From assembly GCA_050949525.1 (NCBI GenBank), contig JBMNFW010000001.1:65078-129077 (forward strand): a DNA stretch of 64,000 nt, in the 5' to 3' direction. How positions within the stretch are numbered: the first letter of the stretch is position 1; each line of letters starts with the position of its first letter. The notes under the pieces were generated by a model. The model saw nothing but the letters and a program-made list of their open reading frames with translations, was not told the DNA's origin and ran no database searches. This document shows positions 1 through 64,000 of the stretch, in pieces. A program made the translations under genes and the position numbers. The stretch comes from Patescibacteria group bacterium (GTDB lineage Bacteria > Patescibacteriota > Patescibacteriia > Patescibacteriales > UBA12465).

Positions 1-2
1 TA

Positions 3-680
3 TATAATGATGCTCGTTTTCAACCCGATCAGATAAAATTCTATCCTACGGTAGTAGTAAAAGATAGTTTGTTATATAGGTGGTGGAAGCAAGGAAAATA
101 TCAACCCTATACAGACAAAGAATTAGAGAATTTAATTATTGAAGCTAAAAAAATTACTCCCATCTATACTCGTATTATTCGTTTAATTCGAGATATCCCA
201 GGAGTTTCCATTGAGGCTGGTAATAAAATTACTAATTTGAGACAGGTTATAAAAAGTAAAGGAGTGATTTGTCGTTGTATTAGGTGTCGTGAGGTTGGAG
301 AAAAAAATATTAATGAAAAAAACATAAAATTAAATATTTTAGAATATGAAGCTTCTGAAGCTCAGGAATATTTTTTAAGTTTTGATAGTTCTGATAGTAA
401 AACATTATATGGGTTTTGTCGTTTACGTCTTGATTTTTCTAGTCCGATAGCGGTCGCCATAATTAGAGAGCTACATGTTTATGGTCAATTAGTTCCAGTC
501 GGAGGAAAAACAAAAGTCCAGCATCGAGGTTTAGGAAAAAAATTAGTAGCTCAGGCTGAAAAAATAGCCAAGAAAAAAGGAGCTCAAAAAATAGCAATTA
601 TATCCGGTGTTGGAGTTAGAAATTATTATCGAAATTTGGGGTATCGACTAAAAGATACTTATATGATAAAAAATATTTAA
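3..680 (+). CDS. ELP3-family (radical-SAM/GNAT) tRNA uridine(34) acetyltransferase-like protein, C-terminal part; 5' end lies outside the window
   Basis: Frame is open from position 3 (YNDARFQPDQIKFYPTVVVKD...). C-terminal GNAT block IRELHVYGQLVPVGGKTKVQHRGLGKKLVAQAEKIAKKKGAQKIAIISGVGVRNYYRNLGYRL closely matches the Elp3 acetyltransferase tail (FIRELHVYG...QH.G.G..L...AE.IA.......KI.VISGVGTR.YY.KLGY). Confidence 0.75.
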   Translation, partial: YNDARFQPDQIKFYPTVVVKDSLLYRWWKQGKYQPYTDKELENLIIEAKKITPIYTRIIRLIRDIPGVSIEAGNKITNLRQVIKSKGVICRCIRCREVGEKNINEKNIKLNILEYEASEAQEYFLSFDSSDSKTLYGFCRLRLDFSSPIAVAIIRELHVYGQLVPVGGKTKVQHRGLGKKLVAQAEKIAKKKGAQKIAIISGVGVRNYYRNLGYRLKDTYMIKNI

Positions 681-702
681 TATTAATAATTTAATTTTTT
701 AT

Positions 703-1944
703 ATGACAATTAATAAAAATTTAAGTCAGAGTGATCCTGATTTATTTAAACTAATTGGACAAGAGACTCAGCGACAAGAAGAGGGTATTGAATTAATTGC
801 TTCGGAAAATTATGCTTCCTTAGCGGTTTTAGAGGCTCTAGGGTCTTCTTTAAATAATAAATATAGTGAAGGTTATCCAGGAAAAAGATATTATGGGGGT
901 AATCATATTATTGATGAAATTGAGCTTTTAGCTATTGATCGCTTAAAAACTTTGTTTCAAGCTGAACATGCTAATGTTCAACCTCTATCAGGTTCATCAG
1001 CTAATTTAGCTGTTTATATGGCTTTTTTAGATTCAGGTGATAAAGTTTTGGGGTTAAAACTAGATCATGGAGGTCATCTTTCTCATGGTCATCATGTTAA
1101 TTTTTCTGGTCGTTTATATAATTTTGTTTCTTATGGTTTAAACTCTTCTGGCTTAATTGATATGGATGAAGTTAGAAAAATTGCTCTTAAGGAAAAACCT
1201 AAAATGATAGTGGCTGGTTTTAGTGCTTATTCACGAAATTTAGATTGGAAAACTTTTAAAGAAATTGCTGATGAGATTGGGGCTTATACCTTAGCTGATA
1301 TTTCTCATATTGCTGGATTAATTGCCGGCGGAGTTTTAGATAGTCCCGTTCCTTATTTTGATGTTATTTCTAGTACCACTCATAAAACTTTACGTGGTCC
1401 GCGAGGAGCTTTTATTTTATCTAAAGAAGAGCATGCTAAGAGAATTGATCAAGCAGTTTTTCCGGGACTTCAAGGTGGTCCTCATGATCATGCTATAGCT
1501 GCTAAAGCGGTAGCTTTTAAAGAAGCTTTAGATCCAAGTTTTAAAGATTATTGTCATCAGATAATTAAAAATTCTCAAACTATGGCCGAAGAATTTTTAA
1601 ATTTAAAATATGAAATAGTCTCAGGTGGAACCAGTAATCATTTAATGGTAGTTGATTTAAGAAATAAAGAAGTTGGTGGTTTAGAGGTTGAAAGAATTTT
1701 AGAGAGCATTGGTATTTCAGTTTCTCGCTCTACTATTCCTAATGATACTGCTTCTCCACGTAATCCTTCTGGAATTAGATTAGGGACTCCCGCTATTAGT
1801 ACTCGGGGTTTTAAAGAACCCGAGGTTAAAATCTTAGTACAATTAATTGATTTAGCGATTAAGAATAGAGAGGATCAGGATTATTTAAAAAAACTTAGTT
1901 TTGAGGTTCAAGCTTTAGCTAAAAAGTTTCCTGTTTATAAATAA
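703..1944 (+). CDS. glyA: serine hydroxymethyltransferase
   Basis: 413 aa. PLP-site motifs HLSHGHHVNFSGR and TTHKTLRGPRG; length typical of SHMT. Confidence 0.95.
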   Translation: MTINKNLSQSDPDLFKLIGQETQRQEEGIELIASENYASLAVLEALGSSLNNKYSEGYPGKRYYGGNHIIDEIELLAIDRLKTLFQAEHANVQPLSGSSANLAVYMAFLDSGDKVLGLKLDHGGHLSHGHHVNFSGRLYNFVSYGLNSSGLIDMDEVRKIALKEKPKMIVAGFSAYSRNLDWKTFKEIADEIGAYTLADISHIAGLIAGGVLDSPVPYFDVISSTTHKTLRGPRGAFILSKEEHAKRIDQAVFPGLQGGPHDHAIAAKAVAFKEALDPSFKDYCHQIIKNSQTMAEEFLNLKYEIVSGGTSNHLMVVDLRNKEVGGLEVERILESIGISVSRSTIPNDTASPRNPSGIRLGTPAISTRGFKEPEVKILVQLIDLAIKNREDQDYLKKLSFEVQALAKKFPVYK

Positions 1945-1948
1945 AAAT

Positions 1949-2818
1949 ATGAAAAAAATTGATGGTAAAAAAATTGCTGAAAGAATAAAAGATAAATTGG
2001 CTCTGGAGGTTTATCAGGTTTTAGAAAAAGAAGGCGGTCGTCGTCCTAATTTAGCCATTATTTTAGCGGGAGCTCGAGAAGACTCTAGGCTTTATGTTTC
2101 TTTAAAAGAAAAAGCCGCTAAAGAGGTCGGAATTGATACTAATCTTTATTTAATTTCTGAACATGAGGGGGAGGATGAGTTAATTTCTTTAATTGAGTTT
2201 TTAAACCAAGATTCTTCTATTGATGGTATTTTAGTTCAATTACCTTTACCAGAAAGATTTAATACTGATAAAATTTTATCTAAAATTTCTCCACAAAAAA
2301 ATGTTGATGGTTTTGATTCTCATGACAAGGTTTTTTTCTCTCCTTTAATTAAGGCCATTTGGTATTGTTTAGAAGAAACTCAAGAAGATTTATCTAAGAA
2401 AAAAGCTTTTTTATTTTTTAATTCACCTATTTTTGCTGAAGAAGTAAAAAAAGCTTTAAGCCCAATGGGGATTATTTTAGACTCTATTTCTAGTCAAGAT
2501 TTTTTAGAAATTAAAAAAGACAAAAAGAATTTTTTAGATTTAAAAGAAAAAATTAAAGCTTCTTCAATTTTAATTTCAGCTTTAGGTTGGCCAGAGTTTA
2601 TCGAAGCTGATTTTTTAAAAGATGAAATGATAGTAATTGATATTGGAATTACTAAAAAAGGTAAACGAGTTTTAGGTGATGTTAAATTTTCCGATAGTGA
2701 AAATTTAGTTGGTTATATTAGTCCAGTTCCTGGAGGTATTGGACCTATTACGGTTGTTAGTTTATTGGAAAATGTTTTTAAAGCTTATCAACATGGAAGA
2801 AAAAATTTCAAAAATTAA
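1949..2818 (+). CDS. folD: bifunctional methylenetetrahydrofolate dehydrogenase/cyclohydrolase
   Basis: 289 aa. N-terminal GKKIAERIK, C-terminal PVPGGIGPITVVSLLEN typical of FolD. Directly follows glyA (one-carbon pair). Confidence 0.8.
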   Translation: MKKIDGKKIAERIKDKLALEVYQVLEKEGGRRPNLAIILAGAREDSRLYVSLKEKAAKEVGIDTNLYLISEHEGEDELISLIEFLNQDSSIDGILVQLPLPERFNTDKILSKISPQKNVDGFDSHDKVFFSPLIKAIWYCLEETQEDLSKKKAFLFFNSPIFAEEVKKALSPMGIILDSISSQDFLEIKKDKKNFLDLKEKIKASSILISALGWPEFIEADFLKDEMIVIDIGITKKGKRVLGDVKFSDSENLVGYISPVPGGIGPITVVSLLENVFKAYQHGRKNFKN

Positions 2819-4556
2819 AGACCTACTTAAGAGATATTATGGGTTTTCTGAATTTCGGCTTGGTCAAGAAGAGGCTATTTCTCAAGTTTTAAATAAAAAA
2901 GATACGGTTGTTATTATGCCAACTGGAGGAGGAAAATCTCTAATTTTTCAATTACCCGCTTTAGTATTAGAGGGAGTGACTTTAGTCGTTTCTCCTTTAA
3001 TTGCTTTAATGAAAGATCAGGTTGATTCTCTTTTAAAACTAGGAATTCCTAGCACTTTTATTAATTCTTCAATTAGCTTATCAGAAACTAATGAAAGATT
3101 AGAACAGATAAAAAATGGTTTTTATAAAATAGTTTATGTAGCGCCAGAAAGATTTTATAACCAAGCTTTTTTAGAAGCTTTAAGTAAGGTTTCAGTTTCC
3201 CTTTTTGCTATTGATGAGGCTCATTGTATTAGTCAGTGGGGACATGATTTTAGGCCGAGCTATTTAAGATTGAAAAAGGTTATTGATTTTTTAAAAAGAC
3301 CAGTAGTTTTAACATTAACCGCTACGGCTACTATTGAGGTTCGGGATGATATTATCAAGCAGTTAGAATTAAAAAATCCTGCAGTTATTGTAACCGGTTT
3401 TGCTCGAGACAATCTTCAGTTTGGTGTTATTCAAGCTGCTAATAGTCGAAAAGCCGATTTAGTTTTAGAAGCTATTATGGGCTCGGCTGATGGATCTGGT
3501 ATTGTTTATGTTGGAACTCGAGCTAAGGCCGAGGAACTTTTAGAATTTTTATTAGCCAATGATGTATCGGCGGTAGTTTATCATGCTGGTTTAGATGCTG
3601 ATAGTCGAGAGTGGGTTCAGGATAGTTTTATGAATGGTCAGGCTCGAGTAGTGGTAGCTACTAATGCTTTTGGTATGGGAATAAATAAAAAAGATATTCG
3701 TTTTGTTATTCATTATGATTTACCGGGAACTATTGAAGCTTATTATCAAGAAGCCGGAAGAGCTGGACGCGATGGTTTACCCAGTTTATGTCTTCTTTTA
3801 TATTCCCCCAGCGATCGTTATTTGAGAGAGTTTTTTATCCAAGGAGATAATCCGGCTCCAGAGTTAATTACTAAAGTATATGAAAAATTATTAGAAAAAG
3901 AAGAGGTTCCGGGTCAAGCTATTTTAATTACTTATGCTGAGTTAGCTCGAGATTTATCAGAAAATGTTCCAGAGATGGCGATTGGAACAGCTTTAAAAAT
4001 TCTAGAAAAAGAGTCTTATATCTCCCGACCAAGTGAAAAAAATGGTCAAGCTTTTTTAAAATTTAAAGATGATTTTAATAATCTGTTAGGAGCTTTGAGT
4101 TCTCGAGCCAAGGTTCAAATTGAGGCTTTGAATAAAGTTTATGATTATTTTTCGGAGAAATTAAAAAAAGGAGTTAATTTTAATTTAGATGATTTGTCTG
4201 AGACTATCAAGGTGAAAAAGAATTCAATTTTAAGAATGTTTAAGACTCTTGAAGAAAAAGGTTTAATTGAGTATCAACCACCATTTCGGGGAACTGAGAT
4301 TAGGATATTAAAATCAGTAGCTCCTGAAGATTTAGAAATTGATGTTCGGGCTTTAAGGGAAAAGCTTAAAAATGCCGAAGCTAAATTAGATGCTATGGAA
4401 AATTATGTTTATTCTTCTTCTTGTCGACAGGCCTATATTTTAAAATATTTTGGTGAAGAGAATATAAAAAACTGTGGACAATGCGATCAATGTTTAAGAG
4501 GTTTTCCGGAGCCTGATATTTCGGAAAATTTTCGTCATAAGGAATATTTAGGATGA
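2793..4556 (+). CDS. recQ: ATP-dependent DNA helicase RecQ
   Basis: Start placed at MEEKISKIK (nt 2793); the tracked ORF starts upstream at 2709. Helicase motifs TGGGKSL and DEAHCISQWGHDFRPSY. C-terminal Zn-binding/wing region CRQAYILKYFGEE...CGQCDQC. TGA stop overlaps the next ATG. Confidence 0.9.
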   Translation: MEEKISKIKDLLKRYYGFSEFRLGQEEAISQVLNKKDTVVIMPTGGGKSLIFQLPALVLEGVTLVVSPLIALMKDQVDSLLKLGIPSTFINSSISLSETNERLEQIKNGFYKIVYVAPERFYNQAFLEALSKVSVSLFAIDEAHCISQWGHDFRPSYLRLKKVIDFLKRPVVLTLTATATIEVRDDIIKQLELKNPAVIVTGFARDNLQFGVIQAANSRKADLVLEAIMGSADGSGIVYVGTRAKAEELLEFLLANDVSAVVYHAGLDADSREWVQDSFMNGQARVVVATNAFGMGINKKDIRFVIHYDLPGTIEAYYQEAGRAGRDGLPSLCLLLYSPSDRYLREFFIQGDNPAPELITKVYEKLLEKEEVPGQAILITYAELARDLSENVPEMAIGTALKILEKESYISRPSEKNGQAFLKFKDDFNNLLGALSSRAKVQIEALNKVYDYFSEKLKKGVNFNLDDLSETIKVKKNSILRMFKTLEEKGLIEYQPPFRGTEIRILKSVAPEDLEIDVRALREKLKNAEAKLDAMENYVYSSSCRQAYILKYFGEENIKNCGQCDQCLRGFPEPDISENFRHKEYLG

Positions 4557-5254
4557 ATAAATTAGCTCAAAACTTTTTATTAAAAACAGTTTCTCAGGGT
4601 TATGAGGAAATTGCTTTATCATTTAATGAGACTCGGCAAAAACCAATGAAGCCAATGGTGTATGAAATAGTTAATAATTTAAAGATATCTAATGGAGATC
4701 AGATTTTAGATTTAGGTTGTGGTAATGGCTGTTTTTTTGAAGTGTTAACAAATTTAAAAAAAGATATATCTTGGAAATATTTGGGTTTAGATAATAGTTC
4801 GAAGTTGATCAAATTAGCTCAAGATAAATATGGTTCTCATTTTGAGGTTTTTGATTTACTTGATTTAGCCTCTAGAAATGAGTTAAAATATAATTATATA
4901 TTTAGTTGGGCGGTTTGGCATCATTTTCCCGGAAAAAAATTAAGAAAAAAAATTTTAAATGATGTTTATAATCAACTTCAACTTAAAGGATATTTTATTT
5001 TTAGTGTTTGGAAATTAAGACAGAGAAAAAATTTTTTCTTTCTAAGTTTAAAAACTTATTTAGGGCAAGCTATTCGAGGACGTTTAGTAGATTGGGGTGA
5101 TCTCTTATTCCGATGGAAAGGTGGGGTGGATAGTCTTAGATATTATCATGCTTTTTCGCTTCGAGGACTTAAGAAATTAATTAAGGGGAGCGATTTTAAA
5201 CTAGAAAAAATTCTTGAAGATAATTTTAATTACTATTATATTTTAAAGAAATAA
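4553..5254 (+). CDS. class I SAM-dependent methyltransferase
   Basis: 233 aa; SAM-binding motif I LDLGCGNGCF. Substrate unknown. Confidence 0.6.
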   Translation: MNKLAQNFLLKTVSQGYEEIALSFNETRQKPMKPMVYEIVNNLKISNGDQILDLGCGNGCFFEVLTNLKKDISWKYLGLDNSSKLIKLAQDKYGSHFEVFDLLDLASRNELKYNYIFSWAVWHHFPGKKLRKKILNDVYNQLQLKGYFIFSVWKLRQRKNFFFLSLKTYLGQAIRGRLVDWGDLLFRWKGGVDSLRYYHAFSLRGLKKLIKGSDFKLEKILEDNFNYYYILKK

Positions 5255-5257
5255 TAT

Positions 5258-6661
5258 ATGGCTTTAATTACTTCTATCTCGGGTATTAGGGGAACAATTG
5301 GTCCGGGGGATGACAATTTAAATCCTCTTAATTTAATTAGTTTTTTAGCTGCTTTTAAGGAGGAGTTAGATCAAAAAAAGAGAACTTCAAAAAATTTAAA
5401 AATAGTTTTAGGTCGTGATGGTCGCTCTAGTGGAGCTATGTTTTTGTCTTTAGCTACTAGTACTCTCTTATCTTTAGGGGTGGATGTTTTAAATTTGGAT
5501 TTAGCTACTACTCCAACAGTGGAGATGACAGTTATACTAGAAAAAGCTGATGGTGGAGTTATTATTAGCGCTTCACATAATCCCATGAATTGGAATGCTT
5601 TAAAGTTGTTAAATTCTAAAGGAGAGTTTTTAGATAAAGAGACTGGAGAGAGAGTAATAGCTCGAGCTAAAAAAGGACCAATAGCTTTTGTGGCAGAGTC
5701 AAAATTAGGATGTTTAAAAAATGATTTTTCCTATCATTTTAAACATATTGATGAGATTTTAAAATTATCTTTAGTTAAAAAGAGTTTAATAAAATCAACT
5801 CCGCTTAAAATAGTGGTAGATGGAGTTAATTCGGTCGGATCTTTAGTTGTACCTCAACTTTTAAAAGCCTTAGGAATTAAAGAGATAATTAGTATTAATA
5901 GTGAGATAGAAGGAAAATTTAATCATGATCCAGAACCAATAGAAAAAAATTTAAAACAATTATGTCAAGCAGTTTTAAAGCATCAAGCGGATTTAGGTTT
6001 AGCGGTGGATCCGGATGTTGATCGTTTAGCTATAGTTGATGATTTAGGTCGACCGATTGGCGAAGAGTATACTTTAGTTTCTGTGGCTGATTATGTTTTT
6101 AAAAATTTTTCAAAATTTAAAAATAAGTATAAAGCTATTAGTGTTTCTAATTTATCTTCTTCTATGGCTTTAGAAGATTTGAGTCTTCGTTTTGGTTTTA
6201 AATATCAAGCTTCGGCAGTCGGAGAAATTAATGTGGTTAATAAAATGAAAGAAGTTCAAGCGGTTATTGGAGGGGAAGGAAATGGCGGAATAATTTATCC
6301 TGAGCTCCATTATGGTCGCGATGCTCTAGTCGGAATAGCCTTATTTTTATCTTATTTAGTTAGTAGTAAGCAACCTTGTTCAGAGTTAAGAAAAACTTGG
6401 CCACAATACTTTTTATTAAAAGAAAAAATTGTCTTAGATTCAAAGGTTAATATTGATAAACTTTTAAATCGTTTAGAAAAAAAATATCAAGATCAGGAGA
6501 TAATAAAAATTGATGGTTTAAAAATTATTTTTAAAAATGAGCGAGCTTGGGTTCATTTAAGACGATCTAATACTGAACCCTTAATTAGAATATATTGTGA
6601 AGCTTCTAGTCGCTCTAGAGCGCAAAATATTTTTAAAGAGGTTTCAGAATTATTAAAATAA
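5258..6661 (+). CDS. phosphohexomutase (phosphoglucosamine/phosphomanno-mutase family)
   Basis: 467 aa. Active-site serine loop SASHNP (IISASHNPMNWNALK) and metal-binding GLAVDPDVDR, diagnostic of the alpha-D-phosphohexomutase superfamily. Confidence 0.8.
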   Translation: MALITSISGIRGTIGPGDDNLNPLNLISFLAAFKEELDQKKRTSKNLKIVLGRDGRSSGAMFLSLATSTLLSLGVDVLNLDLATTPTVEMTVILEKADGGVIISASHNPMNWNALKLLNSKGEFLDKETGERVIARAKKGPIAFVAESKLGCLKNDFSYHFKHIDEILKLSLVKKSLIKSTPLKIVVDGVNSVGSLVVPQLLKALGIKEIISINSEIEGKFNHDPEPIEKNLKQLCQAVLKHQADLGLAVDPDVDRLAIVDDLGRPIGEEYTLVSVADYVFKNFSKFKNKYKAISVSNLSSSMALEDLSLRFGFKYQASAVGEINVVNKMKEVQAVIGGEGNGGIIYPELHYGRDALVGIALFLSYLVSSKQPCSELRKTWPQYFLLKEKIVLDSKVNIDKLLNRLEKKYQDQEIIKIDGLKIIFKNERAWVHLRRSNTEPLIRIYCEASSRSRAQNIFKEVSELLK

Positions 6662-6666
6662 AAAAT

Positions 6667-7416
6667 ATGAAAAACAAAATTATTATTTTAGCGGCTGGGA
6701 AAGGAAAACGAATGATGTCAGATTTACCTAAGCCTCTTATTCCGGTAAATAATCGAGCTATGATTAAGTATTTACTTGATTCTATTATAGCTTCCAAAAT
6801 TGATTCTAAGCCGGTTGTAGTAGTGTCTCCGATTGGAGAAGAAATAATGAAAGAAAGTCTTAAGGAATATAATTTAAATTATGCTATACAAACTGAGGCT
6901 TTAGGAACTGGGCATGCCGTATCAGTTACAGAGAACTTAATTTCTGAAGATGTTGAAAATGTTTTAGTTCTTTATGGCGATCAACCTTTTATTAGCCAAA
7001 AATCAATGCAGAAAATTTTAGATATTCATCAATCAGAGCTTTCAATGTTGACAGTAAGCTTGGAAGATTTTAATGATTGGAGACAAGGATTCTTTCATTG
7101 GGGGAGAATTTTGAGGGGGGAAAAAGGAGAAATTAGGGAAATAGTTGAGTTTAAAGATGCTAGTGAAGAACAAAAAAAGATTACCGAACTTAATCCAGCT
7201 ATTTTTTGTTTTAATCGGAATTGGCTATTTGATAATATTAAAAATTTAAAGAATAATAATAATCAAAAAGAATATTATTTAACTGATTTAGTTAAAATAG
7301 CCTTTAATCAAGGGGTAAATATAGATAGTTGTCCAGTGGCTGCTTCTGAAGTTTTAGGGATTAATAGTCCAGAGGAGTTAGAGATAGTAGAAAAAATAAT
7401 CAAAAATGAAAAATAA
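6667..7416 (+). CDS. sugar-1-phosphate nucleotidyltransferase (GlmU N-terminal-like)
   Basis: 249 aa. N-terminal ILAAGKGKRM nucleotidyltransferase signature. Adjacent to the phosphohexomutase, so plausibly an NDP-sugar/UDP-GlcNAc route. Confidence 0.7.
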   Translation: MKNKIIILAAGKGKRMMSDLPKPLIPVNNRAMIKYLLDSIIASKIDSKPVVVVSPIGEEIMKESLKEYNLNYAIQTEALGTGHAVSVTENLISEDVENVLVLYGDQPFISQKSMQKILDIHQSELSMLTVSLEDFNDWRQGFFHWGRILRGEKGEIREIVEFKDASEEQKKITELNPAIFCFNRNWLFDNIKNLKNNNNQKEYYLTDLVKIAFNQGVNIDSCPVAASEVLGINSPEELEIVEKIIKNEK

Positions 7417-7660
7417 TTTAAAAATAATTATCTTAATAGTGGTCTTTATTTTTTTAGTAGTTTTTACTTTTCTTTTTTTTAATCGTGATAAAAAAACTAT
7501 TCAAGAAATGCCTTATGTGTCAGAAATATTTGAGTTTATTACTATTAGCTCTGAAAGAGTTGGGCAAATAAATTTTAATATTTTTCAAAAAAAAGATAAG
7601 AATAACGAGAATCTTTTACCGAGTGATTTTTCAGATTGGGAAAACTCCCTTTTAGAATAA
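7406..7660 (+). CDS. small membrane protein (hypothetical)
   Basis: 84 aa with one N-terminal TM helix (IIILIVVFIFLVVFTFLFF). No recognisable motif. Sits immediately upstream of the giant surface-protein gene. Confidence 0.35.
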   Translation: MKNNLKIIILIVVFIFLVVFTFLFFNRDKKTIQEMPYVSEIFEFITISSERVGQINFNIFQKKDKNNENLLPSDFSDWENSLLE

Positions 7661-7727
7661 ATTTTAGTTTACTTTTAATAAAAATTATGATAATCTAATA
7701 GTATAAAAACAATTATTTTATATTATT

Positions 7728-10700
7728 ATGATTAGTAAAAAAAATAAAACTCGTCGATTAGTTTTTTTGATTTATTTTCTTTTAGTTTCGGTTTTTCTTT
7801 TAGGAAAAATAGCTTTAGCTACCAGTAGTCCGAGTGTGGTTGATACCACTTTTGGTCTTGATTATGTTGAGGGTACTAATCCTGAAATGAGTAATGAGGA
7901 GGGTATTAAATTGGGGGCTAAAGATCCTCGCACTATAGCTGTTAAAATTATTAATGTTTCTCTTAGTGTTTTAGGTATAATTGCGGTTATTATTGTTATT
8001 TATGGTGGTTTTGTTTGGATGACAGCTGAAGGAAATGAGGATAAAATCTCTAAAGCTCGGGGTATATTAAAATCAGGTGTTATTGGCCTGATTATTATTT
8101 TAGCGGCTTGGGGTATAGTTACTTTAGTGTTTAATAAGTTAGGGGTTAGTACGGGTGTTAGTACTGGGGATCATTCCACTTCAACTAATAATAATATTGT
8201 TCCTCCTGGTGGTCCTGGAAGTAATTGCGGTAGTTATTATGGTAATCAATGTACTCCAGATAACACTGATTGTAATGATGGATTAGTTTGTAATAATAAT
8301 TGTATTTGTGTTCCAGATGAAACTGGTACACCATGTTCTGGTGGTGATGTTTGTACTAGCAATAATCCAGAGTGTGGTAGTAGTTTCTTTTGTGATTTTG
8401 AGGCAGATTGTACTTGTCAATTATTGGGCTACTCTAATTTAAACGAACCTTGTAGTGATGGAAATACTTGTAATGACTCTAGTAATACTTGTAATCCTCA
8501 TTATGGCTTATCTTGTGATCCTGATGCTTGTATTTGTGTGGGGGAGCCGATTATAACTGGTATTAGTCCGCAAGGAGGTTTTTGTGATAATGATATTAAT
8601 CAAGCTTGCTTAAATGATACTGCTTGTGATGGGGGTTCATGTAATATTAGTCAAGCTAATGGGGCTTTAGGAAATTTGATTACTGTTTATGGTTATAATT
8701 TTGATCACTATGATCAAGATTATTCCAAAGTTAATTTAATAAAAAGGGATGGAGAAGAAGAGATTATTATTACCGCTCAAGTTCCTAGCGAACTAAATGC
8801 TGCCTGTGGTAATTCTTGGAATAATCAACAGATAGTAGTTGCTATCCCTACTAGCACAGCACTTAGCGTTGAAGATGAGATAGAAATAGAGGTTGTTACT
8901 CGATTAGAAAAAACCGATCGGAGTCAAGATGAAAATGGTCCACTATTAGAGTCTTTGTTAATAAATAATTTAGAACGTCCGGGTTTATGTAGCGTGAAAA
9001 AGGTGGGAGATGATAATACTGAGGGGGAGTTAGAAGGGCAAATGAATGATGAACTAGAATATCATGGTTTAAATTTAATTAATAGCAAAGCTTATTTTGG
9101 TAACTCTGTTAGTAATATTTTAGGACTTTCACCTAATAATTTTTCTGATAATGATATAAAAGGAAGGGCTCGAGTTCCTAATTTATCAACTGGAAAAACT
9201 AGTACTTTTGCCAAGAAGGAAATATTACCTAGTAATTTTATGGATTTTAGAAAGATGGCTGAAGCTCCTCAAGGTCCTTCTATTTCTTTCTTTGATCCAG
9301 TGGAAGGATCTTCTGGTCAGTATGTCACTATTTATGGTAGTGGTTTTGGTAGTTTTAAAGGTATGAGTGCGGTTTATTTGGTCGGTGATAATCAAGGTTC
9401 TATTGAAGCTGATTATAATTTTCCGCCAGTTTGTTTACAATCAGTTTGGTCGGACGATAAAATTTTAATAAAAATTCCAGATAATATTGATGATGGTGAT
9501 TATTATTTAGTGCTTCAAATAGGTACTTGGAACGAAATTATATCTAGCGATACTTTTAAGGTTTCAGCTGATATTGCTTTAGGTCCTAGTTTGTGTAAAA
9601 TTAGTCCTAGTTCTGGTCCTCATAGCACCACTTTAGTTAATATGTGGGGAGAGTATTTTGGTACTCAAGCTAGAGCTGTGTTTAGTTATCAGAAATTCAC
9701 TGATTCAGTTACACCTGAAATAGAGGGAGGAGCTGATAAAATTAAAGTTTTTGTTCCTGCCGAATCAATTTCTGGTCCAGTTAAAGTTGAGAGAGATAAT
9801 ATTAGTGGCAATAGTTTAAATTTTTTAATTGGTGCTTGTTTATCTGATGATGATTGTTCTGGGTCTAATACTTGTTGTGGGGCTAATACTGTTTTAGCTG
9901 GATCTTGTGTTTCTGATAGCAATGCTTGTAATGAAGGAGCTCCTAGTAATTCTTTATTTAAATGGAGCTTTGATACTGGAGTAGCTGATGCTAGTCCATC
10001 CTTCACCGGAGATGAGCCTTATAGTTGTGCTAGCTATACTTATTGTCCTGAGACACCTTATGTTTGTCCTAATTCTCCTGGAGTTTGTTCTAAATATCTT
10101 GGTGGTCAATCAGTATTAATTTCTGGTACTTGTGATGATACTTGTCAGAGTATTTGCCCTGGTTCTATATATCGATCTGATTTAAATCGATGTGTAAAAG
10201 ATATAGGTAATTGTCATTTGGATAAAAAAATAGAGTATTCATTAGGAGAAGGTTTGGGAACCACAACTAAAATAGCAGTTTGTAAAAATTATGATATTAA
10301 TGGGACAAGAAAATCTTTTTTTGAGATTTCAGTTAGTACTAGTTGTCCTAATGGTTGGAGCATGATTTCTCCTGGTCGTTGTGTTAATGTTCCTAATGTT
10401 TATAGTGAAGAATATAGTTATACATGTGGTGCTTGTCCTTCAGGTTTAAGTTGTCAAAATTTGTATGGAAATGTTGAATTAGGTATATGTGCTTCTGGTC
10501 CTTTATGTTCTGGAGATTATTCTTGTATTAATGGTCAATGTCAAAAAGAAGATCTAGGTGATTGTCAGTGTTGTTGTGATAAGGATCAAAATAGTACTGA
10601 TGCTGATAGCTATGGTAATCCAGCTTGTTGTACTCCATTGATTTGTGATTATAAATGCGGTGTTAGCGCTAATGAGCCGACTAATAATGAAAATTATGGA

Positions 10701-13700
10701 TTATGTTCTGGTTGTAAGTTATCGGATTCAGCTGGTATTTTTGATCGAGATAATGCTTGTAATTGTTTAGGAACTTATGGTAAATTTTGCGAGGTTAGTA
10801 ATATTTATCCTGAGGGAGCTTGCTTAGATTGTTCCGCTATTCAAAGTGAAATTAATTGTAAAGAGCATGGTAATTCTTGTTGTTGGGATAAGAAAAATGA
10901 ATCTTGTCGTGGTATAAAGTCTGATAGTATTCCTTGGGATGAAGAAGATGCTAATTGGGGTTATTGCCCTTATTATTCTTGTCGAGAGGATCAACCAAAT
11001 CTTTGTAATCTTTCTTCACCATCTAGTGATAGTAATGATAATTATCTCTATTCTTCTACTAGCTCTTGTGCCATAGCTTGTCAAAAAAATTGTAATAAGT
11101 ATTTAACTTTTGATCATTGTAAAAATACTGATAATTGTTGTTGGGATGAAGAATCTAATCTTTGTTTGGAGGGAGCTGCTTTTAGTGATGAGGCAAATCT
11201 AGGAAAGTGTAAATATTATCAATGTTCTAATCCTGGAAGTGATTCACCTTGTACAGTAACTGATCAATCTAGTGATGGTGATAATCCTAATTATTTAAAA
11301 GAAAATATTTGTACACTTCAATGTAAAAACCAATCTCTAGGTTTTGGTAATTATTGCGCTTCTATTACTCCTAATTATACTAATCTTAATCCAGTTTGTG
11401 ATTCTAACGTTTGTAATTTATTTTCTTGTTTAACTAGTGAAGGAGCGGTAGCTTCTAACTCTACTGATTGTGGAGTTTGTTGTTGTAATCCAAATAGCTC
11501 AAATGATCAATGTACACAGATTAGTAGCAGCTTAACTTGTTTACCAAATAAAGGTTTGTGTACTGGATCAAAACGTGGTTTATGTTGTGGTTGTAGTACT
11601 GATGCTAGCTGTGTTAATCCTGGTTTATCGCCTCTCTTTGTTGGTTGTGGTCTCGATACTTGTTGTCGAGCTCGACCTAAAATAGAAACAAATATTAATA
11701 AATTTGCTGAGCTGGATGTTTTGCCGGAGCATGAAGATCATAATGTTTGTCGAAATGCCATGATTGAAATAAATTTTGATCAAAGAATAGATATTAATAG
11801 TTTGAGTAATAATATATTATTATTAGAGGAAACCAGCGGTGCTTGTTCTCCCGGTACATATTTTATTGGTCAAAGTAATTTTAAAAAAGATACTATTTTA
11901 GCTCGAATTTTAAAACCTATTTTAAAAATTTTTAAGAAAGATGCTTTAGCTCAAATCGGGGGAATACCAATAGATCTGCCATTTTTACCGATATCTGTAT
12001 TGAATATGCCATCATCAGTTAAAAATTATTGCGCTGTTTTAGGTAGTGTTGATTTTGAGCATTTAAGTAATAATAAAACTCGAGTTTTCTTTAAACCCAA
12101 TAATCTTCTTAAGGCCGGAACTAAATATTTTGTCGTGGTAAAAGGAGATGTTAATTTAAATAGTCAAAGTGGAATTAAAAGTTTGCACGGAATTGGTATG
12201 AGAGGTTCTGGGTATTATAGAATTACTGCGCCTTCTACTTTTTCTGGTTGGAGATCTAATGTTTTATTTAATAATGTTCGATATCCAAATTCATATATCT
12301 GGAGATTTATTACTCAATCAGTAAATTCTCCAGGAGAAGGAATTTGTACAATTGATCATGTAGAAGTGTCTCCTGATTCTTATCTTTTTCAAACATTTGA
12401 AAATGATCTTAATGAGAATGATGAAGATTCTAACCATTCCTCTTTTGATTCTGTTAAAGATCGGGATAAAGTATATGTAGCCAAAGCTTATTCCTCTGAT
12501 CATCAAAGACTACAACCTACCACTGGATATAGTTGGACTTGGGATTGGAATATTGATAATCAAGATGTTTTAAATTTCTATGATGTATTAGGTGAGGAAA
12601 GTAGTATTACTGGTTTTAGTTTAGATGGTGATAAGCGATTAATTGGAGTTAAGGGTGGTGTAACTAATGGAGAAACTTGGGTTTCTGCTACTACCGTTTT
12701 GTCTTCTCCTTATACTACTGATGGAAATAATGTTTCTAAATCAGTTCCTGCTTATGTTATGAATTGTAAAAATCCTTGGCCAGCGTTTAATGGTGAGACT
12801 TGGTCTCCATGGAAAGACACTCCTCAAAGTGGTATAGCTGGATATAATCATGAATTTTATTATTGTCGGGATGCCGGTGAGGATGGTACCGCTGATGATT
12901 TACCAGCATTTTTAAGTGATTTAGCTATCGTTAAGGGTAATAGCTTAATTAAGGTTTGCAGTAATGCCCCTACTCAGATTTGTGAAAATAGTAATGATTG
13001 TTCTAATGGTGGAATATGTTTAAGTAGTTTTTTAAAGGAAATATATTTCTTTAAAGAAAGAATTCCTCATTTTATTAAAAATATTTCCGCTAGTGATAAT
13101 GGTATGGGGGGCAGTATAAAGCTTTCCTGGGAATCAGATAAAAGTTTAGTTCATCGGTATAAGATTTATTATAATCCAGTAGCTAGTAATAATAATCAAG
13201 AGAAAATAATAAATCCTGAAACTGAATGTACTGTAGGAGGTAGTAAATATACTTGTTCAATTGATATTAATAATTTAACTAATGGGCAACAATATGCTTT
13301 CCGAGTCACAGCTCTTAGTGAGAATCAGGCTGAGACTAATTTTTCTGCCACTGTTTTTGCCACTCCTACAGTTGGAGTCTTAGAGGCGGAGGGTCTCAAT
13401 ATACCAACTAATTTAGTTGCTCAGATTGAATCATATGATGAAAAAAAGGTTAAATTATCTTGGACTGCCCCAACTAATTATCAAGTAGCTAATTATAAAG
13501 TGTATCGCGGAACTTCTCAAGGTGTTTATGCTTCTTCTTTTTTAACTAATAGTACTGAAACTGAAATTATAGTTATTTTACCATCTGGATCTGGGACTAA
13601 GCATTATTTAGCAGTCAGTACTATTGGGGTTAATAGTGTAGAGAGTGATAAATCTAATATGGTGCTAGTTGATTTTGGCGCCTTACCATTATTACCATAA
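7728..13700 (+). CDS. giant (1990 aa) cysteine-rich extracellular protein with N-terminal VirB2/TrbC-like pilin hairpin, Cys-rich modules and two C-terminal fibronectin-III-like domains
   Basis: N-terminal signal/TM (LVFLIYFLLVSVFLLGKIALA). Then two hydrophobic helices, IAVKIINVSLSVLGIIAVIIVIYGGFVWMTA and GVIGLIIILAAWGIVTLVF, separated by the charged loop EGNEDKISKARGILKS; this is the topology of TrbC/VirB2-type pilins. ~1850 aa follow with about 115 Cys by manual count, in repeated 25-30 aa modules (e.g. CTPDNTDCNDGLVCNNNCICV, CSGGDVCTSNNPECGSSFFCDFEADCTC, CSDGNTCNDSSNTCNPHYGLSCDPDACICV). Ig-like stretches (ITGISPQGG...ITVYGYNF). Two FN3-like domains near the C-terminus (KLSWESD...YAFRVTALSEN; KLSWTAPTNYQVANYKVYRG). 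Confidence 0.85.
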   Translation: MISKKNKTRRLVFLIYFLLVSVFLLGKIALATSSPSVVDTTFGLDYVEGTNPEMSNEEGIKLGAKDPRTIAVKIINVSLSVLGIIAVIIVIYGGFVWMTAEGNEDKISKARGILKSGVIGLIIILAAWGIVTLVFNKLGVSTGVSTGDHSTSTNNNIVPPGGPGSNCGSYYGNQCTPDNTDCNDGLVCNNNCICVPDETGTPCSGGDVCTSNNPECGSSFFCDFEADCTCQLLGYSNLNEPCSDGNTCNDSSNTCNPHYGLSCDPDACICVGEPIITGISPQGGFCDNDINQACLNDTACDGGSCNISQANGALGNLITVYGYNFDHYDQDYSKVNLIKRDGEEEIIITAQVPSELNAACGNSWNNQQIVVAIPTSTALSVEDEIEIEVVTRLEKTDRSQDENGPLLESLLINNLERPGLCSVKKVGDDNTEGELEGQMNDELEYHGLNLINSKAYFGNSVSNILGLSPNNFSDNDIKGRARVPNLSTGKTSTFAKKEILPSNFMDFRKMAEAPQGPSISFFDPVEGSSGQYVTIYGSGFGSFKGMSAVYLVGDNQGSIEADYNFPPVCLQSVWSDDKILIKIPDNIDDGDYYLVLQIGTWNEIISSDTFKVSADIALGPSLCKISPSSGPHSTTLVNMWGEYFGTQARAVFSYQKFTDSVTPEIEGGADKIKVFVPAESISGPVKVERDNISGNSLNFLIGACLSDDDCSGSNTCCGANTVLAGSCVSDSNACNEGAPSNSLFKWSFDTGVADASPSFTGDEPYSCASYTYCPETPYVCPNSPGVCSKYLGGQSVLISGTCDDTCQSICPGSIYRSDLNRCVKDIGNCHLDKKIEYSLGEGLGTTTKIAVCKNYDINGTRKSFFEISVSTSCPNGWSMISPGRCVNVPNVYSEEYSYTCGACPSGLSCQNLYGNVELGICASGPLCSGDYSCINGQCQKEDLGDCQCCCDKDQNSTDADSYGNPACCTPLICDYKCGVSANEPTNNENYGLCSGCKLSDSAGIFDRDNACNCLGTYGKFCEVSNIYPEGACLDCSAIQSEINCKEHGNSCCWDKKNESCRGIKSDSIPWDEEDANWGYCPYYSCREDQPNLCNLSSPSSDSNDNYLYSSTSSCAIACQKNCNKYLTFDHCKNTDNCCWDEESNLCLEGAAFSDEANLGKCKYYQCSNPGSDSPCTVTDQSSDGDNPNYLKENICTLQCKNQSLGFGNYCASITPNYTNLNPVCDSNVCNLFSCLTSEGAVASNSTDCGVCCCNPNSSNDQCTQISSSLTCLPNKGLCTGSKRGLCCGCSTDASCVNPGLSPLFVGCGLDTCCRARPKIETNINKFAELDVLPEHEDHNVCRNAMIEINFDQRIDINSLSNNILLLEETSGACSPGTYFIGQSNFKKDTILARILKPILKIFKKDALAQIGGIPIDLPFLPISVLNMPSSVKNYCAVLGSVDFEHLSNNKTRVFFKPNNLLKAGTKYFVVVKGDVNLNSQSGIKSLHGIGMRGSGYYRITAPSTFSGWRSNVLFNNVRYPNSYIWRFITQSVNSPGEGICTIDHVEVSPDSYLFQTFENDLNENDEDSNHSSFDSVKDRDKVYVAKAYSSDHQRLQPTTGYSWTWDWNIDNQDVLNFYDVLGEESSITGFSLDGDKRLIGVKGGVTNGETWVSATTVLSSPYTTDGNNVSKSVPAYVMNCKNPWPAFNGETWSPWKDTPQSGIAGYNHEFYYCRDAGEDGTADDLPAFLSDLAIVKGNSLIKVCSNAPTQICENSNDCSNGGICLSSFLKEIYFFKERIPHFIKNISASDNGMGGSIKLSWESDKSLVHRYKIYYNPVASNNNQEKIINPETECTVGGSKYTCSIDINNLTNGQQYAFRVTALSENQAETNFSATVFATPTVGVLEAEGLNIPTNLVAQIESYDEKKVKLSWTAPTNYQVANYKVYRGTSQGVYASSFLTNSTETEIIVILPSGSGTKHYLAVSTIGVNSVESDKSNMVLVDFGALPLLP

Positions 13701-13734
13701 TTATTTTAGTGTATTAAAAATTAAAATAAAAAAA

Positions 13735-16700
13735 ATGAAGAAAAAAAATATTTTTATAAGAAGAGTTTTTTTAATAACTTTGTTTTTCGGTATTCTCTTT
13801 TTAATATCTACTCAAGTATCACGAGCTTTTTCTGGGGTGGGTAATTTGGGTAATCAGGAACAGGTTGCTTCTAATACAGGTAGTGGTAATTATCAGACTA
13901 ATCCCCCCATTCTTAGTTCTCAAGAATCTTTTCAATCGGGGGAATCTGACGCTATTGCGGTTAGAGTTATTCCTAATCCCAATCATCTCAGTGCTCAGAA
14001 ATGGTATAAATCTCAAGGATTTTCTGGTTCGCCCCAATCTTTGATAGTTGATGGTTATCAAGCAGTTCGAGATGGAAGAACAGTTTATGTTTCGGCTACT
14101 AATGTGGTGGGAAATAATATTTATACTAATATTTATTTAATTTCCTATGATCAAGAAGCTGATCATCAAACGGTAGATATTTTTGGTAAAATCTTAAGTA
14201 ATTGGAAATTTAATACTAATATTAATGCTAATGTTGGTTCTTGTGTTATTTCTAATCGAAGTTGTTACTCTGATAGTGATTGCTCTGAAGGTTATGTTTG
14301 TGGAAGTCTTGGTAATGCTCAAGCTAATAAATGTATTTTAAAAGAAGCTGATGAAGATTATACTAGTTTAGAAAGTTCTCCACGTTGTTTACTTGATTCT
14401 GATTGTCCAGGAAAATTATTTTGCACTAGTCTAAAATCCAGAATTATTAGAGACTTAGATCGTTTAGAAAAAATAATTCTTTTAAAAGAAAAGATTGAAC
14501 AGTATAATAATAAGAATGGGCGATATCCAACTTTATTATCCGGAACTTATTTACCTCATGTTGCTATTTCCACTTGGCCTTCTTGGCAAAGTTCTTTTTT
14601 AGGGCAAATTGGGGCTAGTGGAGTTGTTGATCCAATTAATAGTTTAGGATCTTGTGCTGATGAGAATAAAAAGTTTGATCTCAATACTTGTTGGCGAGAA
14701 GAAGGTAATTATTTTTTTACTCCTAATAATAATTATAATAATTTTACTTTGCCGCCATATAGCTATGTTATCGCTTATACTTCTAATCCTAATGGCACTA
14801 ATTATAATCTTTGTGCGGTAATGGAAACAGTTTTAGGTGGAGATAATTATACAATTTCTGGTGGACCCTTATCTGATTTAACTTGTTCTCTTGGTTCTGG
14901 TGTAGGAAATACTGGATTCGTTGGACATAATACTAATCAAGCTCCCTATGTTTCAGAATATATGTTAGAGGGAGAGGCCGGACAAGAATTTAATGGTTAT
15001 ATTAAAGCCATTGATCCTGAGGGGCATTCTATTACTTGGGGTACTAGTATCCATACAGCACCTATGTTAATAACTAATTTTAGTTCTTGGACACCAGCCA
15101 ATAAGCCTCAACTTATTAATACTAACAATCCATTACAAAAAAGATTATGGGCTGAAAAAGCTGGGTCTCCGGGGGTGTATAAAATTAAGGTTAATTTAGC
15201 TGATAATGTTGGTTCTTCTAGTTCTGAAGTTTTGAATATTGTTATTAATCCTTCTAATCCCCAGATAATAGCTGGTGATGTTAATTATGTTTTAGGTTCA
15301 GGTTCAATTCAGGGTGAGATGTTGATTAAGTCTAAAACTCCTCTATCCAATGGAGATGTTAAAATTTTTAGAAGCAATAATGAAAGTAATAAAGTTTCTT
15401 TAAATATTATAGAAAGTGGATCACCGCTTTTTTATATCCCCCCCTTTTTACCGCCCCTTGAAGGTGGATTACGGGCTAGTTTAACAAAATTATCTGATCA
15501 AGATTATTCTCTTAAAATTTTTGGAACATTAAATCATAATGTTTTTCCTGCCGGATCTTATCCCTATACCATTGAGGTTACTACTCCATATGGATCTAGT
15601 ACTAAACAGTTTTCTATTAATGTTGCAGCTGAGAATTTAGTTTTGGATTTAAGTAATTGTCCTACTATTGCTCCTCTTGGTTCATATTATGTGTGTCCAG
15701 TAAGTGTGTTTGGTTCCAATGATGGAGTTAATTTTTCTGTTGAATCAAGCTTACCTCGAGGACTTTCATATAATAGTTCGGAAAAGAAAATTAAAGGATA
15801 TATTTTAGATTCTTTAGATCAGTATCCTATCAATGTTTCAGCTCATAATAATTTTGGGGCTAATACTTCTAAAACATTTACTTTAAGTACTTTTAGTGAT
15901 TGTGAAAATAGTCTAGTTAAGCATGAAGGAGGTCCTTGGAATTCTTCAGGAAGTACCAGAAATAATGGAGGTTATTATAAGACAGTGTTGATTGGTGGAC
16001 AATGTTGGTTAAAGGAAAATTTAAATATTGGAACGATGCTTATGTTGGGTAGTGAGCCTCATAATAATACTACTATTGAAAAACATTGTTTTGATGATAA
16101 TGAAATTTATTGTCAGAAACTTGGTGGAGTATATCAATGGGATGAAGCAATGGATTATTTCCATAACAATACACTTCAAGGTATTTGTCCTAATGGTTGG
16201 AGAGTGCCCACAGATAATGATTGGTATGTTTTAGAAAATTATTTAAAAGATCCTGGACAAGGTTGTAATGCTAATAGAGTAATGGGGTCAGAAGAGTGTT
16301 ATTCAACTGGGTTTAAGATTACAAAGAATCAAAAGTGTTGTGCTAATAATGATGATAATAATTGTACTAATTGGCCAGGAAATAATTCCTCTGGTTTTTC
16401 GGCCGTTTGTGCTCCTAGTATGAGTAGTGCTTGGTGGGGTTTTGATAATTTAAATACTGAGTGGACTGGCTGGTTAACATCAAGTTTATATGATAATGAT
16501 AATGTGCTTACTAGACACGTGTTTCATAATAATGGCTTAATTCAACGACAAAAGAAACCTAGAAATAGTGGGTTTTATGCGGTTCGGTGTGTTAAGGATG
16601 TTAAAGAGTGTCACAATAATTCTGATTGCGCTTATTTAGGAGGTGGATATACATGTAATAGTTATAATCTCTGTTCTTCAAATGTTATTAGTGGTGGAAC

Positions 16701-17091
16701 AGTTTCACCTGTTATTGTCCCTGGTACTATACCAACTGGTTCTGATGATAATAATACTCCAGGTACTATAACACCACCAAATGCAAGTACTGAGTTAGAA
16801 GCAACCACTGATACTCCCATAGTTACACCAACTGGTTCTGATGATAATAATATTCCGGGTACTATAACACCACCAAATGTGAGTACTGAACTAGGGACAA
16901 CCATTAATAAACCTACTGGTTCCGGAGATAATGTTTCTCCTGATGATAGTACTATAGCTCCACCAAATATTCATACTGGAGCTGTTGGTATAATAGAGGG
17001 CGGTACTACTAACTCTGGTTCTGGTAGCAATACTTCTCCAGGGTTAAATACCGGAACATTATTTACTGGCGGAATGACAGGTAAGCCTTAG
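13735..17091 (+). CDS. large secreted Cys-containing protein with Fibrobacter-succinogenes-major-paralogous (FISUMP) domain and C-terminal Pro/Thr-rich tandem repeats
   Basis: Start placed at MKKKNIFIRRVFLITLFFGILFLISTQVSRA (signal peptide); tracked ORF begins 13669. FISUMP-like block GGYYKTVLIGGQCWLKENLNIG...CQKLGGVYQWDEAMDY...ICPNGWRVPTDNDWYVLENYL...GFYAVRCVKD. Tail of imperfect 28-32 aa repeats PTGSDDNNTPGTITPPNASTEL... Confidence 0.8.
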   Translation: MKKKNIFIRRVFLITLFFGILFLISTQVSRAFSGVGNLGNQEQVASNTGSGNYQTNPPILSSQESFQSGESDAIAVRVIPNPNHLSAQKWYKSQGFSGSPQSLIVDGYQAVRDGRTVYVSATNVVGNNIYTNIYLISYDQEADHQTVDIFGKILSNWKFNTNINANVGSCVISNRSCYSDSDCSEGYVCGSLGNAQANKCILKEADEDYTSLESSPRCLLDSDCPGKLFCTSLKSRIIRDLDRLEKIILLKEKIEQYNNKNGRYPTLLSGTYLPHVAISTWPSWQSSFLGQIGASGVVDPINSLGSCADENKKFDLNTCWREEGNYFFTPNNNYNNFTLPPYSYVIAYTSNPNGTNYNLCAVMETVLGGDNYTISGGPLSDLTCSLGSGVGNTGFVGHNTNQAPYVSEYMLEGEAGQEFNGYIKAIDPEGHSITWGTSIHTAPMLITNFSSWTPANKPQLINTNNPLQKRLWAEKAGSPGVYKIKVNLADNVGSSSSEVLNIVINPSNPQIIAGDVNYVLGSGSIQGEMLIKSKTPLSNGDVKIFRSNNESNKVSLNIIESGSPLFYIPPFLPPLEGGLRASLTKLSDQDYSLKIFGTLNHNVFPAGSYPYTIEVTTPYGSSTKQFSINVAAENLVLDLSNCPTIAPLGSYYVCPVSVFGSNDGVNFSVESSLPRGLSYNSSEKKIKGYILDSLDQYPINVSAHNNFGANTSKTFTLSTFSDCENSLVKHEGGPWNSSGSTRNNGGYYKTVLIGGQCWLKENLNIGTMLMLGSEPHNNTTIEKHCFDDNEIYCQKLGGVYQWDEAMDYFHNNTLQGICPNGWRVPTDNDWYVLENYLKDPGQGCNANRVMGSEECYSTGFKITKNQKCCANNDDNNCTNWPGNNSSGFSAVCAPSMSSAWWGFDNLNTEWTGWLTSSLYDNDNVLTRHVFHNNGLIQRQKKPRNSGFYAVRCVKDVKECHNNSDCAYLGGGYTCNSYNLCSSNVISGGTVSPVIVPGTIPTGSDDNNTPGTITPPNASTELEATTDTPIVTPTGSDDNNIPGTITPPNVSTELGTTINKPTGSGDNVSPDDSTIAPPNIHTGAVGIIEGGTTNSGSGSNTSPGLNTGTLFTGGMTGKP
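16732..17010 (+). repeat. in-frame imperfect tandem repeat (96-nt, 84-nt, then a degenerate unit) encoding a Pro/Thr/Gly-rich linker
   Basis: ccaactggttctgatgataataatactccaggtactataacaccaccaaatgcaagtactgag... recurs at 16828 with a few substitutions. A further degenerate copy is at 16912. This repeat explains the spurious antisense ORF 16662..16904. Confidence 0.7.
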
Positions 17092-17111
17092 TGGTTTTAT
17101 TAAATTATTTA

Positions 17112-17120
17112 TGTTATAAT
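17112..17120 (+). promoter_or_regulatory. extended -10 element (TGtTATAAT) upstream of the acidic membrane-protein gene pair
   Basis: atgTTATAAT at 17111-17120, ~35 nt upstream of the ATG at 17154. No clear -35. Confidence 0.4.
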
Positions 17121-17153
17121 TTATTAACAATATTAATACTTAATTAAAAATGT

Positions 17154-17927
17154 ATGTTTGAAGATTTACAAAACGATCCTAATAGCAAAGTTGATGATAT
17201 CTTTGCTGATTCTGATCGAGTGGAGGAGCCAAAACCAAGAGTAGCTCCTTCTAATATAGATAGGGGGCCGGCTCCTCAAGCTCCGGCAACTTTACCTGAT
17301 TTTGATGAAGATGATAGTAGTGGAAGATCTGGGAAAATAATCAAAAAATTCTTTTTAGTTATTGTTATTTTGTTAGTTATTTTTATTTTAGCTTATATTC
17401 TATATTCTAAAGTATTATTACCTCGAACTGTTAATCAAGGATCTGGTTTAGATAATAATATTCCTTTAATAGATAACGAGGTTAATATTCCGTCTAATGT
17501 TGTCGATGTGGATACTGATGAAGACGCATTAGATAGCTTAGTTCCAGTTATTGCCGATGAAGAAGATAGTCTTATAGCTACTAGTTCTGAGGAAAATATT
17601 TTAGAGGAGGAAGAAGTCGAAGAGGTTATAGCAGACAGTGATAATGATGGTTTAAGTGATGATGATGAGATTTATGTTTATGGTACCAATCCTTATATTA
17701 TTGATACTGATGGTGATGGTTTAAGTGATTTTGATGAAATAATGATATTTGGTACTGATCCTTTAAATCCTGATACCGATAATGATGGATTTTTAGATGG
17801 AGGTGAAGTTTTAGCTGGTTATAGTCCATTATCAGCTGAGCCTAAAAAGCTTGATTTAGATTCAATTTTAGATCAAGAGCTTTTTCAGGAAAAATATCCG
17901 GAATTATGGACTAAAATTACACAATAA
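17154..17927 (+). CDS. acidic single-pass membrane protein with thrombospondin-type-3-like (DxDxDG) calcium-binding repeats
   Basis: 257 aa; TM helix FFLVIVILLVIFILAYILY. Extracytoplasmic tail is very acidic, with three repeats DSDNDGLSDDDE / DTDGDGLSDFDE / DTDNDGFLDGGE, each preceded by GTNP/GTDPLNP. Confidence 0.7.
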   Translation: MFEDLQNDPNSKVDDIFADSDRVEEPKPRVAPSNIDRGPAPQAPATLPDFDEDDSSGRSGKIIKKFFLVIVILLVIFILAYILYSKVLLPRTVNQGSGLDNNIPLIDNEVNIPSNVVDVDTDEDALDSLVPVIADEEDSLIATSSEENILEEEEVEEVIADSDNDGLSDDDEIYVYGTNPYIIDTDGDGLSDFDEIMIFGTDPLNPDTDNDGFLDGGEVLAGYSPLSAEPKKLDLDSILDQELFQEKYPELWTKITQ

Positions 17928-17932
17928 TAATC

Positions 17933-18949
17933 ATGTTGAAGAGGAAAAAAACAAAAACTGAAGATACTAAGGCTAATGTTCCTGAGCCGGTTTTTAAGGT
18001 TCATCGAATGCCTAAGGGTTATAAAAGTGGTCGATTTGAGCCTTCGGCTTTTTCTAGTAATCCGAGCAAGGAAAAAAGTTCTGGTGGGTCTAATAAGAAG
18101 GTGGGATTACTTATTATTTCTCTAGGCTCAATAATTGTTGTTTTTCTAATTTATATAATTATTTCTTATCTTAGCCAACCTGATTTCTCTTTGGGTGGAA
18201 TTTTTAAATTTAAATCATCTAATACTGCAGTGAAACCATCTCCAGTAGTTTTGAATGAGAAAGAACCAGCTATTTCATTAATTAACGAAGAAGAGCCTGT
18301 TGTAATAGAAGAAGAGGAGGATTTAGAATTAGATTTAGATATCGAAGAGGATTTAATAATAGATGAAGAAAATAATATGGAGGAAGAAGTAGAGGTGAGT
18401 GTTTCTTTTTTAGATAGTGATGGTGATGGCTTGAGTGATCAGGAGGAAGTATTAATTGGTACTAATCCTTTAGAGTCTGACAGTGATGGTGATGGTTATG
18501 ATGATTTTACTGAAGTTTCTAATCTTTATAATCCCTTAGGTTCGGGATTATTAAAAGATAATCGCAATATTCAGGAGTTACAAGATGATAATTTGGTTTA
18601 CTCAGTTTTATATCCTTCCTCTTTAGAGCCTAGTATTTCTAATGATGGTCATAATACTCTTTTCTTTTTGGATGATAATTCTTTTATTCAAATATTATTA
18701 GAGGAAAATGAAGGGCAACAGAATATTGCCTCTTGGTATGGGTCTCGATTTTTTAGCTTTATTGATAACTCAGAAATAATAGAGAAAGATGCTTGGTCAG
18801 GATTTTATACTTCTGATGGTTCATCTTTTTATTTAGGTGATCATGATCGAAAATATGTATTTACTATATTGTATAATTTTCCGGAAAATCAAAATCCTTT
18901 ATATATGAATATTTTTAAGATGATGATTAATTCGTTTCAATTGAAATAA
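17933..18949 (+). CDS. paralogous acidic single-pass membrane protein with TSP3-like calcium-binding repeats and extra C-terminal domain
   Basis: 338 aa; TM helix VGLLIISLGSIIVVFLIYIIISYL. Acidic E/D-rich stretch, then DSDGDGLSDQEEVLIGTNPLESDSDGDGYDDFTEV. A ~160 aa C-terminal domain of unknown function. Same architecture as the preceding gene. Confidence 0.7.
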   Translation: MLKRKKTKTEDTKANVPEPVFKVHRMPKGYKSGRFEPSAFSSNPSKEKSSGGSNKKVGLLIISLGSIIVVFLIYIIISYLSQPDFSLGGIFKFKSSNTAVKPSPVVLNEKEPAISLINEEEPVVIEEEEDLELDLDIEEDLIIDEENNMEEEVEVSVSFLDSDGDGLSDQEEVLIGTNPLESDSDGDGYDDFTEVSNLYNPLGSGLLKDNRNIQELQDDNLVYSVLYPSSLEPSISNDGHNTLFFLDDNSFIQILLEENEGQQNIASWYGSRFFSFIDNSEIIEKDAWSGFYTSDGSSFYLGDHDRKYVFTILYNFPENQNPLYMNIFKMMINSFQLK

Positions 18950-18960
18950 GTTTAAGTAAC

Positions 18961-18993
18961 AAAAAATAGAGAGGTGAAACTCTCTATTTTTTT
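18961..18993. terminator. bidirectional rho-independent terminator between convergent genes
   Basis: A-run, 7-bp stem tagagag/ctctcta with 6-nt loop, then T7 run. Serves the + strand locus ending at 18949 and clpP on the - strand. Confidence 0.6.
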
Positions 18994-19001
18994 ATTTCTC
19001 C

Positions 19002-19577
19002 CTATTTTATTATCTTATCTATTAAACCATATTTTTTTGCTTCTTCAGCGCTCATGAAATAATCACGATCACTATCTTTTTCTACTTCATTTAAGCTTTT
19101 TTTAGAATGATGTGATAATATTCGATTCATTTTATCTTTTATTTTTAAAATATGCTCGGCATGGATTTTAATATCACTAGCTTGTCCTTCGTAGCCACCC
19201 ATAACTTGATGAATCATTATTTCACTATTGGGTAGAGCCAGTCTTTTTCCTGGGGTTCCGGCTGCTAGAAGAACTGAGGCCATAGAAGCGGCTAAACCAA
19301 TACAGATAGTAGACACATCACAAGCAATATATTGCATGGTATCATAAATAGCTAGACCAGCTACAACTGATCCCCCTGGGGAGTTGATGTAGAATTTAAT
19401 ATCCTTAGTTTTGTCTTCAGCTTCTAGATACAAAAGTTGAGCAATAACTAGGTTGGCGGTATGATCATTAATGGGGCCTCCGAGAAAAATTATTCTGTCT
19501 TTTAAGAGACGAGAATAGATATCATAAGCTCTTTCCCCATGACTACTTTTCTCGATTACCATTGGTATAATAGACAT
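19002..19577 (-). CDS. clpP: ATP-dependent Clp protease proteolytic subunit
   Basis: 191 aa. Catalytic-triad region [14 protein letters not shown] (Ser), MIHQ (His), and [22 protein letters not shown]. Confidence 0.95.
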
Positions 19578-19702
19578 AATTTAAAGATTAATTTTAATAT
19601 TTTATTTATAACATATAATGCCTTAAAAAACAAGAAAAACTTGATTTTTGTTATGATTTGTTCTAAGATAAATTATACTTATTTAATTTATTTATACAAT
19701 TT

Positions 19703-21619
19703 ATGTCTAAGTTGAAATCGAATCTTTTTAAACAAAAAAGAAATGGCTTGATTTTCGCTTCAATTTTAATCTTTTTTGTTTTTGTGGCCTTAAAAGGAGC
19801 TGATATTTACTATAATCAGTTTTCTGATTATTTAGCTAAGAAAACTAATGATGTTATTATTTTACCTAAAATTAAGGAATCTCCCTTTCGTTTAGGACTA
19901 GATCTTCAGGGTGGAGCTCAATTAGTTTATCAAGCTGATGTGTCTCAAATTCCGGATCTTGATAAAGATGATGTTTTAGATGGAGTTCGAGATGTTATTG
20001 AAAAACGAGTTAATGCTTTTGGGGTTAGTGAGCCGATAATTCAGGTTAATAAGACTGTTGATGGTGAATATCGAATTATTGTTGAGTTAGCTGGAGTGAA
20101 GAGTGTTGAAGAGGCTATAAAGGAGATTGGGGAAACGCCTAAATTAGAGTTTAAAGAACAAGATTTAGATTCAGCTAGTTTGTCAGAAGAAGATTTAGCC
20201 TTAAAAGAAGAATATAATAATTCTTTAAAGAAAAAGGCTGAAGAGATTTATGAAAAGCTTTTAAATGGAGAAGATTTTTCATCTTTAGCTATTGCTAATA
20301 ATAGTCCAATTGTGCTTGATCCTAGTCAAGGAATTGGGGCTGAAAATGATGGTGATTTAGGTTGGATTAGCTCTAGTGACGATGCGGTTTTATATGGGAT
20401 TTTAGAAAATATTGAAATTGGTAAATTTTCTGAAATTATTGAAACTGAAGCCGATTATAATATTTTTAAGGTGGAAGATAAAAGATCATCGGTTGAAGGA
20501 GTTTTAGGTTCAGCTGAAGGAGAGGCTGAGTATAAGGTAAGGCGAATAGTTTTAAATAAGATTAGTGATCGTGATCTTTTAGAGTTTTCTGATAATTGGA
20601 AAAATACTGAATTAACTGGAAGAAATTTAAAGAAAGCGGTTTTGCAGTTTAATCCTAATACTAATGCTCCGGAAGTATCTTTAGAATTTGATGATGAAGG
20701 CGCTCAATTATTTGGTGATATTACTGAGAGAAATATTGGAAGACCAGTAGCTATTTATTTAGATGATTATGCTATTAGTGTTCCAACTGTTAATGAAAGA
20801 ATACCAGATGGTCGAGCTGTTATTTCAGGTCGTTTTAGTATCGCTGAGGCTAAAGAATTAATTCAAAGATTAAAAGCTGGAGCTTTACCAGTTCCAATTG
20901 AGTTAATAAATCAAAAAACAGTTGGTGCTAGTTTAGGAAGTCAGTCTATTCAAGATAGTTTAAAAGCTGGTATTATTGGTCTGATCTTAATCGCTCTTTT
21001 TATGATTATAGTTTATCGTTTACCAGGACTTTTATCAGTTTTCTCTTTAGTTATATATGGCTTTACTGTTTTGATTATTTTTAAATCTTTACCAGTTATT
21101 ACGGCCCTAATTATCGCTGTTTTCTTTGTGGTCATGATTTTTATAAGCTTTAATGAATTAAAAATATTGGATTTATCAATGATAGTTTTATTCCTTGTTA
21201 TTGGTATTGTTCTTTTTGTTTATAGTTTAGGTTCGGTTACCTTAACTTTAGCTGGTATTGCTGGTTTAATACTTTCAATTGGTATGGCTGTGGATGCTAA
21301 TGTTTTAATTTTTGAAAGGATGAAAGAAGAAATTCGCCAAGGTCGATCTTTAAAAAGTTCCATTGACGAGGGCATTCGTCGTTCTTGGCCTTCAATTCGC
21401 GATGGAAATATCTCTACTTTATTAACTTGTTTAGTACTAATGACTTTTGGTACCGGAGTTTTAAAAGGTTTTGGAACCACTCTTTTTATTGGGGTTTCAA
21501 TCTCTATGTTTGGTGCTATTGTTACTACTAGAGTTTTCTTAAACAAGTTTTTAGGTAAGAGGGTTGAAAAATGTCGATTTCTTTTAGGATTTAAAGTGAA
21601 ATCAGAAGAAAATAAATAA
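19703..21619 (+). CDS. secD: protein translocase subunit SecD, carrying an inserted parvulin-like (PpiC-type) PPIase-like domain in the first periplasmic region
   Basis: N-terminal TM. SecD P1 base LGLDLQGGAQLVYQAD...ELAGVKSVEEAIKEIGETPKLEFK. Then ~130 aa containing GDLGWISSSDDAVLYGILENIEIGKFSEIIETEADYNIFKVEDKR, which resembles the parvulin core (GGDLGWF...GYHIIKV). Canonical P1 head follows (LTGRNLKKAVLQFNP...GRPVAIYLDDYAISVPTV...GRFSIAEAKELIQRLKAGALPVP), then the six-TM C-terminal region. Confidence 0.9.
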   Translation: MSKLKSNLFKQKRNGLIFASILIFFVFVALKGADIYYNQFSDYLAKKTNDVIILPKIKESPFRLGLDLQGGAQLVYQADVSQIPDLDKDDVLDGVRDVIEKRVNAFGVSEPIIQVNKTVDGEYRIIVELAGVKSVEEAIKEIGETPKLEFKEQDLDSASLSEEDLALKEEYNNSLKKKAEEIYEKLLNGEDFSSLAIANNSPIVLDPSQGIGAENDGDLGWISSSDDAVLYGILENIEIGKFSEIIETEADYNIFKVEDKRSSVEGVLGSAEGEAEYKVRRIVLNKISDRDLLEFSDNWKNTELTGRNLKKAVLQFNPNTNAPEVSLEFDDEGAQLFGDITERNIGRPVAIYLDDYAISVPTVNERIPDGRAVISGRFSIAEAKELIQRLKAGALPVPIELINQKTVGASLGSQSIQDSLKAGIIGLILIALFMIIVYRLPGLLSVFSLVIYGFTVLIIFKSLPVITALIIAVFFVVMIFISFNELKILDLSMIVLFLVIGIVLFVYSLGSVTLTLAGIAGLILSIGMAVDANVLIFERMKEEIRQGRSLKSSIDEGIRRSWPSIRDGNISTLLTCLVLMTFGTGVLKGFGTTLFIGVSISMFGAIVTTRVFLNKFLGKRVEKCRFLLGFKVKSEENK

Positions 21620-21643
21620 TTAAATTAAATAATAATAAAGAAT

Positions 21644-22534
21644 ATGTTTAATCTAAATATAATAAAGTATCGTAAAATATGGCTAAGCTTATCAGGTGTT
21701 TTAGTGGTGGCTTCAATTTTAGCTTTATTTACTTGGGGTTTAAATTTTGGTATTGATTTTACTGGTGGTAGTCTTTTGGAGGTAGAATTTAAAGGTGAAG
21801 AGATTCCTAGCGTGATGGTTGTTAGAGAAAGTTTAGAAGAGTTAAGTCTAAATAGTTTGGTGGTGCAACCAACTGAAAGTGGTTCGGTTATTTTAAGATT
21901 TAAAGAGGATAGTCATGAAGTTTATCGTTCTGTTTTAGATAAGCTGAGTAGTTTATCAGAAATTGAAGAATTGCGTTATGAGTCGGTCGGACCCTCTATT
22001 GGAAAAGAGTTGAAGAATAAATCCTTTAACACTATGATTTTAGTTTTAGCTATTATCATTCTTTATATTGCTTTGGTGTTTAAAAAGGTGTCTCGACCAG
22101 TTTCTTCTTGGAAATATGGTATTGCTTCTGTTGTAGCCTTAGCTCATAATGTTATTATTGTTCTTGGAGTATTTTCTGTTTTGGGTCATTTTTGTGATAC
22201 AGAAATAAACGCGGCTTTTATCGCAGCTATTTTAACTATTCTAGGTTATAGCGTTAATGATACTATCGTTATTTTTGATCGAATTAGAGAGAATTTACCG
22301 AAGAGTCCTGATAATTTTGAGACCACGGTTAATAGGAGTATTAATCAATCTCTAACTCGTTCTATTAATACTTCTTTTACCACCCTTTTAGCTCTTTTAG
22401 CTATTATTATTTTTGGCGGAAGCTCTATTCGAGATTTTGTTTTAGCTTTAGCTATTGGAATCTTCGTTGGTGCTTATAGTTCTATATTTATTGCTAGTCC
22501 AATATTAGTTTGGTTTGAGAAAAGAAAAGCTTAG
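21644..22534 (+). CDS. secF: protein translocase subunit SecF
   Basis: 296 aa. SecF signature GIDFTGGSLLEV and six-TM C-terminal block. Immediately follows secD. Confidence 0.9.
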   Translation: MFNLNIIKYRKIWLSLSGVLVVASILALFTWGLNFGIDFTGGSLLEVEFKGEEIPSVMVVRESLEELSLNSLVVQPTESGSVILRFKEDSHEVYRSVLDKLSSLSEIEELRYESVGPSIGKELKNKSFNTMILVLAIIILYIALVFKKVSRPVSSWKYGIASVVALAHNVIIVLGVFSVLGHFCDTEINAAFIAAILTILGYSVNDTIVIFDRIRENLPKSPDNFETTVNRSINQSLTRSINTSFTTLLALLAIIIFGGSSIRDFVLALAIGIFVGAYSSIFIASPILVWFEKRKA

Positions 22535-22540
22535 GCTCAA

Positions 22541-24436
22541 ATGAAAAAACGATATTTAAATTATTTAATAGAGATTATATATTTAGGGATTATTTTTTTA
22601 ATCCCTATTTATTTTGGTTTTATTTTTCCTAGCGCTAATCCCTTTGATTTACAAAGATTAATATTGTTCAAGATCCTGTTAGGGCTTCTTTTTTTTCTAT
22701 CAGTTTTTAAGGCTTTTCTTTTAGAGTCAAGTTTGGATTTTAGGTTGAGTTTAAGAAAATTTTTTAAAAAATATTATTTAATTCCCTTATTATCATTAAT
22801 ATTCTTTTTACTTTCTCTTCTTTGGTCTTTTAATCCTAATTTATCTTGGGTCGGATCTTTAGAGCGACAATTAGGAATTAATACTTGGATTTTTTTAGGA
22901 CTTTTTTCTGTTTTATTATCCTTTAATCTTTTAAGTAGCCCAGATTTTAAAAAAAGTATTTATCGCATTTTTTTAGTTTCTGGTTTTTCGGCCACTATAG
23001 TTTCTTTATATGCTGTTTTTCAGTTCTGGGGAATTGATTTTTTATCTTGGAATGAGCCAGCTGTAATTACTAAAAGAGCTTTTTCTAGTTTAGGTCAACC
23101 TAATCTTTTAGGATCTTTTTTATTGCTTAATATTTTTATTATTCCCTATCTTTTTAAAAATACTAAGAATAAATATTTTCGTCTTTTATTTATTCTTAGT
23201 GGTGGGCTTCAGTTTTTAGCTTTATTATATTCAGCTAGTCGCGGGGCTTATTTAGGATTTTTATTTTCGCTTTTGATTTTTATTATTTATTGGTGTAGGC
23301 AGAGAAGGTTAAAATTTTTTATAGTTATTATTTTTATTGGTTTAATTTTTTTATTTCCTCGGGTTAAATCTATGGGTGGTTTTAGCTCTCGAGTTGATTT
23401 GTGGTCGGCCTCTTTGGCTGGGGTTTTAGATAATCCTTGGGGTTATGGTTTAGAAAATCAAAAAGAGGTTTTTATTAATTATTATCAACCTGATTGGGGA
23501 GTGTTTAATAAAGTGAATGTTGTTTTTGATCGAGCTCATAATTTTATTTTAGATACTTTATTGGTCGGAGGTTTTGTAGCATTAGCTTTATTAATGGCTT
23601 GGTTATTGTTTACTTATAAAATGTTGGTTAGTAATATAAGAAAGAGGGAGGACGGAGGGTTGTCACTTAGCTTAACTTTAGCTTTTACTTCATTTTTTAT
23701 ATCTTTATTGTTTGGTTTTGGTAGTTTTGTGTCTTTACTTTATTTAGTTAGTTTTTTTTCTATTATTAGCGTTAATGATTATCAATCTAAGAAAGAAGTA
23801 TTTTCTTTAATAGAGGAGCAAAAATTAAAATTTCATCATCAAATATTTTTAATAACATTAGCTTTAGTTTTGGGAACTTTCTTTTTTCGTGAGATTAATA
23901 AATTGAAATCTGATTATTACTTTTATGTTGGTCAAAGATATTTTTATCAAAATCAAGTTTCTAGCGCTATTATAAGTTTTTCTTATTTAAGACAAAATTC
24001 ATTAGTAAATCGAGAGTATTATTATCAGATTGCTAATTTATTTTTTGATAATTATTCTAAATTTCCCGATCAGGCTACTCGTTTCCTGGCTCAAGAAGAA
24101 TTAAAAGAGATAGCTTATGTTCTAGATAAGAGCATTAAGAAATCTTTTACTGATCAAGTTTTTTGGGCTCAGGTTTATAGCATCCTGGGTAAAGAGCAGT
24201 CTTCTCAAGCGTTGTTTGATGTTTTAATATCTCGATCTCCGTTTTATCCCTTATTATATTATCGTCAAGCTCAGGCTCATCTTTTTGCTGGCAACAAAGA
24301 ATTAGCTTTGGTTAATTATTATAAGGTTTTAGAGTTATTGCCAGTTAAAGAAAATATTGAGGGTGATATAAATCTAAGAGCTTATGAAGAGTTTAAAGCT
24401 TTAATATTAGAGGAAATTAATAATTTAGACTTATAA
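22541..24436 (+). CDS. O-antigen ligase (Wzy_C) family polytopic membrane protein with C-terminal TPR-like region
   Basis: 631 aa, about 10 TM helices. Wzy_C-type motifs YSASRGAYLGF and RAHNFILDTLLVGGF. C-terminal ~200 aa soluble helical repeats (TPR-like). Confidence 0.7.
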   Translation: MKKRYLNYLIEIIYLGIIFLIPIYFGFIFPSANPFDLQRLILFKILLGLLFFLSVFKAFLLESSLDFRLSLRKFFKKYYLIPLLSLIFFLLSLLWSFNPNLSWVGSLERQLGINTWIFLGLFSVLLSFNLLSSPDFKKSIYRIFLVSGFSATIVSLYAVFQFWGIDFLSWNEPAVITKRAFSSLGQPNLLGSFLLLNIFIIPYLFKNTKNKYFRLLFILSGGLQFLALLYSASRGAYLGFLFSLLIFIIYWCRQRRLKFFIVIIFIGLIFLFPRVKSMGGFSSRVDLWSASLAGVLDNPWGYGLENQKEVFINYYQPDWGVFNKVNVVFDRAHNFILDTLLVGGFVALALLMAWLLFTYKMLVSNIRKREDGGLSLSLTLAFTSFFISLLFGFGSFVSLLYLVSFFSIISVNDYQSKKEVFSLIEEQKLKFHHQIFLITLALVLGTFFFREINKLKSDYYFYVGQRYFYQNQVSSAIISFSYLRQNSLVNREYYYQIANLFFDNYSKFPDQATRFLAQEELKEIAYVLDKSIKKSFTDQVFWAQVYSILGKEQSSQALFDVLISRSPFYPLLYYRQAQAHLFAGNKELALVNYYKVLELLPVKENIEGDINLRAYEEFKALILEEINNLDL

Positions 24437-24437
24437 T

Positions 24438-25199
24438 ATGATAGTTATTTTTTTTATTTTGGGTTTAATAATTGGTAGTTTTTTAAATTGTTTGATTTGG
24501 CGGGTTTATAAAGGAGAAAGTATGTGGGGTTTTTCTCATTGTTTATCTTGTCAAAAAACTATTAAGTGGTATGACAATATTCCGGTGTTGAGTTTTTTTA
24601 TATTAAGGGGAAAATGTCGGTTTTGTCAGGCTAAAATTCCTTGGTATTATCCAGTGGTGGAATTGGTAACTGGACTTTTGTTTGCTGGTTCTTTTTATTA
24701 TCATGCTTATGTTTTAGATTTTAATTTATTTTATTTAATATTTTTTCTGTTAGTAATTTCTTTTTTAATTATATTTTTTGTTTTCGATTTACGCTGGTTT
24801 TTGGTTCCGGTAAATTTATTAATTGGAGGAGCGGTTTTGATTTTTTTCTTCCAATTATATTTTAATGTCTCTGTTTTAAACATATTGATTTCGGTTTTTT
24901 TAGGAGCGGCTTTTTTTGCTCTTCAGTTTTTTATTAGTCGAGGAAAATGGATTGGGGAGGGTGATATATGGTTAGGAGGCTTTTGGGGATTAGTTTTTGC
25001 TAAACCTTTTTTAGTGTTGTTTTTTATTCTTTTAACTTATATTATTGGTGGTTTAGTCTCAATTATTCTTATCGTTTCTGGTTACAAAAAACTAGGGGAG
25101 AAAATTCCTTTAGGAGTTTTTATGTCTTTAGCCGCTTTAATAGTCTTATTTTTTGGTGAACCTTTGCTTTCTTGGTATTTAGGTCTCTTTCTTTTTTAA
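24438..25199 (+). CDS. prepilin peptidase (A24 family, PilD-like)
   Basis: 253 aa. N-terminal tetracysteine Zn motif CLSCQKTIKWYDNIPVLSFFILRGKCRFCQAKIPWYYPVVE. Polytopic membrane domain with conserved acidic residues (FDLRW..., GEGDIWLGG). Confidence 0.8.
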   Translation: MIVIFFILGLIIGSFLNCLIWRVYKGESMWGFSHCLSCQKTIKWYDNIPVLSFFILRGKCRFCQAKIPWYYPVVELVTGLLFAGSFYYHAYVLDFNLFYLIFFLLVISFLIIFFVFDLRWFLVPVNLLIGGAVLIFFFQLYFNVSVLNILISVFLGAAFFALQFFISRGKWIGEGDIWLGGFWGLVFAKPFLVLFFILLTYIIGGLVSIILIVSGYKKLGEKIPLGVFMSLAALIVLFFGEPLLSWYLGLFLF

Positions 25200-25228
25200 T
25201 TGCTAATATTTAAAATTTTTAGTATAAT
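25200..25228 (+). promoter_or_regulatory. sigma70-type promoter TTGCTA-17-TATAAT upstream of ftsA
   Basis: ttgcta at 25200-25205, a 17-nt spacer, tataat at 25223-25228. ftsA ATG at 25257. Confidence 0.5.
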
Positions 25229-25256
25229 GTTAGGTATAAATAAATAATGATTTTTT

Positions 25257-26519
25257 ATGAAAAACGATATTATCGTTGGTCTTGATATCGGCTCTAGTCA
25301 AATTAAGCTGATTATCGCCCAAAAAAAACTAGAGTATAGTGAAGAAAAGCTACATATTATTGGAGCTGTATCTCATCCTAGTGCTGGAGTAGGAAAAAAT
25401 GGAACTATTAATAGTATTGAAGATGCGGTATCAGCTTTGTCAGCTTGTTTAGAAAAAGCCGAACGTTTAGTTGGAGTTCCAATTGATTCTGTTTATTTAG
25501 CCTATAATCATGCCAAGACTCAATATGAGCGAGTTAAGGGGGTTGCTATTGTTAGTAAAAATGATGGAGAGATTGATCAAGATGATATTGATCGAGCCAT
25601 TGAATCAGCCCGCTCTTTTCCAGTTTCTAATAATTATGAGATTTTTAAGACTATTCCGGTTAAGTATAATATTGATAACAATGAAGATGTTAAGGATCCA
25701 ATCGGAATGCGAGGTATTCGTTTAGAGGTGGAGGTAATAGTCTCTTTAGTTTTAAGTAGTCAGATAAATAATTTAGTAAAAATAGTGCAACGAGTTGGTT
25801 TAGATGTTGAAGATATTTTACCGTCAGCAGTTAATATGGCTGAATTATTTTTGAGTCATAAAGAAAAAGAATTAGGTGCTGCGGTTTTAGATATTGGATC
25901 AACCACTACCTCTTTAGCTGTATTTGAAGATGGTGTTCTTCTACATTTCAATGTTTTACCGATAGGATCAGAATATATTACTGCTGATATTGGTTTAGGA
26001 TTACGATGTCCGATTACTTTAGCCGAAAGAATTAAGTTAGAGTTTGGTCAAGCTGATTCTAGTGATGTTGATAGTTCAGAGGAAATTGATATTTCTCATT
26101 TATTAAAAGAGGAAAAAATTGATGATGAAAATTCAATTATTTCTCGACATCATTTAAGCGAAATTATTGAGGCTCGAGTTGAGGAAATTTTTAATTTAGT
26201 TGATGAAGACTTAAAAAAAATTAATCGTTCTAAGATTTTACCAGTCGGAATATTTTTAGCTGGTGGTGGTTCTTTATTAGATGGAATTGTCAAAGTGGCT
26301 AAGAGAACTTTATCATTGCCAGTAGCTTTTCTAGAGTCTCGTGAAGTTAGGGTTGAGGTTGATAAAGCGGCTCGACCAGAGTTTTTAAGTGCTTTAGGTT
26401 TAGCTGTTTTTGGTTCTTATGTTGGTGGATCTTCTTATCGTGGTACGGCTTTAAAAGATGGGGTTAAAAATGCTTTTAAAAAAGCTAGTAATTTATTTAA
26501 AAAAATTATTCCAAAATAA
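25257..26519 (+). CDS. ftsA: cell division protein FtsA
   Basis: 420 aa actin-fold ATPase. Phosphate-1 loop IVGLDIGSSQIKLII, adenosine motif FLAGGGSLLDGI. Immediately upstream of ftsZ. Confidence 0.85.
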   Translation: MKNDIIVGLDIGSSQIKLIIAQKKLEYSEEKLHIIGAVSHPSAGVGKNGTINSIEDAVSALSACLEKAERLVGVPIDSVYLAYNHAKTQYERVKGVAIVSKNDGEIDQDDIDRAIESARSFPVSNNYEIFKTIPVKYNIDNNEDVKDPIGMRGIRLEVEVIVSLVLSSQINNLVKIVQRVGLDVEDILPSAVNMAELFLSHKEKELGAAVLDIGSTTTSLAVFEDGVLLHFNVLPIGSEYITADIGLGLRCPITLAERIKLEFGQADSSDVDSSEEIDISHLLKEEKIDDENSIISRHHLSEIIEARVEEIFNLVDEDLKKINRSKILPVGIFLAGGGSLLDGIVKVAKRTLSLPVAFLESREVRVEVDKAARPEFLSALGLAVFGSYVGGSSYRGTALKDGVKNAFKKASNLFKKIIPK

Positions 26520-26534
26520 AATTAATATAAATAT

Positions 26535-27812
26535 ATGCCAGAAATAAAACCAAGTATTGAGACTTCAGCTAAGATTAAAGTAGTGGGAGTTGGAGGAGGA
26601 GGAGGAAATGCTGTTAATCGTATGATTGAAGCTGGTATTCGTGGAGTAGAGTTTATTGCCATAAATACTGATATCCAAGCTTTACAGAATAATCGAGCTA
26701 GTTCTAAGTTAAATATTGGTAAAAATATTACTCGAGGATTGGGTGCAGGAATGGATCCCGATATTGGTCGTAAAGCCGCCGAAGAATCACAAAATGAAAT
26801 TCGAGAACTTTTAAAAGGAGCGGATATGGTTTTTATTGCTTGTGGTTTAGGGGGCGGGACTGGAACTGGGGCTTCTCCAGTTATTGCTGAGATTGCTCGC
26901 GATTTAGGAGCTTTAACTATTGCGGTGGTTACTAAACCTTTCTTTTTTGAAGGGGGCTTGAGGCAAAAAATAGCTGAGACAGGTTATCAAAATTTAGCTG
27001 ATAAAGTTGATACTATTATCACTGTTTCTAATGAAAAATTACTAGAAGTTATTGACAAGCGTACTACTTTTATCGATTCTTTTAAGATGGCGGATAATAT
27101 TTTACGTCAAGGAGTTCAAGGTATTTCGGAGATTATTACTGTTCCAGGAATAGTTAATGCAGATTTTGCTGATGTTAGAACTATTATGTCTGGAACTGGT
27201 ACCGCTTTAATGGGAGTTGGTCAAGCGTCTGGAGAAAATAAAGCTATTGAGGCGGTTAAATCAGCTATTAATTCGGCACTTTTAGAAACTTCCATCAACG
27301 GAGCTAAAGGTATAGTCTTTACTATTACTGGTGGTAGTGATTTAAGTATGGCTGATGTGAGTGATGCGGCTAAATTGATCAATTCTTTAGCTGATAAAGA
27401 GGCTAAAATAATTTTTGGGGCTGTTATTGATGAAAGCTTAGGTGATGAAATTAAGATTACTATAGTGGCGACTGGCTTTGATGATAAAAATCAAAAACCA
27501 GCTATCAAGAAAGAACCAGAAAAGAAGATTGATCAGGATTTTTTCTCTTTTCAAAAAAAGGATTATGATTTTTTAGAAGAGGATAAAGGTAAAAATTCAT
27601 TTACTAAAAAAGAAGAAGCAAATTCTAAAAAATCATTTTTTAATTTTAATGCTAAAAGTGTTTTTAATAAAGAGCGGATTGATAAGGGGGAAGAAGATGA
27701 TTTAGAGGCTCCGGCTTTTTTAAGAAATAAATTAAAAACCAAGAAAGTTGATGATGAAGAAAAAGATGATCTTGATGTCCCGGCTTTTTTAAGAAATAAG
27801 ATTAAGAAGTAG
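26535..27812 (+). CDS. ftsZ: cell division GTPase FtsZ (with duplicated C-terminal conserved peptide)
   Basis: 425 aa. Tubulin signature GGGTGTGASPVIAEIA, T7 loop NADFADVRT. The C-terminus carries two copies of the FtsA-binding-type peptide (DDLEAPAFLRNKLK and DDLDVPAFLRNKIKK). Confidence 0.95.
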   Translation: MPEIKPSIETSAKIKVVGVGGGGGNAVNRMIEAGIRGVEFIAINTDIQALQNNRASSKLNIGKNITRGLGAGMDPDIGRKAAEESQNEIRELLKGADMVFIACGLGGGTGTGASPVIAEIARDLGALTIAVVTKPFFFEGGLRQKIAETGYQNLADKVDTIITVSNEKLLEVIDKRTTFIDSFKMADNILRQGVQGISEIITVPGIVNADFADVRTIMSGTGTALMGVGQASGENKAIEAVKSAINSALLETSINGAKGIVFTITGGSDLSMADVSDAAKLINSLADKEAKIIFGAVIDESLGDEIKITIVATGFDDKNQKPAIKKEPEKKIDQDFFSFQKKDYDFLEEDKGKNSFTKKEEANSKKSFFNFNAKSVFNKERIDKGEEDDLEAPAFLRNKLKTKKVDDEEKDDLDVPAFLRNKIKK

Positions 27813-27834
27813 TAAAAAATAAAAGATAATACAT

Positions 27835-27862
27835 AAAAACCTCGATTGTTCGAGGTTTTTTA
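27835..27862. terminator. bidirectional rho-independent terminator (ftsZ + / fic -)
   Basis: A5, stem cctcga/tcgagg with ttgt loop, then T6. Confidence 0.6.
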
Positions 27863-27863
27863 T

Positions 27864-28946
27864 TTAATAATTCAATGTTTGTATATATCTTGTGCCTCGA
27901 CCACGACCAATTCGCTTCACTTTATCAAGTTCAAGTAAACGATTAAGTGCTTGACGCACAGTTCCTAGAGCAATACCAGTTGCTTTAACAATTTCACTAG
28001 GCCCTACTCCCTTGTTAGTACTTATTAAATATTGCCAAACTTCATATTGTTTTGGTGAAAGAACATCTTCAGCTTCTTCTTTATTTAAATATGATAAAGC
28101 TCTTGTAGCTTGTTCTTTGATAATGGATAAAAAGAAAATAAGCCAAGATAAAATATTATCTTGTTTAGTTTGAAATGTTTCTTGTGATTGACGTAAAGCA
28201 ATATAATATTCATCTTTACGTTGCTCAATTAATTGTTCGTGTGAAACATATTGAGTAAATTGATAACCTGATTTTAATAATAAAAGATTAGTTAGGATAC
28301 GTGATAAGCGACCATTACCATCTTCAAAGGGGTGAATTTTTAAAAATTCAATTATAAAATTAGCAATAATTAAAAGATGATGAAAACGATTTTTTTCAAA
28401 AGCGTTATTAGTCCATTCAACTAATTCTTGCATTTCTTTGCCGGTGAGAAAAGCTGGAGTAGTCTTAAACATTATTTTAACAATTTTCCCATCTGGACCG
28501 AGAACGCCAACAGTATTTTCTTTCTTTTTATACGCACCACGATGTGTATCATCTTTAGTGGAATATTTAAGAAGTTGATTATGAAGTGAAGTAATTAAAC
28601 TTTCTTTAAGAGTTAAGTTTTGATGATTATTAAAAATATTTTGTAAAACTTCTAAATAGCCTTGAACTTCTTGAAAATCACGATTGGCAAATTTAGAAAT
28701 AGTTAGACCACGCATGATTTTTTCAATTTCCTTGTCACTTAGTTTTGAACCCTCAATACGAGTAGAGGCACCAGTAGAAGTAATTAAGGTAGATTTTTTA
28801 AGATTGGTAACAGCTTGTGGAGTCATTTTAAAACTAGCTTTAAATTCACCTTTAATTTCATCAATTTCAGCTAAGGTATTAACAATCTGAGGATTAATGT
28901 ATTGTAAGCGGTGATCAAATTTATTTAAAATTTTATTTTTTGACAT
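27864..28946 (-). CDS. Fic-family protein (class II, auto-inhibited AMP-transferase type) with C-terminal winged-helix DNA-binding domain
   Basis: 360 aa. Canonical Fic motif HPFEDGNGRLSR. N-terminal inhibitory-helix motif STRIEG ([ST]xxxE[GN]). C-terminal wHTH LGTVRQALNRLLELDKVKRIGRGRGTRY. Confidence 0.9.
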   Translation of the reverse strand: MSKNKILNKFDHRLQYINPQIVNTLAEIDEIKGEFKASFKMTPQAVTNLKKSTLITSTGASTRIEGSKLSDKEIEKIMRGLTISKFANRDFQEVQGYLEVLQNIFNNHQNLTLKESLITSLHNQLLKYSTKDDTHRGAYKKKENTVGVLGPDGKIVKIMFKTTPAFLTGKEMQELVEWTNNAFEKNRFHHLLIIANFIIEFLKIHPFEDGNGRLSRILTNLLLLKSGYQFTQYVSHEQLIEQRKDEYYIALRQSQETFQTKQDNILSWLIFFLSIIKEQATRALSYLNKEEAEDVLSPKQYEVWQYLISTNKGVGPSEIVKATGIALGTVRQALNRLLELDKVKRIGRGRGTRYIQTLNY

Positions 28947-28966
28947 AAGTTTATGATTATAATCTC

Positions 28967-28996
28967 TATAGCGGATTATAGCGGATTATAGCGGTA
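28967..28996. repeat. three tandem 10-bp direct repeats (tatagcggat x2 + tatagcggta) immediately upstream of fic
   Basis: Direct reading: ctatagcggattatagcggattatagcggtaaatg, 21-50 nt upstream of the fic start codon on the - strand. Confidence 0.5.
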
Positions 28997-29096
28997 AATG
29001 CAAATTTAATTTTATAATTATTAATTCAGAGTAGATTTATTTAATAATTAATTATAATATAAATTGTTTAACCATGACATTTCTACTTTGCTAATT

Positions 29097-29123
29097 TTAG
29101 CACTCTTGACATCGGACTGCTAA
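29097..29123 (+). promoter_or_regulatory. CIRCE operator (HrcA binding site) TTAGCACTC-N9-GACTGCTAA
   Basis: One mismatch to the consensus TTAGCACTC-N9-GAGTGCTAA. Lies just upstream of hrcA and overlaps the promoter spacer. Confidence 0.8.
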
Positions 29124-29134
29124 TTTTATATAAT
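29106..29134 (+). promoter_or_regulatory. consensus sigma70-type promoter TTGACA-17-TATAAT for the hrcA-grpE-hsp20-dnaK-dnaJ cluster
   Basis: ttgaca 29106-29111 (inside the CIRCE spacer), 17-nt spacer, tataat 29129-29134. hrcA ATG at 29141. Confidence 0.6.
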
Positions 29135-29140
29135 CAAAAT

Positions 29141-29830
29141 ATGAAGATGAGTCCCCGACAAAATTTAATATTATTAACCTTAGTTCAGGAGTATATTAAA
29201 ACGGCTAAAGCTATTAGCTCTGGTTCTTTGGTTAAAAAATATAAATTAGGAATTTCTTCAGCTACCGCTCGAAATGAGTTAGCTGAATTAGAAAGTCAGG
29301 GATACATTTTCCAGCCACACACTTCAGCTGGACGTATTCCAACCGAGAAAGCTTATCAATACTACGTTGATGAAAAATTATTAAAGGAAAAGATTATCGG
29401 GCCTAATTTAAAAGATTTATCTCAAATTTTTGGTAATAATGAGGAGGATTTAAAGAAGGTAGCACGGGCGATAGCTGATTTTTCTAATAATGCTGTTTTC
29501 TGGGCCTTTCATAAAAATAATTTATATTACACTGGAATATCTAATCTTTTTACTCAGCCCGAGTTTCAACAAGGCGAAGTAATAATTGATGTTTCGTTAA
29601 TTATTGATCAGATGGAAGATATTATTGCTGATATTTTTGATCAAGTTAAAAATGGTATTAGCATTGAGATTGGTAATAAAAATCCTTTTGGTTCTTTTCT
29701 TAGTGTAGTTTTTTTAAAGTACGTTTCTCAGGGACAGATGGGAATAGTTGGTATTTTAGGACCTTTACGAATGGATTATCAAAAGAATTTAAGTTTAGTT
29801 CATTTTTTAAAAGAAAAATTAAATAATTAA
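29141..29830 (+). CDS. hrcA: heat-inducible transcription repressor HrcA (short form, 229 aa)
   Basis: N-terminal wHTH SPRQNLILLTLVQEYIKTAKAISSGSLVKKYKLGISSATARNELAELESQGYIFQPHTSAGRIPTEKAYQYYV typical of HrcA. CIRCE upstream; grpE downstream. Markedly shorter than the usual ~340 aa. Confidence 0.8.
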   Translation: MKMSPRQNLILLTLVQEYIKTAKAISSGSLVKKYKLGISSATARNELAELESQGYIFQPHTSAGRIPTEKAYQYYVDEKLLKEKIIGPNLKDLSQIFGNNEEDLKKVARAIADFSNNAVFWAFHKNNLYYTGISNLFTQPEFQQGEVIIDVSLIIDQMEDIIADIFDQVKNGISIEIGNKNPFGSFLSVVFLKYVSQGQMGIVGILGPLRMDYQKNLSLVHFLKEKLNN

Positions 29831-29836
29831 TATTTT

Positions 29837-30331
29837 ATGTCAAAAGAAAAAGAAGAAAAAAAAGAAGATTTATTAAAAAAATTAGAAGAAGAAAAAAATG
29901 AATTAGATTTAGCTCATAAAAGAGCTTTAGCTGATTATCAAAATTTATTAAAAACTAGTAATAAAGAAAAAGTTGAATTTTTTAAATATGCTTTAGCTGA
30001 TTTTTTTCTAGAATTTTTACCAATTTTTGATAATTTAAAAATGGCTATTAGTACTTTAAGTCCAGAAGAAGAAAAAAGTTCTTGGGTTGTTGGTTTACGA
30101 CATGTTATTAAACAATTTCAGGATCTTTTTTCGGCTCAAGGAGTTGAAGCTATTAAAACTGTTGGTGAGCCCTTTGATTATCATACTATGGAAGCAGTTG
30201 AAGGTGATGGAGAGATAGTTAAAGAAGAAATGCGACCCGGTTATACTCTTAAAGGTAAGGTTATTATTCCAGCGAAAGTGATTCTTTTTTCTCAAAATGA
30301 ATCTGAAGAAAAAAAGTTAAAAGAAAAATAA
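29837..30331 (+). CDS. grpE: nucleotide exchange factor GrpE
   Basis: 164 aa. Coiled-coil N-terminus. C-terminal MEAVEGDGEIVKEEMRPGYTLKGKVIIPAKV typical of GrpE. Sits between hrcA and dnaK. Confidence 0.85.
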   Translation: MSKEKEEKKEDLLKKLEEEKNELDLAHKRALADYQNLLKTSNKEKVEFFKYALADFFLEFLPIFDNLKMAISTLSPEEEKSSWVVGLRHVIKQFQDLFSAQGVEAIKTVGEPFDYHTMEAVEGDGEIVKEEMRPGYTLKGKVIIPAKVILFSQNESEEKKLKEK

Positions 30332-30390
30332 TTTATTCTTCTTTTCTACATCCATAATTAAATTATTTTGTAGAAAAGATTATTAAACAT

Positions 30391-30822
30391 ATGTCATTAA
30401 TTAAATGGAGTCCTTTTTTAAGCGACAATTACTTTGATGATATGGATAAAATGATTTCTGAATTTATGTCCATAAGTCGAGGTAATAAAGGATTTATGCC
30501 GGCTGTTGATATGTATGAGGACAATGATAATGTAGTTGTTGAAACTCAATTAGCAGGTATTGATCTAGAAAAAATTGATATTTCTATTGAGAATGATGTT
30601 TTATGTATTAAAGGTGAAGGTGAAAAAAAGACTGAGGTTGAAGAAAAAAATTATTATCGTAAAGAAATTCGACGAGGTAATTTTTACCGATCTATTCCTT
30701 TACCAACCCGAGTTGATGGTGATAAAGCGTCAGCGGTAGCTGAGGATGGTATTTTAAAAATATATATCCCTAAAGCTTCTGAAGCTAAACCTAAATCTAT
30801 TAAAATTAAAACTAAGAAATAG
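30391..30822 (+). CDS. small heat shock protein (Hsp20/alpha-crystallin family)
   Basis: 143 aa. Alpha-crystallin domain (PAVDMYEDNDNVVVETQLAGIDLEKIDISIENDVLCIKGE...FYRSIPLP). Inserted between grpE and dnaK. Confidence 0.85.
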   Translation: MSLIKWSPFLSDNYFDDMDKMISEFMSISRGNKGFMPAVDMYEDNDNVVVETQLAGIDLEKIDISIENDVLCIKGEGEKKTEVEEKNYYRKEIRRGNFYRSIPLPTRVDGDKASAVAEDGILKIYIPKASEAKPKSIKIKTKK

Positions 30823-30928
30823 TGTTTCTTTTCGGCTCCCTGTTAGGGGGTCGAGGAATAAACATTAATATATAATAAAATTAGGTTTTGTAATATTGTA
30901 AGATTTATAAAACTAAATATTAAACATT

Positions 30929-32815
30929 ATGGCAAAAATATTAGGTATTGATTTAGGAACTACTAATTCGGCTATGGCTATTATTGAAGGTGGTCAACCG
31001 AAGATTTTAGAAAATGCGGAAGGTAATCGCACCACCCCATCAGTTTTAGCTATCTCTAAGAGTGGCGAAAGATTAGCTGGACAATCAGCTAAAAGACAGG
31101 CGGTAACTAATCCCAAAAATACAGTTCATTCCGTTAAAAGATTGATTGGGCGAAAGTTTGAAGATGCAGAGGTGCAAAAAGATTTGGAAATGGTTCCTTA
31201 TGAGATTATTAAGGCTGGTGAGGGAGTTAAAGTTAAAATGAGTGATAAGGACTATACTCCACAAGAGGTTTCAGCTATGATTTTATCTAAACTTAAAAGT
31301 GATGCTGAAGCTAAAATTGGTGAAAAAATTAGTGAAGTGGTAATTACCGTTCCAGCTTATTTTAATGATGCTCAAAGACAAGCTACTAAAGACGCTGGAA
31401 AAATAGCTGGATTAGAAGTTAAGCGTATTATTAATGAGCCAACCGCGGCGGCTTTAGCTTATGGTTTTGATAAGCGAACCGGAGAGCAAGCAGTAGTTTA
31501 TGACTTAGGTGGTGGAACTTTTGATGTTTCCGTGTTGGATATTTCAGCTGATACAGTTGAGGTTAAGGCTACTAATGGTAATACTCATTTAGGTGGAGAA
31601 GACTTTGATCAAAGAATTATTGATTGGATTATTGCTGAGTTTAAAAAGGATCAAGGTATTGATTTATCTAAAGATCCTTTAGCTTTACAACGAATTAAAG
31701 AATCAGCTGAGAAGGCTAAAATTGAGCTTTCTACCACTATGGAAACTGAAATTAATCAACCTTTCATCACTACTGATGCTGATGGACCTAAGCATTTAGT
31801 TATGAAAATGAGTCGAGCTAAATTAGAAGAATTAATTGAAGATTTAGTTGACAAGACTTTAGAGCCTTGTCAAAAAGCTTTAGATGATGCTGGTATGAAA
31901 GTTGAAGATTTGGAAGAAGTTATTTTAGTAGGAGGAATGAGTCGAATGCCTTTAGTACAAAGGAAGGTCAAAGAATTTTTTAAGAGAGAACCTAATTTAA
32001 GCGTTAATCCGGATGAGGTAGTAGCTATTGGGGCAGCTGTTCAAGCTGGTGTTTTACAGGGTGATGTTAAAGATGTTTTACTCTTAGATGTTACTCCTTT
32101 AACTTTAGGTATTGAAACTTTAGGTGGTGTTGCCACTCCTTTAATTGAACGTAATACTACTGTTCCGACTTCTAAATCACAAATATTCTCTACGGCTGTT
32201 GATAATCAACCTAGTGTGGAAATTCATATTGTTCAAGGTGAAAGACCTTTAGCAGCTGATAATAAAACTTTGGGGCGCTTTATCTTAGATGGTTTACCAC
32301 CAGCTCCTCGAGGAGTTCCTCAAATTGAAGTTACTTTTGATATTGATGCTAATGGAATTTTGAATGTTATTGCTAAAGATAAGGCTACAAATAAAGAACA
32401 AAAAATTACTATTACCGCTTCTTCTGGTCTTAGTCAGGAAGAAATTGAAAGAATGCAGAAGGAGGCTGAATTACATGCTGAGGAAGATAAGAAAAAGAGA
32501 GAAAATATTGAGATTAAAAATCAGGCTGAAGCGGCGGTCTTTACTACGGAAAAATTATTAAAAGAATCAGGTGATAAAATGAGCGAAGAGGATAAGAAAA
32601 GTTTAGAAGAAAAAATGGAAGACTTAAAGAAAGTTAAGGATAGTGAAGATTATGAAGAGATGAAATCAAAAATGGAAGCTTTAAATGAAGTAGCTCAGAA
32701 AATTGGTGCTGCCATGTATCAAGCTCAATCTCAAACTAGCGCCACAGAAGAAAAAAATGAAGAAAAAAAAGATGATGATAATGTTGTTGAAGGTGAAGTT
32801 GAGGAGAGTAAATAA
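30929..32815 (+). CDS. dnaK: molecular chaperone DnaK (Hsp70)
   Basis: 628 aa. [27 protein letters not shown] signatures. Confidence 0.97.
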
Positions 32816-32822
32816 ATAATTT

Positions 32823-33887
32823 ATGGCTGGAAAAGACTACTACGCGATCTTAGGTGTTTCCAAAACAGCTAAGCCAGATGAAATTAAAGCTGCCTTTAGA
32901 AAATTAGCTCATAAACACCACCCTGATAAGGGTGGTGATGAGGCTAAGTTTAAGGAAATTAATGAAGCTTATCAAGTTTTAAGTAATGAAGATAAGCGAA
33001 GGCAGTATGATCAATTTGGCTCCGGTTTTGAAAATATGGCCGGAGGTGGTTTTGATTTTGGTGGTGGTTTTTCTGGAGCTAATGTTAATTTTGAAGATCT
33101 GGGTGATTTGTTTGGTGGTTTAGGGGATATGTTTGGTTTTTCTTCTACATCCTCCTCTCGTCGATCTAATCGTGGTGAAAGTATAGAAGCTATTCTTTCG
33201 CTTGATTTTAAAGAAGCTGTTTTTGGTGTTGAAAAAGAAATTTTAGTTGATAAAAATATTGCTTGTCAAAAATGTAACGGTAGTGGAGCTGAACCGGGAG
33301 CCAAGATTGAACAGTGTAAAACTTGCAAAGGACGGGGGCGAGTTTTTAAGGTTCAGCGAACTATTTTTGGGGCTATGCAATCGGAAGTAATTTGTTCTGA
33401 TTGTCATGGAGAGGGGCAAACTTATTCTAAAAAATGTTCTCAATGTCAGGGACAAGGATTTTATGCTGGTCAGGAAAAAATGAAAGTAAAAATTCCCGCT
33501 GGTATTAATGAAGGCGAAGCTATTCGTTTAGCGGGTAAAGGACATTATGCTTCTAAAAAATACCCAGCTGGAGATTTAATTTTAAGAATTAAGATAAGTC
33601 CTAGTTCCGATTTTAGGCGACAGGGCCATGATATATATAGTAATTTAAAGATTAATGTTAAACAGGCTATTTTAGGTGATAAAGTTAAGGTTTTAACAGT
33701 TCATGGAGAAGTTATACTTAAAATTCCTGAAGGGACTCAGTCAGGCACCACTTTTAAAATTAAGGGTAAGGGAGTGCCAAAACTTCGAGGTTTAGGACAG
33801 GGTGATCATTTAGTGGAAGTAGAGGTTTTGATTCCTAAAGGACTATCTAAAAAAGATAAAAAACTTTTAGAAGAAATAGATTTATAA
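32823..33887 (+). CDS. dnaJ: molecular chaperone DnaJ
   Basis: 354 aa. J domain with HPD (KHHPDKGG), G/F-rich linker, four CxxCxGxG zinc repeats (CQKCNGSG, CKTCKGRG, CSDCHGEG, CSQCQGQG). Confidence 0.95.
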   Translation: MAGKDYYAILGVSKTAKPDEIKAAFRKLAHKHHPDKGGDEAKFKEINEAYQVLSNEDKRRQYDQFGSGFENMAGGGFDFGGGFSGANVNFEDLGDLFGGLGDMFGFSSTSSSRRSNRGESIEAILSLDFKEAVFGVEKEILVDKNIACQKCNGSGAEPGAKIEQCKTCKGRGRVFKVQRTIFGAMQSEVICSDCHGEGQTYSKKCSQCQGQGFYAGQEKMKVKIPAGINEGEAIRLAGKGHYASKKYPAGDLILRIKISPSSDFRRQGHDIYSNLKINVKQAILGDKVKVLTVHGEVILKIPEGTQSGTTFKIKGKGVPKLRGLGQGDHLVEVEVLIPKGLSKKDKKLLEEIDL

Positions 33888-33888
33888 T

Positions 33889-34659
33889 ATGTTTTTTGAT
33901 ACACACTGTCATTTAAATTTTTCTGATTATGATTCTGATTATCAAGAAGTTATAACCCGAGCTTTGGAGGCTGGGGTTTTTATGATTTTAGTGGGTTCTG
34001 ATTTTTCCAGTTCAGAACGAGGGGTTCATTTAGCTCAAAATTTTCCCAAGGGAGTTTATGCTTCTATTGGACTTCATCCTAATGGAGTTTTAGAAGAAGA
34101 TTTTTCTGAGGATAAGTTTCAAGCTATTATTGATAATAATGATCGAGTAGTGGCTATTGGTGAGACTGGATTGGATTATTATCGTTCTGATTTAGCTAAA
34201 TCTAAACAGCAAGAAGTTTTTTATCAGCACCTAAATTTAGCTTATAAAAATAATTTACCAGTTATTATTCATTGTCGTGAAGCTCATAATGATCTCTATG
34301 ATATTTTAAAAAAGTTTAAAGAAGAAAAGAATCCGCTTAATGACTGGGGAGTTATCCATTGTTTTTCAGGAAATTATCAAGAGGCTCAGAATTATATTGA
34401 TTTAGGTTTGAAAATATCTTTTACTGGTTTAATTACTTTTGCGTCTAATTGGGATAAACTTATTAAAAAAATATCCTTAGAACATTTAATGATAGAAACT
34501 GATTCTCCTTATTTATCTCCATTACCCTATCGGGGTCAAAGAAATGAACCTTTGAGAGTGATTGAAGTGGCTAAGAAAATAGCTGAGTTAAAATCTTTAG
34601 ATTTGAAGCTAGTAGCAGATGTTTTATGGAGAAATTCGTTTAAATTTTTCAAAATCTAG
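33889..34659 (+). CDS. tatD: TatD-family metal-dependent DNase/hydrolase
   Basis: 256 aa. N-terminal FDTHCHL, GETGLDYY and IHCR motifs. Confidence 0.85.
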   Translation: MFFDTHCHLNFSDYDSDYQEVITRALEAGVFMILVGSDFSSSERGVHLAQNFPKGVYASIGLHPNGVLEEDFSEDKFQAIIDNNDRVVAIGETGLDYYRSDLAKSKQQEVFYQHLNLAYKNNLPVIIHCREAHNDLYDILKKFKEEKNPLNDWGVIHCFSGNYQEAQNYIDLGLKISFTGLITFASNWDKLIKKISLEHLMIETDSPYLSPLPYRGQRNEPLRVIEVAKKIAELKSLDLKLVADVLWRNSFKFFKI

Positions 34660-34740
34660 TCAAGCTTTTTGACCCTTGACTTTTATTTTTTTTTGGTAAT
34701 ATAATTAAGGTGTTAATTTATTCAAAAATCATTTCGGTTT

Positions 34741-35010
34741 TTGAATCATTTTTTTATCATGACCAAAGATAATAAAAAAGCACTAGCTTGGAAGCTAGTG
34801 ATTGATATTGCCCTTAATATTTCAGCTTGGATAATAATTCCAGTTTTAGTAGGACTCTTTCTAGGATCCTATTTAGATCGGAGATTTTTTACCGCTCCTC
34901 GTTATCTTTTAATAGTTTTGGGGATTTCTTTTGTCATTTCTATTTTTGGCTTAAGTAAATATGTTTCTAAGGAGGCCAAAAAAATGGAAGAAAAAAATAA
35001 AGTCGAATAA
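34741..35010 (+). CDS. AtpZ/ATP-synthase-gene-1-like small membrane protein
   Basis: 89 aa, two TM helices (LAWKLVIDIALNISAWIIIPVLVGLFLGSYLD...LLIVLGISFVISIFG). Position immediately upstream of atpB is typical of atpZ/atpI. Confidence 0.5.
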   Translation: MNHFFIMTKDNKKALAWKLVIDIALNISAWIIIPVLVGLFLGSYLDRRFFTAPRYLLIVLGISFVISIFGLSKYVSKEAKKMEEKNKVE

Positions 35011-35018
35011 TAATTTTT

Positions 35019-35837
35019 ATGGAAGAACAAATTTTACACGAAGACACTTTATTTGCTGAGCCGATATTTAATATTGGAAATTTCTCAGTTACTAATTCTT
35101 TAATTAATTCTTGGATAGTTTTAATTGTCGTGTTAATTTTTGCTTTCTCTATTAGAAAAAAGATTAGACGAGTTCCTCGTGGAATGCAGAATCTTCTGGA
35201 AGTAATTATAGATTGGTTTTTAAATTTATCTGATCAGGTTACTGGTAGTCGAAAAGTTTCTTTAAAAGTTTTACCAATTGTTCTGTCTTTTTTCTTTTTT
35301 ATTTTATTAAATAACTGGTTAGGATTACTGCCTGGAATTGGGTCTATTGGAAAAATAGTTATGGAGGATGGGCAGAAAGTTTTTGTCCCCTTTTTTCGTG
35401 GGGCTACCGCTGATTTAAATACTACTTTGGCTTTAGCTTCAGTAGCCTTAGTTATTGTCCATATTTTTGGTACGGTTGCCCATGGTGCTTGGAATTATTT
35501 GAATAAGTTTGTTAATATTAGAATGTTAGTAGACATTCCAAAGAAAGTTTTTAAAGATCCAACTGTTTTATTAATTAATCCAGTTAAGATTTTTGTTGGT
35601 CTTTTAGAAATAATTGGAGAAATAGCTAAAGCAGCTAGTCTTTCTTTTCGTCTTTTTGGTAATATTTTTGCTGGTGAAGTTCTTTTATCCGCTATGTCAG
35701 CTATTTTTGCTTTTTTAGTCCCTCTACCTTTTATAGCTTTAGAGATTATGGTGGGATTAATTCAGGCTATGATTTTTTCAATTCTGATTTTGATATATAC
35801 ATCTGTCAGTATGGCGCCCGAGGAGGAAGAGGCATAA
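35019..35837 (+). CDS. atpB: F0F1 ATP synthase subunit a
   Basis: 272 aa. Conserved Arg-containing motif LSFRLFGNIFAGEVLL. Confidence 0.9.
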   Translation: MEEQILHEDTLFAEPIFNIGNFSVTNSLINSWIVLIVVLIFAFSIRKKIRRVPRGMQNLLEVIIDWFLNLSDQVTGSRKVSLKVLPIVLSFFFFILLNNWLGLLPGIGSIGKIVMEDGQKVFVPFFRGATADLNTTLALASVALVIVHIFGTVAHGAWNYLNKFVNIRMLVDIPKKVFKDPTVLLINPVKIFVGLLEIIGEIAKAASLSFRLFGNIFAGEVLLSAMSAIFAFLVPLPFIALEIMVGLIQAMIFSILILIYTSVSMAPEEEEA

Positions 35838-35868
35838 ATTATTTATTTAAAATATTAATTATTAATAA

Positions 35869-36090
<222 letters not shown>

Positions 36091-36102
36091 TAAGTTGACG
36101 AA

Positions 36103-36120
36103 CTGCTCCTTTAGGAGCAG
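36103..36120 (+). terminator. perfect 7-bp GC-rich stem-loop (ctgctcc-ttta-ggagcag) just after atpE; intra-operon attenuator/processing-type hairpin
   Basis: Seen directly. Followed by a T-rich but interrupted tract (cggttagtttattattttg). Placement after the c-subunit gene is a common site for partial termination or mRNA stabilisation. Confidence 0.45.
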
Positions 36121-36150
36121 CGGTTAGTTTATTATTTTGATTATTATTAT

Positions 36151-36639
36151 ATGGATTTAATTGTTTCAACTTTTCATGTTAATGTAGAATTATTAATCGC
36201 TCAGGCGGTTAACTTTCTAATTATTTTCCTTATTTTGTATTTTTTTGCTTTCAAACCTATTTCTAAAATTATGCAAGAGCGGACTGCTACCATTGAAAAG
36301 AGTTTGGATGATGCTAAAAAAATTGAGGAAAATTTAGCCTCAGCAGAAGCTGAGAGTCAAGCTATTTTAAGTCGAGCCCAAAAAGAATATTCTGAAATTA
36401 TTAATCAGGCTAATAAGTCAGCGGAAGAAAATCGACAAAAATTAATTGCTAAAACTAAAGAGGAGGTGGCTGAAATTATTAAGAAAGAAAAGGAGAATAT
36501 TCAAGCTGAAAAAGAAGCTATGCTTAAAGAGGTTCGAGGTGAAGTAGCTGAGTTAGTAGTTTTAGCTACTGAAAAAATCATTAAAGAAAAGTTAGATAGC
36601 CAAAAGGATCATGAGATTATAAATAACGCTATAAAATAG
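36151..36639 (+). CDS. atpF: F0F1 ATP synthase subunit b
   Basis: 162 aa. N-terminal TM then a long charged coiled coil. Operon position. Confidence 0.75.
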   Translation: MDLIVSTFHVNVELLIAQAVNFLIIFLILYFFAFKPISKIMQERTATIEKSLDDAKKIEENLASAEAESQAILSRAQKEYSEIINQANKSAEENRQKLIAKTKEEVAEIIKKEKENIQAEKEAMLKEVRGEVAELVVLATEKIIKEKLDSQKDHEIINNAIK

Positions 36640-36643
36640 TGAT

Positions 36644-37045
36644 ATGAAAAGCCTAGCTAGACAATATGCTCTTAGTCTTTTTAATCTTTTAGAGAGTGAA
36701 TCAAAAGAATCTTGGTCAGCTTTAATTAAAGATTGGACTGATTTATTAATTGAAAATGGTGATTATAAATTGGTTGATGAAATTATTATAGAGTTTTCAA
36801 AAATTTGGGATCAAGAAAAGAAAGAGTTAAAAGCTGTTTTAAGTAGTGCTTATCCCCTTTTAGATGAATCACGTCAATTAGTGATGGAGTATTTAAAGAC
36901 TAAAACTGATTCTAAGATGATTAGTCTTAAAGAGGAGATTGATGAAGATATTTTAGGTGGGGTAGTTTTACGTTATGATGATAAAGTTATTGACGCTAGT
37001 TTAAAAAATAATTTAAATAATTTAAAAAGTAATATAAAAAAATAA
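36644..37045 (+). CDS. atpH: F0F1 ATP synthase subunit delta (short, 133 aa)
   Basis: Operon position between atpF and atpA. OSCP-like C-terminal motif [25 protein letters not shown]. Confidence 0.6.
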
Positions 37046-37049
37046 ATGT

Positions 37050-38576
37050 ATGTCTAATAAAGAACTCATAATTAATCAAATTAAAAAACAGATTAGTGAT
37101 TTTAAGCATGAAATTAAAGAGCAAACTATTGGTCGGGTTTTAAAGATTTCGGATGGTATTGCTTTAGTATCAGGTTTAACTGATGTTATGATGAGCGAAA
37201 TTTTAGTCTTTAAATCTGGTAATAAAGAAATTATGGGAGTAGTTTTAAACCTTGAAGAAGATGTAGTTGGAGCTATTATTTTTGATGATTTTACTATTAT
37301 TAAGGAGGGCGATGAGGTTTTATCAACTAAAAGAGTTTTAGAGGTTCCAGTGGGAGAAAATATTATTGGTCGAGTTCTTAATCCTCTTGGATTACCTTTA
37401 GATGGAGGTGAGGAATTAAGAGCTAAGGAATTTTATCCAGTAGAAAAAATTGCTCCTGGTGTTATTACTCGAGCTCCAGTTAAGGAACCATTACAGACTG
37501 GAATTAAAGCTATTGATGCTATGATTCCAATTGGTCGAGGACAACGAGAATTAATTATTGGTGATCGTCAAATTGGAAAAACTGCTATCGCTATTGATAC
37601 TATTATTAATCAAAAGGGACAGGGGGTTAAATGTATTTATGTTGGAATTGGACAAAAAGAATCAAAAGTAGCTAATATTGTGGCTAAGTTAAAAGATGCC
37701 GGAGCTATGGAATATACTACTGTTATTCTAGCGGGAGCTTCTAGTTCTGCTTCATTATTATATATTGCTCCTTATGCTGGTTGTGCTATGGCCGAATATT
37801 TTCTAGATAAGGGGGAAGATGTTTTAATTATTTATGATGATTTATCTAAACATGCTGCTGCTTATCGAGAATTATCATTGCTTTTGAAGCGAGCTCCAGG
37901 TCGCGAAGCTTATCCTGGAGATGTATTCTATCTTCATTCTCGATTATTAGAAAGAGCTTGTAAATTAAGTGATGATTTTGGTGGGGGGTCAATTACTGCT
38001 TTACCAATTATTGAAACTCAGGCTGGTGATCTTTCTGCTTATATCCCAACTAATGTTATTTCGATTACTGATGGTCAAATTTATTTAGAAACTGATCTTT
38101 TTTATGAGGGAACTCGTCCGGCTATTAATGCTGGTTTATCTGTTTCTCGGGTTGGAAGTAGTGCTCAGATTAAGGCCATGAAAAAGGTAGCGGGAAAAAT
38201 GCGTTTAGAGGCGGCTCAGTTTAGGGAATTAGCTGCTTTTACTCAATTTGGTTCTGACTTAGATGATGAAACTAAGAAAAAATTAGAGCGAGGACGAAGG
38301 TTAATGGAGGTTTTAAAGCAAGGTCAATATGAGCCAATGGAGGTAAGTGAGCAGGTAGTAGTTTTTTATTCCTTAGTTAATGGTTTAATGGATGATGTTC
38401 CAGTGAAAAAGGTGAGAGAATTTGAAAGTACTTTAATACATTATTTTAATAATACTGCGGTTAATGTTTTAGAGGAAATTAGAAAAGCTAAAGATTTAAA
38501 TGAAGATATTGAAGATAAAATTAAAAAGGCGGTTAATACCTTTAAAGAAGGTTTAGATTATTTAATTAAAGATTAA
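37050..38576 (+). CDS. atpA: F0F1 ATP synthase subunit alpha
   Basis: 508 aa. Walker A GDRQIGKT; [41 protein letters not shown]. Confidence 0.97.
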
Positions 38577-38584
38577 TTTTTCTT

Positions 38585-39541
38585 ATGGCTAAAACCAAGG
38601 AAATACAACGAAGAATTAAATCGGTTAACAGTATTAAAAAGGTTACCCGAGCTATGGAGATGGTCGCAGCTTCTAAGATGAGACGCTCAGTCGAAGCTGT
38701 TTTAAAGACTCGAACTTATTCTAATTTAGCTTGGTTAACTGTTTTAAATATTGCTGGCTCTATTGAATCTAAAGAGGGTATTCATCCTTTATTAGATCCG
38801 CGTCCTCAGGCTAAGAAGGTGGCTATCATTTTAATTAGCTCTAATCGAGGTTTATGTGGTAGTTTTAATTCTAATATTATAAATAAGGCGGTTGATTCAA
38901 TAAAAAAACAAGGAAATTTAGATACCGATTTTATTTTAATTGGAAAAAAGGGCTTAGCAGTTAATAGTCGTTTCCAATATAATGTTTCAGCTGAATTTGA
39001 TAAGGAGGATTTTATTTCTGAAATTAAGGAGGTTCAGCCTATTGCTAAAATGGTTATTGATGATTTTTTAGCTAAGAAATATGATAAGGTTATGGTAGCC
39101 TATACTGACTTTATTAATTCAGTTAAACAAGTTCCTCGAGTTAAGCAATTATTACCAATAGAAATTGATTCTGATGATGAATATTTAGGTGTAGTTGGAA
39201 AAGGAGAGAATGTTTCTACTACTAAAACCTATATTAAATCTAAAGAAGATAAATATTTAAAAAGTGATAAATATCAATATGAATTTATTTATGAACCATC
39301 TCCTGATTTAGTTTTGGATCAAATGTTGCCACGATTGATTGAGGTTCAATTATTTCAAGCTTTATTAGAGTCTAATGCTTCTGAGCATAGTGTTAGAATG
39401 ACTTCTATGCATCAGGCTAGTGAAGCTGCGACTGAGTTGGTGGATGAATTGGTGCTTTATTATAATAAAGCACGTCAAGCAGCTATTACTTCGGAGATTT
39501 CCGAAATATCAGCTGGAGCTAATGCTTTAAATTCTAAGTAG
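38585..39541 (+). CDS. atpG: F0F1 ATP synthase subunit gamma
   Basis: 318 aa. N-terminal IQRRIKSVNSIKKVTRAMEMVAASKMRR and C-terminal helix ARQAAITSEISEI. Confidence 0.9.
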   Translation: MAKTKEIQRRIKSVNSIKKVTRAMEMVAASKMRRSVEAVLKTRTYSNLAWLTVLNIAGSIESKEGIHPLLDPRPQAKKVAIILISSNRGLCGSFNSNIINKAVDSIKKQGNLDTDFILIGKKGLAVNSRFQYNVSAEFDKEDFISEIKEVQPIAKMVIDDFLAKKYDKVMVAYTDFINSVKQVPRVKQLLPIEIDSDDEYLGVVGKGENVSTTKTYIKSKEDKYLKSDKYQYEFIYEPSPDLVLDQMLPRLIEVQLFQALLESNASEHSVRMTSMHQASEAATELVDELVLYYNKARQAAITSEISEISAGANALNSK

Positions 39542-39564
39542 TTTATAATATAATTTAAATATAA

Positions 39565-40962
<1,398 letters not shown>

Positions 40963-40975
40963 ATAAAGATTTAAT

Positions 40976-41413
40976 ATGTCAGAAGAAAAAATGATAAATT
41001 TTGAAATAGCTACTCCGGAAAGAGTTGTGTTTCGAGAGCAGGTTCGACAAGTTTCTGTTCCAACTTTGGATGGGGAAATAACTGTTTTACCACATCATTT
41101 ACCTTTGGTTTCAATTTTAAGTCCAGGGGTTTTGGAGTTAAAAAAAGCTGACAATTCTCTTGAAGTTATTTCTGTTTCTGGGGGATTTATTGAAGTGCTT
41201 CAAGATAAAGTTATTATTCTAGCTGATACCGCGGAAAGAGCTGAAGAGATTGACTTAGCTCGAGCTGAAGAATCTCGTAAGAGAGCTGAAGAATCACTTA
41301 GTAAGTTAAAAGATACCGATTCACTTGAGTTTAGTCGTTTGGCTTCTCAAATCGAAAAAGAGTTGGCTAGAAGTCGTTCGGTACGTAAGTGGCGTAATTT
41401 AAAAGGAAAATAA
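40976..41413 (+). CDS. atpC: F0F1 ATP synthase subunit epsilon
   Basis: 145 aa; beta-sandwich N-terminus plus helical C-terminus. Last gene of the operon. Confidence 0.85.
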   Translation: MSEEKMINFEIATPERVVFREQVRQVSVPTLDGEITVLPHHLPLVSILSPGVLELKKADNSLEVISVSGGFIEVLQDKVIILADTAERAEEIDLARAEESRKRAEESLSKLKDTDSLEFSRLASQIEKELARSRSVRKWRNLKGK

Positions 41414-41415
41414 AT

Positions 41416-41874
41416 ATGAGAAGAAAATATTTTTTAACAATATCTTTAATATTAGGGTTAATATTAACTCTTTCAGCTTGTTCCAAGAATCAAGTCGAAG
41501 AAATAATACCAGAAAGTGAAATAACTTCTTGTACTAGCCCTAGTGAGAAGGGCTGTGAGACTTGTTTAAGAGCTCATGAAGATGGATTTTGTGTTGAGTT
41601 ATCTTGGTCTGGGGGTGAAAATACCGAAATTGATCCTTGGTATAATGTTAATTCAGTTGTTTCTTGTGATTCTGATTTAATTCCTTGCGATAGTTGTTTA
41701 AAGAGAGATCAAGAAGATTTACAAGCTCTTTTAAGTAATACTAATTTTCAAGAATGTAATTGTGATAATATTATTTTAAAAGATTTGATCGATCCTTGTT
41801 TTATGCCGAGTAGTTGTGAGTGTTTGTGTCAGCGTTTTGATCATTTAAATAACGCTTGTCCTGATAATAATTAA
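41416..41874 (+). CDS. cysteine-rich lipoprotein (hypothetical)
   Basis: 152 aa. Signal peptide with lipobox LSAC. Mature part has >12 Cys (CTSPSEKGCETCL...CDSCL...CNCDN...CECLCQ). Confidence 0.6.
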   Translation: MRRKYFLTISLILGLILTLSACSKNQVEEIIPESEITSCTSPSEKGCETCLRAHEDGFCVELSWSGGENTEIDPWYNVNSVVSCDSDLIPCDSCLKRDQEDLQALLSNTNFQECNCDNIILKDLIDPCFMPSSCECLCQRFDHLNNACPDNN

Positions 41875-41895
41875 ATAAATTTATATATATAAAAA

Positions 41896-41920
41896 AACCT
41901 CCAAGATAGGAGGTTTTTTT
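41896..41920. terminator. bidirectional rho-independent terminator
   Basis: A7, stem cctcc/ggagg with 6-nt loop, then T7. Lies downstream of the lipoprotein gene (+) and of tRNA-Cys (-). Confidence 0.6.
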
Positions 41921-41923
41921 GTT

Positions 41924-42000
41924 TGGAGGTCCGAGTGGGATTCGAACCCACGAATAACAGTTTTGCAAACTGCAGTGTTAGACCGCTTCACCATCGGACC
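41924..42000 (-). tRNA. tRNA-Cys (anticodon GCA)
   Basis: Reverse complement GGTCCGATGGTGAAGCGGTCTAACACTGCAGTTTGCAAAACTGTTATTCGTGGGTTCGAATCCCACTCGGACCTCCA folds as a cloverleaf. 7-bp acceptor GGTCCGA/TCGGACC. T-arm GTGGG-TTCGAAT-CCCAC. Anticodon stem GCAGT/ACTGT with loop TTGCAAA (U33, GCA, A37). Encoded CCA. Confidence 0.8.
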
Positions 42001-42095
42001 ATTAATACTATAATAATATATATTAAAAAAAAATGCTATATTGACAGTATTAATCTATTATAGCATACTGAAGATAGTTCTTTAAAAATGAAAAT

Positions 42096-42632
42096 ATGAT
42101 ATGGATAACAATAACTTTAATAATTTTAAATAAATTATTAGGGGAAAAAAGACAAAAAAATATTAATGAAACCTTAAGTGCACCGAGGTTTCAAAAATTA
42201 AGAATTAAGAACCCTAAAAGGGTTCCAGCTCCTCAAGAAATTTTTTCTTGGATAGATTTAAAGTTCCAAGATTGGGATTGGCAAGAAGATTTTTTTATAA
42301 TCTATGAGGAGTATTATAAAGTTTATAATCTCAAACATGTGGCTCGAGCTCATGAGATGGTTGAGTCACTAAAGGAAGGGGACTTAAGGTCTTTAAGCTT
42401 AAGTCCAGCGGAATTCTTAATTTTCTGCCAAAAATATCTTAAATATATTAGGCAGAAAAGTTTTGGAGTCTTTTTCTTAGTGGAAAAAGACAGTGAACTA
42501 TATTTTATTTTAGTTGAAACTAGCTCCAAGGATCCAGCTATAATTCTATATCCATACGATTATTTTAATCGTTGGAACCATAGGTATGGATATAGACTGG
42601 TTCTTAGAGATCCAATCTCCTTGAAAAAATAG
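42096..42632 (+). CDS. hypothetical protein
   Basis: 178 aa, N-terminal hydrophobic segment, no recognisable motif. Located next to the tRNA gene. Confidence 0.45.
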   Translation: MIWITITLIILNKLLGEKRQKNINETLSAPRFQKLRIKNPKRVPAPQEIFSWIDLKFQDWDWQEDFFIIYEEYYKVYNLKHVARAHEMVESLKEGDLRSLSLSPAEFLIFCQKYLKYIRQKSFGVFFLVEKDSELYFILVETSSKDPAIILYPYDYFNRWNHRYGYRLVLRDPISLKK

Positions 42633-42666
42633 GAGATTTTTTATTTTTTAACTTAATTTACCTATC

Positions 42667-42726
42667 TTGACACTATTTTCTCTTGTGCTAAAATACTTAT
42701 TAGCAGTCAGGTGTCTTGATTGCTAA
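42667..42726 (+). promoter_or_regulatory. groESL promoter (TTGACA-16-TAAAAT) followed by a degenerate CIRCE (TTAGCAGTC-N9-GATTGCTAA)
   Basis: ttgaca 42667-42672; taaaat 42689-42694. CIRCE-like inverted repeat 42700-42726, two mismatches to consensus. Confidence 0.55.
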
Positions 42727-42799
42727 AGTAATTATTAATATTTAAGAGCTGAGTTATTAAATTATTTATAATAATTAATAATGGAGGCTATATTTTTTT

Positions 42800-43090
42800 A
42801 TGAAGTTAAGACCTTTAAACAATCATCTTATTGTTAAGGCTTCTTCTAAGGAGGAAGTTAGTAAATCTGGTATAGTTTTACCTGATACCATTGATCAAGA
42901 AAGGCCAGCTCAAGGAGAAGTTATTGCTGTTGGTCCCGGTAAGATGAATGATCAAGGACAACGAATTGAAATGACTGTTAAAGTCGGTGATCAAGTTGTT
43001 TTTAAAAAATATTCACCTGATGATATTAAAGTTGATGGTGAGGAATACTTAGTAATTAGCGAAAATGATGTTTTGGCAATTATTGAGTAA
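42800..43090 (+). CDS. groES: co-chaperonin GroES
   Basis: 96 aa. MKLRPLNNHLIVK...GIVLPDT...GEVIAVGPG. Confidence 0.95.
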   Translation: MKLRPLNNHLIVKASSKEEVSKSGIVLPDTIDQERPAQGEVIAVGPGKMNDQGQRIEMTVKVGDQVVFKKYSPDDIKVDGEEYLVISENDVLAIIE

Positions 43091-43097
43091 TTTATAA

Positions 43098-44750
<1,653 letters not shown>

Positions 44751-44763
44751 AAAGATTATTTAA

Positions 44764-44790
44764 AGAACCGCTTCAAGCGGTTCTTTTTTT
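44764..44790 (+). terminator. rho-independent terminator after groEL
   Basis: 8-bp stem agaaccgc/gcggttct with 5-nt loop, then T7. Confidence 0.65.
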
Positions 44791-44853
44791 AATTGCTAAG
44801 AATCTTTTTTTTTGTTAAAATGTTAGTATTATAATTAATTTTTTTAAAACTTT

Positions 44854-45804
44854 ATGTTTTGGCAAGTTGTTATTTTAATTGTTTCTTTAGTAGTTTTAGC
44901 GGTTTCAGCTAACTATTTAGTTAATGCCAGTATTAAGATTGCTCGTAAATGGGGGGTTTCCGAGATGTTTATTGGTTTAACTATCGTAGCTATGGGAACC
45001 TCGGCTCCTGAATTAGCGGTTTCAGCCTTTGCTGCTTTAAAAGGGCAAGGAGATTTATCGGTTGGAAATGTGATTGGCTCTAATATTTTTAATCTGGGAT
45101 TTATTTTAGGGATAGTAGCTATTATTACTCCTCAAATTATTCCTAAAAAAATGGTACGTCGTGATGGTATGGTTTTATTAGGGGTGACAGCTTTGATTTT
45201 TTTATTTATGTTAGATGGAAAAGTTGTTTTATGGGAAGGATTAGTCTTATTAGCGGCTTTAGTTAGTTATTTATCACTTCTTTTTATTAAAAAAGATGTT
45301 GAGACTGAGGAGGATAATGGTGAAAAGGCTAAACCAAAAGATTATTTAATTTTTTTAGTTAGTTTATTTTTCTTAATTAAGGCTTCTGATTTTACAGTTT
45401 CATCGGCTACTTATATCGCTAAGTATTTTGGTGTTTCCGCTTGGGCTATTGGAGCCACTATCGTAGCTGCTGGTACTAGTTTACCAGAATTAGCTACTTC
45501 AATTATTGCGACTTTAAAAAAGAAATTTGGTTTATCAATTGGTAATGTGATTGGTTCAGATATTTTTAATACCTTTGGTATAATTGGTATTAGTAGTGTG
45601 ATAGCTCCGATTAGTCTTAGTACCGAAGGAGTTATTTTAGGTATGTCAGCCCCTCTGTTTTCAGTAATATTATTAATGGCGACTTTAGTTTTGTTATTAA
45701 TTTTTATGCGAACCGGTTGGAAGCTTAGTCGACGAGAAGGGGCTGCGATATTAATAATTGCGATTTTAAGAATGGCTTTTGAAATTTATATTGGTAAAAG
45801 CTAA
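44854..45804 (+). CDS. Ca2+/cation antiporter (CaCA family, YrbG-like sodium/calcium exchanger)
   Basis: 316 aa, 10 TM. Two alpha-repeat signatures GTSAPELAVS and GTSLPELATS. Confidence 0.85.
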   Translation: MFWQVVILIVSLVVLAVSANYLVNASIKIARKWGVSEMFIGLTIVAMGTSAPELAVSAFAALKGQGDLSVGNVIGSNIFNLGFILGIVAIITPQIIPKKMVRRDGMVLLGVTALIFLFMLDGKVVLWEGLVLLAALVSYLSLLFIKKDVETEEDNGEKAKPKDYLIFLVSLFFLIKASDFTVSSATYIAKYFGVSAWAIGATIVAAGTSLPELATSIIATLKKKFGLSIGNVIGSDIFNTFGIIGISSVIAPISLSTEGVILGMSAPLFSVILLMATLVLLLIFMRTGWKLSRREGAAILIIAILRMAFEIYIGKS

Positions 45805-45813
45805 TATTTTATT

Positions 45814-46248
45814 ATGAATAAGCAAGATAAAATTGTCGTAGCTGTTAGTGGGTATTTTAATCCTCTTCATGTGGGTCATTTAGAGATGATTGAGAAAGCT
45901 AAAAAGCTCGGTGATTATTTAGTAGTGATTATTAACAATGATAATCAAGTTAAGATTAAGGGTAGTGTTCCTTTTATGTCAGAAGATGATCGAGTTAAAA
46001 TCATTTCAGCCCTAAGAGATGTGGATGAGGTTTTTTTATCAATTGATCAAGACTCAACAGTTTGTCAATCTTTAGCTCAAGTTAAACCTCATATTTTTGC
46101 TAATGGCGGAGATCGAAAAAATCTTAATGATGTTCCTGAATATGATATTTGTCAGGATTTAAATATTAAAATGGTGGATGGACTAGGGGATAAAATTCGT
46201 TCTAGCTCTACCTTAATTGCTAATGCCTCAATTACTAAAAAAGAGTAA
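45814..46248 (+). CDS. cytidylyltransferase-family protein (TagD / RfaE-domain-II-like, HxGH nucleotidyltransferase)
   Basis: 144 aa. VSGYFNPLHVGHLEMIEKAKKLGDYLVVIINND parallels glycerol-3-phosphate cytidylyltransferase [28 protein letters not shown]. Confidence 0.7.
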   Translation: MNKQDKIVVAVSGYFNPLHVGHLEMIEKAKKLGDYLVVIINNDNQVKIKGSVPFMSEDDRVKIISALRDVDEVFLSIDQDSTVCQSLAQVKPHIFANGGDRKNLNDVPEYDICQDLNIKMVDGLGDKIRSSSTLIANASITKKE

Positions 46249-47245
46249 TTTTAAAGTTTTATTTTTTTTACTTTTGTTGATAATTATAATTTTTATTGGT
46301 GTTTATAATACAAAGGTTAAAAAGAGTGTGGGTGGTAATGTAGAAAAAACTTTCTCGGTGGCGAATGGTCAGAATGCTACTCAAATTGCTCAAAATTTAA
46401 AAAAGGAAGGTTTAATTAATTCGACTTTCTTTTTTACACTTTATGTTGGTATAAATAAAAAGAGCGCTTCTTTTCAGGTGGGAGATTTTGATTTGAATAG
46501 TAGTATGAGTATAAAAGAGATTGTTCGAGATTTAACTGAAAAAAATATTTTAAAACCTGAAGAAAAAATTACTTTCATCGAAGGTTGGTCTTTAAAGGAT
46601 TATGATAAAGCTTTAAAGCAAAGTCGTTTATTAAATGTTGATAATTTTTTAGAATTAACTAAAAAAGATTATTCTAAACAGTTTTCTTTTTTAGCTGATA
46701 AGCCTTTATCTCATGATTTAGAAGGTTATCTTTTTCCGGATACTTATCGTTTTTTCTTAGATATTGAGGGTCAAGATTTAATTTTAAAAATTTTAAGTAA
46801 TTTTGATAAAAAACTTGATTCTCAAATGCGAGCTGATATTAAAGCTCAAGGAAAAACTATTTTCGAGATTGTTACTATGGCGTCTATTATTGAAAAAGAA
46901 GTTCGAAGTGAAAAAGATATGAAAATAGTGTCTGGTATTTTTTGGAATCGAATAAAAAATGGTCAAGCTTTAGAATCTTGTGCTAGTTTAGCTTATATAT
47001 TAGGTGTTAATAAGAGTCAGTATAGTTATGAAGATACTAGAGTTGATTCACCTTATAATACTTATCTTCATCGCGGTTTACCTCCAGGGCCAATTGCTAA
47101 CCCAGGACTTAAAGCTATTGAAGCTGCTATTTATCCACAAGAAACCAATTATAATTATTTTTTAACGGCCACTGAGAGTGGAAAAACCATTTTTAATGAA
47201 AGTTACGAACAACATTTAATTGATAAAAATAAATATATAAAATAA
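46217..47245 (+). CDS. mltG: endolytic murein transglycosylase MltG (YceG family)
   Basis: 342 aa. N-terminal membrane anchor. YceG signatures DTYRF and YNTYLHRGLPPGPIANPG. Tracked start overlaps the upstream gene by ~30 nt; the true start may be slightly downstream. Confidence 0.8.
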   Translation: MLMPQLLKKSNFKVLFFLLLLIIIIFIGVYNTKVKKSVGGNVEKTFSVANGQNATQIAQNLKKEGLINSTFFFTLYVGINKKSASFQVGDFDLNSSMSIKEIVRDLTEKNILKPEEKITFIEGWSLKDYDKALKQSRLLNVDNFLELTKKDYSKQFSFLADKPLSHDLEGYLFPDTYRFFLDIEGQDLILKILSNFDKKLDSQMRADIKAQGKTIFEIVTMASIIEKEVRSEKDMKIVSGIFWNRIKNGQALESCASLAYILGVNKSQYSYEDTRVDSPYNTYLHRGLPPGPIANPGLKAIEAAIYPQETNYNYFLTATESGKTIFNESYEQHLIDKNKYIK

Positions 47246-47251
47246 AAAACT

Positions 47252-49564
47252 ATGTCCGAGAATTTAAAAAAAGTTATTATTATTATCGTCTTTTTTATTA
47301 TCGTAGCTGGACTACCTTTGTTTTTTATTTTAAGAAAAAAAACCCCCAGCACTCCTAAGGCTGAAAATACAGCTCCGCCGGTGGAGCAGATGGAGGCTCC
47401 GGTTAATCCTTTAGAGTCCCTAATCGATTCTTCTCGCTTAATTGGCGGTTTACCTAGTAGTGATGAAAGAATTGAAGCTCTTTTCTTAGAGGGCGATGAG
47501 GATCATTTAATTGAATATATTTCTTTTTTGGATTTTTATAAAGAGCAACAAGATGATTTTGATTTGAATATTCCTTCTTATCAATTGCCTTTAAATGTTA
47601 AAACTGAGGTTTTAAATTATTATGATATTTCTCGAAAAATAAATTTAGATCCATATTTGGATCAGTTAAATAATGAGGGCTTTGCTTTGGTTAATAATCC
47701 CTTTGATTCGGGTAATTTTTATGATATTTATGCTGAATTATATCAAAGAGAGATTCCTTTATTAATTACTTCTGATTTTTTAATATATTACTATCAAACG
47801 ACTCTTAAAAAAGTTTTTAAAGATTTAGAGGAACATATTTTTTATGATAATCTTTGGGCTATTAATTATTTTTTATATAATCAAGCTCGAGAAAGATATG
47901 AGGAAAGTTTAGCTAGAATTGGACATGTTAATGATCGGGTATTGGAAGCGGAACGATTGTCAGCGGCCTATTTTGCTGTTTCTTTAGAGCTTTTAAAACC
48001 TCGGCCTGATCAGATTAATTCTGATAATAATATTGCTAACACAGCCTTTTTCTCCCCTTTTGAAGTTAGTAATTATACATTTGTACTTCCTGATTATTTA
48101 AAGGTTGATGTTGAGAGAGAGTTAGATTTAATTAAAGAAGCTCGACAGATGACCAAGTCGCCAGTTTTACTTTATCAGAGAAATTATCAAGATTTTAAAG
48201 TTCCTAATGAGTATAAATTTCATGCTAAGCTTTATAATTTTTATTTAACTACTAAATGGTTATCATCTAATTTTCCTTTATATTATCAGGGGGAGGATTG
48301 TCCTTCTTGTCAGTTGGATTTTGATGATTGGAGAATTAGTTTAATCACTGCTACTCGTATTGCTCAGGATATTTTTGATAGTTATCCGATCAAGAATAAA
48401 TGGGCGAGAATTTATAAAACACTAGCTTTTTTTAAGGGTTTGCGAGGGGATTTGACTTATGTTCATTATCGCGATGCTTTAGTATCATTATTTGGTGATG
48501 ATTATAATATTTCTGAAATTTTTGCTGATCAAAATCCGGAGGCTATTAATAATATGAGGCAGTTTAGGGATAAAGTTTTATCTTATGAATTCTCGGAGAT
48601 TGAGGGAGGTTTAAAGAAAGATTCTCGTAATCGAGATAAATTAGGAGTAAAAATGTTAACTGAGTTTTATTGGCCCAACGATTATATTTTTAGTAAGTTA
48701 TCTTATCCTCAGGTTTTAGCTTATCAGGGAGGAAGTCCAAGTAAAAGCAATATTACTTCTTGTCGTCTAGGTCGAAGTGGCGATAATCTTAGATGTAATG
48801 GTTTTTCTTTAGATATTATTGCTTTAATTAATCAAGATAGTCTCCTGAATAATGAATATTTTTTAGAAAATTCTAATTATGATCAATATCAATCTAGTTT
48901 AGATAAATTAAAGGAGGGATTATTTAAGTCATCTAACTTGTGGCATTATAATAATTATTGGAAGACTTTAAGTTTGATTAAAAATTATTTAACCGATCAG
49001 TATACTGATTTGCCGTTTACTAAAAATTTATCTTGGCCTAAGAAAGAGCTTCATACTGCTATTGGGGCTTGGATTGATTTACAATTAGCTCCTGATCAAT
49101 TAAAGGTATTTTTAAAGAACCATAAATTTTTAGCTCCGGATAGTGAGACTAATTTCGTCAATTTTAATTATATTGATCCACAGATTGCTTTGATTAATGA
49201 GCAGATCTCTAATACCGAAATGATTATTGAAATGTTTAATTTATTAAAAATATCAGAAGAATTGCGAACAGTAGCTATGAGCTTAGAGGATCTTCGATCT
49301 AATTTATCTAGGGTTAAGGAGATTATGGTTAAGGAATTACAGTCTATTCCTCTAAGTGTGAATGATTTGAATTTTATAAATTCTTTAGCTTTAGAATATC
49401 GCTTAGATCAAGCTGAAAATAAGGTTTTAAAAATTTTTGGAGAAAATAATAGATCTTTAAGTTATGATTTAGGAAAACCTAAATTAGTTGTGGTAATCAC
49501 CGGAAATGATGAAAAAAGAAGCTTTGCAGTTGGTCCAGCTTTCTCTTATATAGAGAGGAAGTAG
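47252..49564 (+). CDS. large hypothetical membrane-anchored protein (770 aa)
   Basis: N-terminal TM (VIIIIVFFIIVAGLPLFFIL), Pro-rich linker, then ~700 aa extracytoplasmic region with no motif I recognise. Confidence 0.6.
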   Translation: MSENLKKVIIIIVFFIIVAGLPLFFILRKKTPSTPKAENTAPPVEQMEAPVNPLESLIDSSRLIGGLPSSDERIEALFLEGDEDHLIEYISFLDFYKEQQDDFDLNIPSYQLPLNVKTEVLNYYDISRKINLDPYLDQLNNEGFALVNNPFDSGNFYDIYAELYQREIPLLITSDFLIYYYQTTLKKVFKDLEEHIFYDNLWAINYFLYNQARERYEESLARIGHVNDRVLEAERLSAAYFAVSLELLKPRPDQINSDNNIANTAFFSPFEVSNYTFVLPDYLKVDVERELDLIKEARQMTKSPVLLYQRNYQDFKVPNEYKFHAKLYNFYLTTKWLSSNFPLYYQGEDCPSCQLDFDDWRISLITATRIAQDIFDSYPIKNKWARIYKTLAFFKGLRGDLTYVHYRDALVSLFGDDYNISEIFADQNPEAINNMRQFRDKVLSYEFSEIEGGLKKDSRNRDKLGVKMLTEFYWPNDYIFSKLSYPQVLAYQGGSPSKSNITSCRLGRSGDNLRCNGFSLDIIALINQDSLLNNEYFLENSNYDQYQSSLDKLKEGLFKSSNLWHYNNYWKTLSLIKNYLTDQYTDLPFTKNLSWPKKELHTAIGAWIDLQLAPDQLKVFLKNHKFLAPDSETNFVNFNYIDPQIALINEQISNTEMIIEMFNLLKISEELRTVAMSLEDLRSNLSRVKEIMVKELQSIPLSVNDLNFINSLALEYRLDQAENKVLKIFGENNRSLSYDLGKPKLVVVITGNDEKRSFAVGPAFSYIERK

Positions 49565-49592
49565 TTGGGGATAAAATCTGTAAAACTATAGT

Positions 49593-49621
49593 TTGACAAG
49601 CTTTCTTTATTATTATATTAT
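49593..49621 (+). promoter_or_regulatory. candidate promoter (TTGACA plus AT-rich -10 region) upstream of rpoB
   Basis: ttgaca at 49593-49598 followed 14-17 nt later by tattat/atatta. ~140 nt leader before the rpoB ATG. Confidence 0.35.
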
Positions 49622-49763
49622 CTAATACATAAAAACTTAACTTTAATATAAAAGTGAATATTTATATTAAATAAACTTTTAACAGCTAAAAATCCGAACC
49701 AGCTATGGTTTTGGCATTTTTTTGTTGGGTCTTCTTTTTTATTAATAAAACTTAAATAAACTT

Positions 49764-52700
49764 ATGTCTAGCGCCTCTAAAAATTATTTTATCAATGATC
49801 AGCGTAAATATTTTACTGACTTTAAATCAGTTATGCCTGTTCCAGATTTAATAGAATTGCAGAAAAATTCTTATCAGTGGTTTTTAGATGAAGGGTTAGC
49901 TGAGTTGTTTGATGAAATCTCTCCTATTACTGATTTTAATGATCGTGAGCTGGAATTATATTTTAAAGAGTATTATTTTGATAAACCTAAGTTTAATGAA
50001 ATTGAAAGTCAAGAAAAGAATATTACCTATGAAGCTCCTTTGAGAATAAAGGTGGTTTTGAAGAATAAAAAAACATCTAAGAGTATAACCCAAGAGGTTT
50101 ATTTAGGAGATTTTCCTTTAATGACTAAAAATGGAACTTTCATTATTAATGGAATTGAGCGAGTGGTTGTTTCTCAATTAGTTAGAAGTGCGGGAGTAAT
50201 GTTTAGTTCAGAATATATTAGGGGTAAGAAGTATTATGGAGCTAAGATTATTCCTAATCGAGGAGCTTGGTTAGAATTAGAAACTGATGCTAATAAGGTT
50301 ATTTGGGTTAAAATTGATCGAAAAAGAAAGGTTGCAGTAACCTCTTTATTACGAGCTTTTGGTTATGAGAGTGATGAAGAATTATTAGAACTTTTTAAAG
50401 ATGTTGATTTAATTACCGGTGATGATGAACCTAGTTTTATTGAAGCCACTATTAAGAAGGATTTGGCTAAAAATCAAGTTGAGGGATTACAGGAGGTTTA
50501 TCGTCGTATTAGACCTGGAGATATGGCCGATGACAAGAACGTAAAACAGATGATTGAAAATATGTTTTTTCGTTTTGATCGTTATGATTTTGGTCGAGTT
50601 GGTCGTTATAAACTAAATCGTCGTTTTGGTGAAAACTTAGCGATTAATAAAGAGAATCGAGTTTTAAGAAAAGAAGATTTACTAAATATTGTTCGTGAAG
50701 TTATTCGACTTAATATTACCAAAGAACCAGAAGACGATATTGATCATTTAGGTAATCGTCGAATTCGAGCTATTGGAGGTTTAGTCCAGAATCGTCTCAG
50801 AGTTGGTTTAGCTCGAATGGAGCGAATTATTAAAGATAAAATGAGTATTATTGATGTTGATACTATTGCGCCTAATAAATTAGTGAATGCTCGTCCTGTT
50901 ATTGCTGTTATTAGAGAGTTTTTTATGTCTTCGCAATTATCTCAATTCATGGATCAGACTAATCCTTTAGCTGAGTTAGAGCATAAGAGAAGATTATCAG
51001 CTATGGGACCAGGAGGTTTAACTCGGGAGAGAGCTGGTTTTGATGTTCGAGATGTGCACACTACTCATTATGGTCGAATTTGTCCTATTGCTACTCCTGA
51101 GGGACCTAATATTGGTTTAGTTGGACACTTAGCTAGTTATGCTAAATTAAATTCTTATGGATTCTTAGAGGTACCTTATCGTAAGGTTATTAAAGGAAAA
51201 GGAAAACCTCGAGTTAGTGATGAAATTGTCTATATCGATGCTTTTGAAGAAGAAAAATATGTTATTGCTGACGCTACTATTCCTTTGAATGCCAAGGGGG
51301 AGTTTTTAATTGATAAATATCCAGCTCGACAAGGTGGAAATCCAGAAACAGTTTTAACTGATGATATTGATTTTATTGGTGTATCCCCTAATCAAATAGT
51401 TTCTATTGCTACTTCTTTAATTCCTTTTATGGAACATAATGATGGACAGAGATCTTTGATGGGAACTAATATGCAACGCCAAGCTTTACCGTTAGTTAAA
51501 AGCGAAGCTCCAATAGTTGGAACTGGTATTGAAGCTATTGCAGCTCGGGATTCAGGTCATATTATTATTGCTGAAGAGGATGGTGAGATTATTAAGGCTG
51601 ATTCTTCTGAAATTCATGTCGCTTACAAAAAAGGAAAAATTAAAAAATATAATTTAAATAAATTTTTACGCTCTAACTTTTTAACTTGTATTAATCAGAG
51701 CCCCATTGTTTTACCGGGAGATAAAGTTAAAAAGGGACAAGTATTAACTGATGGTCCAGCCATTTCTAATGGAGAACTGGCTTTAGGAAAAAACGTTTTA
51801 GTCGCCTATATGACCTGGGAGGGTTATAATTATGAGGATGCGATTATTATCTCAGAGCGTTTAGTTAAAGAAGATGTTTATTCTTCTATTCAAATTGAAA
51901 ATTATACTATTGATGTTCGTGATACTAAATTAGGGGCTGAAGTTATTACTAATGATATTCCTAATATTTCAGAAGAAAAACTTAAGAATTTGGATGAAGA
52001 TGGTATTATTAGAATTGGAGCGGAAGTTTCTAGTGGTGATATTTTAGTAGGGAAAATTACTCCTAAAGGAGAAACTAAGTTGAGTGCTGAAGAGAGATTG
52101 CTTCGAGCTATATTCGGTGATAAAGCCAAAGATGTTCGAGATTCATCTCTTTATTTAGAGCATGGAGAGCACGGGAAAGTAATTGATGTTAAGGTTTTTT
52201 CTCGAAAAGAAGGGGATAAATTAGATGCCGGAGTTTTAAAATCGGTTCAAGTGTCAGTGGCTAATTTAAGAAAAATTCAAGCTGGAGATAAGATGTCCGG
52301 TCGACATGGTAATAAAGGAGTTATTTCTAAGGTGGTGCCAGTTGAGGATATGCCTTATATGGAAGATGGAACTCCAATTGATATTATATTATCTCCATTA
52401 GGAATTCTTTCTCGTATGAACTTGGGTCAACTTTTAGAAACTCATATGGGCTTAGCTGCTAAAAAATTAGGTTATAAAGTAGCTACTCCGGCATTAAATG
52501 GAATTACTGAAGAGCAAATTAGAGAAGAGTTAAAAAAAGCTGGATATCCAGAAGATGGTAAGGTAGTTTTATATGATGGAAAAACTGGTGAGCAATATGA
52601 TAATCCGGTTACTGTGGGTTATAAATATCTTCTTAAACTAAATCATATGGTAGAAGATAAGATCCACCAGAGATCAATTGGTCCTTACTCTTTAATTACT

Positions 52701-53096
52701 CAACAACCTCTAGGAGGAAAAGCTCAATTTGGTGGACAAAGATTTGGTGAGATGGAGGTGTGGGCTTTAGAAGGGTATGGAGCTGCTCATACTTTACAAG
52801 AAATTTTAACTATTAAATCTGATGATGTTCCAGGAAGAAGTAAGGCCTACGAGTCTATTATTAAAGAGGAAGAAATTCAAAAACAAAATGTTCCCGAGTC
52901 ATTCAATGTTTTAATTCGAGAGTTAAAAGGCTTAGGTCTTAATATTGAACTCTTAGGTGGAACACCAGAGTTAGAAGAAGATGAAGAGTTAGAGGAAGAA
53001 GGTTTAAGTCCTGAAATGATTAATAAAGCTGATCAAGCTGTGTTTGAAGAAGGAAGCTTAGAAACTAAAACTGAGGTAGACGAGGAAAAAGAATAA
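49764..53096 (+). CDS. rpoB: DNA-directed RNA polymerase subunit beta
   Basis: 1110 aa. Conserved blocks throughout (e.g. GRYKLNRR, NMQRQA, SRMNLGQLLE, GGQRFGEMEVWALE). Confidence 0.98.
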   Translation: MSSASKNYFINDQRKYFTDFKSVMPVPDLIELQKNSYQWFLDEGLAELFDEISPITDFNDRELELYFKEYYFDKPKFNEIESQEKNITYEAPLRIKVVLKNKKTSKSITQEVYLGDFPLMTKNGTFIINGIERVVVSQLVRSAGVMFSSEYIRGKKYYGAKIIPNRGAWLELETDANKVIWVKIDRKRKVAVTSLLRAFGYESDEELLELFKDVDLITGDDEPSFIEATIKKDLAKNQVEGLQEVYRRIRPGDMADDKNVKQMIENMFFRFDRYDFGRVGRYKLNRRFGENLAINKENRVLRKEDLLNIVREVIRLNITKEPEDDIDHLGNRRIRAIGGLVQNRLRVGLARMERIIKDKMSIIDVDTIAPNKLVNARPVIAVIREFFMSSQLSQFMDQTNPLAELEHKRRLSAMGPGGLTRERAGFDVRDVHTTHYGRICPIATPEGPNIGLVGHLASYAKLNSYGFLEVPYRKVIKGKGKPRVSDEIVYIDAFEEEKYVIADATIPLNAKGEFLIDKYPARQGGNPETVLTDDIDFIGVSPNQIVSIATSLIPFMEHNDGQRSLMGTNMQRQALPLVKSEAPIVGTGIEAIAARDSGHIIIAEEDGEIIKADSSEIHVAYKKGKIKKYNLNKFLRSNFLTCINQSPIVLPGDKVKKGQVLTDGPAISNGELALGKNVLVAYMTWEGYNYEDAIIISERLVKEDVYSSIQIENYTIDVRDTKLGAEVITNDIPNISEEKLKNLDEDGIIRIGAEVSSGDILVGKITPKGETKLSAEERLLRAIFGDKAKDVRDSSLYLEHGEHGKVIDVKVFSRKEGDKLDAGVLKSVQVSVANLRKIQAGDKMSGRHGNKGVISKVVPVEDMPYMEDGTPIDIILSPLGILSRMNLGQLLETHMGLAAKKLGYKVATPALNGITEEQIREELKKAGYPEDGKVVLYDGKTGEQYDNPVTVGYKYLLKLNHMVEDKIHQRSIGPYSLITQQPLGGKAQFGGQRFGEMEVWALEGYGAAHTLQEILTIKSDDVPGRSKAYESIIKEEEIQKQNVPESFNVLIRELKGLGLNIELLGGTPELEEDEELEEEGLSPEMINKADQAVFEEGSLETKTEVDEEKE

Positions 53097-53125
53097 TTTT
53101 ATTATAAAAAAATAATTTAAATAAT

Positions 53126-56100
53126 ATGTTAAACCCTATAAAAACAAGCGATTTTGACGCTATTAGATTGTCTCTAGCTTCTCCTGATGATATTTTATCT
53201 TGGTCAAATGGAGAGGTGGTTCGTCCTGAGACTATTAATTATCGAACTCAAAAACCAGAAAAAGATGGTCTATTTTGTGAAAAGATATTTGGTCCAACCA
53301 AAGATTGGGAATGTGCCTGTGGTAAGTATAAAAAAATAAGATATAAAGGAGTAGTTTGTGATAAGTGTGGCGTTGAAGTAACTAGAAGTGTGGTTCGTCG
53401 AGAGAGAATGGGGCATATTAAATTACAAGTTCCCTGTTCGCATATTTGGTTTTTAAAGGGTTTATCATCTAAGGTTGGTTTGATACTAAATTTGAGTGTT
53501 CAAGCTTTAGAAAAGGTAGTTTATTTCGCTAATTTTATTGTTACCGATGTTGATGAAAAATTAAAAGAGGAGACCTTGGAGATTATTAAAAAAGAATATA
53601 AGAACAAAATTAAAAATATTGAAGCTGAGGCGGAGAGAAAGGTTGAAGCTTTAAAAAAGGATCCTATCAAAGTTTTAGGTTTAGAAGAAACAATTGATAA
53701 AAAAAGTTTAGTAGAACTTAAAAATAAAGGTATTGATGAAATTCTTAAAGATCGGGAAGAGAAGGTAACTAAATTAGATTTAGATTTTGAAACCGTTAAA
53801 AAAGAGTTAAAAGATTTAAAACCTTTATTAATCCTAACTGAACAAGAATATCAAAACTTAAGTTTAAAATTTGGTCATATATTTGAAGCTGGAATTGGAG
53901 CAGCAGCCATTCAAGCTCTTTTAAAGAGAATTAATTTAAGTAAAACTATTAAAAATTTAGAAAGTAAATTAGAAACAGTAGTAGAAAGCAAGAAAGACCG
54001 TTTAATTAAAAGATTAAGATTGTTAAAAGGTTTAGAGAGGAATAAAATTAGACCGGAATGGATGATAATTGATGTTTTACCAGTTATTCCGCCTGATTTA
54101 AGACCGATGGTGGCTTTAGATGGGGGACGTTTTGCTTCTTCAGATTTAAATGATCTTTATCGTCGGGTTATTAATAGAAATAATCGTTTAAGACAATTAA
54201 TTGAGCTCAATGCTCCTGAAGTTATTTGTCGTAATGAAAAAAGAATGTTACAAGAGGCGGTGGATTCTTTAATTGATAATTCGGCTCGTAATAGTAAGAT
54301 GGTTACTGCTTCTACTGGACAAAAGAGACAATTAAAATCTTTAGCTGATTCACTTAAGGGAAAACAAGGTCGGTTTAGGCAGAATCTTCTAGGAAAAAGA
54401 GTTGATTATTCTGGTCGCAGTGTTATTGTGGTTAATCCTAAATTAAATTTAGATCAATGTGGTTTACCTAAGATTATGGCTTTAGAGTTATTTAAACCTT
54501 TTATTATTTCAGAGTTAATTAAAAAAGAGATAGTTCATAATGTTCGAAGCGCTTCTAGATATATTGAAGCTGGTCATGATGAAGTTTTTGATATTTTACA
54601 AAAAGTTATTGATGAAGCTTATGTACTTTTAAACCGAGCTCCAACCCTTCATCGTTTAGGTATTCAAGCTTTTCGACCAGTATTAATTGAGGGAAAAGCT
54701 ATTCAAATTCATCCTTTAGTTTGTTCAGCTTTTAATGCTGATTTTGACGGTGATCAAATGGCTGTTCATGTTCCTTTGACTAAGGAGGCAGTGGCTGAAG
54801 CTCGAGATATTATGTTATCTTCTCATAATTTATTAAAACCTGCTACTGGTGAGCCAATTGTTACTCCGAATCAAGATATTATTTGGGGAGCTTATTACAT
54901 TACTTTGGAAAATAAAAATGATAAGAAGGATGAAGATTTGAAAGTTTTTTCTAGTCAGGAAGAAGCTTTATTGGCTTTTAATCATGGATATTTAGAATTA
55001 CATGATGTTATCAGAGTTAGAATTGGAAAAGAGCTTTTAAAAACCACGGCGGGAAGAATTATTTTTAATCAAATTTTACCCGAGAAATTAAAATATGTTA
55101 ATGAAATTTTAGATAAGAAAAAAATTAAAAACTTAATTAAGGATTGTTTAAGTTTTTATGGAGAAGATAAAACTGTTGAATTTATTGATGATTTGAAAAA
55201 TCTTAGTTTTAAATATATTACCAAGAGTGGATTATCTTTTGGTTTTGGTGATTTACCAGAGATATCAGAAAAGGATCAATTAATTGAGGATGCTAATGAT
55301 TTAGTGAGCCAGATTCAAGATCAGTTTGAAGACGGTCTTTTAACTGATAGTGAGAGATATAGTAAGATTATAGAAACTTGGACGGTGACTAAAGAAAAAA
55401 TTTCTGATCTTTGTAAAGATAGCTTAAAAGTTTCTTTACCAGTTTATTCGATGATTGATTCGGGAGCTCGAGGTTCTTGGGCTCAACCAGTTCAGATTAT
55501 CGGTATGAAAGGTTTAGTAACCTCACCGTCTGGAGAGATTATTGAGCTTCCTATTAAGGGAAATATGAAGAAAGGATTTTCAGTTTTAGAGTATTTTATT
55601 GCTACTCATGCTACTCGAAAAGGTTTATCTGATACTGCTCTTAGAACTGCTAATGCTGGATATTTAACTCGAAGATTGGTTGATGTAGCTCAAGATGTTA
55701 TTGTTACTGAAGAAGATTGTGGTGATAAAGAGGGGTTAATCATTGATCGAGCGGAAGTGGAAAAAGATAATGAGGACTTCTTTAGAAAGATTATTGGTCG
55801 CTATCTTTTAGAGGACTTGAAGGATGAAAAGGGTAAGGTTTATATAAAGGCTGGAGAATTAGTTTCGGAAGAGGATGTTAAAAATTTAGAGGATAAAGAT
55901 ATTCGTTTTGCTACTATTAGATCAGTATTAAATTGTAAACTTCATAAGGGGGTATGTGCTAAATGTTATGGAGTAGATTTAGCTTATAATCAAAAAGTAA
56001 AAGTTGGAACTACGGTTGGAATTATTGCGGCTCAATCTATTGGAGAGCCCGGAACTCAATTAACTATGAGAACCTTTCATACCGGAGGAGTGGCTAGTGC

Positions 56101-57091
56101 GGAGGATATTACTCAAGGTTTACCTCGAGTTGAGGAAATTTTTGAAAATAGAAGTCCTAAGAAAAAGGCTTTAATGTCTGAAGTAGAAGGAAAGGTTAAA
56201 ATTGAAGTTGGACAAAAAATTATTAAAGATAAAGATGGTAAAGATATAGTAGTTAATAATCCACAAGAAAAAATCTTAAAAATTATTTATAAAGGTCCGG
56301 CAGTAGAAAAATATTACTTTAGAGAACTAGCTAATGAGATTAAGTTAAGGGGTGATAAAAAATCTAAGAAAGATTTAGAACCAAAAATTAAAGTTAAAGA
56401 TGGTGATAAAGTATCTAAAGGAACTGAACTTTATTCAATTTTAGATCAATCAGTTAAAGCTAAGCTTTCTGGAACAGTTAAGGTTTTTGATAAATATATT
56501 GAATTAAGTTCGAGTGTTAATAAGACTCAAGAATTTACTATTCCTCGAGGTTTGATGTTATGGGTCAAAGATGGTGATGAAGTTAAACCTGGAGATCGTT
56601 TAACTGAGGGAAGTTTTGATCTTAAGGAATTGTTTCATTTACGGGGTCGATTAGAGACACAGAAATATATTATTAAAGAAATTCAATATGTTTATTCTTC
56701 TCAGGGTCAGCCACTTAATGATAAACATATTGAGATTATTGCTCGTCAAATGTTTTCTCGTTATTTAATTGAAGATTCTGGTTCTACTAATTTGTTTCCT
56801 GGAGAAATAATTGAGGAAGAGGTTTTGATGCAGGCTAATAAAGAGTTCAAGAGTGCAAAAGAAAAAGCTAAAGCTAGTCGATTATTATTAGGAGTTACTA
56901 AAACATCTTTAAGTACCGACAGCTTTTTATCGGCTGCTTCTTTCCAGGAAACTCCTCGAATTTTAATTGATGCGGCTTTAAGTGGAAAAATTGATTATTT
57001 AGAAGGATTAAAAGAAAATGTTATTATTGGTTGTTTAATTCCAGCCGGAACAGCTTATCAGGGAAAAAAGAAGCGAGAGATTTATAAATAA
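53126..57091 (+). CDS. rpoC: DNA-directed RNA polymerase subunit beta'
   Basis: 1321 aa. Zn finger CACGKYKKIRYKGVVCDKCGVEV. Catalytic NADFDGDQMAVH. Trigger loop and bridge helix regions. Confidence 0.98.
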   Translation: MLNPIKTSDFDAIRLSLASPDDILSWSNGEVVRPETINYRTQKPEKDGLFCEKIFGPTKDWECACGKYKKIRYKGVVCDKCGVEVTRSVVRRERMGHIKLQVPCSHIWFLKGLSSKVGLILNLSVQALEKVVYFANFIVTDVDEKLKEETLEIIKKEYKNKIKNIEAEAERKVEALKKDPIKVLGLEETIDKKSLVELKNKGIDEILKDREEKVTKLDLDFETVKKELKDLKPLLILTEQEYQNLSLKFGHIFEAGIGAAAIQALLKRINLSKTIKNLESKLETVVESKKDRLIKRLRLLKGLERNKIRPEWMIIDVLPVIPPDLRPMVALDGGRFASSDLNDLYRRVINRNNRLRQLIELNAPEVICRNEKRMLQEAVDSLIDNSARNSKMVTASTGQKRQLKSLADSLKGKQGRFRQNLLGKRVDYSGRSVIVVNPKLNLDQCGLPKIMALELFKPFIISELIKKEIVHNVRSASRYIEAGHDEVFDILQKVIDEAYVLLNRAPTLHRLGIQAFRPVLIEGKAIQIHPLVCSAFNADFDGDQMAVHVPLTKEAVAEARDIMLSSHNLLKPATGEPIVTPNQDIIWGAYYITLENKNDKKDEDLKVFSSQEEALLAFNHGYLELHDVIRVRIGKELLKTTAGRIIFNQILPEKLKYVNEILDKKKIKNLIKDCLSFYGEDKTVEFIDDLKNLSFKYITKSGLSFGFGDLPEISEKDQLIEDANDLVSQIQDQFEDGLLTDSERYSKIIETWTVTKEKISDLCKDSLKVSLPVYSMIDSGARGSWAQPVQIIGMKGLVTSPSGEIIELPIKGNMKKGFSVLEYFIATHATRKGLSDTALRTANAGYLTRRLVDVAQDVIVTEEDCGDKEGLIIDRAEVEKDNEDFFRKIIGRYLLEDLKDEKGKVYIKAGELVSEEDVKNLEDKDIRFATIRSVLNCKLHKGVCAKCYGVDLAYNQKVKVGTTVGIIAAQSIGEPGTQLTMRTFHTGGVASAEDITQGLPRVEEIFENRSPKKKALMSEVEGKVKIEVGQKIIKDKDGKDIVVNNPQEKILKIIYKGPAVEKYYFRELANEIKLRGDKKSKKDLEPKIKVKDGDKVSKGTELYSILDQSVKAKLSGTVKVFDKYIELSSSVNKTQEFTIPRGLMLWVKDGDEVKPGDRLTEGSFDLKELFHLRGRLETQKYIIKEIQYVYSSQGQPLNDKHIEIIARQMFSRYLIEDSGSTNLFPGEIIEEEVLMQANKEFKSAKEKAKASRLLLGVTKTSLSTDSFLSAASFQETPRILIDAALSGKIDYLEGLKENVIIGCLIPAGTAYQGKKKREIYK

Positions 57092-57096
57092 ATCAT

Positions 57097-57636
57097 ATGA
57101 AAATTGTAGTTGGATTAGGTAATCCGGGAGATAAATATCAAAAAACTCGGCATAATTTTGGTTTTATGTTTTTGGATTATCTAGTGCCTGAGGTTAATGC
57201 TTGGAAATTTGAGAAAAAATTTAATGCTAATGTTTCAGAATTTCAGGGTTTAACTTTAATTAAACCTCAGACTTTTATGAATAATTCTGGTTTATCTCTA
57301 CGATCATTTTTAGATTATTATCAGCTCCTGCCTAAAAGACTGGGGTTTTTTTTACCATCTCATTTAGATCTAAGTTCTGAATTAATAGTAGTTCATGATG
57401 AGCTTGATCTTGATTTTACTAAATACAAAAGATCAGTTAATACTTCTAGTGCCGGACACAAAGGAGTTGAATCAATTATTAGACATTTAAAAACTAAGAA
57501 TTTTACTCGAATTCGTTTAGGTATTAAAAATGAGCTAAAGTCTAAGATGGCTGGAGAAGATTTTGTGATGCAAAAGTTTTCTAGTCAAGAGCTAGAACAA
57601 CTTCCAGCTATTTTTTCTAAAATAGATTTATTTTAA
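57097..57636 (+). CDS. pth: peptidyl-tRNA hydrolase
   Basis: 179 aa. KIVVGLGNPGDKYQKTRHNFGF N-terminal signature. Confidence 0.9.
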   Translation: MKIVVGLGNPGDKYQKTRHNFGFMFLDYLVPEVNAWKFEKKFNANVSEFQGLTLIKPQTFMNNSGLSLRSFLDYYQLLPKRLGFFLPSHLDLSSELIVVHDELDLDFTKYKRSVNTSSAGHKGVESIIRHLKTKNFTRIRLGIKNELKSKMAGEDFVMQKFSSQELEQLPAIFSKIDLF

Positions 57637-57668
57637 ATTTAAGAGTTATTAGTTAAGGTGATTTTAGT

Positions 57669-58544
57669 ATGAACGAGAATCAACTTTGGCAGATAGCTTT
57701 TAATTGTTTAGGCGGTTTTGATTTTAATAGTTATCAATTATTAAAAAAGTATTTTTTTAGTTTTAAAAAGGCTTTTCAAGCTAAAAAAAGAGATTTAGAG
57801 TTGGCTGGTCTAAGGCATTCTTTTATTAGTAATTTTTTAGAAAAAAGACGAGGTTTAAGGTTGTCTAATGTGTTAAGGATAATGAAGCGAGAGGGTATTT
57901 CAGTTTGTTTTTATTCCGATGATAATTATCCTGATCTTCTAAAAGAGATATTTAGTCCTCCGCCGTTAATATATTATCGTGGTTCTTTGGATATAGATTG
58001 GTCGAGGTCTTTATCAGTAGTTGGTTCAAGGCGGTTTTCTTCTTATGGGCAGCAGGTAATTAATAATTTTATTCCGATATTAGTGACTGAGGATATTTAT
58101 ATTGTTAGTGGATTGGCTATTGGTATTGATTGTTTGGCTCATAAAAAAACTATCGATAGTGGCGGAATAACTATAGCAGTTTTAGGCTCAGGTTTAGATT
58201 GGAATTCAGTTTATCCACGACAAAATAAGGCTTTATTTCAAGAAATAATAGAGCAGGGAGGTTTAGTGTTATCAGAATTTTGTCCTCAAACGGCTCCGTA
58301 TGCTTCTAATTTTATTCAGCGGAATAGAATTATTGCCGGACTTTCCATTGGTACTTTAGTGATTGAGGCTCAATTAAGATCAGGTTCTTTAGTCACAGCT
58401 CGTTATGCTTTGGACGAGGGGCGCAATGTTTGGGCTTGTCCCGGATCTATTTTTAATGCTAATTCATTAGGTACTAATGAATTAATAAAATCGGGTGCCT
58501 ATTTAACTAATCATCCCAAAGATATTTATCAGGATTTTATTTAG
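57669..58544 (+). CDS. dprA: DNA processing protein DprA (Smf family)
   Basis: 291 aa. Rossmann-like core VSGLAIGIDCLAHKKTIDSGGITIAVLGSGLD. Conserved dprA-topA synteny. Confidence 0.85.
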   Translation: MNENQLWQIAFNCLGGFDFNSYQLLKKYFFSFKKAFQAKKRDLELAGLRHSFISNFLEKRRGLRLSNVLRIMKREGISVCFYSDDNYPDLLKEIFSPPPLIYYRGSLDIDWSRSLSVVGSRRFSSYGQQVINNFIPILVTEDIYIVSGLAIGIDCLAHKKTIDSGGITIAVLGSGLDWNSVYPRQNKALFQEIIEQGGLVLSEFCPQTAPYASNFIQRNRIIAGLSIGTLVIEAQLRSGSLVTARYALDEGRNVWACPGSIFNANSLGTNELIKSGAYLTNHPKDIYQDFI

Positions 58545-58598
58545 ATATTTGTTTTTTTATCCATTTAATACTATAATTATTTTATTGATAAATTATAT

Positions 58599-60797
58599 AT
58601 GAAATTAATAATTGTAGAATCACCAACTAAAGCCAAGACTATTGCTAAATTTTTAGGTTCAGCTTATCGTCTGGAGTCTTCTTTTGGTCATATTAGAGAT
58701 TTACCAGCTAAAGAATTGGGGATCGATATTGAGAATAATTTTACACCAAAATATATTATTCCTGATAAATCCAAAAAGAAAGTAGCCGAATTAAAAAAAT
58801 TAGCTCAATCGGCTGATTTGGTAGTTTTAGCTTCGGATGATGACCGAGAGGGAGAGGCTATTGCTTGGCATTTAGTTCAGGCTTTATCCTTAAAAGAAGG
58901 TCAGTATCAGCGAATTGTTTTTCATGAGATTACTTCGGAAGCTATTTCAGGAGCCCTAAAAGAGCCACGAGGGATTAATTTAAATTTAGTAGATGCTCAA
59001 CAAGCTCGACGTGTTTTAGATCGTTTAGTGGGGTATAAATTATCTCCTTTTCTTTGGAAAAAGGTTTTAAGAGGTTTATCAGCTGGAAGAGTACAAAGTG
59101 TGGCTGTTCGTCTAGTAGTAGAAAAAGAACGAGAAATACAAGCTTTTATTCCACAAGAGTATTGGGATTTAAACGCTTATTTTAAGAAAGATAAACTTGA
59201 TTTTTCGGCTAAGTTATTAAAAATAGATCAAAAAAGTTTAGATAAGTTTTATTTTAAAAATGAATCTGATATATCTAAAATAGTACAAAATCTTAAGGGG
59301 GCCTCCTTTTCAGTGGCAAAAATTGAGGCTAAAGAGGGGAGTAAAAATCCTTTACCACCTTTTATTACTTCAACTTTACAACAAGCGGCTAATAATAGGT
59401 TAGGGTTTAGCGCTAAACAAACTATGATGATAGCTCAGAAGTTGTATGAAAAGGGATTTATTACTTATATGAGAACTGATTCTTTTAATTTATCTGATAA
59501 ATTTAGACAAGAAGCTAAGCAATATTTAAGGGATAATTTAGGTGATAAATATTTAAGTTCTGGCAAAGGTGTTTTTAAAAATAAGAATAAAAAGGCCCAG
59601 GAGGCTCATGAGGCTATTAGGCCCACTTCAGCTTTGTTAACGGCGGAAAATTTAGGATCTAAATTAGATCGGAATCAATCTAGGCTTTATCAGCTTATTT
59701 GGCAAAGAGCTATAGCTTCACAGATGTCACCAGCTATTTTAGACACAGTTGCGATTGATATTTCGGCGGGTCAATATCTGTTTCGAGCTAATGGACAACG
59801 AGTTAAGTTTAAAGGTTATCTAGAGGTTTATCCTGAAAAAGTTAGTGAAAATGATTTACCCAATTTAGAGTTAAAAGAGTTGTTAACTTTAAAAAAGTTA
59901 GAACCTGATCAACATTTTACTCAAGCCCCAGCTCGTTACTCTGATGCTAGTTTAGTAAAAGAGTTGGAGAAACATGGTATTGGTCGGCCTTCTACTTATG
60001 CCCCAACTATCGCTACTATTATTGATAGAAATTATGTTCAACGTGATGATAAGAAACGACTTTTTCCAACAGATATAGCTTATATAGTTAATGATGTTTT
60101 AGTTGAACATTTTCCGAATATTGTTAATTATAAGTTTACTGCTGAAATGGAGAATGATTTAGATCGCATTTCTTTAGGAGAAAAAAAATGGCAACCAGTT
60201 GTTAATGATTTTTGGCAGGATTTTTCTAAAAATTTAGAAAAAAAAGAAAAAGAGTTAGATAAAGAAAGCTTAGTTCCGGCTGAAGAATCTGATGAGATTT
60301 GTGAATTATGTGGGGCTAAGATGTTAGTTAAAATTGGTCGTTATGGAAAGTTTTTATCTTGTAGCGATTATCCTAAGTGTAAAAGCATTAAATCATTAAA
60401 ATCTAAAGATGTTGAATCAGAGGATAATCCTGAGTTATTAAATTTGAAGGAAAAATTACAAGGAGAAACTTGTGATTTATGTGGGGCTGAGATGATAGTT
60501 CGTTCTGGTCGTTTTGGTTATTTTTTAGGTTGTAGTCAATATCCTAAATGTAAGGGTATTAAGAATATTGATCCAAAAGGGGAAAAAGAAATTGAAGTTG
60601 ATTGTCCTCTTTGTGGACAAGGTAAAATAGTTAAAAAATTTAGTCGACGAGGACCTTTCTATGCTTGTAGCGCTTATCCTGATTGTAAGAATGCGTATAA
60701 TTCTCGACCAACAGGAGAAAAGTGCTCTAAGTGTGGATCTTTGATGATTGAGTCAAAGGATGGATCTCGTTGTTCAAATAAAGAATGTTTAAAATAA
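58599..60797 (+). CDS. topA: DNA topoisomerase I
   Basis: 732 aa. TOPRIM N-terminus (LIIVESPTKAKTI, DDDREGE). Catalytic Tyr region (GFITYMRTDS). Three C-terminal C4 zinc ribbons (CELCGAKM...CSDYPKCK and two similar). Confidence 0.95.
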   Translation: MKLIIVESPTKAKTIAKFLGSAYRLESSFGHIRDLPAKELGIDIENNFTPKYIIPDKSKKKVAELKKLAQSADLVVLASDDDREGEAIAWHLVQALSLKEGQYQRIVFHEITSEAISGALKEPRGINLNLVDAQQARRVLDRLVGYKLSPFLWKKVLRGLSAGRVQSVAVRLVVEKEREIQAFIPQEYWDLNAYFKKDKLDFSAKLLKIDQKSLDKFYFKNESDISKIVQNLKGASFSVAKIEAKEGSKNPLPPFITSTLQQAANNRLGFSAKQTMMIAQKLYEKGFITYMRTDSFNLSDKFRQEAKQYLRDNLGDKYLSSGKGVFKNKNKKAQEAHEAIRPTSALLTAENLGSKLDRNQSRLYQLIWQRAIASQMSPAILDTVAIDISAGQYLFRANGQRVKFKGYLEVYPEKVSENDLPNLELKELLTLKKLEPDQHFTQAPARYSDASLVKELEKHGIGRPSTYAPTIATIIDRNYVQRDDKKRLFPTDIAYIVNDVLVEHFPNIVNYKFTAEMENDLDRISLGEKKWQPVVNDFWQDFSKNLEKKEKELDKESLVPAEESDEICELCGAKMLVKIGRYGKFLSCSDYPKCKSIKSLKSKDVESEDNPELLNLKEKLQGETCDLCGAEMIVRSGRFGYFLGCSQYPKCKGIKNIDPKGEKEIEVDCPLCGQGKIVKKFSRRGPFYACSAYPDCKNAYNSRPTGEKCSKCGSLMIESKDGSRCSNKECLK

Positions 60798-60807
60798 TAT
60801 TAATTTT

Positions 60808-61806
60808 ATGAAAAAAGATATTGTGGTGGGAGTATCATCTTTCGCCCCTCTAGTTAGTGGATCAGGTTCAAGTTTTAAAGGCTTTGAAGTTGATTTATGG
60901 GAAATGATTGCTAAAAAGCTAAATCTTTCCTTTAGTTATAAAAAATACAATTTTACTAATCTTTTAGAAGCGGTTAAAGATAAAGAAGTGGATATTGCTT
61001 TTGCGGGTATTACTAGAACTAAGGAAAGGGAAGAAAAATTTAGCTTTTCTTACTTTACTTTAAGAACCGGTTTAGCTATTTTGATTAATGAAGATAATAA
61101 AATAAGTTTTTTAAAGAGTTTTAAAGATATGATCTTAAAAAATTTAAAAAAAATTCTTAATATTATTTTATTTTTCTTTGTTTTAATTGTTATTGTTAGT
61201 AATATTATTTGGTTTTTAGAGCGAGATTTAGATTCTTTAAATATTAGATCGTCTTATGGTCAGGGTATTATTGATTCTTTATGGTGGACTACTGGTGTAA
61301 TGAGTGGAGCAGGAGGAACATATCCTGAATCGGGGCTTGGTAAATTTTTAGGATTTTTTTCAATTTTTGTTGGTTTAGTAATTTTTTCTATTATTGTAGC
61401 TCAAGTAACCTCTTTTATTACTCTTAGTAAAATGAAGCATAGTATTAGCGATCCTAAAGATTTAGCTGGTAAAAAAGTTGGAACTAAAAGAGGCACCACT
61501 TCAGAAAAGGAATTAGAAAAATTAGGTGCCAAAATTGTTTTAGAGGATAATATTGAAGATGTTTTTGATAAATTAGCTAATAAAGAAATTGATGCTGTGG
61601 TTTTTGATGAACCAGTTATTCGTAATTTTGTTAAACACAATGATGAGTCCAATTTGATTATTGCTAGTGAAACTTTTAATAAGCAAACTTATGGTTTTGC
61701 TTTTCCTGAGGGTAGTGCTTTACGAGAGAAGTTTAATCGGGAGTTATTAGGTTTATTTGAATCAGGTGAGTACGATGCTTTATTAGCTAAATGGTTTGGT
61801 GTTTAG
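60808..61806 (+). CDS. glutamate-receptor-like ligand-gated channel: periplasmic substrate-binding (SBP family 3) domain split by an M1-pore loop-M2 channel module (GluR0-type architecture)
   Basis: 332 aa. S1 half (DIAFAGITRTKEREEKFSFSYF). Then hydrophobic M1 (ILNIILFFFVLIVIVSNIIWFL), a pore-helix/loop DSLWWTTGVMSGAGGTYPES, M2 (FLGFFSIFVGLVIFSIIVAQVTSFI), then S2 half (KDLAGKKVGTKRGTTSEKEL...IDAVVFDEPVI...). Confidence 0.65.
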   Translation: MKKDIVVGVSSFAPLVSGSGSSFKGFEVDLWEMIAKKLNLSFSYKKYNFTNLLEAVKDKEVDIAFAGITRTKEREEKFSFSYFTLRTGLAILINEDNKISFLKSFKDMILKNLKKILNIILFFFVLIVIVSNIIWFLERDLDSLNIRSSYGQGIIDSLWWTTGVMSGAGGTYPESGLGKFLGFFSIFVGLVIFSIIVAQVTSFITLSKMKHSISDPKDLAGKKVGTKRGTTSEKELEKLGAKIVLEDNIEDVFDKLANKEIDAVVFDEPVIRNFVKHNDESNLIIASETFNKQTYGFAFPEGSALREKFNRELLGLFESGEYDALLAKWFGV

Positions 61807-62801
61807 TTAAAATAATCTAATTTCATAGCCATTTTAACTTTTTTCATAGTGGCCTGAGCTCGAGCTTGGGCCTTTTTTGTACCTTCTTGAAGTATTTTAT
61901 GGACCAATTCAGGTCGATCCTGATAATATTTTCTTTTTTCTTGAATAGGTTTTAAGAAGTTGATAATAATTTGACTTAGTTCCTTTTTACATTGAAGACA
62001 ACCTCGTGATCCAAGACGACATTCTGATTCTATTTCCTTTAAATGACTTGATTTAAATAATTGGTGGTAATAGAAAGCGGTACAAATTTTAGGATTACCA
62101 GGATCATTTAAATGTATTTTTTTTGTATCAGTTAAAGCTTGTTTAACCTTTTTTTCAATTATCTCTGGACTATCAGATAGGTAAATAGCATTACCTAAAC
62201 TTTTTCCCATTTTAGTTTTTCCATCTAATCCCTTAATTCGAGGATTAGGGCTTAATAAGGTTTCGGGGGATTTTAAAGTATTGCCATAAATATTATTAAA
62301 TTTTTTAACAATTTCTCTAGTTTGTTCCATCATTGGTAATTGATCTTCGCCAACTGGAACTAGATCAGCTTCAAAGATGGTAATATCAGCTGCTTGACTA
62401 ATGGGGTAGCCCAAAAATCCATAAGTAACTCCATTTTTAAAAATTTCTTTTTTTTGGTTTATTTCTTCTTTAACGGTTGGGTTTCTTTGTAAACGATTGA
62501 TATTAACTAAATTAGAATAAAAAACAGTTAATTCGGCAATTTCTGGAATTAAGGATTGAATAAAAATGGTGGAAACTTTAGGATCTAGACCAATAGCTAA
62601 ATTATCTAAAGCCACTTCTAAAACATTTTTTCTAACTTTTTCTGGTTGAGAAAAATTATCGGTTAAAGCTTGAACATCGGCAATCATGATATAGTTTTGA
62701 TATTCTTCTTGTAATTTAATTCGGTTTAACATGGAACCAAAAAGGTGTCCAATATGTAATGGTCCAGTTGGTCGATCTCCAGTTAGAACTATTTTTTTCA
62801 T
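61803..62801 (-). CDS. trpS: tryptophan--tRNA ligase
   Basis: 332 aa. Class I HIGH (TGPLHIGH) and KMSKS (KMGKS) motifs. TrpS-specific GDRPTG start. Confidence 0.93.
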   Translation of the reverse strand: MKKIVLTGDRPTGPLHIGHLFGSMLNRIKLQEEYQNYIMIADVQALTDNFSQPEKVRKNVLEVALDNLAIGLDPKVSTIFIQSLIPEIAELTVFYSNLVNINRLQRNPTVKEEINQKKEIFKNGVTYGFLGYPISQAADITIFEADLVPVGEDQLPMMEQTREIVKKFNNIYGNTLKSPETLLSPNPRIKGLDGKTKMGKSLGNAIYLSDSPEIIEKKVKQALTDTKKIHLNDPGNPKICTAFYYHQLFKSSHLKEIESECRLGSRGCLQCKKELSQIIINFLKPIQEKRKYYQDRPELVHKILQEGTKKAQARAQATMKKVKMAMKLDYFN

Positions 62802-62806
62802 AAATT

Positions 62807-63121
62807 TTATTTTTTCAATTTTTTCTTGGAAGTGTCTTGGTTTGATTTTTTATTTTTTTTCTTATCTTTAAAATATTCTAAAGCTTTTTCGATTAAATTA
62901 ACTAAGAGAAGCAAGTGAGAACTACTACTTTTAAAACGGTTTTTTATGAGATCAATTAATTCATTGGTTTTATTAACGGCTTCCTCGATCCCATCACCAA
63001 TATTTTTTAATCGACGTAAATTTTGAATTAGATAGAAGAGAAAACGAGCGGTGAAAAAAGTTAGTATAATAACCGCTAGGGCTATTGATAGATTTAAGAT
63101 ATCTTTACTAGTGTTAAACAT
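62807..63121 (-). CDS. small membrane protein (hypothetical) with Lys-rich C-terminus
   Basis: 104 aa, one TM (LSIALAVIILTFFTARFLFYLI), tail KKKNKKSNQDTSKKKLKK. Confidence 0.4.
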   Translation of the reverse strand: MFNTSKDILNLSIALAVIILTFFTARFLFYLIQNLRRLKNIGDGIEEAVNKTNELIDLIKNRFKSSSSHLLLLVNLIEKALEYFKDKKKNKKSNQDTSKKKLKK

Positions 63122-63138
63122 ATGTTTTTTTAATTATA

Positions 63139-64000
63139 TTAAAAATCTCTAATTTGAGCTGAAAATTTATTTTCTAAATGTTTAATTAATTCGGCTTGAA
63201 TTTTATCTACTTCTTCAGTGCTTAAGGTTTTTTCTTCGGAGGCATAGCTAAGATGAAAAGCTAAACTTTTTTTATTTTCTTCTAAGTTATAGACATCAAA
63301 AAGCTCTAGTTCTTTAAGCAGTGGGCTAAAATTCTTTATTTCGCGATTAATATCATTATATAATATTTTTTGATCAATCACAAAGGCTAGGTCTCTTTTT
63401 AGGCTTGGAAATTTGGCCGGAGCTTGATATTCAGCTTTAGGGGTTTCATTTAAGATATTGAGTAAATTTTTTAAACTTATTTCAGCTAAACTGACATCTT
63501 TTTTTAATGAGTTTTTTTTGATAGCTTCCGGACTTAATTTGGCAATAAATCCAATTTCTCGATTGTTTAACATAATGAGAGCGTTTTCATCTTTTTTAGC
63601 CCAAGGAATTTCTAGGTCACTAGGTAAAAACTCTAAATTTAAATTATTTTGTATTTCATTTAAAAAGCTAGTAATAATACTTTTTAGATTAGAAAAAGAG
63701 TCTCCTTGGTAATTAGCTAGGGCTAAACCTAGTTTTTTTTCTTGATAAGGTAGGCTTTCATTTTGTTTTTTATCTTTCGGTATTTCTCCAGCTACATTTA
63801 GAAAAATATTTCCAATTTCGAAAAAAGATAAGTTTTCTTTTTTAGCTTGGTTACTTTGAATATTAGATACTAGACCAGCAATTAAGTCGGTTCTTAAAAA
63901 TTCAAAGTGGCTTGAGCTGGGGTTTAGTAATCTTAAGTGATTATTAGTATCAATATTGAGTTTAGTTAATTGTTCTTGGCCTAAGAAGGAATAATTATAT
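63139..64000 (-). CDS. pheT: phenylalanine--tRNA ligase beta subunit, C-terminal part (N-terminal part lies beyond the window end)
   Basis: Minus-strand frame is open from 63139 to the window edge. I checked it codon by codon from 63574 to 64000 and found no stop. FPSLKRDLAFVID matches the PheT FPxxxRDLA motif. The C-terminus FDVYNLEENKKSLAFHLSYASEEKTLSTEEVDKIQAELIKHLENKF is the FDX-ACB anticodon-binding domain. Confidence 0.8.
   Translation of the reverse strand, partial: YNYSFLGQEQLTKLNIDTNNHLRLLNPSSSHFEFLRTDLIAGLVSNIQSNQAKKENLSFFEIGNIFLNVAGEIPKDKKQNESLPYQEKKLGLALANYQGDSFSNLKSIITSFLNEIQNNLNLEFLPSDLEIPWAKKDENALIMLNNREIGFIAKLSPEAIKKNSLKKDVSLAEISLKNLLNILNETPKAEYQAPAKFPSLKRDLAFVIDQKILYNDINREIKNFSPLLKELELFDVYNLEENKKSLAFHLSYASEEKTLSTEEVDKIQAELIKHLENKFSAQIRDF

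What the first reader, a model, noticed from the sequence alone, without database searches (positions are those of the whole stretch)
60808..61806. Compact prokaryotic ionotropic-glutamate-receptor-like channel (SBP lobe 1 - M1 - pore - M2 - SBP lobe 2)
The 332-aa protein has a family-3 solute-binding fold interrupted after lobe 1 by two TM helices that flank a pore-helix-like DSLWW followed by TTGVMSGAGG. The binding domain resumes afterwards. This is the GluR0/iGluR domain order. The filter region is not the K+-channel TVGYG but a Gly-rich SGAGG, so ion selectivity may differ from GluR0. A ligand-gated channel is an unexpected sensory device in a reduced genome. It sits directly after topA and overlaps trpS convergently by 4 nt, so it is tightly packed core-genome context rather than an island.
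Basis: partly seen in the sequence, partly recalled or inferred. Interest (0 to 1): 0.6.

Follow-up and report, generated by a model that had tools for sequence, protein, structure and literature searches.

The report
Signal-peptide-less GluR0-type channel, probably flipped
This gene from a small candidate-phyla-radiation (CPR) bacterial genome encodes a real bacterial relative of glutamate-receptor ion channels, but it has lost the potassium filter and, like its whole clade, lacks an export signal and has reversed membrane charge bias, so its amino-acid sensor probably faces the cell interior.

Summary
ORF 60808..61806 (+) encodes a 332-aa protein in which an amino-acid-binding clamshell (SBP_bac_3, 96 bits) is interrupted by M1, a pore helix and M2 (Lig_chan, 43.9 bits, above the 30.8-bit gathering score). 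The structure model is confident (pLDDT 86.5). It matches glutamine-binding protein for the clamshell and AMPA-receptor LBD-TMD for the whole chain. This is a GluR0-family channel subunit.

- **Filter.** Relatives carry the canonical TVGYGD. The window's clade has SG[AV]GG[TSF]YP, two residues shorter, so potassium selectivity is probably lost.
- **Orientation.** The protein and all 53 members of its clade (mostly Patescibacteria) start at the first strand of the mature binding-protein fold, so no signal peptide is possible. Their lysine/arginine bias around M1 and M2 is opposite to that of 43 signal-peptide-bearing relatives (+3.7 versus -3.4), and this replicates in an independent set. The best reading is a KcsA-like orientation with a cytoplasmic ligand-binding domain, meaning a channel gated by an intracellular amino acid.

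Orientation is predicted, not shown. Ger et al. 2010 mentioned this possibility for four sequences and did not test it. I rate it a new variant of a known kind.

The parts
60808..61806 (+). Complete gene for the 332-aa GluR0-type channel subunit (stop TAG 61804-61806)
   Evidence: ORF list. Pfam SBP_bac_3 plus Lig_chan above their gathering scores. A 99%-identical protein, P0001, is present in other public assemblies.
60808..61101 (+). S1 segment of the ligand-binding domain (aa 1-98). It begins at the first beta strand, and no signal peptide is possible
   Evidence: Aligns to mature GlnBP residues 3-98. An in-frame stop lies at 60790-60792, and topA ends at 60797. It contains invariant R74 (61027-61029), the alpha-carboxylate-binding arginine.
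61108..61140 (+). Lysine-rich amphipathic pre-M1 helix (aa 101-111, within FLKSFKDMILKNLKK)
   Evidence: AF2 helix 101-111. There are 5 K/R in the 15 residues before M1, against a mean of 1.0 in signal-peptide-bearing relatives.
61144..61221 (+). M1 transmembrane helix (aa 113-138), ending in the conserved W135 and E138
   Evidence: AF2 helix 113-138. Invariant or near-invariant columns in alignment A1.
61222..61254 (+). M1-to-pore-helix loop ('turret', aa 139-149), net acidic
   Evidence: The sequence is RDLDSLNIRSS. This loop has fewer K/R than in signal-peptide-bearing relatives.
61255..61305 (+). Re-entrant pore helix (aa 150-166), including DSLWW, the aromatic cuff equivalent to KcsA W67/W68
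   Evidence: AF2 helix 150-166. Alignments to Kv2.1 and KcsA.
61300..61323 (+). Shortened selectivity-filter segment SGAGGTYP (aa 165-172), two residues shorter than STVGYGDxxP of relatives
   Evidence: Family alignments. HMMER places a 2-residue gap against Kv2.1 TVGYGDIYP. The sister sequence P0011 has STVGGFAP.
61333..61434 (+). M2 inner helix (aa 176-209) with near-invariant G178 and G189 (the latter at the K+-channel gating-hinge position), followed by the K-rich stop-transfer-like SKMKH
   Evidence: AF2 helix 176-209. Conservation. Post-M2 K/R count is 3, against a mean of 0.5 in signal-peptide-bearing relatives.
61444..61803 (+). S2 segment of the ligand-binding domain (aa 213-332), with invariant D267 (61606-61608) and Y295
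   Evidence: Aligns to GlnBP 101-222. D267 corresponds to GlnBP D157, the alpha-amino contact, and is invariant in 96 sequences.
61851..61872 (+). Terminator-like hairpin (9-bp stem, 6 G-C pairs, then a T run) 45 nt after the channel stop, inside the 3' end of the convergent tRNA synthetase gene. It is a candidate end of the rpoB...topA-channel transcription unit
   Evidence: Pattern scan. This is a consensus match only, not evidence of function.

Best explanation
The gene encodes one subunit of a presumably tetrameric P-loop channel of the GluR0/iGluR family. A bilobed amino-acid-binding clamshell (S1 plus S2) is wired to a 2-TM pore module through the pre-M1 and M2-S2 linkers.

Shown by computation:
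- The domain order and the fold.
- Intact alpha-amino-acid contact residues (R74, T69, T230, D267, Y295).
- A re-entrant pore helix.
- A filter two residues shorter than the TVGYGD of relatives.

Inferred:
- The protein has no signal peptide, and it has a signal-anchor-like K-rich flank before M1, an acidic M1-P loop and a K-rich flank after M2. It therefore inserts N-in/C-in, like KcsA. The pore loop enters from outside and the clamshell sits in the cytoplasm next to the M2 bundle-crossing gate.
- Binding of a cytoplasmic amino acid closes the clamshell, pulls on the M2 linker and opens the gate. The mechanics are the same as in iGluRs, with the compartments swapped. Functionally this is analogous to the RCK- or cNMP-domain-gated K+ channels MthK and MloK1.
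- K227 is conserved in this clade at the position of GlnBP K115, which hints at Gln, Glu or a similar ligand.
- The K+ signature has lost the Thr and the Tyr and is shortened, as in NaK and CNG channels. The pore is therefore probably a poorly selective cation pathway rather than a K+-selective one.
- A plausible role is to couple cation flux or membrane potential to the intracellular amino-acid pool in an organism that depends on imported amino acids.
For: **Family and fold**
- Pfam Lig_chan at 43.9 bits (gathering score 30.8) and SBP_bac_3 at 96 bits.
- PDB sequence hits to GlnBP, the ligand-binding cores of Nostoc and Synechocystis GluR0, and GluA/GluD chains including their membrane part.
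- AF2 pLDDT 86.5 with M1, P helix and M2.
- Foldseek: GlnBP at TM 0.9 and rmsd 1.8 A; AMPA-receptor LBD-TMD chains at query TM-score up to 0.69.

**Ligand site**
- R74, D267 and Y295 are invariant in 96 distinct sequences.

**Filter**
- TVGYGD is spread through the clade, with shortened or degenerate versions arising several times. The sister sequence has STVGGFAP.
- The pore module alone hits Kv2.1 (5e-6) ahead of GluA2 (7e-5), with a 2-residue gap in the signature.

**Orientation**
- An in-frame stop lies 16 nt upstream of the start codon, and the start aligns to residue 3 of mature GlnBP.
- All Patescibacteria-type loci have a stop just upstream, whereas proteobacterial, cyanobacterial and Desulfobacterales relatives carry classical signal peptides.
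- K+R on the LBD-side flanks minus K+R on the pore-loop side is +3.7 (query +5) in 53 no-signal-peptide sequences and -3.4 in 43 signal-peptide sequences. The ranges touch only at -1.
- This replicates in 130 independent cluster representatives, +2.6 versus -3.3.
- The differences sit in several separate columns on both sides of both helices, and they persist at 28-38% identity.
- The same genome uses ordinary signal and lipoprotein peptides on other proteins.
- GluR0 itself, which has a signal peptide, was shown by PhoA fusions to have its binding domain outside (PMC13099474).

**Maintenance**
- Synteny and intact length are conserved in eight related genomes.
Against: - Orientation rests on the positive-inside rule and the absence of a signal peptide. 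No experiment or dedicated topology predictor was available.
- All no-signal-peptide sequences fall on one side of a single tree split. The contrast is therefore effectively one evolutionary event, and the p-values are not phylogenetically corrected.
- Long N-terminal domains can occasionally be exported without a cleavable signal, as with E. coli ProW.
- SBP_bac_3 domains are typically extracytoplasmic.
- Tetramer formation, conduction, selectivity and ligand identity are all untested.
- The Gly-rich short filter could be non-conducting.
Confidence: 0.6

Rival explanations
1. It is a conventional GluR0-type receptor. The binding domain faces outward, and the ~112-residue N-terminal S1 segment is translocated without a cleavable signal peptide, with M1 acting as a reverse signal-anchor. 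The channel then senses an external amino acid, for example one released by a host cell.
For: Every characterised family member (GluR0 and eukaryotic iGluRs) has an external binding domain (PMC6385376). SBP_bac_3 domains are normally extracytoplasmic. CPR bacteria live attached to hosts and scavenge amino acids, so an outward sensor would make biological sense (inference).
Against: - There is no signal peptide in any of the 53 clade members, although the same genome uses classical ones.
- Five lysines lie directly before M1, and there are 20 K+R in the N-terminal 115 residues. These would oppose N-tail translocation.
- The charge pattern is the mirror image of that in signal-peptide-bearing relatives.
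- P0012 carries a further hydrophilic, K/R-rich N-terminal extension.
Confidence: 0.25
2. The pore is degenerate and no longer conducts. The protein would be a membrane-tethered amino-acid sensor or an accessory subunit, with the two helices serving for anchoring and oligomerisation.
For: The K+ signature is destroyed and shortened. Ion_trans_2 falls below its gathering score in this protein, at 16.5 against 22.5 bits. Filters have degenerated repeatedly in the clade.
Against: - The shortened motif x-G/S-x-G-G-x-Y-P is itself conserved across orthologues only 50-70% identical.
- The pore-helix WW cuff, E138, Y150 and the G189 hinge are retained.
- Lig_chan scores above its gathering threshold.
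- Short filters conduct in NaK and CNG channels (established knowledge).
Confidence: 0.12
3. It is an ordinary membrane-anchored solute-binding protein of an ABC transporter.
For: The best NCBIfam hits are to GlnH and Arg/Lys/Orn binding proteins.
Against: - All those NCBIfam hits are far below their cut-offs (136 against 303 bits for GlnH) and come in two pieces.
- The 115-residue insert matches Lig_chan and Kv/GluA pores and folds as M1, P helix and M2.
- There is no lipobox or signal peptide.
- No ABC permease or ATPase genes are adjacent.
Confidence: 0.01

Closest known systems
GluR0 (Synechocystis slr1257) and the Nostoc punctiforme GluR0 homologue
   Same: It has the same S1-M1-P-M2-S2 order, with no amino-terminal domain and no M4. 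The clamshell is of the same type, with Arg/Asp/Thr alpha-amino-acid contacts. Distant members of the window's own clade keep the same TVGYGD filter.
   Different: GluR0 has a signal peptide and an experimentally external binding domain (PMC13099474). This protein has none, and its flanking charges are reversed. Its filter is two residues shorter and lacks the Thr and the Tyr.
Ger et al. 2010 'Group 2' prokaryotic iGluRs (non-K+ pore), and their four unexplained signal-peptide-less sequences (PMC2950845)
   Same: These are prokaryotic S1-M1-P-M2-S2 proteins with a pore that is not the K+ signature. That paper listed 'oppositely oriented' as one of three possible reasons for a missing signal peptide.
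   Different: The signal-peptide-bearing non-K+ relatives found here have TLATQAExMPRxW pores and YTAQL motifs that resemble eukaryotic SYTANLAAF. The window's filter derives independently from TVGYGD inside the signal-peptide-less clade. The clade-wide charge reversal and the CPR distribution were not described in any paper the searches returned.
2-TM K+ channels gated by cytoplasmic ligand-binding domains (KcsA pore; MthK with an RCK domain; MloK1 with a cyclic-nucleotide domain)
   Same: The predicted orientation is N-in/C-in with the pore loop entering from outside. The pore helix has the WW cuff, YP follows the filter, and a Gly hinge sits in the inner helix. The ligand sensor lies on the cytoplasmic side next to the bundle-crossing gate (inference).
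   Different: The sensor is a split periplasmic-binding-protein-type clamshell that brackets the pore, not a C-terminal RCK or cNMP domain. The K+ signature is absent, and Ion_trans_2 is below its gathering score.
NaK and cyclic-nucleotide-gated channel filters
   Same: The filter is shortened or altered relative to TVGYG. In those channels this gives non-selective cation conduction (established knowledge; a resemblance only).
   Different: The sequence differs (SGAGG, against TVGDG in NaK and TIGE in CNG channels). No functional data exist for this protein.
Eukaryotic AMPA-type iGluRs (GluA1-4)
   Same: The whole-chain fold matches LBD-TMD structures. Sequence alignment runs through the pore (NSLWF against DSLWW) and M3. 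A pre-M1 helix is present.
   Different: It has no NTD, M4 or CTD and no SYTANLAAF motif (IIVAQVTSF, 2 of 9 identical). Its predicted orientation is the opposite.

Membership tests
iGluR / GluR0 superfamily (Pfam Lig_chan PF00060 with a split SBP-type ligand-binding domain) | Domain order S1 - M1 - re-entrant P loop - M2(M3) - S2 in one polypeptide | tested here: met
   Split SBP_bac_3 match, with Lig_chan at aa 122-224. GlnBP aligns as residues 3-98 and 101-222 around the insert. AF2 helices 113-138, 150-166 and 176-209.
iGluR / GluR0 superfamily | Lig_chan profile score above Pfam's gathering threshold | tested here: met
   43.9 bits against 30.8.
iGluR / GluR0 superfamily | Bilobed clamshell with a conserved Arg (alpha-carboxylate), Asp/Glu (alpha-amino) and Thr/Ser contacts | tested here: met
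   R74, D267 and Y295 are invariant, and T/S69 and T/S230 are conserved, in 96 sequences. The LBD superposes on Gln-bound GlnBP at TM 0.9 and rmsd 1.8 A.
iGluR / GluR0 superfamily | Ligand-binding domain outside the cell (signal peptide; pore loop entering from the cytoplasm) | tested here: not met
   No signal peptide is possible. The flanking K/R bias is +5, against a mean of -3.4 in signal-peptide-bearing relatives. This is a sequence-based prediction. Orientation was not measured.
iGluR / GluR0 superfamily | Tetrameric assembly and amino-acid-gated ion conduction | not testable with these tools
   Only a monomer could be modelled. No functional data exist.
GluR0 sensu stricto / Ger et al. 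Group 1 (glutamate-gated K+ channel) | K+ selectivity signature T-V-G-Y-G in the P loop | tested here: not met
   The query has SGAGGTYP, two residues shorter. Relatives P0015-P0022, L009, L012 and others have TVGYGD.
Eukaryotic iGluRs | SYTANLAAF motif in M3, an M4 helix and an amino-terminal domain | tested here: not met
   The M2 motif is IIVAQVTSF. The protein ends after S2 at aa 332 and starts at S1.
2-TM K+ channels (Pfam Ion_trans_2 PF07885) | Ion_trans_2 above its gathering score, and a TxGYG filter | tested here: not met
   16.5 bits against 22.5, and the signature is absent. Relatives in the clade do pass, according to the precomputed Pfam annotations.
2-TM K+ channels | N-in/C-in orientation with the pore loop entering from outside | tested here: inconclusive
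   This orientation is predicted from the missing signal peptide and the positive-inside pattern. It was not measured.
ABC-transporter amino-acid binding proteins (GlnH, ArtJ and similar) | Uninterrupted SBP with a signal peptide or lipobox, scoring above the NCBIfam cut-off | tested here: not met
   GlnH scores 136 bits against a cut-off of 303, in two stretches. There is no signal peptide. A 115-residue channel module is inserted.

The most novel reading that the evidence does not exclude
The signal-peptide-less, mostly CPR clade is a natural 'un-inverted' glutamate-receptor-type channel, in which an SBP clamshell in the cytoplasm gates a pore in native K+-channel orientation. It may also preserve the state that preceded the famous inversion of the iGluR pore. 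On that reading, iGluRs arose when a cytoplasmic clamshell-gated K+ channel acquired a signal peptide and swapped its flanking charges, rather than by insertion of an already inverted pore into a periplasmic binding protein. The evidence does not exclude this. Rooting with plain binding proteins was unresolved, and TVGYGD, the presumed ancestral filter, is widespread in this clade.
Probability: 0.15. Interest if true: 0.85.

Novelty: new variant of a known kind. Interest (0 to 1): 0.62.

Why it matters
Textbook accounts say iGluRs arose by inserting an inverted K+ channel pore into a periplasmic binding protein. How and when the inversion happened is unknown. This work points to a deep, well-populated bacterial clade in which the same architecture appears to sit the other way round. 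That gives directly testable candidates: small, single-gene, 330-aa proteins suitable for topology mapping, reconstitution and cryo-EM. If the prediction holds, it would show that orientation in this superfamily is evolutionarily labile. It would also add an intracellular amino-acid-gated cation channel to bacterial physiology, in organisms (CPR/Patescibacteria) whose membrane biology is almost unexplored. The repeated decay of the K+ filter within the clade is a natural experiment on how non-selective iGluR-like pores evolve from K+ pores.

Tried and rejected
1. **Rooting the family.** I used plain SBP_bac_3 proteins as an outgroup (LBD columns only, NJ, 100 bootstraps) to decide whether the signal-peptide-less state is ancestral or derived. 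It was unresolved, with under 20% support for monophyly of either group. Channels separate from binding proteins in 84% of replicates.
2. **Conserved cysteine pairs as a compartment marker.** Neither group has any, so this was uninformative.
3. **Genomic context as a functional clue.** The neighbours are housekeeping genes (pth, dprA, topA, trpS, pheT), conserved only in the immediate lineage. No transport or amino-acid-metabolism partner was found.
4. **Upstream alternative start or missing signal peptide through mis-annotation.** This is excluded by the in-frame stop at 60790-60792 and by topA ending at 60797.
5. **Negative-bias outliers among 'no signal peptide' cluster representatives (P0135, P0185, P0174).** Their N-termini look truncated inside or just after a signal peptide, so I treated them as gene-call artefacts.
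6. **Literature.** Searches for GluR0 with Patescibacteria, and for candidate phyla radiation with glutamate receptor, found nothing. Only Ger et al. 2010 mention missing signal peptides.
7. **Ordinary ABC binding protein or lipid-anchored SBP.** Rejected.
8. **Not possible with these tools.** Tetramer modelling, a dedicated topology predictor (DeepTMHMM, TOPCONS), access to model coordinates for pocket or electrostatics analysis, and retrieval of full-length Synechocystis GluR0 as a calibrator.
Full report
**1. The observation**

ORF 60808..61806 (+) encodes a 332-aa protein. Pfam finds three matches:
- SBP_bac_3, E=1.8e-27, 96 bits, covering aa 6-331 as a split match.
- Lig_chan, E=2.7e-11, 43.9 bits against a gathering score of 30.8, at aa 122-224.
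- Ion_trans, 31.6 bits.

E. coli glutamine-binding protein (GlnBP) aligns in two blocks: query 2-97 to GlnBP 3-98, and query 213-331 to GlnBP 101-222. About 115 residues are therefore inserted at the position where iGluRs carry their pore. The same search also hits the Nostoc and Synechocystis GluR0 ligand-binding cores, and GluA/GluD chains through their membrane part.

An AlphaFold2 model built on 23 homologues is confident (pLDDT 86.5). It shows a pre-M1 helix (101-111), M1 (113-138), a pore helix (150-166) and M2 (176-209). Foldseek matches the clamshell to Gln-bound GlnBP (target TM 0.9, rmsd 1.8 A) and the whole chain to AMPA-receptor LBD-TMD structures (query TM up to 0.69).

topA ends 10 nt upstream, and a class-I Trp/Tyr tRNA synthetase gene converges with a 4-nt overlap.

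**2. The ligand site**

I mapped the GlnBP pocket onto the family. R74 (GlnBP R75), D267 (D157) and Y295 (Y185) are invariant in 96 distinct sequences. T/S69 and T/S230 are conserved. The domain is therefore a working alpha-amino-acid binder. K227 (GlnBP K115) is conserved in the window's immediate clade, a weak hint of a Gln- or Glu-like ligand. The ligand cannot be named from sequence.

**3. The pore**

In the family alignment, many relatives carry the canonical K+ signature TVGYGD or TVGFGD. The window's clade has SG[AV]GG[TSF]YP, two residues shorter.

A neighbour-joining tree puts TVGYGD all over the clade, so it is most simply ancestral. Degenerate filters (TDSFGD, TNSGFSSE, LGLDGALFVY and the window type) arise at least four times. 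P0011, sister to the window's clade, has the intermediate STVGGFAP.

The pore module alone hits Kv2.1 (5e-6) slightly better than GluA2 (7e-5), and HMMER places a 2-residue gap inside the signature. KcsA aligns at 8e-4. The following are retained: the WW cuff of the pore helix, the YP after the filter, E138, Y150, G178 and the hinge-position G189. The Thr hydroxyl and the Tyr of the signature are lost. By analogy with NaK and CNG channels (established knowledge), I infer that K+ selectivity is lost and a less selective cation pore remains. This is not shown.

**4. No signal peptide, and reversed charges**

The start codon is preceded by an in-frame stop at 60790-60792 and by the end of topA. 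Residue 2 aligns with residue 3 of mature, signal-cleaved GlnBP.

A scan of one genome per species found 277 genomes with relatives, and 80 loci were fetched. Re-extracting the stop-to-stop frames shows a clean dichotomy:
- Patescibacteria-type loci have a stop codon just upstream of the first strand. So do a Flavobacteriaceae locus (L053) and MAGs labelled Bdellovibrionales or Gammaproteobacteria; the Sphaerochaetaceae relative P0013 likewise starts at the first strand with no signal peptide.
- Hyphomicrobiales, cyanobacterial, Desulfobacterales, Armatimonadota and Acidimicrobiia relatives carry classical signal peptides.

I then counted K+R in the 15 residues before M1 plus the 15 after M2, and subtracted K+R in the M1-P loop plus the filter-M2 loop.

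| Data set | No signal peptide | Signal peptide | Mann-Whitney p |
|---|---|---|---|
| Genome loci plus first homologue set | +3.66 mean, range -1 to +7, n=53 (query +5) | -3.42 mean, range -6 to -1, n=43 | 2e-17 |
| 50%-identity cluster representatives from the exhaustive profile search | +2.6 mean, n=25 | -3.3 mean, n=105 | 3e-12 |

In the second set, the three most negative of the four non-positive outliers in the no-signal-peptide group look N-terminally truncated; the fourth, P0057 (dKR 0), was not examined.

The differences lie in several separate columns on both sides of both helices, and they persist at 28-38% pairwise identity. In the signal-peptide group the pattern is that of an exported domain followed by a stop-transfer helix (LLFSxx | M1 | ERRHP...). 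In this clade it is that of an N-in signal-anchor (KNLKK | M1 | ERDLD...), followed by a stop-transfer M2 (...| SKMKH).

The same window encodes proteins with an ordinary signal peptide (ORF 7728) and a lipoprotein signal ending in LSAC (ORF 41416), so the organism uses normal export signals.

GluR0, which has a signal peptide, was shown by PhoA fusions to have its binding domain outside, opposite to KcsA (PMC13099474).

One caveat matters here. A single tree split separates all no-signal-peptide sequences from all signal-peptide sequences. This is effectively one evolutionary event, and the p-values are not phylogenetically corrected.

**5. Mechanism proposed**

The protein most likely inserts N-in/C-in like a K+ channel, with the pore loop entering from outside and the clamshell in the cytoplasm beside the M2 bundle crossing. 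Closure of the clamshell on a cytoplasmic amino acid would pull the M2-S2 linker and open the gate. These are the iGluR mechanics with the compartments exchanged. Functionally the arrangement resembles K+ channels gated by cytoplasmic RCK or cyclic-nucleotide domains.

- **Shown:** architecture, fold, intact ligand site, shortened filter, absence of a signal peptide, and charge reversal.
- **Inferred:** orientation, tetramer formation, gating, selectivity and physiological role.

**6. Context and maintenance**

The order rpoC-pth-dprA-topA-channel-trpS is conserved in eight related genomes. The channel is 52-60% identical between them, while topA is 67-72% and trpS 70-78% identical. The gene is therefore vertically inherited and maintained, and it evolves faster than its housekeeping neighbours. 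More distant clade members sit in other contexts.

No promoter-like site lies in the 10-nt gap after topA. A terminator-like hairpin lies 45 nt downstream, inside the synthetase gene. Co-transcription with the upstream genes is plausible but unproven.

**7. Comparison with what is known**

Prokaryotic iGluRs are well known: GluR0, and the 22 channels of Ger et al. 2010 with K+-type 'Group 1' and non-K+ 'Group 2' pores. That paper noted four sequences without signal peptides and offered pseudogene, alternative insertion or opposite orientation as explanations, without testing any (PMC2950845). Reviews and engineering papers treat the insertion of an inverted K+ pore into a binding protein as the key step in iGluR origin (PMC6385376). 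Searches for GluR0 with Patescibacteria, or candidate phyla radiation with glutamate receptor, returned nothing.

The window protein is therefore a member of a known superfamily by architecture and profile score. It fails two features of characterised members, the external ligand-binding domain with its signal peptide and the K+ signature. It belongs to a large clade whose consistent signal-peptide loss and charge reversal have not been described in any paper the searches returned. I rate it a new variant of a known kind.

**8. Verdict**

The 'sensory device facing outward' reading is probably wrong, and 'unexpected in a reduced genome' is wrong, because the clade is common in CPR lineages.

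My confidence in each claim:
- GluR0-family channel subunit: about 0.9.
- Cytoplasmic binding domain: about 0.65.
- Lost K+ selectivity: about 0.6.

Interest is 0.62. The family is known, but the predicted flipped orientation bears directly on the origin of the iGluR pore inversion and is cheaply testable.

Noticed in passing
P0071, P0076, P0081, P0109 (cluster representatives); loci L076:~4900-7002 and L079 (Acidimicrobiales MAGs): Some signal-peptide-bearing relatives are 600-720 aa long. They carry a full OpuAC (glycine-betaine-type) binding domain N-terminal to the GluR0-like unit (OpuAC E=4e-53 in P0071), with a TVGYGD filter. This is a two-tier extracellular architecture reminiscent of NTD plus LBD in eukaryotic iGluRs.
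   Followed up: partly
L001-L005, L008 (record titles): These MAGs are titled 'uncultured Gammaproteobacteria bacterium'. They nevertheless share rpoC-pth-dprA-topA-channel-trpS synteny with the window and with L006/L007, which are titled Patescibacteria, at 67-83% protein identity. The window itself is ~31% G+C. The Gammaproteobacteria labels look wrong.
   Followed up: partly
window 61851-61872 (+): A strong terminator-like hairpin (9-bp stem, 6 G-C pairs, T run) for the + strand lies inside the coding 3' end of the convergent tRNA synthetase gene, 45 nt after the channel stop codon.
   Followed up: no
window 62807-63121 (-): A 104-aa ORF with an N-terminal hydrophobic helix and a lysine-rich tail has no Pfam match, yet it is conserved (42-54% identity) at the same position in L001-L005, L007 and L008. 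The next ORF (63139-63573, -) matches only the FDX-ACB domain, the C-terminal domain of PheT.
   Followed up: partly
P0040, P0059, P0134, P0156, P0176, P0183 (cluster representatives): Very long proteins (1,229-2,362 aa) match the profile in 5-16 separate stretches. They look like tandem arrays of SBP_bac_3-type domains.
   Followed up: no
window 1-64000: GC skew is positive in every 2-kb bin, and all but four ORFs of at least 120 aa are on the + strand. This suggests a single replichore with strong gene-strand bias. The window carries secD/F-like genes, an F-type ATP synthase-like operon (about 35.0-41.4 kb), dnaK/dnaJ/grpE-like, groEL-like, ftsA/ftsZ-like and rpoB/rpoC genes, but only one tRNA (Cys, 41924-42000, -). 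Gene identities outside 57-64 kb were judged from N-terminal sequences only.
   Followed up: no
window 7728-17091 (+): Two very large adjacent ORFs (1,990 and 1,140 aa) each have an N-terminal signal or anchor sequence. They are probably surface proteins and were not analysed further.
   Followed up: no
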